DNA from: Naegleria gruberi
Lineage: Eukaryota
Assembly (NCBI GenBank): GCA_000004985.1
Contig: GG738857.1
DNA length: 64,000 nt
Direction: 5' to 3' (one strand)
The notes beneath the pieces were generated by a model. The model saw nothing but the letters and a program-made list of their open reading frames with translations. It did not search any database and had not been told where the DNA came from. Within the stretch, counting starts at the first letter, position 1. Every line of letters starts with the position of its first letter. This document shows positions 1 to 64,000 of this stretch, piece by piece. Position numbers and translations under genes: made by a program.

Positions 1-310
1 TCAGCATATTGAAGTGCCCATCCATTTTGTTTAACAGCTTCCAATATAAATTCTCTATCTTTTTTAAATGATGAATCAGCATATTCAATTGCATATCCAC
101 GTCGTTTAACGGATTCCAATACAATTTCTCTATCTTTTTTAAATGATAAATCAGCATATTCAAGTGCCAATCCATGTTGTTTAACAGCTTCCAATACAAT
201 TTCTCTATCTTTTTTCAAAGATGAATCAGCATATTTAAGTGCATATCCATTTTGTTTAACATATTCCAATACATATTTCCTATCGGCCTATTGTTGTAAT
301 CATGAATCAT
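1..310 (-). CDS. 5' portion of a DUF4116-like repeat protein, paralogue of the repeat-kinase at 39566..41719; the gene continues beyond the window start
   Basis: The minus-strand frame encodes ~25-aa units of the form '..ALxYADSSLKKDREIVLEAVKQNG..', the same repeat as the N-terminus of ORF 39566..41719. Nt 1..330 are highly similar to 41400..41765. A conserved ATG (310..308, 'MIHDYNNRPIGN') and an upstream 'tatcggcctattgttgta' motif are shared by both copies. Confidence 0.5.
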
Positions 311-580
311 CACATCAATAAAAATAATTATTTCCACCACACAGCAACAAATACCAACCCACTCGTTTTTGTTCATTTTTTTAAAGCTATTCTCGCCCAT
401 CACATTCCGAATCAACCATCAAGATGATTTTTACCACCAAAAAAGAACAGTTTCAATTATTACAGATGGGTTTTTTTATTATTGGATAGATACGTTCTAT
501 TTACAAGTTGAAAAAAAAATTCTCAATTTCTCTCAGTTATATGGTAGTTATATGATTACATTTCATTTCACATTAGATTA

Positions 581-1036
581 CTAATAAGTATTCATGACTA
601 TGCGAGTAGCATCAGTACTCGATGGAATAACCATTTTTCGCTTCTGTCTCGTTTTTACAAGATATTGTTTTTTTGGGGGGAGAGTTAGATTGGTAGAATG
701 AGTTCGAAGACATGGTCTCAAAGCTTGATATTCGTCTTCCATGATATCTTCCAAATCGAGAAGTTGATTGCTGGCAGTTGAAAAGAATGTGTCGTGGTGT
801 GAGTTGTGGTGGTGGTGTGGATGGTGATGATTCATGGTTGGTAGTTTATTAGAGTTATTGAAGAGGAGGGAGCAGAGATTGTTTTCGAGATTAGAATTAC
901 TTTCAGCGAATAGGGAATGATTATTCGATTGATGATAGTGGTGATGATGTGCAAGGTGTTGTGTGTTTGAATTACTAGTAGTGTTAGTAGTAATTGAAGG
1001 TTTGAACATTTTATTTTCAAATTTCAAAGAAAACAA
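581..1036 (-). CDS. hypothetical His/Asn-rich low-complexity protein
   Basis: 151-aa ORF with poly-His and poly-Asn tracts and a basic 'TRQKRKM' patch. No recognisable domain. The listed start is not an obvious ATG. Confidence 0.3.
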   Translation of the reverse strand: MFSLKFENKMFKPSITTNTTSNSNTQHLAHHHHYHQSNNHSLFAESNSNLENNLCSLLFNNSNKLPTMNHHHPHHHHNSHHDTFFSTASNQLLDLEDIMEDEYQALRPCLRTHSTNLTLPPKKQYLVKTRQKRKMVIPSSTDATRIVMNTY

Positions 1037-1254
1037 GAGTCAATTCGAATAAGTAAGCATTAACGTGACCGTTATTTATGGTCAAGGAGATGGTTGAAGA
1101 AATCTCTATGATGTTTCTCCTCGTGTAAATGTATCTTCAATTTCGTTGGAACCCAAACGATTCTTTCTTCCACAACCTAAATTTCCACTTTCCAATCATT
1201 GGATCATATTGGCCTTTAAAACACTTGCGTAAATTATACAAATTTGTTAATTTT

Positions 1255-4200
1255 CTATTTACGTCTTAAAAATTGCTCAGTGTATCTATAAATCATAATG
1301 GATGCACTCACATGCACATTCAAACTTCTTAATACACCCAACTGTGGAATTTCTACACAGGTATCCATCAATGACAGTAATTCAGGTGGCATGCCTTCCT
1401 TTTCATTCCCCAAACATATACAGCATCTTTCTGGGAATTCGTAATCTGGTAACATAACAGATGTGCTGGTTTGTTCTAGGCCTACGATTGTGTATCCCTC
1501 TTGTCTCTTTTGGGAAAGATATTGAGCAAGTTCTGTTGGTGGACAAGCTTCCACTGGAATCCAATGCTCGGCGCTCACAGAGATGGATTTAAACTCTTCC
1601 ATTTCCACCACGTTCATATGAGGTAAAACTAGTTTTTCAGCACTGAAAATTTCACAAGTTCTTGCAAGACCAGCCAAGTTGGGAATCTTGTCAATGAGTG
1701 AGGCAATAACAATGATAGATTGTCTCTTTCCGTTCTTGTGTTGGAGGAGAGATCTTGGATTGAGTTCATTTTGAATTTCCATCTCTGACCAAGGAACGAA
1801 TTTGGTTTGGAAGTTGAGAGTGGTGTTATCATCATCTTCAGAATGATTGTTTTCCTCATCTTCATTGTTTGTTGGCTCTCCCATTTGAACAATTTCCATT
1901 TCCGAATTATCAGTCAAGCCAAACTTGACGCGAAACTTGTCGATAATAGATGAATCGAATACACTTGCAATTCCCTTGAAAAACATGGTACTTGGATTCT
2001 TTCGTTCCTCAGCAGATTTTGATGGAGCTAAAAAGTCACTTGCCCATTCCTTGACCATTTTATCAGCCACATGAGAAACCACAGCTGATGCGGTAAAATC
2101 ATCAATAGATCCCAATGTTGGAATAACTTGTTCACGTTTCAACAATGGTTCCATAATTGCTGTCATACTACTAACACCAAATTGAGGTGTAAATAATTTG
2201 TCAACCAAGAGTGATGTCTTTGTAATACCATGACCAGTCAAGTAGAAGAGTGAATAGATAATCAAATCAAAATTGTCCTTAATTCCTCTCATATGATCAA
2301 TATTAGGATTGTCATTGATAAGACTAGTTCCTTCATAATAATAACTGAGATATAATTGCTGGGTGCTTTTAACAGGATCTACAACAATCAAGCTCTCATA
2401 CTTGCTCAACCACTTTTGAATATTTTGAGCAGAGTGTAAGAATTGATAGACTTGTTTCAAGAGTTCATTATTCTTCAAGATTTCTTGGCCTCTCTTGTTG
2501 GACATTTCTTCCATTCTATAAAGGACATTTCTCAACATGATATGTGTAATAACTCTAACAGTGTGATGATTAGAAGTGGCGTAGACAAACAATCCATTCA
2601 ACAACAAGGTAAGCCAGGTTTCCTTTTCAATATTCGAATCACTCAACAATAAATCTTCTGATGCATAAATGAGTACATTACCAACCAGTGAGACAACGGA
2701 ACCAATGTATTGTTGTCTCTGGTTAATATCCTCCCTCAAGTGATGCAACAGAGATTTGATGCCCATAGCTGGGAATTTGAGCAAAAGAACAAGAGCAAAC
2801 AATTCTTGAATCTTTCTTACAGATGGTGGATTATCTGAAAAGACGCAAGTCCAAACTCTACCCGTTCCATCCTCATCTAAAAGCTTCAAATCTTGAAGCA
2901 TTTCAAAATCAATCTTTGGAGCAAGAATTCCAAGCAATTGCCAAATACGAAGCTTTTTGTAATGCTTTGGAGATCCAGGCATACATGATTGTTTCTTCAT
3001 GTAGAATGATGAAATGTTAATATCAATAAGACTATCTGTCAATGCATAAAGGAATGATCTATCGAGAGTGGCATCAATCGAGTCAGCCATATAAAACATG
3101 GCAACTCTCAAAATCTTGACTGCATGGAACATTGAAGTGTAGAGTAGATTTCTACTGTAATTTGGTTTCTCTTGACTGAGAGCAAGGAATGACTTGAAAC
3201 CCTTCTCAGTTTCCTCATACTCGTCATCTTCAGAAACTTCTGGACAATAAAAGATAAGAGTCATGAAATCGTTCAACAAGTGCTTTCTGGATTGATCCCC
3301 TTGATAGTCTCTCCATTGCTTGGAACCCAACAATTTGATGAATTGTAATCCTAGAATGGTTCCTACCTTTACAACAGTCTTGGAATATTCATTAATAATC
3401 TTTTCAAAGAGTTGGGAAATTCCCAATTCAGCATACAATGAAGCATCCTTACAAATTTCAAAATCTAACATTATTTCAAAGAAGGATGCAATATTAACAT
3501 GTTCATTGGTGTATCTGTGTCCGTGAGAACCTCCTTCTGATCCTGTTGAGCCTTTCAAAATTCCCCAAGTACTATTAATGATCTTCTTGAGTTGGCTAGA
3601 TGAAATAAAGTCCATTCCCAATCTGTTTTGTACTAACATGTGATGAACAACATATTTCAATGCATTAACAACAAGGATGGTTGATTCGTTGGACATTATA
3701 TCCAAACAATCAATGCAATGTTCCAAAAATTGTGTGCATTCCTCCTTGCTGGCAAGCAATTCGCTAATCTTGGCATTTTCAACCTTGAGTGGTTGATGGA
3801 AGATGAGTGCAGCTAACGACTCCAAGCTTCCCCACTTCATATCAGAAATGCAGGCAATTAAAAAGTTTGGCTTCATGAGTGTAGTATCCAATTCTTCGTT
3901 CAACAATTGTTTGTATCCATACGAGCTGGATTTGATGGCATAGTAAGAGATGGAAGGCAATACATTGAACAGTTGCATGATTTGTTCTCCACTCCTAGTA
4001 AATGTCACAGCGAGGGCCAAGAATTTACAAACACACAAAGCCCTCAAAGTAATATTATTCACAAAGAGTGTGGCAGCACCAAAGTGTTGATTTCTCAATT
4101 CTCCTTCCTCTGAATCTCTTACAACAGTGTTTACAATGCTCTCAATCAAATCTTGTGAATGTAAACTGAAATAATTCAAGACTGAATTGTGCAATAGATT

Positions 4201-6957
4201 AATAATTGGCAAAAGGGACTCTCTTTCAAAGTATGCAAAATTGTCCTTATTCTTGAAAGCCATTTGTGAAATGGAAAGAAGAGCATTGATAAGGTTTTTA
4301 AATCTCTCATAGGAAGAGTACATGAAAATGGAATTATTTCCCTCTCTGAGAATTTGATGATAGGTCGACGAAATATCGCCCAAGCTAGTGCAAACTACAG
4401 ACATAATTTCCGATTTGATGTACATGACAACTTCTTCGAGAATACTTCTAGTGCAAAGGAGATTCATCAAGTTTTCTCTGAATAGAGCCAAGAGAATATT
4501 TTCTTCCTTGCAAGGACTATCTGCAAAGAGATTTGAGTTCAACAAGGAAGAAAGCAAATTCAAAAGTCTAATCTTGATAACAGGAGACATTTGGGTATGG
4601 GTATAAAGACTACCAAGTGTTCCAGCAAACTCACAACAATCAAACTTTAACAAGTTGCCAAGTTGCTGAGACATTTGATCCTTCTTCCAATCTATAAAGT
4701 ATAAAAGTGTAGCAAATCTTTCAGTGAAGAGATGAGCTTGAGTGTCTGATGTTGATTCATCAATAATCTTTCTCAAGAGACCTTGCATAAAGGATGTGAC
4801 ATGCTCTTGACTCTTACCTAACCAAGTTCTGATTTTTCTGGTAGTATCTGGATCTGAAAGATAGGCCAATGGATCAACACATGCTGCACTGCAGAAGAAC
4901 CTTCCCAGAATTTCCATGGTTTGTTCCGAATCCTCCTTACACATCTTTTCAAAACTAAAGCAATTTAAAATGATTTCCAAAGAGGTACTGTACATTCTCA
5001 GTTTCAACCAAAGACTTTGCTCAGGCACTTGTTGTAAGATAATCTTGTCCACAAGAAGAGCCAATTCTTCAACGCTTAAAATTTCCTCCTCACTCAATTT
5101 GAGTCTCGCAAGAATGATCAAGAAGTAGGATGTTGCAATTCTGGACCATCTAGTGGAGCCAAAATTTGTCAGGAAGGTGCAAATGCTCGACTTGTATTCA
5201 TCTATGCCCAGAGATTTACAAGCATTGAAATATGCTTCAAAAAAGAGGAAAATCTTCTCTCCAATATTATCCTTCTTGGTGGTGTAGAGTTTGCAATTTG
5301 AAGCACACTCCATGAATGATCCACAAATGAATGTATTATCCAATAGTAAATTCTTTCTCAACAAGGTATTTTCAAATTGAACCATGACATAATCTTGGAT
5401 GGTCTTGTAGGCATCAAGCATTGAGTGAACAGCCAATTTTACAACACCAAGATTGGCGTGAGTCATTGCTCTAATCCACAAAATCTTGACAAATCTCTGA
5501 TCAATGAAATAATTGTAATTTCTATCAGTTCCTTGTTTTGGCATGAGGTCAAAAACTAATCCCCAAACTGGGGTAATCAAGTGAATGGAGTGATTTCCTA
5601 GTGTTTCATAAATCATGAAAAATGTTTTCCATTGGTGTTGAAGAGAATCGTGGAGCTTGATCTCTACAATTTCTTCCTTAGGTCCTTTCTTGGCTTTTTT
5701 CTTCTTGGATTCTGTTTCCTTTGTCTTTTCAATTACATCCTTCGACACGAAAGGAGAGGACAAGTAGGAGGATATTGGTTCGGAATGTGAAATGTATGGA
5801 TAATTATTGGTGGTATCGAGAATGATTCTCTTGAGCAAGAATAGAGCTCTCTTTCCTGTAAAGTTTTCAGCATGCCACACAAGACATTCAGCAATGCTTT
5901 CCCACAACCACTCACAGGTTCTCATATCGACAATGAAGGAGTTTCCTTCAATTCTGAAAAATTCATCATACCACTGGCACAATAACATGTAAGATTCTTG
6001 AAGTAATTGATCGAACAGGGATTTTCTACTGGCCTTATCAACGAGAAGTGGAATGGAATTGTCAAGCTTTCCAGATTGATTCATTATTTGAATGAGGTCC
6101 AATATTTGGGTTAAATGTTCTCGGCTAGCTGCAGTCACAAAGTGTGGCATTAAATTTAAAAAGCAACATTTTCTCAAATGTTCGGCAACCTTCAAATCAA
6201 TCCTCCACATGGAAAAGGAAGTCAATGTAATTCCAAATCTCAAAACTCCTCTCTTTTCAATCATAATGTCGAATAATTCATTTCCAAACTGTTTCACAAC
6301 CTCATTGGAAGATAATTTTTCCTCATCCAACAAGTACTTAGAAAAGAGCATGACATTTTCCAATGTCAACTCATCCACCAATGATGATGAAGATTCATCT
6401 TCCAACAAGATTCCTCTCTTTAGTGATGCCGTACAAAACTTGAGTAAATCAAAATTGCCACTTGAATGATCCCTCATGAAACGAATGATAATTTGAAGAG
6501 CAGTGGCTTGTATCTTCTTATTCAATCGAACGGCCAACATGGCAGAAGTCTTCTTTTCGTTATAAATTGTCAATTCCTCTTGTGATAAAGACAATTCTGT
6601 ATGATGATTAACTGGTGAAGATAAAGATGATGATGATGAATGATAGGAAGGGAACAAAATTGTACTGCAAACATGTTCAATAAAGAAGGCTTGATGCTTA
6701 GCAATACTTTCCTTCAATCGTTCCTCCTTCATATAACAACTAGTATCCAATTGTAATTGTTCAAAGAGAACATCCAAAGTTGCAAGGCTATAATAAATTA
6801 ATTCAATTGTTTTGTTTGATGAGGCCGAGGATGGAATTTGCCATGATAATGATGAAGAATTTGTATTGTTACTATTGTTCAATATTGTTGTTGTTATTGT
6901 TGGAGTTTCTACAGCAACAGCCAATGATACTAATTGTTCTAAAACTCCATCATATTC
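1255..6957 (-). CDS. TARBP1/Trm3-like tRNA 2'-O-ribose (Gm18-type) methyltransferase, main exon
   Basis: A continuous ORF of about 1.9 kaa. The C-terminal ~150 aa carry the three SpoU/TrmH motifs: 'NLAGLARTCEIFSA', 'CICLGNEKEGMP' and 'VEIPQLGVLRSLNVHVSASIMIYRY'. This follows a very long helical N-terminal region, as in yeast Trm3 and human TARBP1. The frame stays open upstream of the listed TTG start, back to an acceptor at ~6958. Confidence 0.85.
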   Translation of the reverse strand, partial: EYDGVLEQLVSLAVAVETPTITTTILNNSNNTNSSSLSWQIPSSASSNKTIELIYYSLATLDVLFEQLQLDTSCYMKEERLKESIAKHQAFFIEHVCSTILFPSYHSSSSSLSSPVNHHTELSLSQEELTIYNEKKTSAMLAVRLNKKIQATALQIIIRFMRDHSSGNFDLLKFCTASLKRGILLEDESSSSLVDELTLENVMLFSKYLLDEEKLSSNEVVKQFGNELFDIMIEKRGVLRFGITLTSFSMWRIDLKVAEHLRKCCFLNLMPHFVTAASREHLTQILDLIQIMNQSGKLDNSIPLLVDKASRKSLFDQLLQESYMLLCQWYDEFFRIEGNSFIVDMRTCEWLWESIAECLVWHAENFTGKRALFLLKRIILDTTNNYPYISHSEPISSYLSSPFVSKDVIEKTKETESKKKKAKKGPKEEIVEIKLHDSLQHQWKTFFMIYETLGNHSIHLITPVWGLVFDLMPKQGTDRNYNYFIDQRFVKILWIRAMTHANLGVVKLAVHSMLDAYKTIQDYVMVQFENTLLRKNLLLDNTFICGSFMECASNCKLYTTKKDNIGEKIFLFFEAYFNACKSLGIDEYKSSICTFLTNFGSTRWSRIATSYFLIILARLKLSEEEILSVEELALLVDKIILQQVPEQSLWLKLRMYSTSLEIILNCFSFEKMCKEDSEQTMEILGRFFCSAACVDPLAYLSDPDTTRKIRTWLGKSQEHVTSFMQGLLRKIIDESTSDTQAHLFTERFATLLYFIDWKKDQMSQQLGNLLKFDCCEFAGTLGSLYTHTQMSPVIKIRLLNLLSSLLNSNLFADSPCKEENILLALFRENLMNLLCTRSILEEVVMYIKSEIMSVVCTSLGDISSTYHQILREGNNSIFMYSSYERFKNLINALLSISQMAFKNKDNFAYFERESLLPIINLLHNSVLNYFSLHSQDLIESIVNTVVRDSEEGELRNQHFGAATLFVNNITLRALCVCKFLALAVTFTRSGEQIMQLFNVLPSISYYAIKSSSYGYKQLLNEELDTTLMKPNFLIACISDMKWGSLESLAALIFHQPLKVENAKISELLASKEECTQFLEHCIDCLDIMSNESTILVVNALKYVVHHMLVQNRLGMDFISSSQLKKIINSTWGILKGSTGSEGGSHGHRYTNEHVNIASFFEIMLDFEICKDASLYAELGISQLFEKIINEYSKTVVKVGTILGLQFIKLLGSKQWRDYQGDQSRKHLLNDFMTLIFYCPEVSEDDEYEETEKGFKSFLALSQEKPNYSRNLLYTSMFHAVKILRVAMFYMADSIDATLDRSFLYALTDSLIDINISSFYMKKQSCMPGSPKHYKKLRIWQLLGILAPKIDFEMLQDLKLLDEDGTGRVWTCVFSDNPPSVRKIQELFALVLLLKFPAMGIKSLLHHLREDINQRQQYIGSVVSLVGNVLIYASEDLLLSDSNIEKETWLTLLLNGLFVYATSNHHTVRVITHIMLRNVLYRMEEMSNKRGQEILKNNELLKQVYQFLHSAQNIQKWLSKYESLIVVDPVKSTQQLYLSYYYEGTSLINDNPNIDHMRGIKDNFDLIIYSLFYLTGHGITKTSLLVDKLFTPQFGVSSMTAIMEPLLKREQVIPTLGSIDDFTASAVVSHVADKMVKEWASDFLAPSKSAEERKNPSTMFFKGIASVFDSSIIDKFRVKFGLTDNSEMEIVQMGEPTNNEDEENNHSEDDDNTTLNFQTKFVPWSEMEIQNELNPRSLLQHKNGKRQSIIVIASLIDKIPNLAGLARTCEIFSAEKLVLPHMNVVEMEEFKSISVSAEHWIPVEACPPTELAQYLSQKRQEGYTIVGLEQTSTSVMLPDYEFPERCCICLGNEKEGMPPELLSLMDTCVEIPQLGVLRSLNVHVSASIMIYRYTEQFLRRK

Positions 6958-7177
6958 CTTCAGCAGTATTTGTTCTAATAATTTGTAAAGGTCTTGTCCC
7001 GAAAACTATCCACACATGTGAGAATTAATAATAAATAACAATGATGATAATGAAGATAATAATTGTTTGATAACACCAAATTAAATAATATAATATGATG
7101 ATGATGATGATGATGAAGATAATGGAAAGATAATAATTTGTTGTTGGAAAAAAGTGCTCGTGATGAATAAAACCTAC

Positions 7178-7306
7178 CATCAACAAGTTGAGAATAAAAT
7201 CCTTTCGGATGGTCTTTCCTTGATAAATACCATCTTGAAGTTCATTGTTTTGTTTATCTTCTTCTTGTTGGGAACAGAGTTGAAACAAACGTTCAACAAA
7301 AAACAT
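7178..7306 (-). CDS. putative first coding exon of the Trm3/TARBP1-like gene
   Basis: A true ATG at 7306..7304 opens 'MFFVERLFQ...ILNLLM' and ends at a GTAGGT donor. An AG acceptor at ~6959/6958 joins it in phase 0 to '...EYDGVLEQLVSLAVAVETPT', the open frame of the large exon. The 220-nt intron contains a (CAT)n microsatellite. Confidence 0.5.
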
Positions 7307-7739
7307 TTTTTTTCAAAATTCTGTTTGAATTTATTATTAAAAATTATTAAAAGTAATCCAGCAAAATTTTGCCAATAGTTAACACTTAGTTGGTTTCCTT
7401 AACCCTAACATAATAATATCTGTTCATGATTTCATCACTTGATGCGAAGGTTTGTTTTTTTTTTATTAAAAAATAAAAAATTAAATTACAAATTTTAACG
7501 GTAACTTTAAGCACACATTCTATTACAAGCAACAATAAAAGATTTTCTTTTCCAAATGAGACGTCAGAGCATGATGACACATTCATAAAAGTGATGATTC
7601 ATTATAATGTGTGAAAATCGAAACACAAGGACTTTACTTTTATAATCGATAATTAGTAATGATGGCATGATTTTAATGCCCAGTTGACCAATAAATTTCA
7701 CAATTCGGATAAAGTTTCTTCCTCAAGAATCTTAAAAAA

Positions 7740-10260
7740 ATGGATCATCGTCTTATCATGTGGATATGCTCACTAGGTTTCGTCTTACTTCTTCTGACAC
7801 AAACAGTTGCTGCAGTTGAAGTTTCGTATAACATTTCATTACTAGTAGGTGGTGGTAATCAATATGGAGATGGTTTGCCAGCTGATAAAATCAATCTCTA
7901 CAACCCAACAGCAATAGCTTTCAACTCCAGAGGAGACATGTATGTGGTCGATGCACAACTCCAAGTTATTCGAAAGATAGCAAAAGATGGAATCACCACA
8001 ACCATTGCAGGATTTCCACAAGATGCTGGTTACAATGGGGATAACATTCTAGCAAACAAAGCCAAGTTAAATTATCCTCGAGGTGTTGCGGTGAATGAAA
8101 ATGATGAGATTTTCATTTCTGATAGTGGCAATTACAGAATACGAAAGATTTCAAATAGTGGTATTATATCAACTGTGGCAGGAACTGGGGAGAATGGTTT
8201 TATGGATCATGTACTGGCTATTAACGGCAAGTTTGGAAATCCATCACATTTGCTTTATACGAATAGTACTCTCTATATCAATGACCAATCGAATAACAAG
8301 ATTAGAAAGTTGGATTTCACAACAGGCTCACTCTCAACAGTCGAAACCTATCCATTAGGAAAGAGTTCAAATGGCAAGGATTACTACTTTGCCAACTTTG
8401 CAGGTGTCATTACCAAGTTAGATTCGAATAGTGGAAATAGCACAAAAATTGGCTCAGAACTCTCACCAAATCTCTCCAGCTTTATTCAATACAGTTCTCA
8501 ATTGGACTGCTTCTTCTATTCCATCTATTCCGATTATAAGGTCTATAGACAATCTTTGACAGGAGTTGTCTCAACATTTGCTGGTTCCAATGAAAATTCT
8601 GGAAATATTGCAAATTTCAGTGGAGAGGGAAATCTTGCAGTGAATGCAACAATTGGTTCTCCAGCTGGTCTTTTGATTCGTGATGGATATTTGTATGTTG
8701 CCATGCAGACGAATAGTAGAATTGGGAGAGTGGAGCTCAGTAGTGGGATAATTACGACATTTGCAGGAGTGGATGCTAATAGTATGTTTGAAGGGGTGTT
8801 TGGAAATGCTACCTATTTATCAGATTCATCAGTTAGAAATATGGTATTCGAAACTGAAAGTTCCGTTTATTTTAGTGAATCAAACAAAATTCGAATGATT
8901 GATAAGAGAACGAGCTTGATCCGAACAATAGTCAAAACTTCTTCAGCTATCGAGTGTTTTACCTATTTCAATAATACTCTCTACTTGGTAATCAATTATG
9001 CAACCATATATAGAGTGGATTCGAATAATTCTTCTTTGCATCACTTTGCTGGTTCATTAGGAACTATTGTACAGAATCGACCTGCACTTGGAGTACAATT
9101 CATGCCAAAGGGCATATCATTCAATCAGAAAACCGGTGATTTATATGTGTCAGATTCTTTACAACATATCATTTCCAAAATTACTAAAAATGGTCAACTT
9201 TCAGTTATTGCAGGTAGTGTCAGTAATCCAGGATTTAGTGGAGATAATCAATTGGCAATTAATAGTCTACTCTATAGTCCACAAGACATTGTCGTCAATT
9301 CACAAAGCGGTGAAATCTTCTTTGTGGATGCATCGAATCAGAAGATTCGTAAAATAGATTCGAATGGAATTATTTCTACTCTAATAAGTGTTTCTTATCC
9401 TGAACATATGGAAATTAATCCATCAACAAACGAACTCTACATTGCATATGGTTGCAGAATTGTCAAATTTTCTGCTGTTAATGGAACCATGACAGGAATT
9501 CTTGCTGGAACTGGAGCAGCTTGTGCATATAATGGAGATAACATTCCAGCAATTAATGCACAGATAAAAGTTGACGGGATGACCATTAATTCCAATGGAG
9601 AAGTTTTCTTCATTTCAGAGGGTTCAAGGATTCGTAAAATTGATTCGAATGGAATTATTTCGACCATTGCAGGAACTGGAACTCTTGGTTACAATGGCGA
9701 TAATATTCCAGCAGTTACAAGTCAATTAAATAATCCTACTGGTATAGCAATTAGTCCAACAACTGGTGAAGTATTCATTTCGGATACAACTAATCTTAGA
9801 ATTAGAAAAATAGATTCGAAAGGCATAATTTCAACCATTGCTGGTACAGGAACTCTTGGTTACAATGGAGAAAATGTAGTTGCCACCAATGCTGACCTCT
9901 ATCATCCATCTGGTCTTTCATTCTTCAATGGAGAGCTCTATTTTGTTGCATATGATAGAATTCGAAAGGTTTCGACTGAGAATCTAGTTTCTACAATTGC
10001 AGGTGGAGACGGAGATGGAGGACCAGCACAATACTCAAATCTAGAACAGGTGAGATTCATGACCATGTCCAACTTGGGAGAAATGTTCATGGCTACTGGA
10101 AACAGAATACGAAAGATATCCACAACAGGTATCATTTCAACTGTGGCAGGAATGATTTATAATTTCGGATATAATGGAGATAGAAAGATTGCTACCACTG
10201 CCCACTTGTGGAATCCGATTGGAATTTCCCTTAATAGTGAAGGAGAAGTTTATATTGCAG
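7740..10260 (+). CDS. receptor-like kinase, exon 1: signal peptide plus NHL-repeat beta-propeller ectodomain
   Basis: N-terminal signal peptide 'MDHRLIMWICSLGFVLLLLTQTVAA'. More than ten NHL-type repeats with the recurring 'hhhI(A/S)DxxNxRIRKI(D/S)xxGIISTIAG' signature. The exon ends at a GTATGT donor at 10261, in phase 1. Confidence 0.85.
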
Positions 10261-10313
10261 GTATGTGATATTCGAAAGTCAAGTTTAATTTATTTTTATA
10301 ATAATTTGATTAG

Positions 10314-12037
10314 ATTTGAGCAATCATAGAATTCGAAAGGTTTCCAAGAGTGGAATAATTTCGACAATTGCTGGATTAGGAGCTGCTGGATATATCGATA
10401 ACGTACTCGCAACAGAAAGTCAACTAAATGCACCGAAAGGAGTTGTTGTTGCCCCAAGTGGTGAGGTGTTTATTGCAGATTCGAATAATAACAAAGTTCG
10501 TAAAATATCAACGAGTGGAATAATTTCTACAATTGCAGGAGGTGGAAGCATTGGTTTAACCGCTGAAACTCAATTGGCCACTTTGACAAAACTTACAGAA
10601 CCAAGCTCTGTAAATGTAAATTCCAATGGAGAAGTGTTAATATTTGATAGGAATAGTATTAGAAAATTATTACCTTTGGCCATAACCTGTTTTGGTAAAT
10701 TTGATTCAGAAGCATGTTCTGGAAAAGGAAAATGCATATCCTACGACAAGTGCGCTTGTTCAATAGAATCAGGATCTTCAACCTATTATGGACCTATTTG
10801 TGAAAAGTTTGATTGTAATGGAAAACCAATGAATGAATCAGGTGTGTGCTCTGGAAGAGGAAAATGTCTTTCACCAAATTCATGCTCGTGTCTGGATGGA
10901 TTTTATGGTTCCAATTGTGAGAATAGTTTGGTAACGCCTGGAACTAGTCGACAGGTAGCAACGAGTGAAAAGACAATTGGGCAGGATAATACTTTGGTTA
11001 TTGTGTTGGCTATTATCATTCCAATTATATTCATTGCCTTGATTGTTGTCATTGTTTTGGTCATTGTTGCAGTTGTGTTTTTCAAAAGAAAGCAGACGAA
11101 AGCAGGAAAATCTGGTTATCAAACAAAGGCCAACACTGAGCTAGAAACCTTTACAATTCCAGATTTTCCCTCAGAGGGAAGTTTATTTCTTCAACCCTTA
11201 ATGAGTATTTCGAGTACTGGTAAGAAGGAAGAGCCATTCAATCCACTCTCTAGATATTCCAACTTGGAGAAGGTGGGCCAAGGAAGTTTCGGCAATGTTT
11301 TCAAGGCATTTGATGAGAAAACCAAAACCACAAAAGCTATTAAGGTAATCAAATATTCAAACATTGATGAGTTGAACAATTTCATGAGAGAGGGAGCTCA
11401 ACTAATGAACGTCAATCATCCTAATATTCTGAAAGTGAATGAGTTTTTTATTGGACAGGATCAAATGTTGTGTATTGACACTGATTTTTATGAGAAGGGA
11501 GATTTGGTGAGATTGACCAACATTGATTTTGATTGTTCTGAAAAACTATTGAAGGAAATAATTCATCAAACATGTAAGGCATTAGATTATATTCATTGTA
11601 CCATGAATGTCATTCACAGAGATATCAAACCATCAAATATTTTCATTAAGAGTTTGGAGAATGATAGCATCCACCTCATTATCGCAGATTTTGGATTGGC
11701 CAAGTCAAATATGGCCTCAGTGATGCATTCATTTGCTGGAACTCCACTTTTTATGAGTCCAGAATTGGGATTTGGTGGAAAATATTACCACAATACAGAT
11801 GTTTACTCGTTGGGAGTAACTCTGTATCAGATAATGACAAAGGATACAGTGACATCTATTAGTCAACTCTACGTTTCAAAGGATCAAGAAACTGTAACTC
11901 AAATTCTTAGAAAAAAGATGAAGGAAGCAGAGTTATATTCTGATAAGGTAATCAATATTGTTTTATCAATGCTTTCTAAGGATAGTGTAACCAGACCTCA
12001 AGCTCAGGACATTTTGAATGATCCTTACTTTAGATAA
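10314..12037 (+). CDS. receptor-like kinase, exon 2: last NHL repeats, tenascin-type EGF repeats, TM helix, Ser/Thr kinase
   Basis: A 53-nt intron (10261..10313, GTATGT...TAG) restores the NHL repeat as '..YIAG|DLSNHRIRKV..'. Cys-rich EGF units 'CSGKGKCISYDKCAC..', 'CSGRGKCLSPNSCSCLDGFYGSNCE'. TM segment 'LAIIIPIIFIALIVVIVLVIVAVVFF'. Kinase motifs GQGSFGNV, AIK, HRDIKPSN, DFGLAK, SPE. Confidence 0.85.
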
Positions 12038-12227
12038 AAAAGTAACAATTTTTCAACTGACTTTACAAAATGTAATTATTGTAAACTTTTAAAAATAAAT
12101 CTTCCTCCAGCAAATACTGGAAATCAAAAATCAAAAAAAATGAAGAATTGGTACGCGCCAAATGGTAAAACGGATGATGAAGAGAATGACCCCTTTAATA
12201 TTCATACTATGAAAGCTAGTTTATCGA

Positions 12228-14393
12228 ATGAATATAAATTCTGCAACCATTCCGATCGAAGAATTATTCTCCCAATTCAAACAATATTTACTAAATTACC
12301 TGATCATGGATGAAACTGATGAGAATGATCGTGTATTAATTAATTTAACTTGTAGTAACTCTTCTCCGGGTGCTAATGATGATTGGCATACTATTTCGGG
12401 AGAATTGCAATCGATTTATTTGATCATGATGAATAAGAATCAAAGCACGAGTAATTTTGAAGATAAGAAATTAATAATAATACCACCATGGTTAGACTCT
12501 TTAAATTCCATTGCCAATGTTGAATTTGTTAAACAATTTACAATTGAAGAGAATGATGATGAAATGATTAGAAATTTCAAATTGTTGAGATTGGCTATTG
12601 ATGTCTTTAGAACAGGGATGGCTCAGAGTAGTTTGATAACTGGATTTTTCAAGCATTTCTTTTATTGTCTTGATGAATCTGTTGGAGAGTGTTTGGATTT
12701 GAAAAGACAAGTTAATACTCAACAACTTGTCAGAGTTGTGTTTAATCAATCGACCAAGATACCTGACTGGAAAGTTGGTATTCTTGTCGTATTGGCACAA
12801 ATGATACACCGTTATTTCTTGAATGAGTGGATTGGATTCTATTTGTTTCTTATTCAATATTATAATATAAGAGCTTGGGAGGAAAGATTTATTGAGATGA
12901 CTGATATGGATTACAAACTATTGAATGAATTATTCACTATTCCAATTGACAAGTTTTCGAATCTGTTTAAAGCTAATTTGGCTAAAGTGGTTTACCAACA
13001 TTTCCAATGTTATAATACTAAATTGAAAATTCTTCCAAAATTATTGCAAGAACTTGGTATGCCTGAGCATAATACGCTTATGGAGACATTTAAACACGAG
13101 CTGAACTATGATATGCAAATGATTGTAAATGAGAGCTCCAGAAATCTCAGCTCTGAATCTATCAGAAAGGAGAGAATACTAAAAATATTTTACCTTTGCA
13201 AGGTTTTTTATGGATTCAAACAATTTGGTTCAGAAATAACTGAGCAATTCAAATATTTACATTTGAGTCTTTTACAAAGCAGAGACGAAGAGATTGTACA
13301 AGAGAGTTTGGAAATGCTTCATGTAGCACCTAATATCTCGTCAGCAACAGTCGCATCAAACTCAATAGAATTGATAGTAGTATTGACAGAATTGTTTGAA
13401 CACAGGAAAGAATCTATCAGAGAGGAAGCATACAAATGGTGTTCCAAACTATTAGTTCGAACAACTTGTATGATTGATGCTCCCCTTTGTTCAAAGCAAA
13501 TTCTAAATGCTTTAATGAATGCTCCTGTCCTTACTAATAATCTTATTGAACTAGCCACATCTGCATTCAATTGCTTTAAATATTTGCATGATTACAATGA
13601 ACAATATCTAAATTTTTTCCACAAGATTGTTGAAATATTGCGTATTTCAATCAATAATGACAAAGAGAGAGTGGAAATAACACTACGAGCAATACCCCAA
13701 ATTGTTGATTTAGACACTGAAATTCGTACTGTAATTTTAAATCTTCCTCTAAATGATTTGGTCAACTTTTGCCTCACCAATGAAATTTCAATTCCAACAG
13801 AAATTATCACAATAATCATGGGAATAACTGGTTCTGGTACTGAATTGGTAAAACTTCTTTTATGCACTTCTGATACCAGTCTACACTGTGTTCTAGCTGA
13901 TTTACTGAATAAGAATTTTGTTGAGACAGGTTCTTTATTGATATCACAAGAAGAAATAGACCGTTTGATTAATCAGAAATTGTCTATTTCCCAATTCTTT
14001 AAGAATTATGAGATTAATTGTTTTATTTATAAGGTAGCTCACTTTTATTCTGATACTGTGGGGCTAGCAATACATTTGAATGCATGTCCTGCTTTCATGT
14101 TTGACCAAGTGGATGGGAAAGGAAAAGTTCCTGAAATTGTTGTTTTGAATTATTTAAACTTATTAGAAATTATTCTAGATAGAGAATTTGAAACAATATC
14201 AGACAATGTGGATATCATTATGGAAACACTTGAGGATATTTCAACTCTAGGTTATCCTTTGAAAATACGTGCAATGATTGAACGTATTCTAAAGTTGCTG
14301 CGTTTGCATGACATTGATGATTGGCGTAAAGGTTTTGACCATAATAGCATCCCTGTTTATGAAGGCAATGATGATGATTTAACGTATTGGTAA
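12228..14393 (+). CDS. hypothetical alpha-helical protein, 721 aa
   Basis: Long ORF with an ATG start. No recognisable catalytic motif. Likely helical-repeat in character. Its stop lies 6 bp from the stop of the convergent P450 gene. Confidence 0.55.
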   Translation: MNINSATIPIEELFSQFKQYLLNYLIMDETDENDRVLINLTCSNSSPGANDDWHTISGELQSIYLIMMNKNQSTSNFEDKKLIIIPPWLDSLNSIANVEFVKQFTIEENDDEMIRNFKLLRLAIDVFRTGMAQSSLITGFFKHFFYCLDESVGECLDLKRQVNTQQLVRVVFNQSTKIPDWKVGILVVLAQMIHRYFLNEWIGFYLFLIQYYNIRAWEERFIEMTDMDYKLLNELFTIPIDKFSNLFKANLAKVVYQHFQCYNTKLKILPKLLQELGMPEHNTLMETFKHELNYDMQMIVNESSRNLSSESIRKERILKIFYLCKVFYGFKQFGSEITEQFKYLHLSLLQSRDEEIVQESLEMLHVAPNISSATVASNSIELIVVLTELFEHRKESIREEAYKWCSKLLVRTTCMIDAPLCSKQILNALMNAPVLTNNLIELATSAFNCFKYLHDYNEQYLNFFHKIVEILRISINNDKERVEITLRAIPQIVDLDTEIRTVILNLPLNDLVNFCLTNEISIPTEIITIIMGITGSGTELVKLLLCTSDTSLHCVLADLLNKNFVETGSLLISQEEIDRLINQKLSISQFFKNYEINCFIYKVAHFYSDTVGLAIHLNACPAFMFDQVDGKGKVPEIVVLNYLNLLEIILDREFETISDNVDIIMETLEDISTLGYPLKIRAMIERILKLLRLHDIDDWRKGFDHNSIPVYEGNDDDLTYW

Positions 14394-14399
14394 CGTGAT

Positions 14400-14563
14400 T
14401 TATTTTCTTGGAATGAAATCAATAAGAAGAGTTTCTTCAGGTCTGAGAGTGACTCTGATATCAACTTTCATCTTGTAATTTGGATTGGAGAGTTTGAATG
14501 AAAAGTGTTTAGCCAATCTTGCCAATGCCAAAACACCTTCAACTTCAGCAAAATGCTTTCCAA
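14400..14563 (-). CDS. cytochrome P450 (locus A), terminal exon
   Basis: After a 46-nt GTAAGT..TAG intron (14564..14609), the heme-binding motif is completed as 'FGIGGRIC|IGKHFAEVEGVLALARLAKHF...IPRK*'. Confidence 0.7.
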
Positions 14564-14609
14564 CTATTTAATCCACATTAATTTGTGTTGAAATAATGCT
14601 AAAACTTAC

Positions 14610-15069
14610 TGCAAATACGTCCTCCAATTCCAAATGGTGTATAAACGAAAGGATTAGTTTGTGGATTGATAAGCTCCTTTTCCTCATTTAAAAATCTTGA
14701 AGGACGGAATTCATCAGGGTTATCCCAATACTTTTCACTTCTCATTGCAGTAACCCAACTGTATAAACAAAGAGTTCCCTTTGGAATATTCAACCCCTTA
14801 AAGTCAACACTCTTTGTCAATTGTCTAATAATTCCAATCGCAACAGGATACAATCTCAAAGTTTCCTTAAAAAGTGCCTTGATGTAATCCAATTTTCCAC
14901 TTTGGAAATCTTCATAATCAAATGTTTCCTTTCCATTCACTTTCTCAAAGTTATCCAAAAAATCGTGGAGTTCTTGTTGAACTTTTGGATTCACACAGAG
15001 ACTATAAATGGCAAATCCAAGAGTTCTTGCAGTCGTCTCAAATATTTTGTTAAACACTTGTAAAATCAA
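14610..15069 (-). CDS. cytochrome P450 (locus A), exon carrying the I-helix, ExxR, PERF and heme-loop start
   Basis: 'FETTARTLGFAIYSL..NPKVQQEL' (I-helix region), 'KETLRLYP' (ExxR), 'PDEFRPSRF' (PERF), 'PFGIGGRIC'. The 5' boundary of this exon is unresolved. Confidence 0.75.
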
Positions 15070-15130
15070 TTATAAACCCACCTCATAAAGTCATTTAATA
15101 AAATCCAGTAAATATGTCTTTAAATAAAGG

Positions 15131-16024
15131 TTATTGTGTTTTAACTTTCTTATTTGATTCCTTGTTTGACTTTTGCTTTCTTTTAACAGATACTATTCCT
15201 TCAATTTTTAGAAGTAGTGTCTTAACAGCATTTCTTATTGTCATACGGTCACTTGGAAACCCTAAAGAAGCAATGTATTTCTTCAAGCAGAAAGTGGCAG
15301 CGGATTGATGGTTGTCCATTTCACGAATTTCCCATCTATTCCCATAACCTATTTTAGCAGAAACTAGATCAGTATCAACATTTTGCACTATCATTCCGTT
15401 AAACATTGGGAAGGAGTGATTACTCTTCTTGAAACAGTACATCTTCTTCATTGATTCACCTGTTAATCTTTGAACTGTAAGGTTAAATGCTTTAAACACA
15501 ACATCTGCATTTACTTTCTTTTTCTCAAGTCCTTCACTTTCAAAAATGGTCATGTTCTTACCAGTCATTTTCAAACCTGTAGTTTCTTCACACACTTTAC
15601 CCACGCCAGTCTTTAACCCAAGCATGGTTGCACAATGGTGGACCTGATTAAAGTACTGTTGGTGAGTATCTGAAATTGAACAATTCTGACCAAACGTAAT
15701 ACGATTACTCTCTAATGTGCCATCTCCTTGTACAGAACCTTCAAAAAATTTGTACAAGCTAAACATACCGAAATTGGTAATGTTGAAGATGGAGGAGAAA
15801 TTCTTTCTAGTTTTGTAACTGCCATTATACTTATTACATAACAATTCTATTGCTTTTAAAAATCTGTGTAAGCCAGTACTATTTGTTACTAGTAAAAATG
15901 TATTGAAAGTGAAAAACATACCATGCAGGTGCAACAAGTATGGACCCGGATATTTGATAACCATTTTGTAAGACTCGTTCAATATCCTTGTCAGCATTCT
16001 TATCATTGAGCTTAATGGTGACAT
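15131..16024 (-). CDS. cytochrome P450 (locus A), central region
   Basis: The ORF is collinear and similar in pattern to the central part of the P450 fragment at 25033..25407. One example is 'FNLTVQRLTGESMKKMYCF' against 'AKLTMDVIGKAGFGYSF'. The joins to neighbouring exons are not resolved. Confidence 0.55.
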   Translation of the reverse strand: MSPLSSMIRMLTRILNESYKMVIKYPGPYLLHLHGMFFTFNTFLLVTNSTGLHRFLKAIELLCNKYNGSYKTRKNFSSIFNITNFGMFSLYKFFEGSVQGDGTLESNRITFGQNCSISDTHQQYFNQVHHCATMLGLKTGVGKVCEETTGLKMTGKNMTIFESEGLEKKKVNADVVFKAFNLTVQRLTGESMKKMYCFKKSNHSFPMFNGMIVQNVDTDLVSAKIGYGNRWEIREMDNHQSAATFCLKKYIASLGFPSDRMTIRNAVKTLLLKIEGIVSVKRKQKSNKESNKKVKTQ

Positions 16025-16253
16025 ACTCTTCCTCTTTCTTGAATTTAAGATCCTCTCTTATTGTCTCTGAATTCAATTCACAAATTTCTTTTAAGAAATC
16101 TGTAAAATAATAGGTTAGTTCTTGCTCATTTTTGGCATTAAAATACAATTTAAAGTATCCTCCATCACCATCTGCTAAATAGGCTCCCAATAATTGAACC
16201 ATTACTCCCTGTTTGTCTTTGGAGTCAACCAGAGTTGGGAAAGTTCTGAACAA
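15879..16253 (-). CDS. cytochrome P450 (locus A), putative N-proximal region
   Basis: 'GDGGYFKLYFNAKN' resembles the P450 'YGxIFxLxLG' segment. There is no membrane anchor or PPGP hinge. The first ATG is at 16202..16200. This ORF overlaps the frame of 15131..16024, so an intron or frameshift is required. Confidence 0.35.
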   Translation of the reverse strand: MFRTFPTLVDSKDKQGVMVQLLGAYLADGDGGYFKLYFNAKNEQELTYYFTDFLKEICELNSETIREDLKFKKEEEYVTIKLNDKNADKDIERVLQNGYQISGSILVAPAWYVFHFQYIFTSNK

Positions 16254-17425
16254 AATGTCAAAATCTTTAAAATATTATGAGAATAATTCATAAAATACTT
16301 ACATTCTTTTGTTTGGGTGGTGTCAGTAAGTTGACCACATGGTAATGATGTTCTTACTAGCTTTTCCTTAGATTTCAATTGATAGTTATTAATAATGAAC
16401 ATATTGTCTTGAATATCTGATACAGGTAATCTCACACTACAGTACTCATCTGGACGGACTTGAACTTCATTGGCATAGACGAAACGTTTCTCTTCAACAA
16501 TTCGAGCACATTCATTGAAATGTAATTTTGCTTTGAAACAAGTAGCACTCAACTCTAATACTTCATTTGCTGGAAACAATTTACATTCTGTCATTATTAT
16601 TATTCTTTGAAAATTGTAATTGAAATGAAACTTACCAATTTCTTCCACATTAAATCCAGATTCAATACTATATGTTTCATATGTTCCACTGGAAAGATAA
16701 ATCTCCTCAATGGTTTTTTTGACCAATCTACCAGTTGCAACCTCACGTACACTAAATTCAGTATCTCCAGCCATGTAAGAACGATGAAATGTTTCTTCAT
16801 CAACTTCATCTGCTTGATCCACCAACAAAGTTGATGCTGGAACCCCATTGTATCTACTTGTTGGGATATTGAAGAATTCGTAAAGAGAGATATCATTCAA
16901 ATCTGTCTCTGAAATCGTTGCTTGAAAGATATCGTTCACCTTCTTTTCAATTGGATCATTCTGTCTACTTTCTAATAGCATAAACTGGCGTTGACAAGAA
17001 TGAGCATCTCTGTTGCTGCTAATTAGTTTCTCAATCTCCTTCCACTTCCTTCCATGCAAATTGACTAACTCAGTCAATTCGCGCTTCTCTTCCAAGGTCC
17101 AAAATGGCCTGACGCTGTTGAAATCATTAGAATCCAACCCTTGCTTTCTGACTAAAACATTAAATTGCTGTTGGCAAGCTCTAGCTCCTTTTCCTAATNN
17201 NNNNNNNNNNNNNNNNNNNNNNNNNNNNNNNNNNNNNNNNNNNNNNNNGTCAGTCCAGAACGATCTTTTCCTGCCAAGATTCTTTAACAAATCCTTATAC
17301 TTTTTGTGGCAGGCATTTGGAGTAACATCGAAGTTGGGAGCAATTTCAGTCCAATTGTGGCCTTTTTCCTTTACCAATTTGACCAAAAGATCTTCTTCTT
17401 CTTTTAACCAGTTTTTTCTTATCAT
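16202..17425 (-). CDS. Myb/SANT-repeat DNA-binding protein; CDS interrupted by an N-gap
   Basis: Repeats 'WLKEEEDLLVKLVKEKGHNWTEIAP' and 'WTLEEKRELTELVNLHGRKWKEIEKLI', plus a third unit spanning the gap 17199..17248. Two candidate GTAAGT introns lie on the minus strand at 16588..16635 and 16246..16302. Both have in-frame lengths, so the ORF tool reads through them. The second intron, if used, would create a TAA stop at the splice junction, near 16303/16245. Confidence 0.55.
   Translation of the reverse strand: MIRKNWLKEEEDLLVKLVKEKGHNWTEIAPNFDVTPNACHKKYKDLLKNLGRKRSFWTDXXXXXXXXXXXXXXXXXLGKGARACQQQFNVLVRKQGLDSNDFNSVRPFWTLEEKRELTELVNLHGRKWKEIEKLISSNRDAHSCQRQFMLLESRQNDPIEKKVNDIFQATISETDLNDISLYEFFNIPTSRYNGVPASTLLVDQADEVDEETFHRSYMAGDTEFSVREVATGRLVKKTIEEIYLSSGTYETYSIESGFNVEEIGKFHFNYNFQRIIIMTECKLFPANEVLELSATCFKAKLHFNECARIVEEKRFVYANEVQVRPDEYCSVRLPVSDIQDNMFIINNYQLKSKEKLVRTSLPCGQLTDTTQTKECKYFMNYSHNILKILTFCSELSQLWLTPKTNRE
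17199..17248. other. assembly gap (50 N)
   Basis: Run of N inside the Myb-repeat ORF. Confidence 1.
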
Positions 17426-17765
17426 TCTGCTATATTGAGTTCTGTGTTGGAATTTGATGTGTTGTTACTTGTAACAAAGTTGAGTCGAAAATAAAAGTAG
17501 TTTTTTTTTTCTCAATTGTATTAATTTGCAAAGTTGTGTGGATGTCTTGAGGGACGTTGCGATATGACTCTTCAATTCTGAGGAAAATTTGTTTGGTCTC
17601 TTTAGATATCCAATTAATGTGTCTTCCAGTTTCGGTCAATCCCTTTTCAATATATATATTTATTCAAGCCTTATAAAAATATTAAAATATTAGAGTGTGA
17701 GACATTTCACACGACTTGAGGTTGTGTGAAAGCTTTTGTTTTTGAAAAAAAAGGAATAATCCATC

Positions 17766-18965
17766 ATGTTGTACAATACATATTTCAACAAGTGGTGTTT
17801 AGTAGAAGAATTAGTAAAGAAGAAATTTTATAGTGAAGTTGTCAGTGATTTCTGTTATTTGGATATCAAGCTAAGGAAGGAATTGACATCTTTTTGGCTT
17901 GGTAACGATCCTATCAATCAAGATGATATTAATGGATTATCAGCAGATTACTCTTGTGATTATTTTGCACTTTGTCTCTTACTTTTGATTTTTAAGGAGA
18001 AGAAGCATGATGACTTTTTATCCATGGATAGTAAATTAGAAGATTTGGCAGATTTACTTGAAATGAACCCTTCTTTGATTTATTTCAAAGAGTTGGAACA
18101 ATGTAATAGTGAATTCAATTTCCAAGCATTTGTTGGAGAGTTTAGTAAGAAGGGAAAAGTGCTTTCACAGACTAGTAATTCAACATTGTTAAACTTGTTA
18201 TTAAACAATGATGACATTGACCTTTACTCTTACACCAATGAGAGATATGAATTGGTTCAACCTTTATTGATTATATCAAGTGCAGAAACTCAGATGGAAG
18301 AACAAGTTGATGTATTTAATGAACCATTGATTCTAACAGAAGATGATGCACTCACTGATGATGATTCTATCGAAATGGCTAGAGCAGATCAAGATGGATA
18401 CTCATCCGTTAGTGAAACTCAAAGTATTGTTTTCCCATATGATGATTTGCCATCTCTAAATGAAGACACGCTTTCCAGTCTTGTAATCAAACCAGATGTT
18501 AGTGGTTTGAATTTAATTGTGGAGTATGAAAAGAAGGAATCTGCAATTATAGCAGATGATGAAAGTATTGACTTTAATGAGAAGGAGGAAGAAGAGATAT
18601 TTGACACTTCAAAGGAAACAGTTCTTCTCATCAATCGTTACAATGAGAATGGTTATATTGAAGAGGAAGCTATCATAGAACCACCTGTTAAGGATGTTAT
18701 TCAATTGAATGAAGAACTTGAAGCCTTTGAAATGGAGTTATTCTTTGAAAAGCAAATGGATAAAGATGATTGTAACAAGTCTGATGAAGGTCCTCCAATT
18801 TGGTACAATATTTGCTTTGGAAATGCTGATCATTGTGAGGATGAAGAAGATGATGAAGAAGAAGATGTTGAAGAAGATTCTTCAGATAGAGGTGGTATTA
18901 GTTCTGATTCAGATAATGATCATAATGTCCATAGACCTATTAAGAAATCCAAATATTTCAAATAA
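17766..18965 (+). CDS. hypothetical acidic protein, 399 aa
   Basis: ATG start. Asp/Glu-rich C-terminal half with 'DEEDDEEEDVEEDSSD' and a basic tail 'RPIKKSKYFK'. No known domain recognised. Confidence 0.5.
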   Translation: MLYNTYFNKWCLVEELVKKKFYSEVVSDFCYLDIKLRKELTSFWLGNDPINQDDINGLSADYSCDYFALCLLLLIFKEKKHDDFLSMDSKLEDLADLLEMNPSLIYFKELEQCNSEFNFQAFVGEFSKKGKVLSQTSNSTLLNLLLNNDDIDLYSYTNERYELVQPLLIISSAETQMEEQVDVFNEPLILTEDDALTDDDSIEMARADQDGYSSVSETQSIVFPYDDLPSLNEDTLSSLVIKPDVSGLNLIVEYEKKESAIIADDESIDFNEKEEEEIFDTSKETVLLINRYNENGYIEEEAIIEPPVKDVIQLNEELEAFEMELFFEKQMDKDDCNKSDEGPPIWYNICFGNADHCEDEEDDEEEDVEEDSSDRGGISSDSDNDHNVHRPIKKSKYFK

Positions 18966-19055
18966 ATATAGTTGATTGGAGGAGATATAAAAAGTATTTG
19001 TTATAGTGTTTGTTGTAGCTGTGTGGTTATTGTGAGGTACCATACTTGTCAGACA

Positions 19056-19430
19056 CTGTAGGTACTTGTTGAGCACCTTACAAGTCCTTGTAAGGGTACT
19101 TGTGATGGTCCAAGTACTTGTGACGGTACCTGTGATGTTCCTTGTCAGGTACCATTCGTACCTGTGACGGTACCTGTGATGGTACCTAATGGTACCTGTG
19201 ATACCTGCCAAGTACCTGTGACGGTACCTGTGAGGAAATTCAGATACCTGTGACGGTACCTGTGATTGTACTTGTCAGGTACCATTTGCACCTGTGATGG
19301 TACCTGTGGTGGTACCTGATGGTACCTGTGATACCTGCCAAGTACCTGTGATGGTACCTGTGATGGTAAAAATCGTACCTGTGAAGTACCTGTGACGGTA
19401 CCTGACAGGTACCATCACGACTTTACAAGA
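19056..19430. repeat. minisatellite built on a GGTACCTGTGA(C/T)G motif, with a higher-order duplication of ~120 bp
   Basis: About 25 copies of a 10–12-mer, each containing the KpnI palindrome GGTACC. Two near-identical ~95-bp super-units begin 'cttgtcaggtaccatt..'. A near-perfect 17-nt palindrome 'ggtacctgacaggtacc' is present. The array lies in the convergent 3' intergenic space between 18965 and 19478. Confidence 0.85.
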
Positions 19431-19477
19431 ATACAATCAGAATTGCACAGACACAATTCAATTTACTCATTACCAAT

Positions 19478-21571
19478 CTACTTTTTTAACTCTTTGATCA
19501 ATTCTGTCAATCTTCTCTTCTTTTCAGTAATAAGATTATATTCCATTGTTCTCTTTTCAATAGTTTTATCAGCAATCATTGCATAATCATTCTTAACTTG
19601 ACCAAAAATTTCATCCACTAACTCTGTAAACTCTGCAAATCGATTACTTACAGCCTTACTTGACCAATCAATAAGATGTTTAGATACATTTTCATACCAT
19701 GAGTTAAAACACTCTGCATTCCTATCTACCAATCCATTGTTAACAATTTCAAAATCAATACATAAAAGATTTCTCTCCTCAATTCTTGAATTTAATCTTT
19801 CCAAAAATGATTCCTTCATTATGAAACTGTACATTTCCAAAATATCTTTGGAAATATTAACGGTACTTTCCACATAGCATGCTGTAACATCTCCTAATAA
19901 TTGAAGAATGTTCTTCAAGTGGAATAATATCTTTAACCAAAATCCACGAATCAAACCATTGATGGCACCAGTGACCATCTTTAAGAACACCTTCTGATTT
20001 TCAATACTATTAGAATTGTCCGTTCTTTCATCATTTCCAATCAAATCTAGAGCCTTACATAACTCGTCAACAGCTGACTTATTAGGCTTGGAATAGTTCT
20101 GAACATCTCCCTTAAAGGAATGAAATGGCATGTTCAAAATTAAATATTTCAGGTAAAATAGTTCCTGTTTCAATACAGATTTTAGATCATGTGCTTTGGT
20201 ATTCTTTGTTGTGAAATGCCTATTTTGAGTCTTGTTACTAGTTAACAAAACTTTCAAAGATTTCGAAAATATTTGAAAATAGTATTGATCATCTATATCA
20301 GATTCCTCATGTTCCTTAATTCTAACACTATAATTATTGGAATAGTTATGAATAATGGTATTAATGGATTCCACTGTTGAATCAGATATATGTAAAATAT
20401 TAATAAATACTATCAATGTTGATTCATTGATATTGTTAAAGAATATTCCCTTGAATAATGGCAATGCCGCAAGGAATGGAGTAATGTTAGCATTCTCATG
20501 CTTGGAGAGAGTTTGAAACTCATTCTCTTTGAATTCTATTGAATCAAGCATGTTAGAAAAGAGGAAAATAAGAAATTGTTTCCTCTTCTTGAAATCACTT
20601 TCAATAATATTATTAATAAAATTAATATTAAAAGAAAAAAATGATTGGTGAAGAGTATTTTCACTTTGACTAATAACATTTTGATAATCTAATAGAATAT
20701 CATTGATTTGTTCCTTTGAAGCACCCTTAGTAGGGTTTGTTTCAAAGGCAATACAATAAATGTTATTGACCTTTGAATGGTATTGTCTAAACAAACCATT
20801 GAATACTTCACTATTAATATCAGTGGATCTATCCACTTTTGTTTTCACTATTGAAAAATTCTTTAATCCTTTAGGAATTAAAAGCTTCTCAATTGTTCCA
20901 CTTATATTCGATGAACCCACAGTGGTGTCCATTAATTCGAATAGAAGAATGTGATCATTCATTGAGAGATTGTTTCCAATAATTGAGTTGGTAAACTCAC
21001 TACCAGAGTTCAATCTCATCCCTGGAAAATCCGTAATCCTGTAGGGAATTACAATGTTGTCTCCAAAAAGATGAAGATGGACACATTCACTTGTGAAAAC
21101 ATCAATGTCATAGGAAAATGATGTATACTTGCTGATTAATTCAGTTACCTTCATGTTGATAATATTTCTAATATTTTCAAAATTAGTTGAAGAAGATAAA
21201 TCAAACTCCATTGAACAATTCAATTTGGTGATTTTCACAATCAATTTTGTGAATCCACCACCACTGTTTGATGCACCAGTGGTATTATCGTCGGTAATAA
21301 TAGTATTTGAATGATAAATATTACCACCAGAATGATTATCATATTCATGAATTGGATGAACATGATAAACGAAAGGACATTTAGTACCAACATTCAATTG
21401 AATAACACCTAAGGGAACCTGTAAATACTCCCTCAAGAATGTACTCTTTCCACATGATTCCAATCCAAGAAGAGCAAAAGAAATTGGTTCGATAAGATGA
21501 AGAAACTCTTCTTTATCACCCTGGTTGACAAAGTAATTGCTTACTAATTTAATATCTTGTTGATTAATCAT
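19478..21571 (-). CDS. divergent dynamin-superfamily large GTPase, 697 aa
   Basis: P-loop 'GLESCGKSTF' followed by 'VPLGVIQLNVGTKCPFVYHV', which matches the dynamin 'LPRGxGxVTRxP' switch region. G3-like 'ITDFPGM' and G4-like 'TKVD'. ATG at 21571..21569. Confidence 0.55.
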   Translation of the reverse strand: MINQQDIKLVSNYFVNQGDKEEFLHLIEPISFALLGLESCGKSTFLREYLQVPLGVIQLNVGTKCPFVYHVHPIHEYDNHSGGNIYHSNTIITDDNTTGASNSGGGFTKLIVKITKLNCSMEFDLSSSTNFENIRNIINMKVTELISKYTSFSYDIDVFTSECVHLHLFGDNIVIPYRITDFPGMRLNSGSEFTNSIIGNNLSMNDHILLFELMDTTVGSSNISGTIEKLLIPKGLKNFSIVKTKVDRSTDINSEVFNGLFRQYHSKVNNIYCIAFETNPTKGASKEQINDILLDYQNVISQSENTLHQSFFSFNINFINNIIESDFKKRKQFLIFLFSNMLDSIEFKENEFQTLSKHENANITPFLAALPLFKGIFFNNINESTLIVFINILHISDSTVESINTIIHNYSNNYSVRIKEHEESDIDDQYYFQIFSKSLKVLLTSNKTQNRHFTTKNTKAHDLKSVLKQELFYLKYLILNMPFHSFKGDVQNYSKPNKSAVDELCKALDLIGNDERTDNSNSIENQKVFLKMVTGAINGLIRGFWLKILFHLKNILQLLGDVTACYVESTVNISKDILEMYSFIMKESFLERLNSRIEERNLLCIDFEIVNNGLVDRNAECFNSWYENVSKHLIDWSSKAVSNRFAEFTELVDEIFGQVKNDYAMIADKTIEKRTMEYNLITEKKRRLTELIKELKK

Positions 21572-21673
21572 AATGAAGATGATGATGATGATGAAGAGTA
21601 TATAACGTCTTTGAACAATTGAATGATGATGTTTTTAGAAAACCAAAGATATTGAATAAGTGCAAACAATAAA

Positions 21674-21830
21674 TACAATTCACATTGTGTGAAATGAACC
21701 AATTCACAACGTGTGTGAAATGAACCAATTCACATTGGGGTGAAAGAACCAATTCACAACGAAGGAACCAATTCACAACGTGTGTGAAAGATCCAATTCA
21801 CAACGAAAGAACCAATTCCATGAATTAACA
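21674..21830. promoter_or_regulatory. 7× tandem ~20-bp repeat 'GAACCAATTCACAACG' containing CCAAT boxes
   Basis: Direct repeats lie 100–260 bp upstream of the ATG of the minus-strand GTPase gene at 21571. Every unit contains an 'accaatt' CCAAT-like core. Confidence 0.7.
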
Positions 21831-22245
21831 ATAAGAAATATACAATCCCAATAGTAACACTGCAAGATTAATCAAAAACTCTAAAACAGACCAGTATTAT
21901 TTATCGAATAAATATTTTACACTTTAAGAAACAGCACTCCACATTCATTAACTTATAAACCCGTTCAGAATATTCTGAATGACAAGAGTATCTTCTTGAA
22001 ATATCTTTAGGCTTTATAAAATGGAAGATGTCATGATATTACAATCTTTACAATAGATACAAGTCAAGTATCCAATCAGAAAGTCACTCAATCATGTACT
22101 CACCTATTTCCAACCAATGAATTTAATATGAAAGGAATGACCTTGTCTCGGAAAATAAGCATGTTTCATGAATTGATACACCTATCACTGTCATTTATAC
22201 AAGAAGGATTAAAAGCTCAATATCTAAGAATATTGTTACATTTGA

Positions 22246-22894
22246 ATGAGATTAAAAATGATAAACGTAGAGGACCAATTAGAAATACTTAAGAGTGGAG
22301 ATTTGCTTTCTAAATTGAAAATTTCTTCAAAACCCACAAGAATGGTCATTCTCGTAGAGAATATTAATAGTATTTTCCAAAATGTCTTGATTAATGAGGC
22401 TAAGAAATACTGTGGTGGTAAGACAAGCAAGATAATTCATGAACAAGCCAACCCTGGTATGTATATTCTAATATTATTATTTTATTTAATACAATTAAGT
22501 AAACAATCCAATTAATGTTTCATTTGTGTACAATGAGAAAGCAATGATCATGTACATAAATGTCTCAAAGGAAAAGAACAAGTTGAAAAAACTTGTTACT
22601 GAAGAAGAGCACGTCACTTTCTTCAAGATTTCCAAATCTCAGACACAAATCAACGAAGCTGATATATTTGGAAATTTGGAAAATCAAATTTCCAAATTTG
22701 TGTTCAATGAAGAGCAAGAGAAAAGAAAGCGAACAGTTGAAGATGAAGACAAAGAAAAGAAGAAGAGACGTGATGATTGTGAAGAAGAATTAGAGCAAGA
22801 GGAAATTGTTAATGGAAATCCACATTATATGGATTCATATGAAAAAGGAATTTACAATATCTTGAAATCTGTTTGGTTGAGAAACAATAAATAA
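22246..22894 (+). CDS. hypothetical Lys/Glu-rich protein, two exons (22246..22456, 22542..22894)
   Basis: ATG at 22246. GTATGT donor at 22457 and AG acceptor at ~22541 (an 85-nt intron) join '..HEQANP' in frame to 'AMIMYINVSKEK..'. The second exon is charged low-complexity sequence. No domain assigned. Confidence 0.4.
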
Positions 22895-23136
22895 AATATT
22901 ATTTTTATTAAATATTATTTTTTAAATATTAACCTCTGCAACACACCATCAAATCAGGAACAGATCTAACCATTTATTATTAACAATACAATAATTATTA
23001 TTTATAAACTAAAAGGAATGAAATCAAGATGGTACTAAGTGACAATGAAACTGGGGACGGATGAGACGGAGAACACTCAGTTTCTTACTACAGACCAAAC
23101 AAAGCCAATACTGTTAATGTGAAAACAAGAGACATC

Positions 23137-23288
23137 ACCAGCCACCATTATAAATATTCATCACAGTTGCCACCATTATAAATATTTATCACGGTTGCTT
23201 TAAATTACATTGCCCACCATTATAAATATTCATCACGGTTGCTTCATACATCACCAGCCACCAATATAAATATTCATCACTGCAGCCA
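23137..23288. promoter_or_regulatory. 4× tandem ~30-bp repeat 'CCACCATTATAAATATTCATCACGGTTGC', each unit carrying a TATAAAT box
   Basis: Direct repeats end ~20 bp upstream of the ATG at 23308. The upstream part of listed ORF 23239.. is a translation of this repeat, not protein. Confidence 0.7.
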
Positions 23289-23307
23289 TGTTCATCCTAA
23301 TAAAAAA

Positions 23308-24651
23308 ATGAAACAGCTTTCGTTGTCTAATTTAAAGACCAACAAAGCATTATCGGAACAATTAAAGTCAAAAATTAAACAAACAATTACTAATCCTGTT
23401 GTTGATGGAAACAAATGTAATATTGATTTTAAGGAAGAATTAAAAAAGTTTCATAAAGATGCTGTTGAATTAATTGAACCTAACAAAGATCTAAATGTTC
23501 AATCCGATGATAAATGTTTAATTTGTAAAAGTGATTGTGATATAAAGAATCATTTTAAGTCTCATATTAATTCACATTCTCTCTTTCAAGATTTAGTTAA
23601 CAATAGTGAAATTTTAGAATTGTCTGATAAATCATTAGAAGCAAATAATTTATATTTTAAATTCAAGATAAATGAAGAAGAATTGAAAATGTTAACTGAA
23701 ATTACTAATAACACACTACAACAAAATATTATTGATTTAGATATTTCTAATTATAGTTCAATTATTAATCATAACAAATTTATTACAAATATTAAAGATA
23801 TTAAAGAAATATTAAATAATACTAATAATAACTTTCAACAAAGAGAAAATGGATTTTATTTTCATAAGTATTTTAAAGAAGATCAAGTTAAAATATTATC
23901 ACCTAAAAATGCATTGGAAAATTTATTTAATGATCTTTGGATATCATTATCCAGTTTTACTGGAACCATTTTACATATTGATACTAATGATTATATTAGA
24001 AAAATCAAGAATATTCATTATAATTTATGTGGATTGAAATTATATTACTTTTTTGTTCCACCTTGTATTATGAATAATAATTTGGAAATTGAAAATGAAG
24101 AAATGGCAAGTCTATATTTAGATTTTGATATAAATAGACATCTTCATAATTTAATTATTTACTTTTTAACAAGAAAAAGAAGTATTGATTTGTTATTTTT
24201 AGAATCTATTGGAATTCATATATGTGTTTGTAAAAGGGGTGAAGGTATTGTATTTCCAGAAACCTTACCTCATGGTACAATTAATTTATCACCTGTTACT
24301 ATCTCTATTGGTCATGCTTGGATGAGTTATAATAATTTGGATAGTTTTTCAGGTAAAAATGATTATACTTTTGACACTTATAGTACTAAGAGTATATATT
24401 TGGAATTATTTAATAATATTTTATGTAATTTACAAAAAGAAGAGATGAATAATGTAAATATTTATTCATTTGAGTGGAAAATGTTGTTAATTGGAAAATG
24501 TTTATTTTATTTACAACAAGACTATATCGAAGATCAATTAAAATATACATTAATTGATATTATTAAAATTATTAATAAGGGTAATTTAGTGTTTGATTTA
24601 ATTGATGGTTTAATTAATCAAGTTGGTTCAAAAAGAAATAAATTAATTTAA
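23308..24651 (+). CDS. JmjC/cupin-like domain protein
   Basis: Candidate Fe/2OG triad: 'ILHIDTNDY' (HxD), then 'KLYYFFVPP', then 'GEGIVFPETLPHGTINLSPVTISIGHAW' (second His and beta-strands). The true ATG is at 23308, as 'MKQLSLSNL'. Confidence 0.55.
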   Translation: MKQLSLSNLKTNKALSEQLKSKIKQTITNPVVDGNKCNIDFKEELKKFHKDAVELIEPNKDLNVQSDDKCLICKSDCDIKNHFKSHINSHSLFQDLVNNSEILELSDKSLEANNLYFKFKINEEELKMLTEITNNTLQQNIIDLDISNYSSIINHNKFITNIKDIKEILNNTNNNFQQRENGFYFHKYFKEDQVKILSPKNALENLFNDLWISLSSFTGTILHIDTNDYIRKIKNIHYNLCGLKLYYFFVPPCIMNNNLEIENEEMASLYLDFDINRHLHNLIIYFLTRKRSIDLLFLESIGIHICVCKRGEGIVFPETLPHGTINLSPVTISIGHAWMSYNNLDSFSGKNDYTFDTYSTKSIYLELFNNILCNLQKEEMNNVNIYSFEWKMLLIGKCLFYLQQDYIEDQLKYTLIDIIKIINKGNLVFDLIDGLINQVGSKRNKLI

Positions 24652-24664
24652 TAAATAAAAAAAA

Positions 24665-25035
24665 ATGAATTATTTAGCATCACGGGTAAAAAAGAGAAGT
24701 GAAAGGTTTAATTTGAATAATGATGATACAATTTATGAAGTATCATTTGTTGATGAAAGTGAAGATGATGGAAATAATGATGATAGTAGTGATGAAGATA
24801 ATGACGGAAATGGTGGAAATAATAATGAATATGATTATGAAGATGAGAAAATAATGGATGATGAATATAATAAATTTGATGATATTAATGGCACCAATAA
24901 TACAACATTAAACACTAATAATAACTCAACATCAAATATTAATATTGATCATTTAGATGATGTTGGAGGAGATATGAATGATGATATAATATTTAATAAC
25001 AACAATAATTTTTCTGATAAATTAATAATACACTC
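24665..25035 (+). CDS. doubtful acidic/Asn-rich ORF
   Basis: The ATG ORF is dominated by GAT/AAT low-complexity sequence. Downstream of ~25035 the listed ORF is antisense to a P450 fragment, so only the 5' part could be real. Confidence 0.2.
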
Positions 25036-26070
25036 GTGGCCAGCGACCAAAAGAACAAAAGAATTCGATATCAATTCATCATCTGAGAGAACTCCTCCAG
25101 TTTCCTTGTTATTTCTACGTTCTTTCAATAGGAGAGAGAGGATATCATTGGATTCTTCTGCCAAATTGTTTTCACGTTCTCTCTTGGCAATGATTTCTTT
25201 AATGACATTACGGAAAGAGTCAACTGAGTCATGGATTTTTGCTAACATGCCAACTTTTACATTCTTTCTGAGGAATTGGGTTGGAACTACACGATAGAAA
25301 TCAGCATTTCCTAAAAAGATATTGGTTTTGGTTTCCAGAGTTTCTTCTCCAGGTTTAGAATAGAATGAATCGAAAGAATATCCAAAACCTGCCTTACCAA
25401 TAACATCCTATTGTAATAGGTTAAAATATTCTCAATTCATTCAATAACATACCATAGTCAACTTGGCAAAATCACTCATAACATCTCTTCTCTTCAAATC
25501 CTTCATAATATTTGGAACCATATCATTCTCCAATGTATTATTTGTAACACTTGCCACCAAACTCAAAGATTGTGGAGTAAATCCAGGATCTATCAAGTGT
25601 CTTTGATGTGACCAAGTTTGATGATCATCCTCAGCAAAGATATTCGAACCAAGGAACAATTCTAAAAAGGTTCTCTTTTGCATGGCATTCTTCTTGTAAA
25701 GTTTGGCACCTTTAGTTGCAATTTCCTTTCCCATATCAGGATCTGTTATGACAAGGAATGGAAATCCAATCATTCCCAACATGATTTTATAATAATCTTG
25801 AGATTGTCCTCTTGTCAACTCGATTATTGTTTCTGGTTGAAAAGGAATTCCAGGATTGGACAAGTATCCATTCGGAACCATCCACTTTGGCAAAATACTC
25901 ATCACAATAGGAGGAATGAACTGTTGATATCCCTTCTCGATATGAACAAATTGTTTCTTCATCTTTGTATATTGCAAATAACGTTCCACCATGAAAACTG
26001 CAATTAAAACAATGGAAACAACAATGGATCCGATGAGAAGCCACCCAAAGGAAGATAAATATTCAATCAT
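25033..26070 (-). pseudogene. truncated cytochrome P450 (locus B): N-terminal two-thirds only
   Basis: Exon 1 (26070..25453) has the membrane anchor 'WLLIGSIVVSIVLIAVFMV' and 'GFPFLVITDPDMGKEI'. A 45-nt GTATGT..TAG intron at 25408..25452 follows. Exon 2 (25407..~25033) runs '..DVIGKAGFGYSF....LSDDELISNSFVLLVAGHE', which is the I-helix start. The ExxR, PERF and heme-loop region is absent. The sequence beyond 25033 is unrelated low-complexity. Confidence 0.6.
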
Positions 26071-26399
26071 TCGTTGTCAAAAGAAGTTTGTGTTTGTTTT
26101 TTTTTGTTTGTTGAAGTTTTGATGTGTTTTTGTGATGATTAATTTTTATTCTCCATCCAACATGTGCGTTTTGTTACGTCCGATGATAACATCCGAATCA
26201 AATGGGGAATTGAGCCTTATTTGAGTTTCAGAAAAAATAGTTCTGGAATTTTGATTGTTGTATAGTACATATTGTAAAAGGAAGATAAATTCATTGTTAT
26301 TGTAAAAGTGTTTGAGACCATGTTTTAACAACATCAAATGTGAAATTGAAACTTCCAAAAATCATATTGTAAATTGCTCTTCAATATCTTTAAAAAAAA

Positions 26400-27089
26400 A
26401 TGTCTCAAGTTAAAACAGCTCACGATTTGCACAGTTCCGATGCCAGACCAGCAAAAGAAATTAAAAAATTAGATTCCGATGGAAATTACACACCATTTGA
26501 AGGGTTGACCATTGTTATGCAAATTTGTGAACAAGATTTGAAATTTGGTGAAAGATTATTCAAGGATTTGGAGAGTACAGTCCCAAAGAAGGCTCACTCC
26601 TTGTTACCTTATCAGAGTTATCATGTGACATTGTGTGGACTTGTTTGTAGAAATCATTTTGAATCTTGTCAAGATTACAATAATTTCATTGATGAACATT
26701 ATGAAAATTTGAAAAAATTACAACAAGAATTGGATCAAATTTGTGGAAATTCTCAAATAACCTATCGTGTTGATACGGAAACTATGAAAAAATCAAGTCT
26801 TTCCAAATTGACTGGTCATTTACTTGTGAGAAATAACGATTCTGCAGAATTACTCAACAAATGTTTTGAGAAATGTAAGGAAATTCTCAAAATTGATTTG
26901 AGAATGAGTGAAGCTCATTTGAGTTTGGCTTATCCACCTCCAAAAGGAAAGAAGATGAATGCAGAGCAACGTAAAACAGTTCAACAAGTGATGGATAAAC
27001 ACTTTGATTCGAGTTGTGTCTTGGTTTTTGAAAGACCTAGAATTTGCTTTTTCAAAGACATGTGCGAATTCATTCCAATATTTAATTAA
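26400..27089 (+). CDS. 2H-phosphoesterase-like (LigT/CPDase-type) protein
   Basis: Two H-x-(T/S)-x motifs with appropriate spacing: 'YHVTLCGL' and 'EAHLSLAY'. 229 aa. ATG at 26400. Confidence 0.5.
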   Translation: MSQVKTAHDLHSSDARPAKEIKKLDSDGNYTPFEGLTIVMQICEQDLKFGERLFKDLESTVPKKAHSLLPYQSYHVTLCGLVCRNHFESCQDYNNFIDEHYENLKKLQQELDQICGNSQITYRVDTETMKKSSLSKLTGHLLVRNNDSAELLNKCFEKCKEILKIDLRMSEAHLSLAYPPPKGKKMNAEQRKTVQQVMDKHFDSSCVLVFERPRICFFKDMCEFIPIFN

Positions 27090-27109
27090 ACTAAATATTA
27101 AACTAAAGG

Positions 27110-28159
27110 TTAATTTATAGTAGAAAATTGATCTAACACATCAAAGGGATTATTCTGTGCACACCAAGTTAGTGAGATATTACAATTTGTTTGAAGATCA
27201 TCAATACTGTTATTGGAACTATCAAAACTTGATTGACTAACTAAATCAAGGTCGCTTTCAGATAAAAACTCATCAGAATCATCCACAGTTTCGACTGGAG
27301 GATGATCATTAACCAAAAGCTTCAAAAGTTCCATTTCCAAATCAGTAACCTCACCAGACTCTAGAATGAAACTTTCGCATGGTGATTGTTTAGTTTCCAC
27401 TACAGTTGGATTCAATTGATTCGAATTAAAAACAGTATTGCAAATTTCAGCATCTTCAAACAAATTTTCAAATTTCTCATCAAGGTATGAACTCACTGAA
27501 GTGTTTTCACTTTCAATTTGAGTTGATCTTTCAACATATGAAATTTGGTTTCTAATTTGAATTGAGTTACAACGAGTTTGATTGACTTTTTTCTTTTTTC
27601 TTCTAGTCTGACAGCTGTCAACACTATCTACTGATATACTATCATCTGAACAATATTCCTTCAATCTCTTTACAGCTCCTCTCTTTACCTTCTTTGTAAC
27701 TTCTGAATACAAGAACATGTGACATGTACTGCCACAAATCACTTGTGTCACTCTACATGAACCAGAACTTGTCTTTCCCTTCTCAGTTCTCTTTTGGAAA
27801 AGTGCAAGTGAAATCTTGAGATCAAATATTTTCCCACCAAATTCTTCCAAAGAAATGGTCAACTCTCCAGTTGGTCGTAATTTATCAACAGGCTCATATT
27901 CATTCACTATATCTAATATTCCAAGCATTGATTTTGACTTGTTCAATTTGTTAATTTGAGAATCGCTAAGTTGTTGTTTACCAAGTGCTTTTCTTGTATT
28001 AAAATGCATGTCAATAATTTTGACATTGGCATGTAAAATTAAGAATACTCTGGCAATTGGAACGGGTGAAGTAGAGTTGAATTGAAGTTTGACTCCACAT
28101 GCATACTCTTCAGTTGTCAAATCATGTCCAATATTGTACTCTTTCATAACAAGTGACAT
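27110..28159 (-). CDS. hypothetical protein; basic patch followed by an acidic Ser-rich tail
   Basis: The listed start at 28177 is GTG. The first ATG is at 28159, giving 'MSLVMKEYNIG..'. Contains 'RRKKKKVNQTRC' and a C-terminal D/E/S-rich region. No domain assigned. Confidence 0.45.
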   Translation of the reverse strand: MSLVMKEYNIGHDLTTEEYACGVKLQFNSTSPVPIARVFLILHANVKIIDMHFNTRKALGKQQLSDSQINKLNKSKSMLGILDIVNEYEPVDKLRPTGELTISLEEFGGKIFDLKISLALFQKRTEKGKTSSGSCRVTQVICGSTCHMFLYSEVTKKVKRGAVKRLKEYCSDDSISVDSVDSCQTRRKKKKVNQTRCNSIQIRNQISYVERSTQIESENTSVSSYLDEKFENLFEDAEICNTVFNSNQLNPTVVETKQSPCESFILESGEVTDLEMELLKLLVNDHPPVETVDDSDEFLSESDLDLVSQSSFDSSNNSIDDLQTNCNISLTWCAQNNPFDVLDQFSTIN

Positions 28160-28566
28160 TTCTCTTTTCTCTCTCACAAATTTTCAGTTTAAAGTCGAGT
28201 TGTTTTTTTGTGTTTTTGAAATCAAATACTTTGCTGGATTTTAAGCATTCACGCATATGATTGTTGTGTTGTGGTGCATACTACAAAGCTCTCGATCACG
28301 ATTGTGCTTTTTTAATTCACGAAGCAAAAGCACGTTTTTTCTTCAGATCACGATTGTGCTTCACGAAGATGTAACTTCCCTTTTTGGAACGAACGTGTTT
28401 TGTAATGGTGGCAAGAGCAAATTTTTATTTTACAGTACCTCCGAGAGAATACATTTAAAATAACAACAAGAGCAACAATATACAATTTCAAACAGCATCT
28501 TACCACTTTTATTCTTTCTAAGATGTAATAAATGAATACAAAGAGAGCATTATTGTTGTGAATGTA

Positions 28567-28639
28567 GCCCGTCTAGCTCAGTCGGTAGAGCGCAAGGCTC
28601 TTAACCTTGTGGTCGTGGGTTCGACCCCCACGGTGGGCG
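28567..28639 (+). tRNA. tRNA-Lys (anticodon CUU), eukaryotic nuclear type
   Basis: 'GCCCGTCTAGCTCAGTCGGTAGAGCGCAAGGCTCTTAACCTTGTGGTCGTGGGTTCGACCCCCACGGTGGGCG'. Cloverleaf with a 7-bp acceptor stem. A-box 'TAGCTCAGTCGG', B-box 'GGTTCGACC', anticodon loop 'ggCTcTTaaCC'. The CCA is not encoded. A T-run follows immediately, acting as the Pol III terminator. Confidence 0.95.
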
Positions 28640-28640
28640 A

Positions 28641-28682
28641 TTTCATTTTGTTTGCCCGTTTTGATGAACTTTTTTTTTGAAT
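28641..28682 (+). terminator. Pol III oligo-T termination region after tRNA-Lys
   Basis: 'tttcattttgtttgcccgttttgatgaacttttttttt' begins 2 nt after the acceptor end. Confidence 0.55.
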
Positions 28683-29190
28683 AATTAATTCTATTAAGTA
28701 TTGCTCTGAAGTGCTTTCAGAGTTCAAAAATTGTTTTCTCAAACCCTTGCGAGCAAGAAAACGAGTAGAAAAGGGCAGATTGCAATCAGCAATTACGTGT
28801 TTCACAATGACGATCAATAACAACGTAAAATCCCTGGACAAGAACTGTTTGGAAATAACTGGATAGTGAGTGATGTATTAGTAAACTCGAAAATGGCATG
28901 GAAAATAATAATATATTGTGGTTTTGGCAAGGTTGAACCAGTAGCATTATCACTGCACCTTCGAAGAATTGGATCTTCTTTCAAAGTATCTTTGCAAAAA
29001 TCCATCTTTTCAAAATGGACATCAACATCTGAATTTTATTTATCTTTCGAAATGCAAAATGTTAATTCATGAAAGTTTTCACTTCATGGACATAAGAGCA
29101 CCACATTTATTTTACTGAAAAAGGAATTAATTGGAAAACTGCTCTTCTGGATTATGCTAAATCAGTTCTTGCTTGAGTTTTTGTGGATTA

Positions 29191-29493
29191 TTATTGTTTT
29201 GGTTTTCCAATGAGATCATCAATTGTAATATTGGGAACTGTTAAATTGATAAAACGATCAACAGAGATGGAATCACTCATGATTTTTACTTGTTCTTCAG
29301 GTGTAGCATTTCTGAATTCTTCCATCATTTCGCCAACTTGTTGGTTAAGAGCTCTCATCTTATCGAATATGTCAGGGTTGTTGTTGTTTCTTTCCATTTG
29401 ATCACAAGTCTGGCTGATTCGAATAGTGTGATGTTTGTTTCTTTTTTTTGAATTATTGTTTGCTTGTGAACAATTTCTTGCTTGAGAAAACAA
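29191..29493 (-). CDS. small hypothetical ORF, 100 aa
   Basis: An ATG ORF in an otherwise long non-coding stretch. No motif recognised. It could equally be non-coding. Confidence 0.25.
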   Translation of the reverse strand: MFSQARNCSQANNNSKKRNKHHTIRISQTCDQMERNNNNPDIFDKMRALNQQVGEMMEEFRNATPEEQVKIMSDSISVDRFINLTVPNITIDDLIGKPKQ

Positions 29494-30607
29494 ATTCGGT
29501 CGTCAAGGAAAACCTCCAATGATGGCAGTCAACCAAGTAACGTCAGTAATCCATTGGTTGTCACATTATCAAAACCTTCATTACAAAATGAACAGTAGAG
29601 TACTCTTAAAGAAGTGAACCATTCCAAACTCTACAACAAACTGACAACTCTCCGCTCATTGTAAACTATCGCTCTATGGCCTCAATTTGATTCTCTCTAT
29701 TTTTACAATTAAAAATCAAAAAAATTGATCCTCAAATTAATCAATTATATTACATTACGTACGTAGAGTAGTCAATGAACAACAACATTCCAAGCAACCT
29801 AACACCATTTGAAACCTCCCTCAACAATGCACCAGTATTCAGTATAATTAATACTTCAACAACTGAATATTAATACCTCCACGATCAAGAATCTTTTCAT
29901 CATCATCAAGAAAATATATTGTACTGAGTTTTGAAGCATCAGAATTTGAACCTTTTTTTGTCTTCTCTCTCGGTTAAAGCACAAGAAGAATATTTTCTTA
30001 TTCCTACCACACATCCTCAATAATATCGAATCTTTTTGTGGATTAATTCACTGCTTCATTGCTTCATCATCAAAGGACTGTTTGAGTTTTGAATATTCAA
30101 AAGTTTTTAGTAAAAAACAAACACGTCTCATCAACCAACCAGAAAAACCCCATTCAACATTAATATTTGATATCGGATTTTGAATAGGACATTAAATCCT
30201 CAAGTAAGCACCACCCTAATTAATTTTCATTCAATAGAAAGTGAGAACTCTCAAAACAGCCTTTCATTCTTCATCACCATCAAACAATTTAGAACTTCTA
30301 AAGGCTTCTTCATCAGCAACAAGGAAGATAATTTAAATTTTTATTTTCCGCGCCTCTTTTAATCAAGACACAGTAGGATCGTTAGTTCCGACCACAAAAT
30401 CTTCCATAGGATTCACCACTTGTGCTTACTGCAAACAAGTTGTTGTGTTCCAGGTTTTTAGCTTTTATCGATAAAAAAAGACAAGACTTGTTGTATCATC
30501 TCTCACTCTATCACTAAGAAGAATCAAAGCAGCAGACTGTTTTGATTGCAAGAGTAACTGTCAAGTTTGAATATTCATCATCACCATCATCATTATCAGC
30601 AATAACA

Positions 30608-31685
30608 ATGTTTGAACAATTATTGGAAGGAAAGGCTTCTGTTGCCTTATCTCAATTAACTTTCCAACTGCAAGAAAATGTATATAGTCAATGGACGGAA
30701 GATTACACTATTTGTTTGGTCTCTTTCGTGAATAGTATTCTGTTTCATACGCTGGTTTATTTGGTTATTTCGCCACTCATATCCAGAACTTTTAAATCAT
30801 ACCGTGAAGGAAGTGAAGAAACCAAGATTGAGTGGAATAGTCGTATGGTTAGTAATGTACATGCTGTGTTGTATGTCCTCTTGTCATGTTACTGCATCCT
30901 TATAGAGAATGCTTTCCCTACTTTTTCAATGGATGAAGCAACGAAAATGTCAAGATTTGCCGTTTGTTATGCTGGAGGATACTTTTTATATGATTTGGTT
31001 CTGATTTTCAGATATCCAAGTAAGTTTTTCAAGTTTTATTGAATGTAATGGGTTACTCTATTCTCCTATTAATTATTATTATCTTCATCAATCATGAACA
31101 TTGTTGCTTTCACAAATATTTTTGAACTCTTTCCTGAATTATTCAAATTGATTATTTCACCATCATCATGAACAATGTCTTTACTACATGGCCACTTAAT
31201 ATTAATAATGAAATATTATTATCATGCCATTGTTAAAATTCTAACAATCATTAGAACTCGGAGGAATTGCCATGTGGTTCCATCACGGATTTGTTCTCTT
31301 TGGTATTCTCAGTATTTGGTATTGTGACAAATATTGGGTAGTTTTATGTTACTATTCCATTTTGGAGGTTTCCACTCCTTTTGTCAATGCTAGATGGTTC
31401 TTGTTGGCTTGTGGATTGAAGGAATCACCATTCTATTTCATGAATAATGTTCTCATTTGGCTTGTTTTTGGAATGTGTAGAATGCCATTCGTTTTATTTG
31501 GACCTTACCTCATCTATGTGAATCATGACAAGATGTTCCAACATTCATTCTATTTTGCCTCCATTCTGTACATTCAAATTGCCAATATTAGTATTTTGAA
31601 TGTTTATTGGTTTGGTTTAATGTCTAAAAAGATGGTGGAAACTGCCTCTTCCATGTTATCATCCAAAGCAAAGAAGAATTTGTAA
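30608..31685 (+). CDS. TLC-domain (TRAM/LAG1/CLN8-like; TLCD/TMEM56-type) membrane protein, two exons (30608..31019, 31255..31685)
   Basis: ATG at 30608. GTAAGT donor at 31020 and TAG acceptor at 31252..31254 give a 235-nt phase-1 intron. It joins '..LIFRYP' to 'KLGGIAMWFHHGFVLFG..'. Multi-TM protein with the conserved 'WFHHG', 'CDKYW' and 'EVSTPFVNARWFL' TLC signatures. Confidence 0.75.
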
Positions 31686-32294
31686 ATTTCACTTCATTAC
31701 AATCAAAGAACCACTCGATTGATAACAGTTGACAATTATTATCATCCAAAAGGTTTGATTATTATCCTATTTCCACAAACTAATACCAAAACCTTGCAAT
31801 TTACCCATTCAATCTTAAAGTAAAACATACTCAATTGAGCCATAATCATCTTGATCTTTGTTCTCTNTCACTCTTAATGAAATACCATCTAAAAACAATA
31901 CCTTCCTCATCCTTTTCCACTCTTCTACAATCAGCACCTAATTTCCATTTCCCAACTGTGAAAGTATCATTCCAAACTTGGTCCCTTCTCGTCATCCCAT
32001 TGTCAAGCATCTGTCCAGCCAGTTTGCTGAATTGAGAAACCTTTCAAGAGAAATTTTTCCAACAAGAAAAAAATTTCATCTTCACAATCACCACGATTCT
32101 CTCTGCACGTGTTGTTGTTTGACTTGTTGTGTCGTTGTCGTCTTTGAATATATTATTATAGAGGAGAATTTTGTAGTGTTGTACATATTGTAAAATTATC
32201 AAGAGATTGCAAAGAGTGTATTATTATTGTCATTGAGTATCTTAATAATCATAGAGTGTATTCGTCATCATCAAAATTATAAATTATCAACAAT

Positions 32295-33849
32295 ATGAGT
32301 AATAGTGATAGTAGTGAAGGTAGTTTGGATATTACCATCTCTGAAGAAACACAAAGTAGATCCCAAATTGCTAAAGCCATCCTCAAGGAAAAGTATGGTT
32401 CACAAAAACTGGTAAAGGAAGGTGTATCCACTTGGACTGATCTTCTTAAATCACGTCTTTCATTGGCTGATTTTGATGTCATCAAGGTTATTGGTAGAGG
32501 TGCTTTCGGAGAAGTAATGTTAGTCAGAAAGAAGGATTCAAAGGAAGTTTTGGCTTTGAAAAAGTTGATCAAGAAGGAAATGATGAAGAAGAAGCAAATT
32601 CTCCACGTTAGAGCAGAAAGAGACATTTTGGCCCATTCTAATAATCCTGTATGTATTGTTTTTATTCTCTCCTCTGTAATATTTACCAACAACTATATAA
32701 TGTATTCTTCTAATTGACAATTTTATTATATAATATTTGATAATATATTTAATAATTATTCATCATATCACGTGACGATGATGTTGTATTATTGGATATA
32801 TAATGGATGACAAACTTTTCATATGATATCATATGGAACTGTATTCAATATACAAATTTAAACATTAACAGTGGATTGTAGATTTACGTTATTCATTCCA
32901 AGATGATGACAATCTCTACTTGGGTATGGAATTCTTACAGGGAGGAGATTTGATGACTTGGTTGATAAAGAAGGAAATTTTCACGGAAGAACAAACAAGA
33001 TTCTACATTGCAGAACTCATTCTTGCTGTTGAATCTATTCACAAAATGAATTATGTACACAGAGATTTGAAACCAGATAACATTTTACTCGATTCTAGAG
33101 GTCACATCAAGTTGACTGACTTTGGATTGTGTAAGCCTTTTGATGAAGATCCATTCGAGGATGTCAGTGAAGAAGAAATGAAACAAGCTCAACAAAATGA
33201 TCAAAAAGGTCCAATTGACAAGGTTGACTCATTGTCTAGAAGAGAAAAGATGAGAAGTTGGAAGATTGAAGGTAGAAAAATGTTATATTCCACTGTTGGT
33301 TCACCTGGTTATATTGCTCCAGAAGTTTTGTTAAAGAAGGGATACAGATATGATTGTGATTGGTGGTCTGTTGGTGTAATTATGTACGAAATGATTTATG
33401 GTTATCCACCTTTCTATGCTGATGATCCAATCAAGACATGTCAAAAGATTGTCAGATGGAAACACTTTTTGGAATTCCCTGATGATATTAATGTTAGTGC
33501 TGATGCTAAAGATTTACTTCAACATTTATTATGTGACACTGACAAACGTTTGGGATCAGAAGATGATAAATCAAGAGGAATTGATATTATCAAGAAACAT
33601 CCATTCTTCAACGGATTTGATTGGTATACTGTCAGATCCAAACAAGCTCCATTCACACCTGATGTCAAATCTGATTTGGATACAACCCACTTTGATGAAT
33701 TTGGTACACCTGGTGTTAATAGCCCAACTGTTCTCTCCAAATCAAAGGTTGCCAAAAATCAAGTAGCCGAATTTACTAATTTTACCTATGTCAGAGATCA
33801 AGATAAGAGCAGAAAAGGTTTGGATTCAATCTTCCCAAATCAAAAATAA
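32295..33849 (+). CDS. NDR/LATS-family (Cbk1/Dbf2-like) AGC Ser/Thr kinase, two exons (32295..32648, 32872..33849)
   Basis: GTATGT donor at 32649 and CAG acceptor at 32871 give a 223-nt phase-0 intron. The spliced product reads '..AHSNNP|[21 protein letters not shown]..'. Motifs [31 protein letters not shown]. It has the NDR-typical long activation-segment insert between DFG and '[10 protein letters not shown]', and a C-terminal hydrophobic motif 'FTNFTYV'. Confidence 0.9.
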
Positions 33850-34305
33850 ATTTTACAACACATTCAACATTCAAATAAATCTGTCAATATTATTTGTGAT
33901 GAATCATCAATGTGCAAATTTGAGCAAAACGATCAGTAATACCGCGTGCAACATTCTTTACTAATATTTTCACACTTTACAATTAACAGCTACCAAAAGA
34001 GGCAAGCTTTACAACAAGTATTTAACATTATGTTTGATTTGACTTGATTCAACAGGAGTATCCTTCATAAATGGTCTTCGTTAGTCTTGCATATCGTTAT
34101 ACCTGCATTATGAGTGTTAGATTCCCACTGTAATGAAGGTTAAATTTCACTCCAGCAACTTCCTCAACCGCAAGCTTTTAATAGCCACTTTTAACCTTCT
34201 TGTAACCTAGCAAGAAATCTTCAAATACTTCACTTTTAAACCACAGCTTAAAAAAATCAACAACAATCTTCATCATCCAATTAATTTATTATTACTTATT
34301 ACAAA

Positions 34306-36672
34306 ATGTCCCACTCCTCTCTTATTGGTTCATCTGTTGAATTTTTGCAAGCTTTGGAACAAGTTGGAAAACAAGCTGGCACCGAATCATCATCGTCCTA
34401 TGTTGCTCAAGAAAGATTTTTGGGTAGCAAGGATTTGATCAAAACAAGATTCGGGGATGATAAAAGTGCCTTGGAAAGAGTTGTTGTAGATTTGATGGAT
34501 TCATCAAAGACTCCACTCATCAGAGATCAACGTATTGGTGTCAAATTGGCAATCCACCAACAAGTTAATAAGAGTGGTTTGAGAGCCTTGTTATTGGCTG
34601 ATCAATCGAGAACCTTGAGTGATTTGATTGCTGCTCACGTTCATCAAGTATTTACTAATGAAGAATTATTGAATTTATTTGATGATGAAAATTTAAGTGA
34701 ACACACAAGAGTGAGAGTAGAAAAGACTATTCGTAATGAATGCAAGAATTTGATTCTTGATGTTGTTAAGAAGATTATTGGAAAGGTTAAACCTTCGGAA
34801 TGTGTTGTTTTACTTTCTCATTTGCCATCATCGACACCAAGTGAAGCAATTTTGGAACTTTTGAATGAATTAAAACTTGAAACTCTCGAAGGATCAGTAA
34901 TTGTTAGAAAGCATCCAGAAGTTGTTGCCAAGTTTATTAGACAAGAATTGGATAAGACTATCAAGGGAGCTGTTCCACAAGTTTCATTGTGGAATCTCTT
35001 GATTGCTACCTTGAATGAACTTTCATCGGTTTTCAACACATTGAGCAAGGTTAATCCAACACTTGCCTTTGCCATCATTGATGAATACTTTGTACAATAT
35101 GCTCTCAAGGAAGATATTCCAGTTGATGCTGTTCAATCCTACTTGTTGCTCAAGGTTAAAAACTTCCCAGAAACCTTCAAGTCATGCATCAATTCCAAAT
35201 CCAAGATTCAACTCAACGTTTCACAACTTTTGAAAATGTTCTCCATCGAAGATGTTGCTGGAATTTATTTGAAGAAGCTTGAAACTTTAAATTATGCTAC
35301 TTCACCAGAATCAAGTGCCTTTTTGAGATCATTCGAAGTTTACGATAACAGAGATGCCAAGAAGGTTGTCATTCTCATTAGCAAGTTGGTTGCTAAGGGT
35401 GCTACTGTTGAAAAGTTGAGTGATTGGATCTTTAGAAATGTTCAACCATCAACTGATATTCCAAGCTTTTTGAAATACTTCCCACTCCCTGTTATCCACA
35501 GTGTCGCTACCAAATTGTACGAAGTTAGAAAGTTGAAAGACTTTTCCACTCCAGATCAAGAATCCAGATATTGGAGATATATGAATATGGTTGAAGAAGA
35601 AGCTTCCTATAAGAAATTTAAAGGATCTTGCTCAAATTCTAATTCCAATGTCAGACTCAATGTTTTACTTGACTTGTTCTTCTGTTCTCTCTTGCACAAT
35701 AAGAGAGTTAAGGAAACTTTGGAATTTATGGATTCTCGTTTGAAGAATGATGTCGAATCAATTCCTACTGTCATTTCAACCCTTTCTAGTGATATCTTCT
35801 TTGCTACAAAAATCTTTTCTCTTTACAAGAATGAAGAATATAGAGAAGCTTTACACACTCTCTTGGAAAATACTGCCAAAAAGTCAGAGGCTCCATGGTA
35901 CTACAGAAACTTCTTCTCATCAGTCTTCCGTTATTATAAGGATGATATTACAGTTCTCAAGTTCCTCATTGAGAAAACTTCCAATTTTGCCAAGTTTAAC
36001 GATATGGGCTTTATTGGTCTCTATGGTGTTACCTTGAAGCCAGAAATTCACAAGGTTGTCTCTGAAATTCTCTTCCAATCTATGATAAACAAAATTGAAT
36101 CTGAAGGAAATCCTCAAATATTGAGAGATGTATTGAACTTGGGAAGATACAAGAAACAACCAAAACACGTTAAAGAATTATACCAAAAGTTCTTCGACGA
36201 ATGGATTCCACTCATTTTCAAGAAGGATCCTTACATTGGTTCAGTAAATGATATTGCTAATGGTGCATTCAAAGGTATTGAAAAGAAGGAAGCCATCGAA
36301 TTGGTGAAAAAGGTATTGGCCTATGAAGCTGCTTTCATCATGTGTGATAGAGTTCAAAAATTATTGCTCTCCCGTACCACCAACTTGGAAACTGATTTCA
36401 TCTTCAAATTTATCAGGGAAAAGGCCTTGACTGGTGCTGAATTGCAAGCTCTCTCTTCTAGTGGTTTTATTCATAGTGATTATGTTGCCGCAATCCTTCC
36501 TCAATATTTGGGAAGCTTGAGACTTGAAGAATTTGCTTCTCCAGAACTTACCAGAAGACTCATCAGTACCTATGAAAACTTGTTGTTCAGATGTGGAAGA
36601 GTTAACCCTATTAGTTTCTGCTCAACATATGTTTCTAATACCAGTATTTGCAAGATTATGATCAAGACATGA
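34306..36672 (+). CDS. large helical-repeat (HEAT/ARM-like) protein, 5' part (788 aa before an assembly gap)
   Basis: Long ATG ORF, predominantly alpha-helical in appearance. No catalytic motifs. It stops 18 nt before the 609-N gap. Confidence 0.55.
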   Translation: MSHSSLIGSSVEFLQALEQVGKQAGTESSSSYVAQERFLGSKDLIKTRFGDDKSALERVVVDLMDSSKTPLIRDQRIGVKLAIHQQVNKSGLRALLLADQSRTLSDLIAAHVHQVFTNEELLNLFDDENLSEHTRVRVEKTIRNECKNLILDVVKKIIGKVKPSECVVLLSHLPSSTPSEAILELLNELKLETLEGSVIVRKHPEVVAKFIRQELDKTIKGAVPQVSLWNLLIATLNELSSVFNTLSKVNPTLAFAIIDEYFVQYALKEDIPVDAVQSYLLLKVKNFPETFKSCINSKSKIQLNVSQLLKMFSIEDVAGIYLKKLETLNYATSPESSAFLRSFEVYDNRDAKKVVILISKLVAKGATVEKLSDWIFRNVQPSTDIPSFLKYFPLPVIHSVATKLYEVRKLKDFSTPDQESRYWRYMNMVEEEASYKKFKGSCSNSNSNVRLNVLLDLFFCSLLHNKRVKETLEFMDSRLKNDVESIPTVISTLSSDIFFATKIFSLYKNEEYREALHTLLENTAKKSEAPWYYRNFFSSVFRYYKDDITVLKFLIEKTSNFAKFNDMGFIGLYGVTLKPEIHKVVSEILFQSMINKIESEGNPQILRDVLNLGRYKKQPKHVKELYQKFFDEWIPLIFKKDPYIGSVNDIANGAFKGIEKKEAIELVKKVLAYEAAFIMCDRVQKLLLSRTTNLETDFIFKFIREKALTGAELQALSSSGFIHSDYVAAILPQYLGSLRLEEFASPELTRRLISTYENLLFRCGRVNPISFCSTYVSNTSICKIMIKT

Positions 36673-36689
36673 GAAAGCTTGCTGTGAAC

Positions 36690-37298
36690 NNNNNNNNNNN
36701 NNNNNNNNNNNNNNNNNNNNNNNNNNNNNNNNNNNNNNNNNNNNNNNNNNNNNNNNNNNNNNNNNNNNNNNNNNNNNNNNNNNNNNNNNNNNNNNNNNNN
36801 NNNNNNNNNNNNNNNNNNNNNNNNNNNNNNNNNNNNNNNNNNNNNNNNNNNNNNNNNNNNNNNNNNNNNNNNNNNNNNNNNNNNNNNNNNNNNNNNNNNN
36901 NNNNNNNNNNNNNNNNNNNNNNNNNNNNNNNNNNNNNNNNNNNNNNNNNNNNNNNNNNNNNNNNNNNNNNNNNNNNNNNNNNNNNNNNNNNNNNNNNNNN
37001 NNNNNNNNNNNNNNNNNNNNNNNNNNNNNNNNNNNNNNNNNNNNNNNNNNNNNNNNNNNNNNNNNNNNNNNNNNNNNNNNNNNNNNNNNNNNNNNNNNNN
37101 NNNNNNNNNNNNNNNNNNNNNNNNNNNNNNNNNNNNNNNNNNNNNNNNNNNNNNNNNNNNNNNNNNNNNNNNNNNNNNNNNNNNNNNNNNNNNNNNNNNN
37201 NNNNNNNNNNNNNNNNNNNNNNNNNNNNNNNNNNNNNNNNNNNNNNNNNNNNNNNNNNNNNNNNNNNNNNNNNNNNNNNNNNNNNNNNNNNNNNNNNN
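36690..37298. other. assembly gap (609 N)
   Basis: Run of N. The listed ORFs made of X spanning it are artefacts. Confidence 1.
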
Positions 37299-37441
37299 TC
37301 AGCATTAATTGAATTTTTGGAACTAAATTCCTTCCAAAGAATGCCAAGAAGGATGAAGAAAAAGTTGAACAAGATGAAGAAGAAGATGTTGAAGAAGATG
37401 ATGAACAAGAACCTGTAGAAGCTGGAGAAGAAACTGTCAAG

Positions 37442-38860
37442 ATGGATGTTGAAGATAATGCCACCAGATGCTTGGCCTCCCTCGTCAGAATTTACTCTCA
37501 AAACCCAGTTGAACATTTGCAATATGTTTTAGAAAATATCAGCTCTGAAAACGTCTTGTACTACTTCTCTGCTATTGGTAGAATTTCAACCTTCTACAAT
37601 GATGTCAAATTCATTGATGCTTACTGTGCCATTTTGAAGAAGCAATTCACTGAAGTTCTCACTTCCAAACAACCTCTTCCAACCAATATGAGCATTGCTG
37701 TTCAAAAGATGTTAATTTCCAGACTCAAGGCCTACGTTCAACATTTGAATAGTGAAATTCCAAGTAAGATTGTTGATACTCTCGTTCAAATTTGGGATTT
37801 GAAACCACAAAAGGATGTTCAAGTTGCAATTTTGAGCACCATCTTGTTGGCTATTAAGAATGATAGAACTGATCAACTCTACAATAAGGCCAAGAGTATT
37901 TTGGAACAAGCTACTACTCATGAATATGAAGATATTGTTCTTGCATTGGCTGGATTTGGTCCAACTAAGAATGTTACTACCATGAGAGAAATCTTCTCCT
38001 TGAGATTGAAGACTCTTGAACATCCAACTTCCAAGATTCAAACCTCTGCATGGTCAACTGTTTCCAGCTCTGCAACCACACCTTCCTTCATTAAGAGAGT
38101 TGCTTCAGAAAGTTTCAATCCTATTGCCTTGTTCAGAAAGTACATTGTTGATGCTGTTCTCACTTTTAATCCACAACAACAACACAATATTGCCAACGTT
38201 GCCATTGATGTCTTGCTTAAGGAAATTATTCAAACTCCAGAAGAAGCTGGTTCAATTTTACTTGACAGTATTTTGGTTCCTCTCTTGACTGAAGAAAAAT
38301 ACCAAAAACTCGATAGAGAAACTTACAATGCTGATATTACTTGGGATAGACCTGTTAAGGCTCGTTTGGCCCATATTGTCAATTCTCTTTCTACAAAGGT
38401 TGCATCTACTTACTTGCTCATTTCAGACAGCAATAAGCAAACTATTCAATCAAAGATTGTTTTACCACTTGTTGAAGTTGTTAAGAAGCACGTTCAAAAT
38501 CGTCTTCCATATGTCTGCATTGTTTCATCAATTAATACTAACTGGAATGATGTTGACTCTGTTGTTCAAAACTCAATCAAGAATGTTGCCGATTTATTAA
38601 GTGATGTTGAAGAACCATTGAAGACCCTCATTTTGTCCAAGATTGTTAATCACTCACATCAAATTACTCTCAATAGATCCAATGTCAATGTTCTCCTTGA
38701 TGCAGTTGCAAAGGTTTTGAATAATGCCAGTGAATTCTCTCAAACTGAACAAATTATTGCTACAGGAATTTTGATGAGTCTTGGAACTGCTGATGACAAG
38801 ACAAGAGAATTGAAGAAGATTGCCAGAAAGAGTAATGTTCTCAATTTGTTGACTGAATAA
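37442..38860 (+). CDS. helical-repeat protein, probably the 3' part of the 34306 gene
   Basis: The frame is open from 37313, directly after the gap. It opens with an acidic linker 'DEEKVEQDEEEDVEEDDEQEP', then runs ~470 aa of helical repeats. Strand and character match 34306..36672. An ATG is at 37442. Confidence 0.5.
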   Translation: MDVEDNATRCLASLVRIYSQNPVEHLQYVLENISSENVLYYFSAIGRISTFYNDVKFIDAYCAILKKQFTEVLTSKQPLPTNMSIAVQKMLISRLKAYVQHLNSEIPSKIVDTLVQIWDLKPQKDVQVAILSTILLAIKNDRTDQLYNKAKSILEQATTHEYEDIVLALAGFGPTKNVTTMREIFSLRLKTLEHPTSKIQTSAWSTVSSSATTPSFIKRVASESFNPIALFRKYIVDAVLTFNPQQQHNIANVAIDVLLKEIIQTPEEAGSILLDSILVPLLTEEKYQKLDRETYNADITWDRPVKARLAHIVNSLSTKVASTYLLISDSNKQTIQSKIVLPLVEVVKKHVQNRLPYVCIVSSINTNWNDVDSVVQNSIKNVADLLSDVEEPLKTLILSKIVNHSHQITLNRSNVNVLLDAVAKVLNNASEFSQTEQIIATGILMSLGTADDKTRELKKIARKSNVLNLLTE

Positions 38861-38911
38861 ATAGTTTACAAAGATTAATTGTATTAAATATTCATTTCAA
38901 TTTGAAGTAGA

Positions 38912-39460
38912 CTACGAAGGATCAGGCTCGCCTGCCATCCTCCTCAATATATAGGTTACCAAAGGATCAAATGTGTTAAAAGCATAAACAATAAACACAA
39001 TTGACATTATGGCTAATACTACAAATAAAATAATTGCCAATCCTAATATAACTATTCCTACAATCTTAATTTCCGCATTCCCATTCAATCCAAACGTCAT
39101 GGCCATTGTAAAATCACTCGCGTTATTGTAGTAACATCCAAGTATTGGTGTAGAATTGGTCAGAACAACGACATTAGTTTCGTCTAGAATCGAACAAGGA
39201 AATTCAACCTTTTCTTCTTGTTCTACTGTTATTGAATAATTATCTTTCCTGAGATAGTATCTCATAATTGTTGTATCCTTACAAGTTCCTCTTCCTGCAC
39301 ATGTGCTTGTTGCGATTTTACATTCCGAAGCAAAACAATCTTGATGATGGGAACCTGTCAATGTAAATGCCACCATGACAGTTCCTACAGAGCACGAGAT
39401 GATCAGGATGACGCAAACGGAGAGAAGAAAGATACCCAACCGAAGGTAGAAAACATGCAT
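38912..39460 (-). CDS. small Cys-rich single-pass membrane protein (family member 1)
   Basis: Signal/TM 'LRLGIFLLSVCVILIISCSVGTVMV'. Then 'LTGSHHQDCFASECKIATSTCAGRGTCKD'. Then a C-terminal TM 'IVGIVILGLAIILFVVLAIMSIVFIVYAF'. Paralogous to 47206..47563. Confidence 0.55.
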   Translation of the reverse strand: MHVFYLRLGIFLLSVCVILIISCSVGTVMVAFTLTGSHHQDCFASECKIATSTCAGRGTCKDTTIMRYYLRKDNYSITVEQEEKVEFPCSILDETNVVVLTNSTPILGCYYNNASDFTMAMTFGLNGNAEIKIVGIVILGLAIILFVVLAIMSIVFIVYAFNTFDPLVTYILRRMAGEPDPS

Positions 39461-39565
39461 TCGTCTTCGAGGTATTTTTTAGAGATCGAATTTATTCGAA
39501 AGTTCCCTTGTGTCATAAAAGGAAAGATTTAAAAATTAAATTTAATACAATGTGACCCAATTCCA

Positions 39566-41719
39566 TCACAGATCTATCAACCAGGTTTGGTGTTTGTTTT
39601 TTTTGAGTTTTCTGTTTTCCTCTTCCAATATTTTAATTCTTTCCGAAAGTTTGTCAACATCCTCTAATATTTTAATTCGTTCCAGTAAAGAGTTCTCCTC
39701 CAATAGGTTAATTCTTTCTAATAGGTTGGTATTTTCATCAGAAAGTTTATCAACTTCCTCTGCAAGTTGAGAGTAGCTCCTTAATGGTGAGATTTTCTTC
39801 AATTCTCCAATTTCCTTTTCAATATTCAAAGTGATATCTTTGATTTCACCTTTCAAAAATTTCAAAATATTCTCAATGGTTAACTTGTGAGAATAACAAT
39901 TCAATCTTTTTGATGAATCTCTTTGAATCATGCTAATAATGCTTCTAATCAATATGTTATTCACTCCTAAATCTGGATTAATCGTTTCATTGATTAGTTT
40001 TTCAATTGCATAATGTAATTTCATTTCTCCCTCTGTTGTTGTTACAACTGTATAGAAATATTTTCCATGTCCACTAAAATATGGATACTTGTCATTATAT
40101 TTAGAGATATCTGAATCATTAACAAATCTTTCACACAATTGCAAAGGACAATTTGTTAATAATTTCAATAAAATACATCCCAATGAAAATATATCACACG
40201 AAATGGTAATTTGTCCAACATTGTGAGCAAGTTTTTCATCATCACCACTTTTCAATAAATCATCAGAATAATTATCATGTGAAACTTCAGGAGACATGTA
40301 TGCAAACTTTCCACGAGCAATTGTAATTGAATTACCTGTCTTGATAACTCTTGATGTTTCAAAATCAATAATTTTGTAATGATCTTGAACTTTGACAATA
40401 TTTTGAGGATCTAAATCTCTGTGCAAAATGTTGTGATCATGAATTGACTGAACTGATTTCAATACTTTGATAAATATTTCAAGAATTTCAATCAACTTTT
40501 CCTTCTTAATGAATCCATTTCTATAAATTTCACTTTCATTATTTCTTGAAATGTAATTTGATAATGATTCCTCTCCAAGTTCCATCACTGAATATAAATG
40601 ATTTTGAATAATTTCACAATCAAAACATTTGATCTTTCCTTCAATATCTGTTCTTTTCAATAAATTAATGGTTTCTTTTGTTGATTCTTCAGATTCCTCT
40701 GGATCATATTTTAATTTTAATGCCCTTAATGATTTGCTACTTTTGTGAAATACTTTGAATGCAACACCTTCACCTCCATATCCTAACAATGAAATAAAAT
40801 CATAATTATTTTTGAAATAATTATAGAAATAATTGAGAGCTTTGAATACTTTTGATAAATCTCCTCTCAGCTCATTATATTTACACAAGGTTTGTTTGTA
40901 ATTTTCAAATGTTTGCTCATTTTCAAACCACTTGTTGGCAAAATTCATAATTTCAGTAATTTCCTGTTTTGTATAAAATGATGTTTCGAAATTTGTTGCA
41001 ACTTGTTCCACAATATTCTTCAAATCTTTCATTCTTGTTGATTGACAGGGATTATCTTCAAGATATTTGTCCAATCTGAAACAAAATAAATAATAATTGA
41101 CTCTTTCTGGAAGAAGAGTTTCAGTGGATAATTCTGAATGGTTCATTCGTTTCAATATTTGGAAAATAATCAACTTTTCAACAAATACTGGTGTATAGAT
41201 AGAATTAAAATTGAATATTGTACCTTTTGGTGTTGGATTAAAGAGACTTGTTAATTCAATAGCATAATATAAATCCTTTTCATTCATAAATATTTTGGAG
41301 TATTGTTCAATTATATTAGTTGACAGCTTTGTCTGAAGATTAATGGATTCTTCAATTGTTTTGGTTATAGAGGGTGAGAACCTTCTTGCATTTACCTTGC
41401 TAAATTTAATTAATAAATAAATAAATATACTATCTTCTTTCAATGATGAATCAGCATATTGAAGTGCCTTTCCATGTTGTTTAACAGATTCCAATACAAA
41501 TTCTCTGTTTTTCCTCAATGATGAATCTGCATATTTAAAAGCATATCCATTTTGTTTGACAGATTCCAACACAATTTCTCTATCTTTTTTCAATGATGAA
41601 TCAGCATATTCAAGTGCATTTCCATTTTTTTTAACAGCCTCCAATATAATTTCTCTATCTTTTTTCAATGATGAATCAGCATATTGAAGTTCCAATCCAT
41701 TTTTTTTAACAGCATCCAA
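39566..41719 (-). CDS. DUF4116-like repeat + protein kinase + C-terminal coiled coil
   Basis: Four N-terminal ~25-aa 'AVKQNGxALxYADSSLKKDREIVLE' repeats. Kinase motifs 'LLGYGGEGVAFKV', 'ALKLK', 'HRDLDPQNIV' and 'DFETSRV' (DFE in place of DFG), and 'YMSPEV'. The C-terminus has heptad repeats 'LERINLLEENSLLERIKILEDV'. The listed start is TTG. The nearest ATG (41749..41747) is in another frame; see findings. Confidence 0.8.
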   Translation of the reverse strand: MDAVKKNGLELQYADSSLKKDREIILEAVKKNGNALEYADSSLKKDREIVLESVKQNGYAFKYADSSLRKNREFVLESVKQHGKALQYADSSLKEDSIFIYLLIKFSKVNARRFSPSITKTIEESINLQTKLSTNIIEQYSKIFMNEKDLYYAIELTSLFNPTPKGTIFNFNSIYTPVFVEKLIIFQILKRMNHSELSTETLLPERVNYYLFCFRLDKYLEDNPCQSTRMKDLKNIVEQVATNFETSFYTKQEITEIMNFANKWFENEQTFENYKQTLCKYNELRGDLSKVFKALNYFYNYFKNNYDFISLLGYGGEGVAFKVFHKSSKSLRALKLKYDPEESEESTKETINLLKRTDIEGKIKCFDCEIIQNHLYSVMELGEESLSNYISRNNESEIYRNGFIKKEKLIEILEIFIKVLKSVQSIHDHNILHRDLDPQNIVKVQDHYKIIDFETSRVIKTGNSITIARGKFAYMSPEVSHDNYSDDLLKSGDDEKLAHNVGQITISCDIFSLGCILLKLLTNCPLQLCERFVNDSDISKYNDKYPYFSGHGKYFYTVVTTTEGEMKLHYAIEKLINETINPDLGVNNILIRSIISMIQRDSSKRLNCYSHKLTIENILKFLKGEIKDITLNIEKEIGELKKISPLRSYSQLAEEVDKLSDENTNLLERINLLEENSLLERIKILEDVDKLSERIKILEEENRKLKKNKHQTWLIDL

Positions 41720-42122
41720 TACAAATTTCCTATCGGCCTATTGTTGTAGTCATCCATCACACGTTAATAAAATCCCATCACAAAACACAAACCCAATCTT
41801 CGCCAAACATTTTTTTTAAAGTATAATAATTATAATAATTATTATAATTATTGACATTTAATTCCTTCTCGATATATTATAATAATACCGATCACTTTCT
41901 AATTAAATTTTGATTTAAGGTCCTATCCACAAAAGACCTATATTCCGATCATTCATTTTCTTTTTGGACTATTGCTAATACATGCATTTTTGTATGATAA
42001 AAGAGGGTCTACTTGTCTTACATTTTTTTAATTTAAATTTAAAAAGAATTTGAAAAATTAAGTAAGCGTTTTTTATTTGAAAGATTTTTTACCTTAATTT
42101 TGAACTTGTACTACAAATGTGC

Positions 42123-43223
42123 TCAATCTTTGGCTGCTGTAATTTTGTTAATTAACTTTTGAATTGTTTCTTCATCCTTTCCACTACTTTCCAAATTTCT
42201 GTTCCATTTGACACTGAAAACATCTCTCTCCATGGTTTGATATCTTCCCAATCGAATCAAATCAGCCAAACAAATGAAAATTACTGCACATTTCTCATCA
42301 GGAATATCTTTCAAATATGTCTCTAACAGTGCTTCTCTTTCTTCGTCATGAAATCTTGTTGATTGATGAATTAAAAGAAAGAATGAATTTCTTGTTTCAT
42401 TGAGGTTAATTTCTGATTGGGAATTCAACTTTTTGAATTTAAATTCAATGTTTGAAAGTTCGAGAGATTTCTTGAATTTTTCTTCTAAATATTCTTTAGT
42501 GATATAACTAACATTTTCAGAAATGAATTGAATTTGGTAGGTTTTAACTTGTGGAGAGGTAGAAATGTTTTCGTTTCTGTTTGTTTCTAATGGTGATTGA
42601 GTGGTTGTGTGACTATTGTTAATAACATTTGGTTGAATTGGAGAATTATTCGAAATGAGTTGAAACTTGGAATATTCAATGGCGATCAAGGTTGAAAGTA
42701 GGAGAACTGAAATCCAGAGAGGAGTTGAAATTGACCACATGTTTCGTTTAGTTTCTTTCACTTGTTGCTTTAATTCTTGAATGGAATTATTAATTGGTTG
42801 AATGGTAGATTGAAACTGTCTATTAATATTTCTTTTCCATTCCCTTTCAGGAATTTCAACTTGAAATGTTTGGATTGTTTCTTCATTCTCAAAAATTTCA
42901 CTTTCCTTTTTCAATTGTTTTTTAGTTTCCTTTCTTGATTTTACTTCCATTTTAGGAATTGTAAATGTTTCCTCTTGATCTCCTTCATAATCATCAGAAT
43001 GTCCATTTCCAATCGGAGATGATTCTGTTGGAGTTTGTTTTTTAACCTTCTTCAAAGAAGGTGAATATTCTTCACTCTTATTCGAATCGTCCAAATTTCT
43101 CTTCTTGGCACTTTTAACAGTAAATCTAAACGAAACCTTTCCACCTCCATCTTCTTCACCATAATAGCTTTTCTCCTCATCAAAATCAACTGGTGAAGAA
43201 TCCATCTCTGAATCCGCAAGCAT
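42123..43223 (-). CDS. hypothetical membrane protein, 366 aa
   Basis: ATG ORF with an acidic N-terminus, one central TM 'MWSISTPLWISVLLLSTLIAIEY', and an N-glycosylation-rich C-terminal region. It is divergently paired with 43413..44999. Confidence 0.5.
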   Translation of the reverse strand: MLADSEMDSSPVDFDEEKSYYGEEDGGGKVSFRFTVKSAKKRNLDDSNKSEEYSPSLKKVKKQTPTESSPIGNGHSDDYEGDQEETFTIPKMEVKSRKETKKQLKKESEIFENEETIQTFQVEIPEREWKRNINRQFQSTIQPINNSIQELKQQVKETKRNMWSISTPLWISVLLLSTLIAIEYSKFQLISNNSPIQPNVINNSHTTTQSPLETNRNENISTSPQVKTYQIQFISENVSYITKEYLEEKFKKSLELSNIEFKFKKLNSQSEINLNETRNSFFLLIHQSTRFHDEEREALLETYLKDIPDEKCAVIFICLADLIRLGRYQTMERDVFSVKWNRNLESSGKDEETIQKLINKITAAKD

Positions 43224-43412
43224 TTTTTTTCTATTAATTTTTGCAAATTGAAAGTAAACGAAACGTGAAGTTTTTTACAATCAACATCACGTTAAGTACT
43301 AATCGAGTCTTTCTCAATTATCTCCGTGTCTGATCCTGATCACGTTTTAAATTTTCCTATTTAAGCTTTCAAAGTTGTTTGAAATTTTCAAAAACGAAAT
43401 CAAAAAAAAATT

Positions 43413-44999
43413 ATGACAATAATTTCAAAGAGTGTTGATGAGAAGGTGGAATTTCCAAGTGAAACCTTTGCAAATCTTGAACAAGAAGAAGTTGATATTG
43501 ATGTGGATGATAGTTTGAGTTCGATCACTTTCAAAACCGAAACTGTTTTGTTATCCGAAAGTGGATTGGAGAACTGGAGACAATCTGAAAGTATTCTTGA
43601 CAGAACTGTTGAAGAAGATGTTGATCAAGAAGAAGAAGAGCAAAATGAAGATATTGCCAAAGGTCAAGTTGTTGAACAAGACGAAACTAAACCAAAAGGT
43701 GATGAACATGCTGACGAAAGATCAACCAAATCCTATTCGAAATATGTCACTGCTTCTCAAACCATTGCTGTCGTTGCCTTGATTGCAATTCTAATTGGTG
43801 TCCTCTTTATTCAATACGATACCATCAAAGCACTATTCGAAACTAAGGAGAAACCAACTCCTTGGAAGATTCCTCTCCTCCTTCATCAATCTACTCACAA
43901 TCTTTACGATGGAAAACAAAATCTTCAAGTCAAAGTCTTCATTCCAATTAACAACACACTCGAAAATGATTTCTATTTTGGTGTTAAAGTGGAAGATTCC
44001 AAATATGTCAAAATGTATAATTTCTCAACATTTGAACTCAAGCACAATTCAAGTCATCCATGTTTTCAAGATTATCTTGTTATTGAAAATGTTAATTATG
44101 ATCCAAATAAGGAGTTTATGGTCAATTATACCATGCCTATTCGAACTGAGAAGAATTGTTTCGAACATAATTTTACGAGACTCCCAAATGAATTCTCCTT
44201 CCAAGTTAAGGTAAAGGATATTGATGGAAATTCCCACTTCTTTACATTCAATCAGACCATTAGAGCTAATTTCTTTATGGGAAAGTTTGAAAAGATTTTA
44301 ACAAATTTGAATGGAAAAATTGTCAAGTTTTTGAGTATTGGAAAAAGTGGAAGTGCAAAATCGACTGGAATTGTTGAATTATTCTTTTTCAGGGATATTT
44401 CTAACACTCCTGAGCTTCCTATTGATCTACCTTCAAAAATGGTTCCAAGTCATGTGACTCTCAATGTGTCAGAATATAACATGTCATTTGTCCCAGCTCA
44501 CAAACAGTATTATCAATTTCCATTGCCTATTATTGGTGTAGATCCTATGGGTTTTCTTAATGTTACTGATTTTGACAAGTTTTTGATTACTGGCAGATTG
44601 CCACTTCATGTTGACCTCGTTTCCAAATGTAAAAACAAAAAAGATTGTCTAAAACGTTATGCAAACAAACCAATTAACATGCCAGATGTCATTCTCTATT
44701 ACATTTATCCAGATCAAGTCGAATCACAAGCTATAGAAATCAATCAACGTCTTCAACTAATTGCCGATCATGGAATCACATGTATCTTAATGTTTCCATC
44801 TGGTAATTTCGACTCAGAAGTTGACCTTTCATTCATTAATGGCAGATTCGCAAACAAATTCTTCCTTTACGATTTCTATAGAAGAGATGATCCAGGTTCT
44901 GCTAATAATCCAAATATTTATAAGCGAAATGCTGATTTGTTAATGAGAATGTTGGAGATTGCGAATGGAAAGAGAGTTAGTGAGCAGAGGGAAAATTAA
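43413..44999 (+). CDS. hypothetical type-II membrane protein, 528 aa
   Basis: ATG ORF with an acidic cytoplasmic N-terminus, a TM 'TIAVVALIAILIGVLFIQY', and a large lumenal/extracellular domain with many NxS/T sites. No domain assigned. Confidence 0.5.
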   Translation: MTIISKSVDEKVEFPSETFANLEQEEVDIDVDDSLSSITFKTETVLLSESGLENWRQSESILDRTVEEDVDQEEEEQNEDIAKGQVVEQDETKPKGDEHADERSTKSYSKYVTASQTIAVVALIAILIGVLFIQYDTIKALFETKEKPTPWKIPLLLHQSTHNLYDGKQNLQVKVFIPINNTLENDFYFGVKVEDSKYVKMYNFSTFELKHNSSHPCFQDYLVIENVNYDPNKEFMVNYTMPIRTEKNCFEHNFTRLPNEFSFQVKVKDIDGNSHFFTFNQTIRANFFMGKFEKILTNLNGKIVKFLSIGKSGSAKSTGIVELFFFRDISNTPELPIDLPSKMVPSHVTLNVSEYNMSFVPAHKQYYQFPLPIIGVDPMGFLNVTDFDKFLITGRLPLHVDLVSKCKNKKDCLKRYANKPINMPDVILYYIYPDQVESQAIEINQRLQLIADHGITCILMFPSGNFDSEVDLSFINGRFANKFFLYDFYRRDDPGSANNPNIYKRNADLLMRMLEIANGKRVSEQREN

Positions 45000-45080
45000 A
45001 GAACTAAACGGAAACTATTCTTCATCTCTTAAACACAATCTTGGATATTTACCTTAATAAACAAAACATTGTAACAAATT

Positions 45081-47049
45081 ATGCTGAAAAAACAAAAGTT
45101 TTTGTTCCTTAATTCAAAAAAGTTTAAAAAAAAAATGATCACAATGAACATGTCTCATCCTCATCCTCCGATGCTACTCTATAATTCTCAACAGCACGCC
45201 TATCTAGTATCATTAGTCTCCCAAAATAAATTAACAATGCAAATAATTCAAGAATCAATTTGTTATATAAATTGTAATGTTCCGAATTATTTACCTTCCT
45301 TGTTGTTTGTGGCGGTTGAGAATAAAAAGATGGATATGATTAAATTATTATTGAGTTGTTCGCAAATTAATCCGAATATTGGGGTATGTGATGGTTCTTA
45401 TTTAAATATATTTAATAATATTTATTGTAAAATATTTACAAAAATTTATTTAGAAAGTTGAACATGTTAATGATGGATCCATGGTTATTTCACCTCTTGG
45501 ACTTGCTGTAAAGAAAGGATTAACAGAAATTGTAAAAATCCTCGTACTGGATCCAAGAATTGAAATTGGGACTGGATGTGTAAAGTATGAAACATTTGGA
45601 GCAACAAATTACACTTGTTTGGATCTGGCATGTGGAGAATCTTTATTTAAAGTTGTGGAATTGTTACTGTTTCATCCATATGTTCAAGTTAATCTGCCAC
45701 TTTTACATCATCATACACACCTCAGACGATATCCATTGACAGTTGCTTGTGAAAACAACTGTATTGAAATTGTGAGATTGCTGCTTGCACGACCAGAAAT
45801 TGATATCAATGTTACACAAGATCCAAAGCATAACAATTGTATCGATCAATTCAGTTTGAATACTCCTATGTTTTCTATTGAGGAAATTAGAAAGGTTGGT
45901 TTCAATTATCAAATAATCTATGATTTGATTGTTGCTGGACTCACTCCAAGCAATCCTACGCTTCTTAAAGATTATTCACTTGAGGAAATTAAGAGGAGAA
46001 AGTTCAAGTATTTCACAAATAGAATTATAATCCAGAAATTTGAATGGGACAAAATTGGAGATACCAATTTGACTGCATTTGTTCCCTTACTGAAAATAAT
46101 GGATCCAGAATTAGAGACCATTTTGAAATTAGGTGTAAACTTTGATAAGGAAGAAGAACGTTTTGTTCAAACGGTTATTGATTTTCTTATTTATGGATCG
46201 GATATAGATTTTCGTCAATTATTTCAGGCCTATTCTAATAAGGGTCATAATGCCAATATTAAGGGAGTTATTGGTGCTCTCGTTCTGTGTGGTTCATTAC
46301 CACAAATCAATAGTTTATGTTACGAGTGTATATCAATACTTATCAAAGACGAATATTCTTTAGATATGGTATTTAATATTTGGAAAATAATTCATGAGTA
46401 CGAGAAGAGATTTCCATCATTATTGCAAAGTATGAACAAGTCCCTTGTTGGAAAAATCAAACAGCATGTATTAGACTGTATTGGAAACTTTGGACTAAAG
46501 AAGGATGCTAATATTTCAGAATTTCTTTCAGATTTTGATAATTACCATGAAGTCATTGAAGCCTTAATGAAAAGAAGAGCAACACCCTCATTCCCAAAGT
46601 TTAGCAAAAACGAAACCATCTCATTTCCATTTTCATCAGTTAAATTATTCGACCAACTTGCTTTAGATTCAACAACTGATATAGAATTGCAAATTGGAAA
46701 AGAGAGAGTGAAATGTCACAGAACAATTCTCATGTCAAAGAGTACTTATTTCGCTACCTTATTGAATGGAAATTGGAATTCACAAAACGATAACTATCCT
46801 ATTGAAATGAAATATCTCATTCAATTCTGTTATGGATTTTTAGAATATGTTGAACCTAAACTTTGCATTCCATTGATGAAATTAGCAAATATGCACGAAA
46901 TGAAAGAATTAGCCATTCAGGTTGAAAAGCAAGCAATCATCACAAGAATCAATGTTGCTGAATATTTGAATTCACTTCTAAATGATGTTGAAGAACAGGA
47001 GAATGAAATTATTCAAGAGTTCATTCGAAGGATTGTCTTGTACAAATGA
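45081..47049 (+). CDS. ankyrin-repeat + BTB/POZ protein, two exons (45081..45383, 45454..47049)
   Basis: GTATGT donor at 45384 and TAG acceptor at 45451..45453 give a 70-nt phase-0 intron. It joins '..INPNIG' to 'KVEHVNDGSMVISPLGLAVKKGLTEIVKIL..'. Contains 4–5 ANK units and a C-terminal BTB 'TDIELQIGKERVKCHRTILMSKSTYFATLLNGNW'. Confidence 0.8.
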
Positions 47050-47205
47050 CGAGTTTTGATTGAATGATTCTCTACATGCCAATCAAAATAGAAACGCAAC
47101 TTGTCAAAATATTCAACATCAAAATCAGATATTTTCACATCAAAAAAATTACATTTTCACATGCTTGGAAAATCTTCATCTATTTATTTTACATCATCAT
47201 GAAAA

Positions 47206-47563
47206 CTAGCGGAATTTACAATTTACAACAACAAGTACAATTGTGCATACAAAGGTACATGCAACAATAAATACGAAAGCTAGAGTTAAAAAGATTAGCA
47301 AAGCCAATCTTCCAAAATCGTTTTCAGTATTTGACAAGGAGAGGCCTAGAACATTGTAAGGTGTAGGAATAGGAAATAACTTTATCAACACATCCAATAC
47401 TGATACATGTGCTTCTCTTTAGGGCACATTCAAATGCCAAACAATCATCGCGTCTTGTACCAGTCAAGGATAAGGCACTCATAACGATACCAACTATAAA
47501 ACCAATGGATATGATAGAGAAACAAGCACCAATAGTAGCCAAGAGCAATAGACCTTTATTCAT
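47206..47563 (-). CDS. small Cys-rich membrane protein (family member 2), two exons (47391..47563, 47206..47344)
   Basis: 'VGIVMSALSLTGTRRDDCLAFECALKRSTCIS' aligns with member 1. A 46-nt intron (donor GTGTTG at 47390..47385, acceptor CTAG) joins it to the C-terminal TM exon 'LSLSNTENDFGRLALLIFLTLAFVFIVACTFVCTIVLVVV'. Confidence 0.45.
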
Positions 47564-47814
47564 CTTGTGTGGATTGATTTTTTTGTATGGATGATGATTG
47601 TGAATAGAGGCGAGTTATGTGTGTGTGGATTGTTTATTGTTGTGGAGGTACTTCCACGCGTTTGTGGATCGACGGAAATAACTGATCGAAATTCTATTTT
47701 TAAATTCTATTAGAAATGACTGGGTGATCGGCCGTTCTCGTGTATAACTCCCATGAAAACATTGTATACAATCAAATGCATATGGATGAAAAGGATTGAT
47801 GTTTACTATTATAT

Positions 47815-48726
47815 TTAAATCATGATCATTATCAAGACCATCACCAAAACTAAATAATTCGAAACCTTTACAATATCCACACTACTCACTGATATCTTTG
47901 TAAAGGTAGAAAACGAGCTAGGATATCCAAACGCAATCACCTTACATGCAGTACAACTTGTCTTGTGATTATTCATATAAATTGAAAAATCAACAACATC
48001 ACCAATGATGGCATGAACTCTATTTCCAATAACTGCATCGAATTGTTCATCATATCCCAATGGAAGATAGGTTGCAAGTGGAAGGTTTTCCTTGATCCAA
48101 TCCTCAAAGATAGTTCCAGAATAAGCTCCCACAATGGTGCCATTCTTATTGAACGAGTAAACATTTGAACTATATCCAAGAGTTTCGTTATCCTTATTGT
48201 TTCGAATAAATCCGTATGAAGTGGAGCCATATGGACATGTTTGAAAGCTTACTTGAGTGGCTCTATCTGATGAATAAGAAGTGTCAGCAACAACAACATC
48301 ACATCTTCCATCATTTACGGCATTTGACAAGGATGTAAAAAATCCATCGGTTGTGTTTATGAGAACGAGTGAATTTTCCAATGACATTGAATATTGAGTA
48401 TTGATTGCCTTGGTCAATTCTTCAGCAACCAACTTGTAGGCACTCGTCCAAGGTTCCATTGATTCCATTTGATAACAATTCTTCAGTTGACTCATTCCTT
48501 TGAATGGATTCACACTCGGAAACACAACATTTGATGAACATTTAGGAACGTTGAAGAGAAGAATATCGAATATTTTGCTTTGGAATGTAGATTCTTGAAC
48601 AATGTTTTGAATGGCAGCATTAATTGCTTGTGTGAAGAGAGCTTGTTGACTATTTGTCAAGTCAATTGTCATGAAAATGATCAACACTGCAAGAAAATTA
48701 CTAGCAATAGATGAAGGAGCAAACAT
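47815..48726 (-). CDS. secreted/anchored protein with a solute-binding-protein family-3 / iGluR-ligand-binding-like fold
   Basis: Signal peptide 'FLAVLIIFMTIDLTNS'. 'GRCDVVVADTSYSSDRATQVSFQTCPYGSTSYGFIRNNK' and 'DAVIGNRVHAIIGDVVDFSIY' resemble the two hinge segments of SBP_bac_3 / Lig_chan-Glu_bd domains. Hydrophobic C-terminus 'NYLVLVMVLIMIMI'. No channel TM domains. Confidence 0.5.
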   Translation of the reverse strand: MFAPSSIASNFLAVLIIFMTIDLTNSQQALFTQAINAAIQNIVQESTFQSKIFDILLFNVPKCSSNVVFPSVNPFKGMSQLKNCYQMESMEPWTSAYKLVAEELTKAINTQYSMSLENSLVLINTTDGFFTSLSNAVNDGRCDVVVADTSYSSDRATQVSFQTCPYGSTSYGFIRNNKDNETLGYSSNVYSFNKNGTIVGAYSGTIFEDWIKENLPLATYLPLGYDEQFDAVIGNRVHAIIGDVVDFSIYMNNHKTSCTACKVIAFGYPSSFSTFTKISVSSVDIVKVSNYLVLVMVLIMIMI

Positions 48727-48848
48727 TGAGATGTTTTTTATGTGAATGTTGTGTGTGATTTTGTTTGTTGATTTGGCCTTTCAAAAGTCTTTTCAAAAAC
48801 TTTAAGTGTCACATTACAAAGATGCGTCTCTGTGTCTCACATTTACAA

Positions 48849-48898
48849 NNNNNNNNNNNNNNNNNNNNNNNNNNNNNNNNNNNNNNNNNNNNNNNNNN
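48849..48898. other. assembly gap (50 N)
   Basis: Run of N. Confidence 1.
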
Positions 48899-49573
48899 GC
48901 CATCAAGGTGATTCTCTTGCATTTTCTTATTTTCCTTTTCACACTTTCAATATGGAACTAATATCCATCATCAAGTAAATAGGCAGCAAATCGAGTAATT
49001 CACTCGGAAAGGATCATCCATAGAGATTAACAGTGTGACTTGGTATGAGTTTAAATTCACCATAGTTGTTGATGAGTAAGTATTGAATGTTCCGAAAGAC
49101 TTTCCTTTTTTCGATGGTTTGGTAGTACGTGGACCGACGGTTCTACCTTCCTTTTTGTTGGCATTTGGTTTGTTATTCTTCAAAGGATTCTTGTTTTTGA
49201 AAATAAATTTTAAATCAAATAATAATTATTTTAAAAAAGAAAAAATATTCAAAAAATGATGAAGCAGCTAAACTACCTTTTCTCATCATCGGAATGTTGA
49301 GAACTTTATCATGATTCCGTATCATCAAGTAGTTTTCTTTTTGATGGAAATAATAGTGTGAGAGATTACTTGACACTGAAGAGGTGGAGTTAATAGCAAA
49401 ATAATGGGTCTACCAAACTTCATATAAATATCTAGTGAGAAGGTGGACAAGACTTGGGAATTGTCAATTACTGATTTTACAACGACTTGGTTACGATAAT
49501 CATCCTTTTGTAATTCCCAAGTGACGACTCTGTTGGTTTCCAAGTAATTACTCGTCAACTTCCACAAAAAAAA

Positions 49574-52500
49574 ATGTTGACAGGGAGCAGAGACTCTTCA
49601 TCAGTAGCTGCCGTTGACCAACAAGATCCACGAAGCCAAAAACAAGATATGACTTTCGAGTACACATATTTGATACAAGCACTATTGAATCAAAATCCAA
49701 AACTGAATAATTCTGAGTTTATTCAAGAGTTCAAAAAAAAGTTAGAGTCTTTTAAAGAAGATATTCAATCAGCCTACGAATTCACCGTTTCATTTAGTAA
49801 CTATTTAAAGAAGGGCAAGGATGGTACGTTGCACGAGTTGAAATCTTTCAAATTCTTGAAAGTGGCAAGTCACAAGCAACACTCATTTTTTCCAAAGAGG
49901 TTTTATGTAAAGGCAGTTGGTATTAATAATGATAGCACAACTGTATACCAATTACCAAAACTTATTGAGAGCAACAGAGTGTTTAGAAAATTTGACTTGA
50001 TGGATTTCATCAAAGTTCAGTTTTCTGAGAACAGCAAAGTTTTGGACATGATAACAATTCTTGACAAGAAATTCCAAGTTGTTGGTGGATCACAAAGCCA
50101 AATCAAAAAGGGATCTATTTACTACTATGACATCTCGAAACTGGAAACTGGAAAAACAGCCAATAGCTTGATGGATAAACTTGGAAAGTTCGATAATGAC
50201 TTTTTCAAGAAGATATCAAGACAAAGTTTAAATTTTACTCCTACTGTACGCATATGTACTCTTAAAAAGGATGATATTGTTGAAGAGGACGATACATATG
50301 CAGGGAATGGGTCCATATTATCGGATGGAATAGGCATGATATCTTATTCTTTTGCTGCTGAGCACTTGAAGAATGAAAAAGAAAACTTACCAACAGCATT
50401 CCAAGTAAGAATTGCTGGTTTTAAGGGGATGTTAACAGTGTATCCTGATGACATGCTAAAAAGAAAAGGAGTTAAAAAGAAAGTGATTTTGAGAAAAAGT
50501 ATGAAGAAATTTGAGTGTAACAAAGATGACAAATATGATCTAGAAATAGTGGCATCCACGAAGGAAGAGCCATCTCCCGCCTATTTTAACACACAAGTCT
50601 TTCTTTTGCTTTATTCACGCCGCATGAATTTCTTCTCTCAAAAGAAAATTGAGAATTATGATTATGATGTGATGAAAATACTGAAATCCCATTACGGTGA
50701 TGTTTTACCAAGTATTGATAGAGCGTCCTTTCACTCAAATCCTTTTTTGATAGATTTGTTGAGAAGTACACTAGCAAAGAAAAGAGATAATGGTAACATG
50801 TTGGTTACAGAAGGTATGACATGTTATGGTTTGCTGGATGAAACTAAAGAACTTAAAGAAAAGGAAGTTTTTGTAATGTTGGGAAACAAACATACCAAGT
50901 ACGCTAAACCAAATACCAAATTTTTAAAGAGTGGGACAAAGGTGTTAGTTTTCAGATATCCAGTATTGAATATAAATGAGATAAAGATGCTGACTGCAAA
51001 AGAACCTATCAATAATTTACAATTGAGTACAAATGATTGTGCAGTTGTTTTTTCAAGTGTATGTGCTGCATCTGATATTTCAGGTGACCTTGATGGTGAC
51101 AAGTATGTTGTTATTTGGGATGAATCATTATCCCTGATAGGAGATAATATTACAAAAAAAATTGAATTGAAAGAGAAAAAAAAGGAAGATAAAGAGGAGC
51201 AAACAGAGTATGAAGAAATTATACCAAAAACGAAAGTTACACCAAAAACACTTTCAGAAGCGTTCACTCATTTAATAATAGCGCAACAGTACGTCGGAAA
51301 GATAGTAACGACCTGGCAAAATACAATAATGAATGGAAGATACACATATCTAACAGAATCTAGAAAACTAGCCAAACAATTCCAAATTGCAATGGACTTT
51401 CCTAAAACTGGGATACTTCCAAACATTGATTTGCTGCACTCGCCTCCAAACTCTCCCCTAAAGACTGTAAGAAAGAGAATAGATTTTATGTACAATTTTT
51501 TGACTCCAATATCTGACAATTCTAAAGTTGCTAAAATACCACCAGATATCAAGCCTATTTTTGATAAATATATAGCAGAGATGGAACATTGGAAGTTGGT
51601 TTTGGGTATAGATGAAGTAGGAGTGATTACAAGAAAGAGTGTGTTTGAACCTATACAAGAGAAGTTTTCTAAACAATTAGAAGGAAAGTCAGTTCCAATG
51701 AGTTTGGGGAGTTTTTCATTGCTGATGAAACCATCTGGAAAGGCTAAAAAATCAAAATACTCCAGTTTTAAAACAATACTGGAGGGAAATTTCAGAGAAT
51801 TTGTCGAACAATATTTGAAAAGAATTTTTAATAATGGGAAGGAGGAATTGAAGTATTTACAAAATTCCCTTAAAGAAATTACAAACAACCAAATTCTTTG
51901 GAAATACATTGCTCAAAAGCCAAATCTATACCTCATTCTTACTTACCTTATAGATAGAAATAATACAATGATGAAATATGAACAGTTTGCTACAGATGAG
52001 TTGGTGTGGTCTTTTATCAAATATTGTATTTTAAAAGAATACCTTGTTCACGAAGATGAAAATCAGGCTGTTACTTACGAAAAGGAAGAGCCAAACCTGG
52101 AATACCTCCTTGTTGAATTTAAAAAAGATAACCATTTCACTACAGAAATAGATAAGTTGATTGGTTTTATTACTGATATTCCTAAAATGGATATATGGTA
52201 TCCGAGAATTAAGGAAGTTTGTGAAAAAGTTAATGTAGAATACATTCCATTTTCAGAATTACTTCCATTACCTAATGAAAAAATGCTCGGAAAAGGAATA
52301 CATGGAGAAGTGTTTCCAATGATGTTCCGATCAAAAAGAGTTGCTGTTAAAAAAGTTGAGTTTATATATCCAGATACTATTACTGGGTTTTTAGACGAGT
52401 TGGACCTTTTGGCAAAACTTAGAGGCCATGAAAATATAGCTGAATTGTATGCTGTTTCTCTTGATGGATACAATGGGTTTTTAATCATGGAATATTGTGA

Positions 52501-53128
52501 TTATGGATTATGGAATCACTATTTCAATAAGCAAAATAAGCAAAAACCAAAGATTAATTTTGACAAACTGCAATTCCTTTCATTACTCAATGATATAGCT
52601 AACGGAATGGAGTGGATGCACAAAAAAAATGTGTTACACAGAGATCTAACAGTCCATAATATTGTATTGCTAGAATATAAAGGAGAACAAGGACCATTCC
52701 TCAAAGCCAAGTTGATTGATTTCCATTTAAGTGTTTCCAAAGACTGGTCAGATGCTGAAGAGAAACTGAAATTCCTACCTCTTGAAAAATTAATCAAATG
52801 TTCTCCTGAAGCCATTAATGACAAATCAAATTATCATTTCCCAAGTGACGTTTTCATGTTTGGGAATATACTATGGGAAATATTGCACCGAGAGGAAATA
52901 TATCATCGGCTCAAATTTAAACATGCCATTCAATTGATTTTACAGGGAAAACTAAAACCTGTAACTGTAAAAATTGATTTAGAAGTTTTGAAAGTTTTGG
53001 AAAACTGTTGGAACCTTGATCCAGACCAAAGGCCTACATTTGAGAGCATAGTTAAGGAGCTTTCTTCTCTGCTTGAACATGAAAAGAAGAAACGAATGAG
53101 ATACAACCATTTCAATGCCTTAAAGTAA
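49574..53128 (+). CDS. RNA-dependent RNA polymerase (cellular RDR/QDE-1 type) fused to a C-terminal protein-kinase domain
   Basis: A single 1184-aa ORF. RdRP blocks: 'ILSDGIGMISYSFA', 'FQVRIAGFKGMLTVYPDDML', 'VLVFRYPVLNINEIKMLTA', the catalytic 'AVVFSSVCAASDISGDLDGDKYVVIWDE' (nt ~51060..51120), and 'QFQIAMDFPKTGI'. Kinase blocks (aa ~880–1184): 'LGKGIHGEVF', 'VAVKKV', 'HRDLTVHNIVL', 'LIDFHLS' (DFH in place of DFG), 'CSPEAI', 'DVFMFGNILWEIL'. Confidence 0.85.
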   Translation: MLTGSRDSSSVAAVDQQDPRSQKQDMTFEYTYLIQALLNQNPKLNNSEFIQEFKKKLESFKEDIQSAYEFTVSFSNYLKKGKDGTLHELKSFKFLKVASHKQHSFFPKRFYVKAVGINNDSTTVYQLPKLIESNRVFRKFDLMDFIKVQFSENSKVLDMITILDKKFQVVGGSQSQIKKGSIYYYDISKLETGKTANSLMDKLGKFDNDFFKKISRQSLNFTPTVRICTLKKDDIVEEDDTYAGNGSILSDGIGMISYSFAAEHLKNEKENLPTAFQVRIAGFKGMLTVYPDDMLKRKGVKKKVILRKSMKKFECNKDDKYDLEIVASTKEEPSPAYFNTQVFLLLYSRRMNFFSQKKIENYDYDVMKILKSHYGDVLPSIDRASFHSNPFLIDLLRSTLAKKRDNGNMLVTEGMTCYGLLDETKELKEKEVFVMLGNKHTKYAKPNTKFLKSGTKVLVFRYPVLNINEIKMLTAKEPINNLQLSTNDCAVVFSSVCAASDISGDLDGDKYVVIWDESLSLIGDNITKKIELKEKKKEDKEEQTEYEEIIPKTKVTPKTLSEAFTHLIIAQQYVGKIVTTWQNTIMNGRYTYLTESRKLAKQFQIAMDFPKTGILPNIDLLHSPPNSPLKTVRKRIDFMYNFLTPISDNSKVAKIPPDIKPIFDKYIAEMEHWKLVLGIDEVGVITRKSVFEPIQEKFSKQLEGKSVPMSLGSFSLLMKPSGKAKKSKYSSFKTILEGNFREFVEQYLKRIFNNGKEELKYLQNSLKEITNNQILWKYIAQKPNLYLILTYLIDRNNTMMKYEQFATDELVWSFIKYCILKEYLVHEDENQAVTYEKEEPNLEYLLVEFKKDNHFTTEIDKLIGFITDIPKMDIWYPRIKEVCEKVNVEYIPFSELLPLPNEKMLGKGIHGEVFPMMFRSKRVAVKKVEFIYPDTITGFLDELDLLAKLRGHENIAELYAVSLDGYNGFLIMEYCDYGLWNHYFNKQNKQKPKINFDKLQFLSLLNDIANGMEWMHKKNVLHRDLTVHNIVLLEYKGEQGPFLKAKLIDFHLSVSKDWSDAEEKLKFLPLEKLIKCSPEAINDKSNYHFPSDVFMFGNILWEILHREEIYHRLKFKHAIQLILQGKLKPVTVKIDLEVLKVLENCWNLDPDQRPTFESIVKELSSLLEHEKKKRMRYNHFNALK

Positions 53129-53320
53129 CAGAAAATTGTCACATTATTCATAACATTCTATCACATAATAAATTAAATTCAGAAAATATTCCAAATCCAA
53201 TAACTGCCAATTTTTGAGATTTTTCTTCTTTTGAGTAATAGAGTTGAGAATATCCTCAAGTTCTACTTGGGACATTCCTGGTAATTTTCATGAAACATGT
53301 TGATGATAATTAAATATTAA

Positions 53321-56278
53321 TTGAAAAAAATGAAAAAACGAATTTTGGCGAGAGTTGTTGATAAATCCGATAATTGCTCGAAGCCTTGTTCATCATCTTT
53401 ATCAAATAATAATAATAATCACATTATGAATGAAGACTTGGATAATTATTATCAAAATAATTTTGTTATTGGAGATTGGGGATTTATTCCGAAGGAATGG
53501 ATTTGGGAGATTTGTTCCTTTCTCTTCCCGATTGATTATATGAAGTTAATTTGGATGAATAGTCATTGGTATCATAGTATCCGAGGATTTGCTTCTCATC
53601 AGGAAGAGTTTAGATTCACCAAATTTATATTTGATAGGATCATGTTGTCGAGTTGTAAATATTCTCATCAGAAACAATTGGAAAAACATTCGGAAATGGA
53701 TGAAGGAATCAGCCAAGAGCAATATTCAACATTTTTGGAATCTAATAGGAAACAGGTTCATTCATTGTTTAATTTGTTTTTCACTGGTGTTCGCCATTGG
53801 TATTTTAGTGATTTGTTTATAGAAAAAGAATTAATTACGTGGTGTTTAGGTAGTGATGAGGAAAATCCGAATAATACTTTGGAGAGCATTACATTTTTCA
53901 ATTGTAAATTGGAATGTGGATTGGCACAGAATATTGCAAATAGTACGAGTAATTTGAGAGAGATTAATCTTCCTTATAGTGGATTTTGTGACATTGAAGT
54001 GACAAGGCAAAAGAATCTTCGGTTTGTGGACTCGTATCAGTCACAGTTCATGTCCTTCCTCTTGTTTCAAAATGATTTTTCGTCGATAGAGAAGGGAAAA
54101 TATAAAACAAAATCCATAGATCACGAAAAGAAACAAAACCGAGTGGAAGATGATAATTCACACATATTGGGAAATATTGACATCCTTGAATTATTGCCAT
54201 TTTTCAATGATAGTACCAATAAGAGTTTTGAAACTTTAAAGTATATTTATTTGGAGGCATACGATGGTATATCCGAGTCACATATTTCTCAGGACATTAC
54301 TCAAACTCATGGAAATTTGATAACGAGCAATTCAGACGACAGAGAATTTTTACAGAGGAATATATTTAAAAAGAATAATCAATACTTTACATGGATAAAC
54401 CTTCCAGATACAAGGAATAAGAGATTGGAAGTACCACTAGAGTTGTGCAAGGTTGGTGACCTGGATCATCAGCTCAAATCTGTGATATTTTCCAATGCAG
54501 ATGAAGAGGGGGAAGAAGAATTTGGAAGGAGAAAAACTCCACAAGATTTAATTTATTTGGCTGCCATACTGCCTTCACACATTAATTTGATTTGTTTCTG
54601 TGGTTTGGAATCGTTCAAGACGAGAAGTGACTCAATAGACTCATATTTTGAATGTGTAGGATTTGAAAAGTGCTATGGAAAGACCAGTGCTCCTCCCTGT
54701 GTTCTTCTTAGCTCGCTGCAATCGAACAAGCACAAGGACTTGCCAACCGTATTCCTCAAATTGCAAAATAATCTGCGAAAGAGAAACAAGACGAGGAAGG
54801 AATTCTCCCTAGTCAATTATTACGGCATTGAAAATCATTCTGGTGTTTATGGACATATTCACAGATTGACTGATGTTATTATTTGGGGTGATATTCAAAA
54901 AGTAGACTATTTGCTGAATATGGGATTTCATATTCATGATTTATTGTACTTTGCACAAGTGAATAGTGCATTGTATACACACGATGATTCCTCAGATACG
55001 TGTGAGTGCTACCTGAGTGATTTGATGTTTTCCATAGTATTTTTCGGAATTGTACATAGGAAGGGTGAAAATTTCTTAGAGTTATTAGGATTACTGACAA
55101 GGTTTGGAATGGAGAAGTTATTTGGACCCTTGTTGAATGTTTGGGAGAATAATTATTTGGATGTAAAGTTATTGGAAAGTTTAACTCTTGTAGATTTATT
55201 AATTGTTATGAAACTTTACAAGTCTATGCTTTCATTTTCAATGATGTTTCCAGTCATCAAGACAGAATTCTTTGTAAAGATTGATTCTGATGAACATGAT
55301 CATGAAATTAGAGACATGCTGGACTTGGATTTATTGGAGAGTAATTTGAAAGATTTATGGACCTGGTTGTTTGCTTCAATTGAACTATTGATGGAAGAGT
55401 TTTGGAATAGAGTTTATAAAAAGAAATCCTCTCTGATTGGTGTGAAAATCGAATCAAAGAGGGAACAGCCAGTGAGAATGGCCAAGATAATCAAACGACT
55501 AGAAAAAGGAGACTCGGCCATGTTTGATCAGGCAGAGAATGATTTAAATGAACTGAAAAAGGACTCGTTATGGAATTTCTTTATGACTGTGGATCATTCC
55601 TACATTGGAGAGCTCAGAGAAGAAGAGGAATGGTCTGGAGTATTGGAATCTGAAGATTTTGATTGGATTAATTATTGTGACAATCCAGATCAAGCATCTA
55701 GAATTGGAATGATTATGAATAGTATTTGCATGGATCAGAGATTTGAATCGCCCATTCTCTCGGCAAGTTTAAACTGCAATGAGGATGGTATTCGATTTTT
55801 GTTGGAAAAACTTCCTCCCTTAAATGTGGAATCTAGAACTGAACGATTTACTGAATGGCTCAATGAACCTCGTTTCCACGATACAACCAACAGAACTGTC
55901 ACTCTATACGACGTTGTGGAATCTTCTTATCCAATTCTACGAGTATGTGATTTACTTTGTTTTAAACCTGTAGTGGTAGCTGGCATGATGCTAATTTATT
56001 GTCATGACGATAATGAATCGGACGAATCAATTGATTATCTTTCTCTCTTTAAGAGCTTGTTGGCAGATATTTATTTTGAAACTGGAAGTATGAGAGATAT
56101 TCCAGATATTGACATGTCCCTTACCAAATTCATTTCCAAATTGGATGTCAAGAAGAAATCAACTCCCTACTCGACAACATCTGTCTCTGAAGATCGAAGA
56201 TTATCTACCTTAATTTATTTAACAGAAATTGGATGTAAAACAGTTTCCTCGAGAAGAGGTAGATCTTCCAATAGGTAG
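53321..56278 (+). CDS. F-box protein, 985 aa
   Basis: N-terminal F-box 'IPKEWIWEICSFLFPIDYMKLIWMNSHWYHSI' matches LPxEIxxxIlxxLxxxDLxxxxxVcKxW. The remainder is unassigned and possibly LRR-like. It lies 192 bp downstream of the RdRP-kinase gene on the same strand. Confidence 0.55.
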   Translation: MKKMKKRILARVVDKSDNCSKPCSSSLSNNNNNHIMNEDLDNYYQNNFVIGDWGFIPKEWIWEICSFLFPIDYMKLIWMNSHWYHSIRGFASHQEEFRFTKFIFDRIMLSSCKYSHQKQLEKHSEMDEGISQEQYSTFLESNRKQVHSLFNLFFTGVRHWYFSDLFIEKELITWCLGSDEENPNNTLESITFFNCKLECGLAQNIANSTSNLREINLPYSGFCDIEVTRQKNLRFVDSYQSQFMSFLLFQNDFSSIEKGKYKTKSIDHEKKQNRVEDDNSHILGNIDILELLPFFNDSTNKSFETLKYIYLEAYDGISESHISQDITQTHGNLITSNSDDREFLQRNIFKKNNQYFTWINLPDTRNKRLEVPLELCKVGDLDHQLKSVIFSNADEEGEEEFGRRKTPQDLIYLAAILPSHINLICFCGLESFKTRSDSIDSYFECVGFEKCYGKTSAPPCVLLSSLQSNKHKDLPTVFLKLQNNLRKRNKTRKEFSLVNYYGIENHSGVYGHIHRLTDVIIWGDIQKVDYLLNMGFHIHDLLYFAQVNSALYTHDDSSDTCECYLSDLMFSIVFFGIVHRKGENFLELLGLLTRFGMEKLFGPLLNVWENNYLDVKLLESLTLVDLLIVMKLYKSMLSFSMMFPVIKTEFFVKIDSDEHDHEIRDMLDLDLLESNLKDLWTWLFASIELLMEEFWNRVYKKKSSLIGVKIESKREQPVRMAKIIKRLEKGDSAMFDQAENDLNELKKDSLWNFFMTVDHSYIGELREEEEWSGVLESEDFDWINYCDNPDQASRIGMIMNSICMDQRFESPILSASLNCNEDGIRFLLEKLPPLNVESRTERFTEWLNEPRFHDTTNRTVTLYDVVESSYPILRVCDLLCFKPVVVAGMMLIYCHDDNESDESIDYLSLFKSLLADIYFETGSMRDIPDIDMSLTKFISKLDVKKKSTPYSTTSVSEDRRLSTLIYLTEIGCKTVSSRRGRSSNR

Positions 56279-56339
56279 TTTTCCACAAATTTTAAACTAA
56301 ATTGGAATTTGATATTTTTATAATTATTAGAAATAATAA

Positions 56340-56867
56340 TTATGGTAATTGTATTGGATTTGAATTCTTATCATAAAGTTGACCACCATGATCTTCACAC
56401 AAATACGAAACTCTATCAGCATCTTCCCTAGGTGCCGTAATTAAGAGCTGCACTGATTCATCATCATCCTTTTCCTCCTTCACATCCAATAATATTTTAA
56501 AAAAGGTAGAAACCAATTGTTCATTCAATTCCTCATCTTCCCTTTCCAATACTGGAATGGAAACTACATTTACAAGTACATACGAAAGATCGTCCTCATG
56601 GTAATTTCTCAACATGGTAAAGAAACCATCCCAAAACTTTTGGAAATCCGAATCAAGTGCCTTCTCGAAACAGTTAAATACATCTTCCTCTGATGTGATA
56701 TTTTCCTTGTCAATATTCACAATTTTGACAGTTTTGTTATTTGTGATGGAAATGATTTTTGATGCAGCAGATGCAACTGTTTTCATGTCCTCTGCATCTA
56801 GCAGTACAACATCTCGTTCACCACATCTATTTCCTTCCACAAGTCTGTCAATAATGGCGTTTGGCAT
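56340..56867 (-). CDS. small acidic protein with barstar-like (RNase-inhibitor fold) features
   Basis: 175 aa. 'ITSEEDVFNCFEKALDSDFQKFWDGFFTMLRNYHEDDLSYVLVNV' resembles barstar '[41 protein letters not shown]'. Low sequence identity, so this is tentative. Confidence 0.3.
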   Translation of the reverse strand: MPNAIIDRLVEGNRCGERDVVLLDAEDMKTVASAASKIISITNNKTVKIVNIDKENITSEEDVFNCFEKALDSDFQKFWDGFFTMLRNYHEDDLSYVLVNVVSIPVLEREDEELNEQLVSTFFKILLDVKEEKDDDESVQLLITAPREDADRVSYLCEDHGGQLYDKNSNPIQLP

Positions 56868-57166
56868 GATGTGTTTTTTTTTATGTTTGTTTAATATTTA
56901 ACTGTTCGTGCTTTTTCGCCATTTCAGTGATAAGTCGGAGCGAAATTATTAATCCACTAATGGAATGAACACTATTTTAGAAAACAAATATAAGCGTTTA
57001 CAATGTATTTACTGCATCAATATTGATTTTAAATATCCAAGTATGTTAAAATGAAACTGTTGTATTTTATTCTAATAATTATTTGTAATGATCTCTTTGA
57101 TTTAATATTATTTACAATTTTCCTTTTTTCAAAATTGATTTTTTCCAAATTTTCTAATTTCCCAAT

Positions 57167-58177
57167 TTAATCCTTTCTCGATATTTTTCTCTTTTTCTTT
57201 TTCAAATTCTTCTTTGGTCGTTTTACATGCAAATGATCATGAACAGGTGGTTCATTTGGCAATGTCAAACAAACAATTGGTGTGTCCATAGCCACCACTG
57301 GATCCATATTCACAATATTATGTGGCATTCTCTTTTGTGGTGAATGTAAGATGATGGTATTCTTTGGATCGACATGTCCTTTATCAAACCACAAACTCGA
57401 TGGTAAACTATTCGATCGATTCTTCCTTAATAAATCCACAAGAGCTGGTTCTTCAAAGATGGAGTCTCTTTGGGCATCTCCAGAAATTGTTGGTTGACTA
57501 TTAAGAGAATGAGAGGATGAATCATGTTGGAATGCATTGATTGGATGTACTCTGTTTTTGGGAGATTTATTGCCATGCATGGATCGAGAAGCATTTGGAG
57601 AGGAGGAAGATAAGGGAAGCATGTAAGCCAATCCATCTTCGGATGTGATGGACATGGATCGATTGGCATGTATTGGTCTACTATCTAGTGGTGTTGGAGA
57701 TTTGTGTTGATTCTCAAGAGCTCCATCGTGATGAGCATGTCCTTTCCGATGATGCTGTGAAAAGTGTTGTTCTTGTTGAGAATTTGATGAAGGAGAGGAA
57801 GGTTGGGAAAGAGAATAAGTTGTTTTCAGGATGGATTTTGGAGGAGAGGATGAATATGATATCCTGTACTTGTTTTCACTAGAAGGTAATGTCGTTGTTA
57901 TCGAAGAGGAATTATCAAACGTTGAATGAATATTATTATTCATCATTGTCATGGAGTGTTGTTGTTGCATATTGATGGAGGGTCGAATCATCATGTTATT
58001 CCTCCGAATGGATTGTATTGAATTATTAAGCACATCATCATTGAGGAATTTGGCTGGATTGCCTGAATCATCCTCTCGACATGAATCATAGCCAAATGTT
58101 GAAGCCGATGATGAAGAACCTGCTGCTGATGAGGAGGACACTGATGAGAAGAATCCATTGGATGCTCTATTGCCCAT
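57167..58177 (-). CDS. Ser-rich disordered protein with an N-terminal 'MGNRAS' myristoylation consensus and a C-terminal basic NLS-like tail
   Basis: ATG ORF of 336 aa. 'MGNRASNG' has Gly2 and Ser6. Ends 'KRPKKNLKKKKRKISRKD'. Confidence 0.5.
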   Translation of the reverse strand: MGNRASNGFFSSVSSSSAAGSSSSASTFGYDSCREDDSGNPAKFLNDDVLNNSIQSIRRNNMMIRPSINMQQQHSMTMMNNNIHSTFDNSSSITTTLPSSENKYRISYSSSPPKSILKTTYSLSQPSSPSSNSQQEQHFSQHHRKGHAHHDGALENQHKSPTPLDSRPIHANRSMSITSEDGLAYMLPLSSSSPNASRSMHGNKSPKNRVHPINAFQHDSSSHSLNSQPTISGDAQRDSIFEEPALVDLLRKNRSNSLPSSLWFDKGHVDPKNTIILHSPQKRMPHNIVNMDPVVAMDTPIVCLTLPNEPPVHDHLHVKRPKKNLKKKKRKISRKD

Positions 58178-59086
58178 TCTCTATGCTGATGAAATGATTT
58201 ATATATATTTATTTTGGCTGTTCCTTAATGCCCTATTCCAAATGAACATACAGTAAGGAAAAGGAACACAATTTTTCTACTAGTTAATTACCATCACGAT
58301 TTTGTTGATGTTCTCCTCTCGGTTGCTTCTAACAATCGCATAATTTCCAACTCGAGTAAAATAGATTACCATTTATTTACAAGCTAAGGCTTGTTTAATG
58401 ACCATTATTTCCGTGACGGACATCATGATGGACAATAGGGAATCACTTCCGCGCGATCATCCACCATAACCATTAAGGTCATGAAAAATTTATTAAGGAA
58501 GAAAAACTTGTATTGATTGATCAAATCGATAATATTTATGGCCACGTTGAAGAAAATTGGACGAACATTAATTACTCGATTTTCCAATTTTACTCTTGCT
58601 CCTAGATTGTTCACTTGAAACACAAAAACTTCATAACGAATAAATTCCCACAACAAATCAATGACTATTTTCAATTCTTCATGGACTATTTAGTAAGGCA
58701 CATATCAATGCTACAATAAGCTCATAGATCTCTCAATATTGATCAGTGTAATAATTGAGAAAATTCCCAAATAAGGTCTTTATATCCGTACTAAGGTGAT
58801 TAGAAAGCAATTGTTTTATATTATAAAAAGAACTCATGTGGAAATTACATTACCTTAGAATGACATGACTCCTTCGCCGTATTTTAAATGCTAGGGTTGT
58901 GCCACAGGTCAATTCTATATAAGGAAATTAAGGTGGCGAAACTTTTGAACATATGCTTAGAAAATTAGTTGTAGTCAGTGAAATAAATAGAACGGTTACT
59001 ATTTGTGATAATTAGCAAGTTCATCCAATCTGTCAGACATCAAGGAGAGAGTTGTTCACTAGCCAAAGATTCCACCACGTAAAAAA

Positions 59087-62086
59087 ATGTCATCCAAAAC
59101 GAACCCCATTACTAGGCATATGCCATCATTATTAGCACACTATTTATTGTTATTATTCTTCTTTATTTTAACACTTTCGAATAGTTTAGTCTTGGGCGAA
59201 AGTTATAATGTTTATTCTTGGGGATTAAATATGGATGGTCAGACCGGAATGGACCTTCCAACAACACCCGGAAGCTTTGCAACTCCAACTTTAAATCAAC
59301 ACGTTTCTTCCTTGCTAGCGAATCCAAATTCTCTATACGAAAGTGTTTACAACATTGCGACGAAACCTTCAGACATTACAATCTCGTTAAAAACCATCAT
59401 TCCAGGATATAAATACAATCTCTATTGGTTCACATTCACGAATACCACCTCATCCGAAACTACTGACCAATTATTTTCATGTGGAGATAATACAGACTAT
59501 TGTTCTGGACTAAAGTCTCCCAAGTTTACAACAGAATTACAAGTAGTTTATGAATATTCAGCAACTTCTAATAACAGATATTTGGATGGATCACTTTCTG
59601 GTAAGAAACTTGAAAGTGTTGATTGTATGGTTTCGTGTATTGCTTGTACGAAAGATGGTTTAGTCTTTGTTAGAGCTAGTTCACAAAAATGGGCATGGTA
59701 TGCAGTTACTATTGATTCTGGATTGGTAGATGCCCAAGGAATCACAGTTTCGAATAAGTGCAAAAAGGTTTCGGTTGGTGGAACTTCCACCTCTGCTACC
59801 TATTTTGTAATGACAGATTCTGGACATTTATTCTCATGGGGAGAGTTTAACAGTGCAATGAGAGGATATGATGATGCAGAATATTCAGGAACTGCTCCTC
59901 ATTTAATTTCTACTGTTTTTGGAGCTTTCGAATTTGCAGTTCTTAAGGATTATGATATTCCAGTAAATGATGGGTTGGGAGTTTTGGGATATTTGAACGA
60001 TACTGGATTATACTTGATTGGAAAAAATACGTATGGCCTCTTTGGAATTACAGTCGATGATTTGTTTTATTTAACTCCTTATTTGGCAATTGATAGTCAA
60101 GTTATTGGTTCCAAATTGAAAAAGATTGTTTTTGGTTATGCCAACGCTTTGGTTTTGGCAGAATCTGGAAAGGTTTATGCATTTGGAGGAAATGATTATG
60201 GTCAAGTCAATCCAAGTGGTTACGGCCCTTATCAGGAAAGTGTAGCTGAAATTAGTTCAGTTTCTGGATCTGTTGATTGTTTCTGCTCTGCTCATGCATG
60301 TGGTTGTAGGCAAACAGGTGGAAGTTTCAAAACTTGGGGATCTGATAAGGAGAGAGGATGGACAGGAGCTGCTTTGTTCGATTACATTAACTTTCCCGAG
60401 TCAAGCTCAACATTTTCCTTATTAACTAGGGGAGGATTTGCCATTTCGAATACAAATAAGCTCTATGCATGGGGTGATAATACGAATGGATACATGTGCT
60501 TGGGAGAAAAGTCAATTCAGATGACACCTAAATTACTTTTCAGCGCAAATTATCAATTGAAACAATTGGTGAGTGGAGAGGCCTGTTCTTATTCTCTCGG
60601 TGAGAGTGGAGGAGTTTCCATTGTAAACATGTGGGGAAATTGCACGAATGGATTGGGATTTGGAATTGCACCAAGTGGAGGATACTTGTTCCATAATTTA
60701 ACAACTTTGGATAATAGTTTGCATTTACAAGGGTTGAAATATTCTCAATTGAGTATGTACAACCTGCATGCTGGTTTCCTATCGAGCTCTACACAACAGA
60801 AACCTTACATGATTGGTTATGGTGATAGTATGAGATTGGGAACTACTAATTTGAATGATTTGGATGTGTTAACAAGTGTTGACACTACTGTTTTGGTAAA
60901 TGAGGATATTGTTCAAGTTTCTGCTGGTTATGATCATACTGTCTATCTTACAAGAGGTGGTTACTTGATGGGTTCAGGTGACAATTCAAAAAGACAATTG
61001 GATCCTTTGGATGTATCTTATTCTGAATTGTTGAACATTAGTACAACAGTAATTCAGGAAGCAGGAGAACGAATTGTTAAGGTAGTTGCAGGAAAACAGA
61101 CAACATTTGTCCTGACAGATGCTGGTCATATTTGGGGAAAGGGATCAAATGAACAACAACAAATAAGCAAAAATGGTCCTTCTCCAATTACTGAATTTCA
61201 ACAACTTGATCCAACAACTAAAAATTTTACCAAATTGGCTGTAGGAACCTATCCAATCGCGTGTGAAGCTGGCGGGTTTGCATACAGATTCTCTGGGGAC
61301 AATAAGGGTCCATGGCAATATTTCTATACCTATATGGAGTCTTGCTCTGATGTGTTTGCCAAAGATGACATTTATTACTTTATCACAAATGTTGGAAAGG
61401 TTTATGCAATTGGATCAAATTATTATAATCAAATCTCTACTGTCTATGGATTGGATGAAGTTACCCTTACTGCAAATATGATCTTCTCACCTGTAAAACT
61501 TGGTGGAATGCCTCGAATGATTGCTGTTGGAAATGGTTTCACAAGCATTGGTGTTGAAGTTCCTTCATATACTTGTAATGGAAAGAATTTCTCAGATCCA
61601 ACTGTGTGTAACGGAAAAGGTTATTGCATTTCCCAAAATCAGTGCCAATGTGAAAACTCCTATTGGACTGGATCTGATTGCAGCACTCCAGTTTGTATTC
61701 CTGTGGAAGGAGGAGCAATTTGTAGTGGAAGAGGAGTGTGTATTGCACCAGATACCTGCAAATGCAATAGTGGATATTTTGGATCCAGATGTGAAACATA
61801 TTATTGTTTTGGAATATTGCCAGATCCTTATGGAATGGCAACTACTAAACCTTGTAACAATAGAGGAAGTTGTAAAGGACCAGATACATGTGAATGTACC
61901 AGCAGTGAATATTATGGAGATGAGTGCCAATTTAAGAGGTGTTTCAGTGGAAATGGTGCATTCTTAAAGAGGAATTCATTAGCAGATCGCTTGTGTAATA
62001 AGATTAATTCACAAATATTGAATATTACCTATCCTATTCCCACTGGTGATATGTCTGGTACTCCTAATATTCCGAATAGAGGGTAA
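59087..62086 (+). CDS. secreted RCC1-like beta-propeller + tenascin-type EGF-repeat protein, 999 aa
   Basis: Signal peptide 'LLAHYLLLLFFFILTLSNSLVLG'. At least 8 RCC1-type blades: 'YSWGLNMDGQTG', 'FSWGEFNSAMRG', 'YAFGGNDYGQVN', 'YAWGDNTNGYMC', 'YAIGSNYYNQIS' and others. C-terminal EGF units 'CNGKGYCISQNQCQCENSYWTGSDC' and 'CSGRGVCIAPDTCKCNSGYFGSRCE', of the same module type as in the NHL receptor kinase. Confidence 0.75.
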   Translation: MSSKTNPITRHMPSLLAHYLLLLFFFILTLSNSLVLGESYNVYSWGLNMDGQTGMDLPTTPGSFATPTLNQHVSSLLANPNSLYESVYNIATKPSDITISLKTIIPGYKYNLYWFTFTNTTSSETTDQLFSCGDNTDYCSGLKSPKFTTELQVVYEYSATSNNRYLDGSLSGKKLESVDCMVSCIACTKDGLVFVRASSQKWAWYAVTIDSGLVDAQGITVSNKCKKVSVGGTSTSATYFVMTDSGHLFSWGEFNSAMRGYDDAEYSGTAPHLISTVFGAFEFAVLKDYDIPVNDGLGVLGYLNDTGLYLIGKNTYGLFGITVDDLFYLTPYLAIDSQVIGSKLKKIVFGYANALVLAESGKVYAFGGNDYGQVNPSGYGPYQESVAEISSVSGSVDCFCSAHACGCRQTGGSFKTWGSDKERGWTGAALFDYINFPESSSTFSLLTRGGFAISNTNKLYAWGDNTNGYMCLGEKSIQMTPKLLFSANYQLKQLVSGEACSYSLGESGGVSIVNMWGNCTNGLGFGIAPSGGYLFHNLTTLDNSLHLQGLKYSQLSMYNLHAGFLSSSTQQKPYMIGYGDSMRLGTTNLNDLDVLTSVDTTVLVNEDIVQVSAGYDHTVYLTRGGYLMGSGDNSKRQLDPLDVSYSELLNISTTVIQEAGERIVKVVAGKQTTFVLTDAGHIWGKGSNEQQQISKNGPSPITEFQQLDPTTKNFTKLAVGTYPIACEAGGFAYRFSGDNKGPWQYFYTYMESCSDVFAKDDIYYFITNVGKVYAIGSNYYNQISTVYGLDEVTLTANMIFSPVKLGGMPRMIAVGNGFTSIGVEVPSYTCNGKNFSDPTVCNGKGYCISQNQCQCENSYWTGSDCSTPVCIPVEGGAICSGRGVCIAPDTCKCNSGYFGSRCETYYCFGILPDPYGMATTKPCNNRGSCKGPDTCECTSSEYYGDECQFKRCFSGNGAFLKRNSLADRLCNKINSQILNITYPIPTGDMSGTPNIPNRG

Positions 62087-62154
62087 AGTTTTATTTAAAT
62101 GTGTCCAATAAATATTTAAAATAAACTCTATCTTCCAATAAAGTAATAATAAAT

Positions 62155-63153
62155 TTACAATTTAGAATTATTCTTATAAGCAGAATAAATTCTTTGAGTG
62201 GCAACAAATTCACCTCCCTTTTCTAATTTGATTGGTGTTTGAATTTGACCAACTTCAACACAGACAAACTTTTCATAATCCTCTGGTTTCATATCAGCCA
62301 TCTTTTTACACTTTTCTTGCCACAAATTCCACACCACTACATTTTGAGCAGTATTAGCTTGTTGATCAATGTGAATTTCTCTTGTAGTGTGTGAATCACC
62401 TGATTCATCAACAATAACACTACGAATATCATCCAACATGTCCAAATAAACTCTATCAACTTCTTCGGAAATGACAATAGGTTCTGATGGTGCAATAATA
62501 GTTGCTGACTTGTTGATCTTATCTACATATTGTACATGATGGTGATTATTGTGAACACCATCAATATGAGCCTTTCTAATATCTCCAATTCTGAAATAAT
62601 TGTGGAATGCAAAAGTGAAGGAACTAATAACATCCCAATTAGTTGATTGTCCATTAGTTGCATCCACAACCTTCAATGACATATCCAAATGATTATCAGT
62701 CAATGAAACAATTAAGAAAACATCCAATCCATCATAATCAGCCATCATTTTAGCAATATCCTTGTTTTGTCCTCTATAAGCTCCACTCTTGATCATTTTG
62801 AGTGTTCCTACACTTTCCAATGATCCAATCTTTTGATCAACAACTTCCCACAAGACATTTCTAGCAAATCCATGACTCATCGAGAGAGGTCCTTTATCAG
62901 AAAATTGTGGGAAACAAATAGGAACACCTCCTCTGATGGCTTTATCAGTAGCAAAGATTGCCTTCTCACTGACAAATATCACTTCATCATTTAAAGCTTC
63001 GGAAGAATTTGGTGATGTACAACGATAGCTTGTAAGATGAGCACCATGCAAATGAACATCACATTGGCTTTTACCATTTGGACTGGTAATTCGCAACATT
63101 TTCCATTCGGAATTGAAAGGACTGGCAAGAGTTTCAACCTTTGAAGAGGACAT
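62155..63153 (-). CDS. glucose-6-phosphate 1-epimerase (aldose-1-epimerase superfamily, YMR099C-like)
   Basis: 332 aa, ATG start. Family-typical blocks are present: 'HLHGAHLTSY', 'VIFVSEKAIF', 'KAIRGGVPICFPQF', 'HGFARNVLWEV', plus a C-terminal 'VVVWNLW' segment. Confidence 0.85.
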   Translation of the reverse strand: MSSSKVETLASPFNSEWKMLRITSPNGKSQCDVHLHGAHLTSYRCTSPNSSEALNDEVIFVSEKAIFATDKAIRGGVPICFPQFSDKGPLSMSHGFARNVLWEVVDQKIGSLESVGTLKMIKSGAYRGQNKDIAKMMADYDGLDVFLIVSLTDNHLDMSLKVVDATNGQSTNWDVISSFTFAFHNYFRIGDIRKAHIDGVHNNHHHVQYVDKINKSATIIAPSEPIVISEEVDRVYLDMLDDIRSVIVDESGDSHTTREIHIDQQANTAQNVVVWNLWQEKCKKMADMKPEDYEKFVCVEVGQIQTPIKLEKGGEFVATQRIYSAYKNNSKL

Positions 63154-63858
63154 GTTGAAGATGATGAGAGTTGTTGTGTTGATTATTTTTTTTAAATAAA
63201 CATTAAATGATGAAAATTGATATTAATAAACAATTTCCTGATATGTGATTTAAGGAGGAGAATAAGAGGTGTTAATAAGCGCAGAATAATCCTTTCTATG
63301 TGGATGGAATAATAATAATATTAAATATAAAATTCAAGCAATAATAAATATTAATTTGTAGATGGAAGAAATATTACAATCAAGATCTGAAAGTAAATTG
63401 TTGTAATATTAGAAATTCCAAAACAATACCACATCATTCTTGTTTCATTCCTTTCCAATAAATCACTCCACGCTATGAGTCCGCCTCGATAAATCTCACT
63501 CCTACTTTTACCAATTTCCTTCGCAACAGGTCAAACTCCTCCATTCTACTCCTTCTTCATATGAAGAAGTGCAACAACATAAGAAGCTTCATAGGCAACC
63601 TTATTCTCTCAATAGCACACAAAAAAGATACAAAAGAGAGCACTCTCAATACAAAGTAAAATCCAATTTTCTCTTCTTCTTCTCTTACTCAAAAGGAATG
63701 AAGTGAAATTGTATGCAATTGTTCATCACCATGTATTGGAAGTTGTGTATTGTTTATCATAATACACTCTTTAAATCAAGAAACCAACAACTGTCACTGA
63801 AATAGTGTTATTTTAGCTAAACTTGTCAAGCAAAATTTCAAGTATCATTAAAAAAAAA

Positions 63859-64000
63859 TGATGGTCAATCATGAATTGACAGATGAAGATCCACCCACTC
63901 TACTCACAACACCACTCAAAAAACCGACACATTCACTTGAACAACAACAACAAGATGAATTGTTGATAATCAATACATCTTCTTCTTCTTCTAATCGCAA
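63859..64000 (+). CDS. possible start of a further gene, running off the window end
   Basis: ATG at 63859, 'MMVNHELTDEDPPTLLTTPLKKPTHSLEQQQQDELLIINTSSSSSNR..'. Open to the window edge. Too short to assess. Confidence 0.2.

Follow-up and report, generated by a model that had tools for sequence, protein, structure and literature searches.

The analysed window, a stretch of 64,000 nucleotides of contig GG738857.1 from Naegleria gruberi, contains two genes in which EGF modules are joined to beta-propeller ectodomains. One, NAEGRDRAFT_65336, combines an NHL propeller array with a transmembrane (TM) helix and a protein kinase, and the other, NAEGRDRAFT_65358, has RCC1-like repeats. The question raised by this locus is whether the likeness of their EGF modules reflects a specific relationship between the two genes, as the original prediction had proposed, or the reuse of a common module. 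The explanation that we consider highly probable is that these are unrelated, annotated genes, both with near-consensus copies of an abundant EGF_2 module, encoding a predicted receptor Ser/Thr kinase and a putative secreted RCC1–EGF protein. The features of both genes are listed in Table 1.

Table 1. Features assigned to the two propeller–EGF genes, with positions in the 64-kb window
Feature	Position	Strand	Basis
NAEGRDRAFT_65336, predicted type-I receptor Ser/Thr kinase, 1414 aa	7740..12037	+	Spliced translation compared with annotated protein
NAEGRDRAFT_65336, exon 1	7740..10260	+	Spliced model
NAEGRDRAFT_65336, exon 2	10314..12037	+	Spliced model
NAEGRDRAFT_65336, intron, 53 nt, GTATGT...TAG, phase 1, within NHL blade	10261..10313	+	Sequence; annotated protein concordant
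Predicted signal peptide, ~aa 1-25	7740..7814	+	Hydrophobic aa 5-28, Kyte-Doolittle scan; cleavage inferred
NHL beta-propeller array, aa ~30-960, ~17-18 blades, split by 53-nt intron	7827..10672	+	Pfam, motif scan, AF2, Foldseek
EGF module 1, kinase gene; six Cys, C5-C6 loop with 5 inserted residues	10688..10804	+	Regex and alignment; under Pfam cut-off alone
EGF module 2, kinase gene; holds unit 10847..10921; nearest membrane	10814..10921	+	Pfam EGF_2 29.0 bits (cut-off 22.1)
Single TM helix, aa 1068-1097, then KRKQTK	10994..11083	+	Hydropathy maximum 3.85 over aa 1061-1102
Protein kinase domain, Ser/Thr type, aa 1155-1413	11255..12031	+	Pfam Pkinase 2.3e-54
NAEGRDRAFT_65358, 999 aa, single ORF: RCC1-like repeats and EGF modules, putative secreted protein	59087..62086	+	Identical to XP_002679532.1
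Signal peptide region, hydrophobic aa 12-38; start M1 or M12 possible	59087..59197	+	Hydropathy scan
RCC1-like repeat region, ~13 WG/G-N-x-x-G blade motifs (by eye), probably two propellers	59204..61561	+	Pfam
EGF module 1, RCC1 gene	61574..61684	+	Regex scan and alignment
EGF module 2, RCC1 gene; holds unit 61721..61795	61694..61795	+	Best Pfam EGF_2 stretch, aa 876-902
EGF module 3, RCC1 gene; long C1-C2 loop	61805..61930	+	Regex scan and alignment

Domain structure and predicted topology of NAEGRDRAFT_65336

The propeller array of NAEGRDRAFT_65336 was matched in Pfam by TEN_NHL (2e-61) and NHL (1.8e-27). Exon 1 scored 94.4 bits with NHL (cut-off 20) and 208.4 bits with TEN_NHL (cut-off 27.1), and exon 2 also exceeded both cut-offs. 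About 18 IRK-type blade motifs were recognized in the array, 16 by scan and 2 by eye. An AF2 model of the ectodomain contained 67 beta-strands in four-stranded blades with a mean pLDDT of 76; the pLDDT was high for most blades and above 90 for 393 residues, with gaps at aa 203–246 and 428–444. The EGF region was modelled as short beta-hairpins with a pLDDT below 50, and the pTM of the model was 0.42, the inter-domain geometry being undefined. Foldseek searches with the model matched tandem six-bladed propeller ectodomains and returned LRP2, LRP4, LRP6, teneurin 2, a teneurin-like protein, NHLRC2, SOQ1 and BT4663.

A hydropathy scan identified the elements of a type-I single-pass protein, namely a signal peptide, one TM segment, a positive-inside flank formed by basic residues C-terminal to the TM segment, and a cytoplasmic effector. 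N-glycosylation sequons numbered 12 in the ectodomain compared with one in the cytoplasmic part. Judged from its sequence, NAEGRDRAFT_65336 is most likely a type-I single-pass receptor Ser/Thr kinase.

The Pkinase profile was covered completely (1–263/263) at 185 bits, and the catalytic motifs GQGSFG, AIK, HRDIKPSN, DFG and SPE were all intact; a catalytically competent kinase is the most likely prediction. The nearest matches in the PDB were ULK3, CDPK, NEK1 and MST3 (E ~1e-25). A receptor tyrosine kinase was ruled out, as the catalytic loop HRDIKPSN is of the Ser/Thr type and not of the HRDLAARN type, the Pkinase score exceeded that of PK_Tyr_Ser-Thr (116 bits) and the top solved relatives were Ser/Thr kinases.

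In the proposed mechanism the signal peptide would send the ectodomain of ~1040 aa outside the cell, where two disulfide-rich EGF modules would keep the ~18 NHL blades, probably arranged as three six-bladed propellers, at a distance from the membrane, and the single TM helix would join the ectodomain to the cytoplasmic kinase. The propellers may bind a ligand or a surface; such binding would alter the oligomeric state of the receptor and the kinase would then phosphorylate itself or its substrates. What the analysis establishes is the domains present, the topology signals, the intact catalytic motifs, the family membership and the generic character of the EGF likeness; that the proteins are secreted, bind ligands, signal or have a given biological role is inferred.

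NAEGRDRAFT_65336 might instead serve mainly in adhesion or matrix binding, in the manner of teneurins and LRPs, with a kinase that is regulatory or inactive and without ligand-activated signalling. The NHL and EGF ectodomains of teneurins and the propeller–EGF arrays of LRPs function in adhesion or cargo binding. The teneurin and LRP structural matches of the ectodomain are consistent with such a role, as are two other Naegleria proteins with NHL arrays, the short-tailed C9374_010347 and one of GPS–multi-TM–RGS type. However, the intact catalytic motifs, from GxGxxG to SPE, together with 56–69% conservation of the kinase among paralogues and orthologues, argue for selection on kinase activity, and adhesion and signalling can coexist in one protein. 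We therefore regard a mainly adhesive function as unlikely, and a signalling receptor kinase is the preferred interpretation.

The EGF modules and the resemblance between the two genes

The second gene, NAEGRDRAFT_65358, was matched by WD40_RLD at 169.3 bits (cut-off 150), by RCC1_2 at 109.3 bits (cut-off 22; 4.9e-32) and by RCC1 at 56.9 bits (cut-off 21.7; 3e-15). The protein P0121 begins at M12. The AF2 model, calculated with 12 sequences, was poor (mean pLDDT 42.9); just aa ~600–780 were moderately confident and the EGF regions formed short beta-hairpins at a pLDDT of about 40–67. An ENA contig carried a 99% identical allele with the same aldose-epimerase neighbour downstream. The RCC1 region was very divergent, and a word-indexed search gave only four matches at E<=1e-10, from which it does not follow that other Naegleria species lack orthologues. 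No TM segment or membrane anchor was detected by hydropathy scan. The protein is most likely secreted, with RCC1-like propellers and three EGF modules; lacking a membrane anchor, it presumably acts in the matrix, in adhesion or in binding, function being the weakest part of this description.

A six-frame regex scan of the 64 kb revealed no EGF units beyond the five modules in Table 1, and the pattern in both genes far exceeded random-sequence expectation. Each module contains six Cys in the arrangement C1-x(n)-C2-x3-G-x-C3-x5-C4-x-C5-x8-C6, with an invariant Gly before C3 and a long, variable C1–C2 loop of 8–16 residues. EGF_2 scored 46.3 bits in the RCC1 protein (cut-off 22.1), where it matched three stretches. 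EGF_Teneurin (cut-off 24.3) was above its cut-off in this protein (27.6 bits) and below it in the kinase protein (18.0 bits). The calcium-binding signature D-x-D/N-E-C before C1 was absent from the modules on reading the sequence. PDB sequence matches of the EGF regions were led by WIF-1 (E 8e-08 and 6e-07) and included HHIP and SREC-I; the HHIP EGF pair was among the best matches of the EGF region of the RCC1 protein. The WIF-1 and HHIP repeats are the closest solved structures of the tenascin/teneurin type (EGF_2 PF07974, EGF_Teneurin PF23106), whose core C-x3-G-x-C-x5-C-x-C-x2-G-[YF]-x-G-x2-C is also that of the modules. By their sequence pattern the modules are non-calcium-binding EGF units of the tenascin/teneurin type, Pfam EGF_2. 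In NAEGRDRAFT_65336 and NAEGRDRAFT_65358 they occur singly or in threes and do not form long arrays. The prediction of a tenascin-type module on both proteins was thus borne out, with EGF_2 over its cut-off in each, and the Pfam search recommended with it, together with the hydropathy scan for the TM helix, agreed with the two predicted architectures: one protein has NHL/TEN_NHL, a TM helix and Pkinase, and the other RCC1, RCC1_2 and WD40_RLD.

The resemblance had been drawn from one unit of each gene, CSGRGKCLSPNSCSCLDGFYGSNCE, encoded at 10847..10921 in the kinase gene, and CSGRGVCIAPDTCKCNSGYFGSRCE, encoded at 61721..61795 in the RCC1 gene. A specific and relatively recent transfer of an EGF module between the two genes, by shuffling or gene conversion, would be suggested by several features of this pair. 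The units have the same C2–C6 spacing and are identical at 14/25 amino acids, and the genes lie in one 64-kb window, 50 kb apart on one scaffold. With a BLOSUM62 score of 100, the pair ranked within the top 3–6% when set against 2871 background modules and within the top 7–11% when set against those of N. gruberi; the backgrounds had been recruited with a profile from the window's own five modules and are biased towards similarity.

However, these identities follow the N. gruberi module consensus, CSGRGSCISPNNCSCQSGYYGSNCE, with which the kinase unit agrees at 19/25 and the RCC1 unit at 17/25 positions, so that both lie nearer to it than to one another. All 14 residues common to both units are consensus residues, no non-consensus residue is shared, and none of the six positions at which the kinase unit departs from the consensus is in common with the RCC1 unit. 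Among 123 modules from six other N. gruberi proteins, 41% matched the kinase unit in identity as well as its supposed partner does, or better, and for the RCC1 unit the proportion was 27%; with BLOSUM62 scores the corresponding numbers, again from six other N. gruberi proteins, were 17/151 (11%) and 10/151 (7%). Under a column-frequency model the probability of at least 14 identities was 0.15–0.36. The EGF of human WIF-1 shares 12/25 residues with the kinase unit. At the DNA level the units agree at just 49/75 nucleotides (65%), on which ground a recent exchange of DNA between the two genes was rejected; codons differ at five of the 14 conserved residues, with mixed usage, and the C1–C2 loops of the two modules differ in length and in sequence.

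The two units are more alike than an average pair, though both are simply near-consensus. The top matches in profile searches were N. gruberi multi-EGF proteins, such as NAEGRDRAFT_51207 (4968 aa, ~60 units), and a 'tenascin-X' of Acrasis kona. The module family is a large expansion with named members in Naegleria and Acrasis, and the EGF-like module is reused hundreds of times by N. gruberi. As all 14 identities are consensus residues and comparable closeness is common elsewhere, the resemblance holds no specific signal. A direct transfer is very improbable, and shared module consensus, rather than specific exchange between the two genes, probably accounts for the pair. The units described as 'near-identical' lie at exactly the predicted positions and do have the same Cys spacing from C2 to C6, but a gene-to-gene relation does not follow from this, and the modules are essentially no closer to each other than to generic ones, dozens of modules in unrelated proteins being as close or closer.

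Gene model, relatives and comparison with known systems

The spliced translation of 7740..12037 was identical to the annotated N. gruberi protein XP_002679520.1 (NAEGRDRAFT_65336; 100% identity and 100% coverage over 1414 aa), and the two-exon model predicted for the kinase gene was right. The splice is of the canonical kind and preserves the reading frame, and joining the exons completes the NHL blade motif YIAD-LSNHRIRKV. Exon 2 is one uninterrupted ORF with NHL repeats, EGF, TM and kinase in Pfam analysis, and because it carries all of these alone, the architecture is independent of the splice. That the gene is an annotation artefact, in which a secreted NHL protein (exon 1) has been fused to a separate kinase gene (exon 2), is scarcely credible: the join hangs on a single predicted 53-nt intron, and for three N. 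gruberi paralogues (P0126, P0128 and P0129) the annotation gives a kinase alone, of ~285 aa, but the NHL repeats, EGF and kinase of exon 2 each exceed their own Pfam cut-off with the TM helix in the same frame, neither a signal peptide nor an ATG stands at the start of exon 2 (the listed ORF start is TTG), and an identical domain order recurs in N. fowleri, two further N. gruberi genes and an unbroken 653-aa ORF of an environmental Naegleria-like contig.

The N. fowleri protein FDP41_005179 has the order SP–NHL–EGF–TM–kinase, as in NAEGRDRAFT_65336, and N. gruberi NAEGRDRAFT_70916 has NHL, 13 EGF modules, TM and a kinase 69% identical to that of NAEGRDRAFT_65336. Further members are N. gruberi NAEGRDRAFT_49308 and N. 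fowleri FDP41_013523. The kinase domains of these proteins form one clade, within which they are 41–80% identical, compared with 20–28% identity to the kinases of an RCC1–EGF–kinase and of another EGF–TM–kinase. A juxtamembrane motif, [DE]FPS, is present in NAEGRDRAFT_65336, FDP41_005179 and the environmental relatives P0125 and P0130. The two EGF modules of NAEGRDRAFT_65336 adjoin the TM helix, whereas the large Naegleria paralogues have 10–13 EGF modules followed by ~1000 residues before the TM segment. The architecture, which had been predicted to be uncommon, was seen only in Naegleria in these searches, where the sequences point to a multi-gene family. NHL arrays were also observed on C9374_010347, an N. 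lovaniensis protein that has only a short tail, and on NAEGRDRAFT_67572, a protein of GPS–multi-TM–RGS type.

A wider search for propeller–EGF(–kinase) genes, proposed in the original prediction, did find them in N. gruberi, N. fowleri and other protists. In Naegleria and other protists alike, the same module subtype accompanies NHL arrays or RCC1-like propellers, whether or not a TM segment and a kinase are also present. In the EukProt proteins P0383 and P0347 and the metagenome protein P0338 (RCC1–EGF–TM–kinase), a signal peptide or an ectodomain with an RCC1-like propeller is followed by EGF modules of the same EGF_2/EGF_Teneurin type; these proteins have 9–13 EGF modules and a TM segment, whereas NAEGRDRAFT_65358 has three and no anchor, and the P0338 kinase is just 24% identical to that of NAEGRDRAFT_65336. 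In the environmental protein P0130 the ectodomain, of propeller–EGF–TM type, precedes a kinase of the P0128/P0129 type (74–76% identity), a hint that NHL/EGF exons may lie upstream of the kinase-only paralogues. Of the domain shuffling that had been proposed, a promiscuous module on varied ectodomains is retained, but a specific link between these two genes is not. Beyond the module the two proteins have no homology, since NHL repeats and RCC1 repeats belong to separate families, and they would constitute a family only loosely, through sharing a promiscuous module.

Among known proteins, PknD of Mycobacterium tuberculosis is a single-pass membrane Ser/Thr kinase with an extracellular NHL beta-propeller sensor. 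This bacterial protein consists of an N-terminal kinase, a TM segment and one C-terminal six-bladed propeller, with no EGF modules. NAEGRDRAFT_65336 likewise combines an NHL sensor with a Ser/Thr kinase, but the domain order is reversed; it has EGF spacers and ~18 blades, and is predicted to be a type-I protein with a signal peptide. A PknD-like bacterial receptor kinase was rejected, given the reversed order, the presence of EGF and the eukaryotic source.

Teneurins resemble NAEGRDRAFT_65336 in having membrane-adjacent EGF modules and a distal NHL propeller, and the match to TEN_NHL is to a teneurin-derived profile, although EGF_Teneurin stayed under its cut-off in the kinase protein. Teneurins are, however, type II proteins, whereas NAEGRDRAFT_65336 is predicted to be type I with a cytoplasmic kinase and has an NHL array three times longer. 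Membership of the teneurins was rejected on the predicted type-I topology, the kinase end and the lack of YD shell, TTR, FN-plug and Tox-GHH matches (Pfam, E<=0.1).

The arrays of LRP2, LRP4 and LRP6, and HHIP with its propeller and two EGF modules, also combine extracellular propellers with EGF, as does NAEGRDRAFT_65336. LRPs headed the structural matches of the ectodomain model; the TM-scores are low (0.17–0.24), as the model leaves the geometry between domains undefined. In the LDL receptor family the propellers are parted one by one by EGF modules, which is not the case in NAEGRDRAFT_65336. An LDLR-family YWTD–EGF assignment was rejected, as Pfam gave no match to Ldl_recept_b (PF00058) and the resemblance is at the level of the fold only.

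Significance for Naegleria

That two extracellular proteins have an EGF module in common is a textbook case of domain promiscuity, and at this locus an abundant module with a lineage-specific consensus fully explains the similarity. Both genes are annotated yet uncharacterized, and their domain combinations are ordinary. In full-text literature searches neither NHL/EGF receptor kinases nor secreted RCC1–EGF proteins of Naegleria were seen to be described, and the searches gave no experimental characterization of any Naegleria NHL–EGF–TM–kinase protein and no account of a modular NHL surface-sensing toolkit. The secretome of N. fowleri includes 'Tenascin family' proteins (PMC6831594), and surveys of sensing in Naegleria list GPCRs, histidine kinases, cyclases and 265 kinases, among which receptor-type kinases are not singled out (PMC9928731).

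One broader reading, offered tentatively and with real doubt, is that these are type-I receptor Ser/Thr kinases that evolved in Naegleria independently of those in animals and plants. Long, bacterial-like NHL arrays would have been placed on EGF stalks of the tenascin/teneurin type, convergently with teneurins and LRPs, and may sense prey surfaces, substrate or other cells; with the NHL sensor also placed on other outputs, such as that of NAEGRDRAFT_67572, the whole could amount to a modular surface-sensing toolkit.

The modest by-product of this analysis is a small, uncharacterized family of predicted NHL/EGF receptor Ser/Thr kinases in N. gruberi and the pathogen N. fowleri. If they are true surface receptors, its members would be candidates for the recognition of prey, substrate or host, and would add to the cases in which receptor kinases arose in lineages other than animals and plants.

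Gene models and EGF modules

A six-frame regex scan of the 64-kb Naegleria gruberi window located five EGF units, two in the kinase gene (NAEGRDRAFT_65336) and three in the RCC1 gene (NAEGRDRAFT_65358), and none outside those two genes. The first two are in frame with a long ORF, and all belong to Pfam EGF_2, the tenascin/teneurin type. The Pfam scan and the regex scan thus bear out the original prediction that EGF modules of this type are attached both to an NHL kinase and to an RCC1-like protein. The two 25-residue peptides compared in that prediction, termed here the kinase unit and the RCC1 unit, begin at the second cysteine of the second kinase-gene module and of the middle RCC1-gene module, respectively. 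Both genes are already annotated and uncharacterised. The locations of these features, and of other ORFs in the window, are listed in the table; the RdRP–kinase fusion has an unusual domain make-up.

Coordinates of features in the window
Feature	Coordinates (strand)	Content
ORF, 1889 aa	1255..6924 (-)	Sole Pfam match a C-terminal SpoU-type RNA methyltransferase domain (aa 1737–1879, E 7.9e-28); Pfam scan found no recognised domain in first ~1700 residues
Kinase gene	7740..12037 (+)	Exons 7740..10260 and 10314..12037
NHL array, kinase gene	7827..10672	
EGF region, kinase gene	10680..10930	Two EGF-like modules
Complete six-Cys EGF modules, kinase gene	10688..10804; 10814..10921	
Juxtamembrane region, kinase gene	11090..11250	TM–kinase interval
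ORF, 717 aa	39566..41719 (-)	DUF4116 repeats (E 1.8e-39), then protein kinase domain (E 1.5e-24)
ORF, single, 1184 aa	49574..53128 (+)	Eukaryotic RNA-dependent RNA polymerase (RdRP) domain PF05183 (aa 121–622, E 2.5e-68); C-terminal protein kinase domain PK_Tyr_Ser-Thr (aa 902–1163, E 3.8e-40)
RCC1 gene	59087..62086 (+)	
Complete six-Cys EGF modules, RCC1 gene	61574..61684; 61694..61795; 61805..61930	
C-terminal tail, RCC1 gene	61931..62083	Fourth-module-like restart RCFSGNG…LC, without remaining cysteines
Aldose-epimerase gene	62155..63153	Convergent; 69 bp from RCC1 gene stop codon

When the kinase gene exons were joined over a 53-nt GTATGT…TAG intron, the resulting 1414-aa translation matched XP_002679520.1 (NAEGRDRAFT_65336), a 'predicted protein' by annotation, at 100% identity from end to end. 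The splice restores an NHL blade motif, …EVYIAD being joined to LSNHRIRKV…, in agreement with the consensus of the repeat alignment. Exon 2 alone is a single ORF with NHL repeats, an EGF_2 module, a TM segment and a kinase, each above the Pfam cut-off. The NHL–EGF–TM–kinase combination is therefore independent of the intron call.

The 999-aa ORF of the RCC1 gene agrees at every residue with XP_002679532.1 (NAEGRDRAFT_65358), which lies on the same 573-kb scaffold, and a 99% identical allele was found on an environmental contig, where the aldose-epimerase neighbour is also present. RCC1-like repeats exceeding Pfam cut-offs (WD40_RLD, 169 bits vs 150; RCC1_2, 4.9e-32) are followed by three EGF modules. 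By hydropathy scan the N-terminus is signal peptide-like, with neither a TM segment nor a hydrophobic C-terminus detected; its last 30 residues form a non-hydrophobic tail. AlphaFold2 modelled this protein poorly (pLDDT 43), and a word-indexed search yielded only four matching proteins at E≤1e-10. The product would most likely be secreted and serve as a binding or matrix protein.

Topology and domains of the kinase gene product

In the kinase gene product the N-terminus is hydrophobic (aa 5–28), as is, very strongly, a single further segment at aa 1068–1097, after which comes KRKQTK; 12 N-glycosylation sequons lie before the TM segment vs one after it; together these features indicate a predicted type-I topology. 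Pfam placed the NHL region at aa ~30–960 (TEN_NHL, 2e-61; NHL, 1.8e-27), in which ~18 IRK-type blade motifs were counted, 16 by scan and two by eye. AlphaFold2, run on aa 1–1066 with an alignment of 42 sequences, gave a model with a mean pLDDT of 76 and 67 β-strands grouped in fours, with low confidence in the EGF region. Foldseek against the PDB matched this model to tandem six-bladed propeller ectodomains, and the matches comprised LRP2, LRP4, LRP6, teneurin 2, a teneurin-like protein, the BT4663 sensor, NHLRC2 and SOQ1; TM-scores were low because the inter-domain geometry of the model is undefined. Three six-bladed propellers would be the natural reading of the modelled array. The best matches to the NHL array outside Naegleria were long bacterial NHL/'YvrE-like' surface proteins (26–34% identity over ~65% of the query, E down to 0), which ranked above most eukaryotic matches.

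The kinase domain (aa 1155–1413; Pkinase, 2.3e-54) contains GQGSFG, AIK, HRDIKPSN, DFG and SPE, and its closest solved structures are the ordinary Ser/Thr kinases ULK3, CDPKs, NEK1 and MST3 (E ~1e-25), not tyrosine kinases. The juxtamembrane region holds a short [DE]FPS[DES] motif (PDFPSEGSLF in the kinase gene), which is kept in N. fowleri FDP41_005179 and in two environmental relatives (P0125, P0130) and may serve in regulation or docking.

Several known systems were considered for this product. An LDLR-family protein was ruled out by the lack of a YWTD match, and a PknD-like organisation by the reversed domain order and the bacterial origin of PknD. A teneurin was excluded by type-I topology and the lack of a YD shell or toxin domain, and a receptor tyrosine kinase by the Ser/Thr-type catalytic loop and Ser/Thr relatives. 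The likeness to all four is confined to the use of propeller and EGF ectodomains.

Specificity of the EGF likeness

The kinase and RCC1 units share 14/25 residues and 49/75 nucleotides, and had been described as near-identical in pattern, pointing to domain shuffling. A profile from the five window modules was searched against 1.84 billion representative proteins; the best matches carried up to 63 copies per protein. Seven of the 20 matches looked up were N. gruberi predicted proteins, including NAEGRDRAFT_51207 (4968 aa), NAEGRDRAFT_82303, NAEGRDRAFT_71475, NAEGRDRAFT_70916, NAEGRDRAFT_63569 and NAEGRDRAFT_49308; one was from N. fowleri and one was an Acrasis kona 'tenascin-X'. Six of the N. 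gruberi proteins yielded 123 modules with the same Cys spacing, with the consensus CSGRGSCISPNNCSCQSGYYGSNCE.

Agreement with this consensus is 19/25 for the kinase unit and 17/25 for the RCC1 unit, so that each is nearer to the generic module than to the other unit. The 14 shared residues all belong to the consensus; the kinase unit has six non-consensus residues, and the RCC1 unit carries none of them. Among the 123 modules, the proportion as close or closer was 41% for the kinase unit and 27% for the RCC1 unit; in a wider background (2181 modules, 154 proteins) the values were 18% and 29%. A column-frequency model gave 11.6 expected identities (P(≥14)=0.15), or P of 0.36 or 0.29 with one partner fixed. 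By BLOSUM62 global scores the pair ranked higher than by identity, in the top 3.2% and 5.7% of a wide background (n=2871) and the top 11% and 6.6% of N. gruberi modules (n=151); still, 93–164 modules elsewhere equalled or exceeded it. These backgrounds are biased toward similarity, since the profile that recruited them was made from the modules of the window itself; a human WIF-1 EGF, an independent reference, shares 12/25 residues with the kinase unit.

The membrane-proximal EGF of FDP41_005179 scored 89 against the kinase unit, below the 100 of the RCC1 unit; EGF sequence similarity at this level cannot tell relationships apart. Each unit is a near-consensus copy of an abundant heterolobosean module. 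The sharing is ordinary because the similarity is generic, and these data do not indicate a specific link between the two genes.

Module partners and the receptor-kinase family

Further propeller–EGF(–kinase) genes were found in N. gruberi, N. fowleri, other protists and a metagenome. By Pfam and hydropathy scans, the order SP–NHL–EGF–TM–kinase recurs in two N. gruberi proteins, NAEGRDRAFT_70916 (2807 aa, 13 EGF) and NAEGRDRAFT_49308 (2167 aa), in two from N. fowleri, FDP41_005179 (1437 aa) and FDP41_013523 (2266 aa), and in Naegleria-like ORFs of environmental origin. With 41–80% identity, the kinase domains of these proteins fall into a single clade, NAEGRDRAFT_70916 being closest to the kinase gene (69%), and beyond these relatives kinase matches fall from >250 bits to 129 bits. 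Within the clade are three N. gruberi kinase-only models of ~285 aa (NAEGRDRAFT_31119, NAEGRDRAFT_33549 and XP_002677979.1; P0126, P0128 and P0129), 50–56% identical to the kinase gene and starting in the juxtamembrane region. In an environmental relative with 74–76% identity to P0128 and P0129, propeller–EGF–TM lies upstream of the kinase; the three models may be truncated annotations of further receptor kinases.

Other combinations were also found. N. lovaniensis C9374_010347 has NHL–EGF with just a short tail, and in other protists an RCC1-like propeller precedes the same EGF type, with a TM segment. One metagenomic protein joins an RCC1-like propeller and this EGF type to a kinase only 24% identical to that of the kinase gene, an identity low enough to indicate an independent fusion. 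N. gruberi NAEGRDRAFT_67572 (P0062, 2103 aa) has a long NHL array, a GPS motif (PF01825, aa 1542–1581), several TM segments (aa ~1606–1925) and a C-terminal RGS domain; from its sequence it is a predicted NHL ectodomain on an adhesion-GPCR-like/RGS receptor, the same sensor type with another output.

Full-text literature searches found no description of these Naegleria receptors. The N. fowleri secretome contains 'Tenascin family' proteins (Liechti et al. 2019, PMC6831594), and the Naegleria pangenome paper gives a sensing repertoire of GPCRs, histidine kinases, cyclases and 265 kinases, with receptor kinases unmentioned (PMC9928731).

Of the propeller–EGF family first proposed, the combination of the EGF module with many ectodomains was upheld by Pfam scans, and common descent of the two window genes was not; a promiscuous EGF module on diverse ectodomains is the correct description. 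The kinase gene product is most likely a single-pass receptor Ser/Thr kinase. Binding of a ligand or surface outside the cell would fall to the NHL propellers, the two EGF modules would serve as a rigid, disulfide-bonded spacer next to the membrane, and the kinase would be controlled through oligomerisation.

What the first reader, a model, noticed from the sequence alone, without database searches (positions are those of the whole stretch)
38912..39460. Previously unrecognised family of small Cys-rich membrane proteins (two members, second at 47206..47563)
Two minus-strand genes share an unusual layout. Each has a hydrophobic signal/anchor, then 'LTGxxxxDC(F/L)A(S/F)EC..STC', then a C-terminal TM helix. 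Member 2 is shorter and needs a 46-nt intron to join its halves. No known family was recognised. A paired N-terminal anchor and C-terminal helix around a Cys-knot-like loop would fit a small tetraspan-like or secreted-anchored signalling peptide.
Basis: seen in the sequence. Interest (0 to 1): 0.5.

Follow-up and report, generated by a model that had tools for sequence, protein, structure and literature searches.

The report
Orphan Naegleria small membrane protein pair
Two small genes 8 kb apart in the amoeba Naegleria gruberi share a short cysteine-containing segment next to a membrane helix and match no known protein family; one is a real, conserved gene, the other is unannotated and possibly broken, which is ordinary for this genome.

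Summary
The window is Naegleria gruberi. Member 1 (38912..39460, minus strand) is the already deposited 182-aa 'predicted protein' NAEGRDRAFT_65348. Member 2 (47206..47563, minus strand) is in no protein database.

- **Similarity:** it is real but short, about 35-45 residues covering the end of the first hydrophobic segment plus a C-x4-C-x6-C-x4/5-C loop (BLASTP E=4e-9; shuffle p<2e-4). The C-terminal helices are alike in layout only.
- **Member 1:** it is under purifying selection. All 5 differences from a 98-99% identical second strain are synonymous (P=6e-4).
- **Member 2:** its two halves lie in different frames. Its donor is GTGTTG and its GC is 33%, whereas four clear introns in this window all begin GTATGT and have 13-23% GC. 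Splicing, another donor (55 or 61 nt) or a 1-nt frameshift cannot be told apart here.
- **Relatives:** none were found in Pfam, PDB, 1.84 billion protein representatives, JGI metagenomes or IMG/VR.
- **Structure:** AlphaFold is confident only for the two helices.

Most likely these are lineage-restricted secretory-pathway membrane proteins with a disulfide-bonded outward-facing loop. 'Tetraspan-like', 'Cys-knot' and 'signalling peptide' are unsupported. Interest is low.

The parts
38912..39460 (-). Member 1 coding sequence, 182 aa plus stop. It equals N. gruberi predicted protein NAEGRDRAFT_65348 (EFC46894.1, UniRef D2V908).
   Evidence: The ORF is listed. It is an exact database match. All 5 of 5 differences from strain contig L001 are synonymous third-position changes, P=6e-4.
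39350..39439 (-). Member 1 N-terminal hydrophobic stretch, residues 8-37 (30 uncharged residues). It is either a signal peptide (h-region 8-21, small residues S22/S24/G26) followed by a short conserved hydrophobic stub, or one long signal-anchor helix.
   Evidence: Hydropathy analysis is. AlphaFold gives a helix at 2-36 with pLDDT about 67-75. Cleavage is inferred from the -3/-1 rule and was not computed.
39281..39388 (-). Member 1 conserved module, residues 25-60: VGTVMVAFTLTGSHHQDCFASECKIATSTCAGRGTC.
   Evidence: BLASTP alignments are. The degenerate motif hit at 39299..39361 is.
39071..39280 (-). Member 1 specific loop region, residues 61-130. It is predicted all-beta, carries 2 further Cys (C89, C109) and 3 N-x-S/T sequons (N74, N102, N113), and is absent from member 2.
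   Evidence: Sequons and Cys positions are. AlphaFold predicts strands but with pLDDT<50.
38978..39064 (-). Member 1 C-terminal transmembrane helix, residues 133-161. It is followed by a 21-residue hydrophilic tail with RR.
   Evidence: Hydropathy maximum is 3.4. Summed insertion energy is -5.7. AlphaFold gives a helix at 129-175 with pLDDT 73-79.
47392..47563 (-). Member 2 first coding block (57 codons plus 1 base): an N-terminal hydrophobic stretch and the conserved module VGIVMSALSLTGTRRDDCLAFECALKRSTCISIG. Without splicing the frame runs on to a stop at 47324 and gives 79 aa.
   Evidence: Sequence and ORFs are. The motif hit at 47405..47467 is. It is not in any protein database.
47346..47391 (-). 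Candidate 46-nt intron of member 2 (GTGTTG...TTCTAG), unverified. Alternative donors lie at 47400 (GTATTG, 55 nt) and 47406 (GTATCA, 61 nt). A 1-nt frameshift anywhere in 47327..47418 is an equally valid arithmetic solution.
   Evidence: Frame-restoring options are enumerated. Comparison with four clear introns (all GTATGT, 43-70 nt, GC 13-23%) against GC 33% here is.
47206..47345 (-). Member 2 second coding block, including the stop: LSLSNTENDFGR followed by a hydrophobic helix (47224..47307) and then NCKFR.
   Evidence: The open frame is. Similarity to the member 1 C-terminus is not significant (p=0.06-0.11).

Best explanation
These are two paralogous, lineage-restricted ('orphan') Naegleria gruberi genes for small secretory-pathway membrane proteins.

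Each protein starts with a hydrophobic targeting segment. A conserved block follows: about 12 hydrophobic residues ending in LTG, then a four-cysteine loop C-x4-C-x6-C-x4/5-C. A second hydrophobic helix sits near the C-terminus.

Inferred topology: the cysteine loop faces the lumen or the outside of the cell, where it can form up to two disulfides. In member 1 the loop side also carries three N-glycosylation sequons and an extra beta-rich region of about 70 residues. The C-terminal tail, with basic residues after the helix, is cytosolic.

The first segment has two possible fates. If it is cleaved as a signal peptide, the result is a type I membrane protein whose mature N-terminus is the conserved hydrophobic block. 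If it is retained as an anchor, the result is a two-helix hairpin.

The conserved juxtamembrane block is the functional core, plausibly a disulfide-stabilised contact or oligomerisation element of a cell-surface protein. This step is inferred, not shown.

Member 1 is a functional gene. Member 2 is a minimal, unannotated copy that is either spliced through an atypical short intron or disabled by a frameshift.
For: - **Organism and gene identity:** established.
- **Paralogy:** BLASTP E=4e-9; phmmer E=1.4e-8 over the six-frame window with no third copy; shuffle p<2e-4 for the loop alone.
- **Member 1 is functional:** L001, a contig from a second strain that is 98-99% identical, encodes the identical protein. 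All 5 nucleotide differences are synonymous, P=6e-4, whereas the neighbouring genes show 5 synonymous to 5 non-synonymous and 9 to 8.
- **Hydrophobic segments:** there are two per protein, and AlphaFold models them as helices at pLDDT about 70-79.
- **Charges and sequons:** basic residues lie before segment 1 (R7 in member 1, K3 in member 2) and after segment 2 (RR and K-F-R), and all three sequons lie between the segments (read from the sequence).
- **Conservation pattern:** the first ~24 residues are variable and conservation starts at V25/V24.
- **Room for a gene:** member 2 sits in a 765-nt gap between flanking stop codons (47049 and 47815), whereas the gaps around member 1 are 51-105 nt.
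- **Orphan status:**. Species-restricted genes are common in Naegleria (PMC8296547).
Against: - No expression data could be consulted for either gene.
- Homology is shown for only about 35-45 residues. The C-terminal helices are not significantly similar.
- The ectodomain model is unreliable, with pLDDT<50, so no fold supports any function.
- Signal-peptide cleavage, disulfides, glycosylation and surface location are all inferred.
- Member 2's candidate intron has a non-consensus donor and exon-like GC.
- The codon-usage test was only weakly discriminating.
Confidence: 0.6

Rival explanations
1. Member 2 is not a spliced gene. It is a decaying paralogue in which a 1-nt frameshift separates the N-terminal part from the former C-terminal helix. 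Alternatively it encodes only the 79-aa product, which lacks the C-terminal helix.
For: - The gene is 358 nt, one base more than a multiple of three, so a single-base indel anywhere in the 92-nt overlap of the two open frames (47327..47418) explains the frames as well as an intron does.
- The candidate intron starts GTGTTG and has 33% GC, like the exons at 34-38%. Four clear introns in the window all start GTATGT and have 13-23% GC.
- No gene model exists at this locus in any source searched.
- BLASTP extends slightly into the 'intron' (21/45 identities, E=7e-10).
Against: - The extension into the 'intron' is not significant on its own (p=0.4-0.5).
- Both frames are still open, the second still encodes a clean 28-residue helix, and a GT..AG of typical Naegleria length (46 nt against 43-70 nt) restores the frame exactly.
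- The sample of reference introns is small.
Confidence: 0.4
2. The shared module is a very diverged piece of a known cysteine-rich domain, either the first half of a tenascin/teneurin-type EGF repeat or the start of the Pfam Vps3844_C domain. On this view the genes are not a separate family.
For: - Member 1 residues 43-76 match PF12955 Vps3844_C positions 2-35 of 104 at E=0.017-0.026 and 15-16 bits.
- Member 1's C-A-G-R-G-T-C resembles the C-S-G-R-G-V-C of an EGF_2 repeat encoded in the same window at 59063..62083, with a local score at p=0.03.
Against: - The PF12955 score is well below the gathering score of 27, covers a third of the profile, and falls to E=2.5-5 when more of the protein is supplied. 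Member 2 gives no hit.
- No EGF model is reported even at E<=10.
- Member 2 shows no similarity to the EGF repeat (p=0.81).
- The second half of an EGF domain (C-x-C...C) is absent.
Confidence: 0.1
3. The resemblance between the two ORFs is chance similarity between hydrophobic, cysteine-containing low-complexity sequences, and there is no family.
For: Part of the aligned stretch is hydrophobic. The C-terminal helices are similar only in composition.
Against: - The hydrophilic 24-residue loop alone scores about 9 SD above shuffles.
- The 44-bit degenerate motif hits exactly these two sites, none in 100 shuffles of the window, and none in JGI metagenomes or IMG/VR.
- Both hits lie at the same distance from an ATG and directly after a hydrophobic segment.
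Confidence: 0.02

Closest known systems
Pfam PF12955, Vps3844_C (formerly DUF3844)
   Same: A weak local match covers the Cys loop and the first following strand of member 1 (15-16 bits, E about 0.02).
   Different: The match is below the gathering score of 27 and covers only profile positions 2-35 of 104. It does not extend when the rest of the protein is supplied, and member 2 gives no hit. It is not a member.
Tenascin/teneurin-type EGF repeats (Pfam EGF_2, EGF_Teneurin), for example the repeat in the RCC1-EGF protein at window 59063..62083
   Same: The C-[AS]-G-R-G-x-C core is preceded by two cysteines. The position is extracytoplasmic.
   Different: Only four shared cysteines are present, and the C-x-C...C second half is missing. 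No EGF model is reported at E<=10. Member 2 has lost the G-R-G core (I-S-I-G).
Small protist surface membrane proteins with an N-terminal signal, a short ectodomain and one C-terminal helix, such as Plasmodium ETRAMPs and Giardia cysteine-rich membrane proteins (resemblance recalled from general knowledge, not tested)
   Same: They share the size range, the signal plus C-terminal helix layout, lineage restriction and occurrence as small paralogous groups.
   Different: There is no sequence similarity and the cysteine patterns differ (no CXXC repeats, no lysine-rich region). This is an analogy of layout only.
Tetraspanins
   Same: Cysteines lie in an extracytoplasmic loop between hydrophobic helices.
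   Different: There are two helices rather than four, no CCG motif and no Pfam hit.

Membership tests
Pfam PF12955 Vps3844_C | hmmscan score at or above the gathering score (27 bits) over most of the 104-position profile | tested here: not met
   Member 1 scores 15.2-15.8 bits on positions 2-35 only, falling to 7.7-8.8 bits with longer queries. Member 2 gives no hit.
EGF-like domain (EGF_2 / teneurin type) | Six cysteines in the C1..C2..C3..C4-x-C5..C6 pattern and a match to an EGF profile | tested here: not met
   Four shared cysteines only. No EGF family is listed at E<=10. Local similarity of member 1 to an EGF_2 repeat in the same window gives p=0.03, and member 2 gives p=0.81.
Tetraspanin | Four transmembrane helices and a CCG motif in the large extracellular loop | tested here: not met
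   There are two hydrophobic segments per protein, no CCG in either sequence and no Pfam hit.
Cystine-knot peptides | At least six cysteines forming three disulfides, one threading a ring made by the other two | tested here: not met
   The conserved module has four cysteines. Spliced member 2 has only four outside the hydrophobic segments. Disulfide connectivity itself is not testable here.
Secretory signal peptide followed by a type I membrane protein | Positively charged n-region, h-region of 7-15 residues, small residues at -3/-1, and cleavage | tested here: inconclusive
   The n-, h- and c-like regions can be read in both proteins (m1 R7, L8-I21, S22-C-S24; m2 K3, L5-I18, S-I-G21), and conservation starts right after them. 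However, the uncharged stretch runs on for 30-33 residues and no signal-peptide predictor was available.
GPI-anchored surface protein | C-terminal hydrophobic signal with no cytosolic tail, preceded by a small-residue omega site | tested here: inconclusive
   Member 1 has a 21-residue hydrophilic tail after the helix, which argues against a GPI anchor. Member 2 ends 5 residues after its helix, with S/N/D residues upstream, so a GPI anchor is not excluded. No GPI predictor was available.
Spliceosomal intron of N. gruberi (for 47391..47346) | GT..AG, the local donor consensus GTATGT, strong AT-richness, and spliced transcripts | tested here: inconclusive
   GT..AG and the length (46 nt) fit. The donor GTGTTG matches 3 of 6 consensus positions, and GC is 33% against 13-23% in four clear introns. 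Transcripts are not testable with these tools.

The most novel reading that the evidence does not exclude
The conserved block, a hydrophobic stub ending in LTG plus a two-disulfide loop held at the membrane surface, defines a Naegleria-specific family with further unannotated short members across the genome. On this reading the block acts as a self-contained surface module, for example a homotypic recognition or pore/fusion-assisting element. Member 2 would then be a minimal version produced through a non-consensus short intron.
Probability: 0.1. Interest if true: 0.4.

Novelty: new member of a known kind. Interest (0 to 1): 0.15.

Why it matters
The practical value is modest. The work adds one probable unannotated gene or pseudogene to the N. 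gruberi annotation. It links that gene to an existing hypothetical protein, and it shows that the hypothetical protein is under purifying selection.

If more members exist, the family could mark a Naegleria-specific surface component. Nothing here bears on a long-standing question, and orphan genes of this sort are common in Naegleria genomes (PMC8296547).

Tried and rejected
**Searches for relatives**
- The word-indexed protein search with member 1 found only itself. With spliced member 2 it found nothing. These searches cannot see relatives as diverged as the two members are from each other, because the two share no 5-residue word.
- The exhaustive profile search of 1.84 billion representatives found only member 1 itself at E<=1e-3. 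A paralogue as diverged as member 2 scores about 31 bits, which corresponds to E of about 0.02 in that library, so it would not have been listed.
- JGI metagenomes were scanned twice, with back-translated peptides and with a 44-bit degenerate motif. IMG/VR was scanned once. All gave nothing.
- PDB sequences gave only noise.

**Attempt to get a second-strain copy of the member 2 locus**
- Exact look-ups of both neighbouring ORFs and of the annotated neighbour P0002 found nothing.
- A homology search with the neighbour found only the NCBI protein.
- No selection test was therefore possible for member 2.

**Structure**
- AlphaFold on member 1 gave mean pLDDT 53.8 with the ectodomain below 50. On the ectodomain alone it gave 47.1.
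- Fold searches were deliberately not run, because matches to such models are meaningless.

**Other tests**
- The three-row alignment used to pass both halves of member 2 into the profile misaligned the C-terminal helix onto the N-terminal one and was discarded.
- The codon-usage log-likelihood picked the proposed frames but barely separated them from antisense ORFs.
- Literature searches for the gene identifiers, for Vps3844/DUF3844 and for the metagenome accessions returned nothing.
- The idea that the 'intron' is coding because the alignment runs into it was rejected as unsupported (p=0.4-0.5).
- No RNA gene or repeat overlaps either locus.

Full report
**Identity of the window.**
The 182-aa ORF at 38912..39460 (minus strand) is identical to Naegleria gruberi 'predicted protein' EFC46894.1 / XP_002679638.1 / NAEGRDRAFT_65348 (UniRef D2V908), on a 573-kb scaffold. 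The window has 33% GC. The neighbouring genes are typical of this amoeba. The upstream gene is a DUF4116-repeat protein kinase and a nearby gene encodes an ankyrin-BTB protein. Member 1 is therefore already in the databases as an uncharacterised protein.

Member 2 is in no database. Neither the 103-aa spliced form nor the 79-aa unspliced ORF is present in the 15-billion-sequence collection. A search with the spliced form returned nothing even at E<=10, so no deposited gene model contains its first coding block.

**Checking the observation.**
Member 1 is M-HVFYLR, then 30 uncharged residues ending in TLTG, then SHHQDCFASECKIATSTCAGRGTC, then about 70 further residues, then a 29-residue hydrophobic helix and a 21-residue tail. 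Member 2 starts M-NK, then has 33 uncharged residues ending in SLTG, then TRRDDCLAFECALKRSTCISIGC.

The similarity is well beyond chance:
- BLASTP gives 17/34 identities at E=4e-9.
- phmmer with member 1 against all 1290 six-frame fragments of the window finds member 2 at E=1.4e-8, and the next hit is at E=0.25.
- The 24 hydrophilic residues after the hydrophobic segment score 62 against 22 +/- 4.5 for shuffles.
- A degenerate DNA rendering of the motif hits exactly these two sites and none in 100 shuffles.

There is no third copy in the window.

The homology is short, however. The C-terminal helices are not more similar than their composition predicts (p=0.06-0.11). The short pre-helix stretch of member 2 is not significantly similar to member 1 either (p=0.22). 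At the DNA level the genes have diverged beyond recognition, so this is an old duplication and not a recent one.

**Member 1 is a functional gene.**
An ENA metagenome contig (L001, 6732 bp) is 98-99% identical to window 32749..40081 and encodes the identical 182-aa protein. Within the coding sequence there are five nucleotide differences. All five are third-position synonymous changes, at codons 3, 59, 113, 149 and 166. With 22.7% synonymous sites, the chance of this under neutrality is 6e-4. The flanking genes show 5 synonymous to 5 non-synonymous and 9 to 8 over the same contig. The gene is also tightly packed, with 51 nt to the convergent downstream stop codon and 105 nt to the upstream gene.

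**Member 2 and the intron.**
The first frame stops at 47324. The second frame is open from 47418 to the TAG at 47206. Intervals of 55 nt (donor at 47400) and 61 nt (donor at 47406) use the same acceptor and also work.

To judge these options I collected introns in the window that are forced by long open frames on both sides. Four are clear: 10261..10313 (+), 45384..45453 (+), 25452..25408 (-) and 15921..15879 (-). All four begin GTATGT, end in TAG, are 43-70 nt long and have 13-23% GC. Comparison with the member 2 candidate:
- Its length fits.
- Its donor is GTGTTG, which matches 3 of 6 consensus positions. The two alternative donors, GTATTG and GTATCA, match 4 of 6.
- Its GC is 33%, like the exons.

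The gene is 358 nt, so a single extra base would explain the two frames equally well. BLASTP runs a little further into the 'intron' (21/45 identities, E=7e-10), but that extension is not significant by itself (p=0.4-0.5). I could not obtain a second-strain copy of this locus. Splicing, a truncated 79-aa product and a frameshifted relic therefore remain open. In favour of a live gene, both frames are intact, the second still encodes a clean helix, and the locus fills a 765-nt gap between genes in a compact genome.

**What the proteins are likely to be.**
Each has two segments hydrophobic enough to insert into a membrane (the insertion scale was recalled from Hessa et al. 2005 and is my own recollection). 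AlphaFold models them as helices at pLDDT about 70-79, but it gives the region between them less than 50, and the ectodomain alone scores 47.

Basic residues lie before the first segment and after the second. The cysteines and all three N-x-S/T sequons of member 1 lie between the segments. This arrangement fits a loop on the lumenal or extracellular side with a cytosolic C-terminus.

The conservation pattern is informative. The first ~24 residues differ between the two proteins, while identity begins at V25/V24. Small residues (S-C-S-V-G in member 1, S-I-G in member 2) precede that point. This is what a cleaved signal peptide followed by a conserved mature N-terminus would look like. The alternative is one long signal-anchor helix giving a two-helix hairpin. 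I could not run a signal-peptide predictor, so this step is an inference.

The conserved unit is thus a short hydrophobic stretch ending in LTG plus a C-x4-C-x6-C-x4/5-C loop that can form at most two disulfides. Any role at the cell surface is inferred from the layout alone.

**Comparison with known families.**
- Pfam gives nothing at or above a gathering score.
- The best lead is a local match of member 1 residues 43-76 to the first third of PF12955 (Vps3844_C) at 15-16 bits (E about 0.02, gathering score 27). It does not extend, it weakens with longer queries, and member 2 lacks it.
- Member 1's C-A-G-R-G-T-C resembles the C-S-G-R-G-V-C core of an EGF_2 repeat encoded at 59063..62083 in the same window. 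The local score is marginal (p=0.03), member 2 shows none (p=0.81), and the second half of an EGF domain is missing.
- 'Tetraspan-like' fails because there are only two helices. 'Cys-knot' fails because there are only four shared cysteines.
- PDB sequences give nothing.

**Distribution.**
- The profile search of 1.84 billion representatives returned only member 1 at E<=1e-3.
- Two JGI metagenome scans and one IMG/VR scan found nothing.
- No recognisable full-length orthologue is therefore deposited. A copy as diverged as member 2 (about 31 bits) would fall below the reporting threshold of the large search, and no Naegleria genome could be scanned at the DNA level. More short, unannotated members cannot be excluded.
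- Species-restricted genes without homologues are common in this genus. N. fowleri has 458 orthogroups with no N. gruberi homologue, and 80% of those have no clear homologue in any other organism by NCBI BLAST (PMC8296547).

**Verdict.**
The sequence observation is real. The paralogy is real but limited to a module of about 35-45 residues. Member 1 is a functional orphan gene that is already deposited. Member 2 is a new, unannotated copy whose integrity depends on an atypical intron. This is an ordinary lineage-specific small membrane-protein pair, and interest is low.

Noticed in passing
window 49514..53125 (+): A single 1204-aa open frame combines a eukaryotic RNA-dependent RNA polymerase domain (PF05183, residues 141-642, E=2.6e-68) with a C-terminal protein kinase domain (residues 922-1183, E=4e-40). 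This is an unusual fusion.
   Followed up: no
window 28567..28639 (+) and 28706..28845 (-): A tRNA-Lys(CTT) gene and a U4 spliceosomal snRNA gene (53.3 bits, gathering score 46) lie 66 nt apart on opposite strands.
   Followed up: no
window 36690..37298: This assembly gap of 609 N is bridged by metagenome contig L001 with only about 13 bases (L001 2773..2787). The gap is either oversized in the assembly or the other strain carries a deletion.
   Followed up: partly
L001 (ENA ERZ929261, run ERR1078381), whole contig: A contig labelled 'metagenome' is 98-99% identical to N. gruberi over 6.7 kb, so a close N. gruberi relative or second haplotype is present in that sample. It has a 10-nt deletion in the intergenic region upstream of member 1, at window 39552..39561.
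   Followed up: partly
window 39566..41719 (-): The upstream neighbour encodes DUF4116 repeats, a protein kinase domain and a C-terminal coiled-coil-like repeat region. The DNA shows 75-nt tandem units at 41430..41729 (the DUF4116 repeats) and 36-39-nt units at 39621..39719.
   Followed up: no
window 47317..47340 and 48310..48333: A 24-nt stretch at the start of member 2's second coding block (SLSNTEND) is 83% identical to a stretch in the upstream 303-aa ORF (SLSNAVND). This is probably chance.
   Followed up: no
window 47815..48726 (-): The gene just upstream of member 2 encodes a 303-aa protein with an N-terminal signal-like segment, a borderline match to bacterial solute-binding family 3 (PF00497, 26.3 bits against a cutoff of 26.4) and a hydrophobic extreme C-terminus. 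It may be another surface protein.
   Followed up: no
window 59063..62083 (+): A 1007-aa open frame combines RCC1-like repeats with EGF_2/teneurin-type EGF repeats at its C-terminal end.
   Followed up: partly

What the first reader, a model, noticed from the sequence alone, without database searches (positions are those of the whole stretch)
49574..53128. Single-ORF fusion of a cellular RNA-dependent RNA polymerase with a protein kinase
The ORF has the full set of eukaryotic RDR/QDE-1 catalytic blocks, including the metal-binding 'SGDLDGDKYVVIWD'. It continues without stop or frame change into a ~300-aa eukaryotic protein-kinase domain with GxGxxG, VAVK, HRDLxxxN and SPE. Known cellular RdRPs are stand-alone or combined with helicase/RRM modules; I am not aware of a kinase fusion. 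A 1184-codon open frame in ~67% AT DNA cannot arise by chance, so the fusion is encoded as shown. The kinase has DFH instead of DFG, so its activity state is an open question. The architecture suggests either phospho-regulation of RNA silencing amplification or a sensor/effector protein.
Basis: partly seen in the sequence, partly recalled or inferred. Interest (0 to 1): 0.85.

Follow-up and report, generated by a model that had tools for sequence, protein, structure and literature searches.

The report
Naegleria RNA polymerase–protein kinase fusion gene
One uninterrupted gene of the amoeba Naegleria gruberi joins an RNA-silencing-type RNA-copying enzyme to a protein kinase; no other protein in the databases searched has this combination, and the public annotation lists only the kinase end.

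Summary
Window 49574..53128 (+) is one 1184-codon ORF. Pfam finds a eukaryotic RdRP domain (PF05183, aa 121-622, E=2.5e-68) and a protein kinase domain (PF07714, aa 902-1163, E=3.8e-40). The window is Naegleria gruberi.

The public annotation holds only a 281-aa kinase model (NAEGRDRAFT_32075, XP_002679530), which starts at internal Met904. The 903 codons upstream, including the whole RdRP, match no protein on record.

The RdRP half belongs to a heterolobosean RdRP clade, and family homology runs to about aa 840. The kinase module starts by aa 876. Its nearest relatives are NMNAT+kinase proteins of Willaertia and N. lovaniensis, which carry DFH and DFS. DFH is therefore a subfamily trait, not decay. 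Codon bias is continuous across the junction, and there is no stop, assembly gap, repeat or splice-donor motif there.

None of the best 150 hits among 1.84 billion representative proteins combines RdRP and kinase. No ortholog with this architecture was found, and no transcript data could be consulted.

Verdict: a real, under-annotated, apparently lineage-specific new domain architecture. Its function is inferred only. Interest is moderate.

The parts
49574..53128 (+). Complete ORF, 1184 codons plus stop, encoding the RdRP-kinase fusion
   Evidence: The ORF listing gives these coordinates. The codon-usage log-likelihood is positive in frame 0 in every 60-codon window. There is no N and no second copy in the window.
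49574..49933 (+). N-terminal region, aa 1-120, predicted helical and short compared with canonical RDRs
   Evidence: It aligns to NAEGRDRAFT_67961 from aa 58. Model confidence is low, with pLDDT 29-54. Canonical RDRs have about 400 aa before the core.
49934..51439 (+). Eukaryotic RdRP core (PF05183), aa 121-622
   Evidence: Pfam E=2.5e-68. PDB sequence hits are maize and Arabidopsis RDR2 at E=1.5e-13 and QDE-1 at 7e-5. Foldseek finds 7w88 RDR2 at 3.7e-24 and 2j7n QDE-1 at 8e-22. There are 32 invariant columns shared with 8 RdRPs.
51086..51100 (+). Catalytic metal-binding loop DLDGD, aa 505-509
   Evidence: D507, G508 and D509 are invariant in alignment A2. The loop aligns to the DLDGD of RDR2.
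50954..50980 (+). Degenerate family block RYPVLNINE, aa 461-469, where the family consensus is (R/K)NPCLHPGD
   Evidence: The column-by-column comparison shows N, C, H, P, G and D all replaced, with P463 and L465 kept. The block is intact in both heterolobosean paralogs.
51440..52198 (+). Linker, aa 623-875, derived from the C-terminal tail of the heterolobosean RdRP family and shortened by deletions
   Evidence: Alignments to P0027 and P0035 show the homology and the deletions. Model confidence is low, pLDDT below 50. There is no Pfam hit.
51815..52090 (+). Conserved tail block, aa 748-839, shared with NAEGRDRAFT_67961 and the Willaertia helicase-RdRP
   Evidence: BLASTP gives E=8e-06 and 2e-07. 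phmmer domain E-values are 2.8e-05 and 2e-07.
52091..52198 (+). Junction interval, aa 840-875, lying between the end of RdRP-family homology and the start of kinase-family homology
   Evidence: The interval is bounded. It contains no stop, no donor-like GTATGT and no repeat. Its coding score of 0.19-0.31 is typical of the ORF.
52199..53125 (+). Kinase module, aa 876-1184, including a conserved pre-kinase extension (YIPFSEL, aa 890-896)
   Evidence: The alignment to the N. lovaniensis NMNAT-kinase P0026 starts at aa 876, with 36% identity and E=3e-57. Pfam PF07714 covers aa 902-1163. The top PDB hits are tyrosine and TKL kinases such as JAK, CSK, TAK1 and B-Raf.
52718..52726 (+). DFH in place of DFG, aa 1049-1051
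   Evidence: Willaertia P0025 has IDFHVAK and N. lovaniensis P0026 has IDFSVSK; the 38 other kinases aligned (all except the public model of this gene) have DFG.
52283..53128 (+). Extent of the only public gene model (NAEGRDRAFT_32075, XP_002679530.1, EFC46786.1, D2V914; 281 aa), which starts at Met904
   Evidence: The hit is 100% identical to aa 904-1184. The model omits the conserved pre-kinase extension.

Best explanation
This is a genuine single gene of Naegleria gruberi. Its product is a divergent cellular (QDE-1/RDR-type) RNA-dependent RNA polymerase carrying a C-terminal protein kinase of the tyrosine-kinase-like kind.

Shown here:
- One stop-free frame with uniform codon bias.
- An RdRP core that keeps the DLDGD metal loop and most family-invariant residues.
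- RdRP-family homology that continues into the tail, to about aa 840.
- A kinase module, starting by aa 876, that keeps every catalytic residue.
- The DFH variant is shared with the kinase's closest relatives.

Inferred origin: the 5' ~840 codons of a heterolobosean RdRP paralog were joined to the 3' ~310 codons of a paralog of the NMNAT-kinase family. The join replaced the long native RdRP tail.

Inferred mechanism: the polymerase half copies target or aberrant RNA into complementary strands for the small-RNA pathway. The attached, probably active, kinase phosphorylates the protein itself or nearby silencing factors. RNA synthesis and phospho-signalling would then be coupled in cis. A related possibility, by analogy with IRE1 and RNase L, is that the kinase acts as an ATP-dependent dimerisation switch for a polymerase family that in QDE-1 works as a dimer.

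The public annotation missed the fusion because its model covers only the kinase, from an internal Met.
For: ORF and chance estimate. Pfam finds both domains in one frame. Fold match to RDR2 and QDE-1, and sequence match to RDR2 including DLDGD. 32 invariant RdRP columns are retained. 50 of 78 near-invariant columns are retained, comparable with 67/113 and 73/111 for the two heterolobosean paralogs. The RdRP half forms a clade with NAEGRDRAFT_67961 and the Willaertia helicase-RdRP at bootstrap 100. The tail block aa 748-839 is shared with both. Kinase homology starts at aa 876 with a conserved pre-kinase motif that the public model cuts off. Kinase catalytic motifs are intact and DFH/DFS is shared with the nearest relatives. 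Coding score is continuous over the junction. There is no gap, repeat or donor-like motif at the junction. A real 53-nt intron elsewhere in the window does interrupt its ORF. Each half is only 31-40% identical to its nearest relative yet remains open, which argues for long-term constraint. Kinase fusions to unrelated modules are common in this window, for example NHL-EGF-TM-kinase and DUF4116-kinase.
Against: No transcript or peptide evidence could be consulted. No ortholog with this architecture was found among annotated proteins of N. lovaniensis, Willaertia or anything else, nor in metagenome or viral contigs, so conservation of the fusion itself is unproven. Met904 sits in an A-rich context like Met1, so a kinase-only product is possible. 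The RdRP scores 231 bits against 339-500 for relatives. It has the longest branch in the tree and a degenerate NPCLHPGD block. Model confidence beyond aa 520 is poor. Nothing here tests enzymatic activity or a link to silencing.
Confidence: 0.65

Rival explanations
1. The fusion is real, but the RdRP-derived half is no longer a polymerase. It would serve as an RNA-binding or scaffold module that brings a signalling kinase to RNA, making the protein a PKR-like sensor rather than a silencing amplifier.
For: The NPCLHPGD block is degenerate, and 28 of 78 near-invariant columns are changed. The Pfam score is lowest and the branch longest among the relatives. The N-terminal region is short. The tail has lost the GS...DxD stretch that both paralogs keep.
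Against: The DLDGD triad, SDGIG, AFQ.R..G.KG, R.SM.KF and DFPKTG blocks are all kept. Retention of invariant columns is similar to that of the paralogs. From memory, and not tested here, active QDE-1 also deviates from NPCLHPGD.
Confidence: 0.2
2. The locus makes two products, or only the kinase. On this reading the kinase is expressed from an internal start at Met872 or Met904, as in the public model, and the upstream RdRP frame is a separate or poorly expressed unit.
For: The public model is kinase-only. Met904 has an A-rich upstream context like Met1.
Against: No stop separates the halves, and only about 36 codons lie between the two homology regions. A start at Met904 removes the conserved pre-kinase extension. 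Codon bias is continuous. The region is generally under-annotated: only one public model lies between 45.0 and 52.3 kb, against three long ORFs. The short model is therefore weak evidence.
Confidence: 0.1
3. The ORF is a non-functional chimera. It would be either a recent accidental gene fusion that has not yet decayed or an assembly artefact joining two loci.
For: No ortholog with the same architecture was found. An assembly gap lies 675 bp upstream of the start codon.
Against: There is no N, repeat or composition break inside the ORF. An accidental join would leave the frame open only by luck: chance is 0.008 for 65 codons and 3e-39 for the whole ORF. Both halves are strongly diverged from all relatives yet intact.
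Confidence: 0.05

Closest known systems
Cellular RdRPs of the QDE-1/RDR family (Pfam PF05183): Neurospora QDE-1, plant RDR1/2/6
   Same: They share the double-psi beta-barrel polymerase core, the DxDGD metal loop and most invariant blocks.
   Different: The window protein is much more divergent: 231 bits against about 495, and 23-27% identity. It has a short N-terminus without the plant RRM/RDR6 N-terminal domains, a degenerate NPCLHPGD block, and a C-terminal kinase that none of them has.
Heterolobosean RdRP paralogs: N. gruberi NAEGRDRAFT_67961 (1650 aa) and Willaertia magna KAL9645322 (DEAD helicase + RdRP, 2397 aa)
   Same: They are the nearest relatives, at 31% and 29% identity, and form one clade with the window protein at bootstrap 100. 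They share the tail block corresponding to aa 748-839.
   Different: They carry long non-kinase tails of about 570-890 aa, and the Willaertia protein also has an N-terminal helicase. In the window protein most of the tail is deleted and replaced by a kinase.
Helicase-RdRP fusions (Dictyostelium RrpA type; P0006 here) and the S. pombe RDRC complex (Rdp1 + Hrr1 helicase + Cid12 nucleotidyltransferase). These examples are from established knowledge, not tested here.
   Same: They set the precedent that RdRPs acquire or recruit accessory enzymatic modules.
   Different: The accessory modules act on nucleic acid (helicase, nucleotidyltransferase). Here the accessory module is a protein kinase.
NMNAT + kinase proteins of Willaertia magna (KAL9648249) and N. 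lovaniensis (XP_044555560)
   Same: They have the closest kinase domains, at 36-40% identity. They share the pre-kinase motif (Y/F)IPFxE(L/F), the G-loop LG(K/E)G(I/V)xGEV, the HRDL(T/S) motif, and DFH or DFS instead of DFG.
   Different: Their N-terminal partner is an NMN adenylyltransferase, not an RdRP.
IRE1, RNase L and PKR, which combine a kinase or pseudokinase with an RNA enzyme or RNA sensor (established knowledge)
   Same: A single chain couples an RNA-directed module with a kinase fold. This offers a model in which nucleotide binding or dimerisation of the kinase controls the RNA module, or the reverse.
   Different: There is no sequence relationship beyond the kinase fold. The partner here is a polymerase, not an RNase or a dsRNA-binding domain. 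The analogy is mechanistic only and untested.

Membership tests
Eukaryotic cellular RdRP (QDE-1/RDR, PF05183) | Significant match to the family HMM over most of its length | tested here: met
   PF05183 gives E=2.5e-68 and 231.6 bits against a 23.8-bit cut-off, covering profile positions 4-539 of 582.
Eukaryotic cellular RdRP (QDE-1/RDR, PF05183) | Catalytic DxDGD loop with three aspartates | tested here: met
   DLDGD lies at aa 505-509 and aligns to the DLDGD of RDR2. D507, G508 and D509 are invariant in alignment A2.
Eukaryotic cellular RdRP (QDE-1/RDR, PF05183) | Double-psi beta-barrel polymerase fold as in QDE-1 and RDR2 | tested here: met
   In the AF2 model the core aa 110-520 has pLDDT 60-84. 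The top Foldseek PDB hits are RDR2 (3.7e-24) and QDE-1 (8e-22), followed by multisubunit RNA polymerases. The overall model is weak, with mean pLDDT 50.
Eukaryotic cellular RdRP (QDE-1/RDR, PF05183) | Conserved (R/K)NPCLHPGD block of the second barrel | tested here: not met
   The window protein has RYPVLNINE at aa 461-469; only R, P and L are kept. The block is not one of the catalytic aspartates, so this lowers confidence in activity but not in homology.
Eukaryotic cellular RdRP (QDE-1/RDR, PF05183) | RNA-templated RNA synthesis and a role in small-RNA amplification | not testable with these tools
   This needs an enzyme assay and small-RNA data. According to PMC6396948, RNAi amplification is the only known function of the family.
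Eukaryotic protein kinase (TKL/TK-like, PF07714/PF00069) | Significant match to the kinase HMMs over the full domain | tested here: met
   PF07714 gives E=3.8e-40 over profile positions 4-258 of 258; PF00069 gives E=2.7e-30. The best PDB sequence hits are JAK, CSK, Kit, TAK1 and B-Raf.
Eukaryotic protein kinase (TKL/TK-like, PF07714/PF00069) | Catalytic residues: G-loop, VAIK Lys, alphaC Glu, HRD Asp, catalytic-loop Asn, DFG Asp and APE | tested here: met
   The residues are GKGIHG 906-911, K926, E942, D1024, N1029, D1049 and SPE 1077-1079.
Eukaryotic protein kinase (TKL/TK-like, PF07714/PF00069) | Canonical DFG glycine | tested here: not met
   The motif is DFH. The same or a similar replacement occurs in the two nearest relatives (DFH, DFS), while the 38 other kinases aligned (all except the public model of this gene) have DFG. 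It is therefore a subfamily trait. The effect on activity is unknown.
RDRC-like RdRP + nucleotidyltransferase fusion (considered for the tail/linker) | Pol-beta-type nucleotidyltransferase domain (hG[GS]...[DE]h[DE]h) downstream of the RdRP | tested here: inconclusive
   A motif-like stretch was seen by eye in P0027 and P0035. In the window protein the GS is kept and the DxD is deleted. There is no Pfam hit at E<=10 and no PDB profile hit. The AF2 model of the tail was unusable, with pLDDT 36.6.

The most novel reading that the evidence does not exclude
The full-length 1184-aa protein is expressed and both halves are catalytically active. It would then be a bifunctional RdRP-kinase that links synthesis or sensing of complementary RNA directly to protein phosphorylation. 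No such coupling has been described for any cellular RdRP. It could represent an RNA-triggered signalling or defence module specific to Naegleria.
Probability: 0.35. Interest if true: 0.7.

Novelty: new variant of a known kind. Interest (0 to 1): 0.45.

Why it matters
Cellular RdRPs are known only as amplifiers of RNA silencing (PMC6396948). Their known accessory modules act on nucleic acids. A covalent kinase partner would be the first direct structural link between this polymerase family and phospho-signalling. It offers a natural one-chain system for asking how RdRP activity is regulated.

The finding also has practical consequences. The public N. gruberi gene model is truncated. One of the organism's few RdRP genes is therefore missing from protein databases, from domain-architecture catalogues and from evolutionary surveys of RNAi that rely on them.

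Two things limit the importance. The gene is a single, apparently lineage-specific case in a genome rich in unusual kinase fusions. No expression or activity data exist.

Tried and rejected
1. Exact-sequence look-ups of the 1184-aa product found nothing. A context look-up through the neighbouring protein also failed.
2. Word-index homology searches with the whole protein and with aa 1-905 gave only distant RdRPs of 30% identity or less. One search also missed the 100%-identical 281-aa public model that searches found. Those two searches are therefore not relied on for absence; the full HMMER scan is.
3. Scans of metagenome contigs and viral contigs found no relatives.
4. A global alignment mixing RdRP-only and kinase-only proteins (A1) was misaligned and was discarded.
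5. The idea that the linker and tail are a vestigial Pol-beta nucleotidyltransferase got no support from Pfam or from a PDB profile search. The AF2 model of the Willaertia tail was useless, with pLDDT 36.6. The idea is left open, neither claimed nor rejected.
6. An intron inside the ORF was considered. Only two GTATGT motifs exist, at aa 496 and 510, both inside conserved and homologous RdRP sequence. None lies near the junction, so this was rejected.
7. Chimeric assembly through a repeat was considered. blastn of the ORF against the window finds only itself, so this was rejected.
8. Literature searches for the accessions, or for any RdRP-kinase fusion, found nothing relevant.
Full report
**Observation**

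Window 49574..53128 (+) is a single ATG-initiated ORF of 1184 codons, in DNA of about 33% G+C. With the window's base composition the stop probability is 0.072 per codon. The chance of 1184 open codons is therefore about 3e-39, and of the 65 codons around the domain junction about 0.008.

Pfam finds the eukaryotic RdRP family PF05183 at aa 121-622 (E=2.5e-68, 231.6 bits). It finds a protein kinase at aa 902-1163 (PF07714 E=3.8e-40; PF00069 E=2.7e-30).

**Organism and annotation**

The neighbouring ORF 59087..62086 is identical to Naegleria gruberi XP_002679532 / EFC46788. ORF 43413..44999 is identical to EFC46784. The window is therefore N. gruberi nuclear DNA.

The exact 1184-aa product is in no collection. 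A full HMMER scan of 1.84 billion representative proteins gives one identical hit. It is a 281-aa 'predicted protein', NAEGRDRAFT_32075 / XP_002679530.1 / EFC46786.1 / D2V914, and it equals aa 904-1184. Nothing in that scan matches the RdRP half at more than 33% identity. The 903 upstream codons are therefore unannotated.

The GenBank numbers are positional. Only one model (EFC46785) lies between 45.0 and 52.3 kb, where there are three long ORFs, so the region is under-annotated in general. The public model starts at an internal Met, two residues before the glycine loop. It omits a pre-kinase extension that is conserved in the nearest relatives.

**The RdRP half**

Sequence searches of the PDB hit maize and Arabidopsis RDR2 (E about 1e-13, with an alignment running through DLDGD) and QDE-1. 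An AlphaFold model of aa 1-880 is weak overall (mean pLDDT 50), but the core aa 110-520 has pLDDT 60-84. By Foldseek the best matches are RDR2 (3.7e-24) and QDE-1 (8e-22), followed by other double-psi beta-barrel RNA polymerases.

In a nine-sequence alignment, 32 columns are invariant. They include SDGIG, AFQ.R..G.KG, R.SM.KF and D.DGD. Against 13 other RdRPs, 50 of 78 near-invariant columns are retained. This is comparable with the two heterolobosean paralogs tested the same way (67/113 and 73/111). The clear loss is the NPCLHPGD block, here YPVLNINE.

The nearest relatives are N. gruberi NAEGRDRAFT_67961 (31% identity), the Willaertia magna DEAD-helicase+RdRP protein KAL9645322 (29%), and a partial N. 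gruberi model. In a neighbour-joining tree these form a clade with the window protein (bootstrap 100), and the window protein has the longest branch. Sampling for this tree was small.

**The linker**

A second block, aa 748-839, is homologous to a block lying about 250-300 residues downstream of the RdRP core in both relatives. RdRP-family sequence therefore runs to about aa 840, and the linker is a shortened version of that family's native tail.

By eye the relatives' tails contain a GS...DxD stretch reminiscent of Pol-beta nucleotidyltransferases. In the window protein the GS remains and the DxD is deleted. Pfam, a PDB profile search and an AF2 model all failed to support or refute this. I make no claim about it.

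**The kinase half**

Homology to the closest kinases starts at aa 876 and includes a conserved (Y/F)IPFxE(L/F) extension. The closest kinases are W. magna KAL9648249 and N. lovaniensis XP_044555560, at 36-40% identity. Both have a cytidylyltransferase-like N-terminal domain that matches human NMNAT1 (E=3e-14).

All catalytic residues are present: K926, E942, D1024, N1029 and D1049. DFH is shared with the Willaertia protein and DFS occurs in N. lovaniensis, whereas the 38 other kinases aligned (all except the public model of this gene) have DFG. The missing glycine is therefore a conserved subfamily feature, not a sign of decay. The best PDB matches are tyrosine and tyrosine-kinase-like kinases.

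**Is it one gene?**

Only about 36 codons (aa 840-875) separate the two homology regions. Several observations bear on the junction:
- There is no stop codon, no N, no repeat and no donor-like motif.
- The codon-usage log-likelihood, trained on 18 other ORFs of the window, is positive in frame 0 in every 60-codon window. It is 0.19-0.31 across the junction, typical for the ORF.
- A genuine intron elsewhere in the window (10261-10313, GTATGT...TAG, 53 nt) does interrupt its ORF. The absence of interruption here is therefore meaningful.
- Both halves are only 31-40% identical to any relative yet remain intact, which argues for constraint over a long time.

What I could not obtain is transcript or peptide evidence. 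Met904 has an A-rich context similar to Met1, so an additional kinase-only product cannot be excluded.

**Rarity**

Of the 150 best hits in the full scan, only three contain an RdRP-like region, and none of these has a kinase. None of the 147 kinase hits has an RdRP region. A protein combining even a distant RdRP with a kinase should have scored above the list's cut-off of about 98 bits.

Metagenome and viral contig scans found no relatives. Literature searches found no description of such a fusion or of these accessions. There is a caveat. This very gene shows that truncated models can hide such architectures, and genome DNA of other heteroloboseans could not be searched.

**Interpretation**

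Most likely (0.65) this is a real, lineage-specific gene. It would have formed by joining the 5' part of a heterolobosean RdRP paralog to the kinase module of an NMNAT-kinase-type paralog, and it encodes a bifunctional protein.

The mechanism is inferred, not shown. On this reading the polymerase makes complementary RNA in the small-RNA pathway. The kinase then either phosphorylates the protein and its partners or acts as an ATP- or dimerisation-dependent switch, by analogy with IRE1 and RNase L.

The rivals are:
- The RdRP half has become a non-catalytic RNA-binding module (0.2).
- The locus is expressed mainly as a kinase-only product (0.1).
- The ORF is a non-functional chimera or an assembly artefact (0.05).

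Kinase fusions to unrelated modules are frequent in this genome; two more lie in the same window. This tempers the surprise.

**Verdict**

This is a confirmed new domain architecture for a known enzyme family, hidden by a truncated public gene model. Interest is moderate (0.45). The combination is unusual and testable. However, it is a single-species case with no orthologs, no expression data and no functional evidence.

Noticed in passing
window 45000-52283: The public annotation is sparse here. GenBank numbering leaves room for only one model (EFC46785) between EFC46784 (43413..44999) and EFC46786 (52283..53128). Yet three long ORFs lie there: Ank+BTB at 45481..47049, an SBP_bac_3-like ORF at 47815..48726 (-), and the RdRP part.
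   Followed up: partly
window 7740-12037 (+): ORFs 7740..10268 (NHL repeats) and 10316..12037 (NHL-EGF-TM-kinase) are probably one receptor-kinase gene of about 1400 aa. A 53-nt GTATGT...TAG intron at 10261-10313 would split it, and the join is in frame.
   Followed up: partly
window 39566-41719 (-): This is another unusual kinase architecture: DUF4116 repeats followed by a protein kinase domain.
   Followed up: no
P0025 (Willaertia magna KAL9648249) and P0026 (N. lovaniensis XP_044555560): The nearest kinase relatives are NMNAT + kinase fusions with DFH or DFS in place of DFG. This looks like a small heterolobosean kinase subfamily attached to nucleotide-handling enzymes.
   Followed up: partly
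P0035 (Willaertia magna KAL9645322, 2397 aa) and P0027 (NAEGRDRAFT_67961, 1650 aa): The heterolobosean RdRPs carry long conserved C-terminal tails, and the Willaertia protein also has an N-terminal DEAD helicase. The tails contain a GS...D.D stretch reminiscent of a Pol-beta nucleotidyltransferase. If real, helicase + RdRP + NTase would sit in one chain, as in the S. pombe RDRC. Pfam, a PDB profile search and AF2 gave no answer.
   Followed up: partly
window 48899-49567 (-): Coding-like fragments on the minus strand lie between the assembly gap (48849-48898) and the fusion gene's ATG. An AT-rich stretch at about 49190-49260 could be an intron. This may be a small divergent neighbouring gene truncated by the gap.
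   Followed up: no
window 17199-17248, 31867, 36690-37298, 48849-48898: There are four runs of N (assembly gaps). None lies inside the ORF studied.
   Followed up: yes
window 1255-6924 (-): An 1889-aa ORF has a C-terminal SpoU methylase domain and a weak TARBP1 match, so it may be a TARBP1-like tRNA/rRNA methyltransferase.
   Followed up: no
tool behaviour, vs 27 and 54: The word-index protein search with the full-length query did not return the 100%-identical 281-aa public model. The exhaustive scan and a shorter query both found it. Negative results from that index with long, lysine/glutamate-rich queries should not be trusted.
   Followed up: yes
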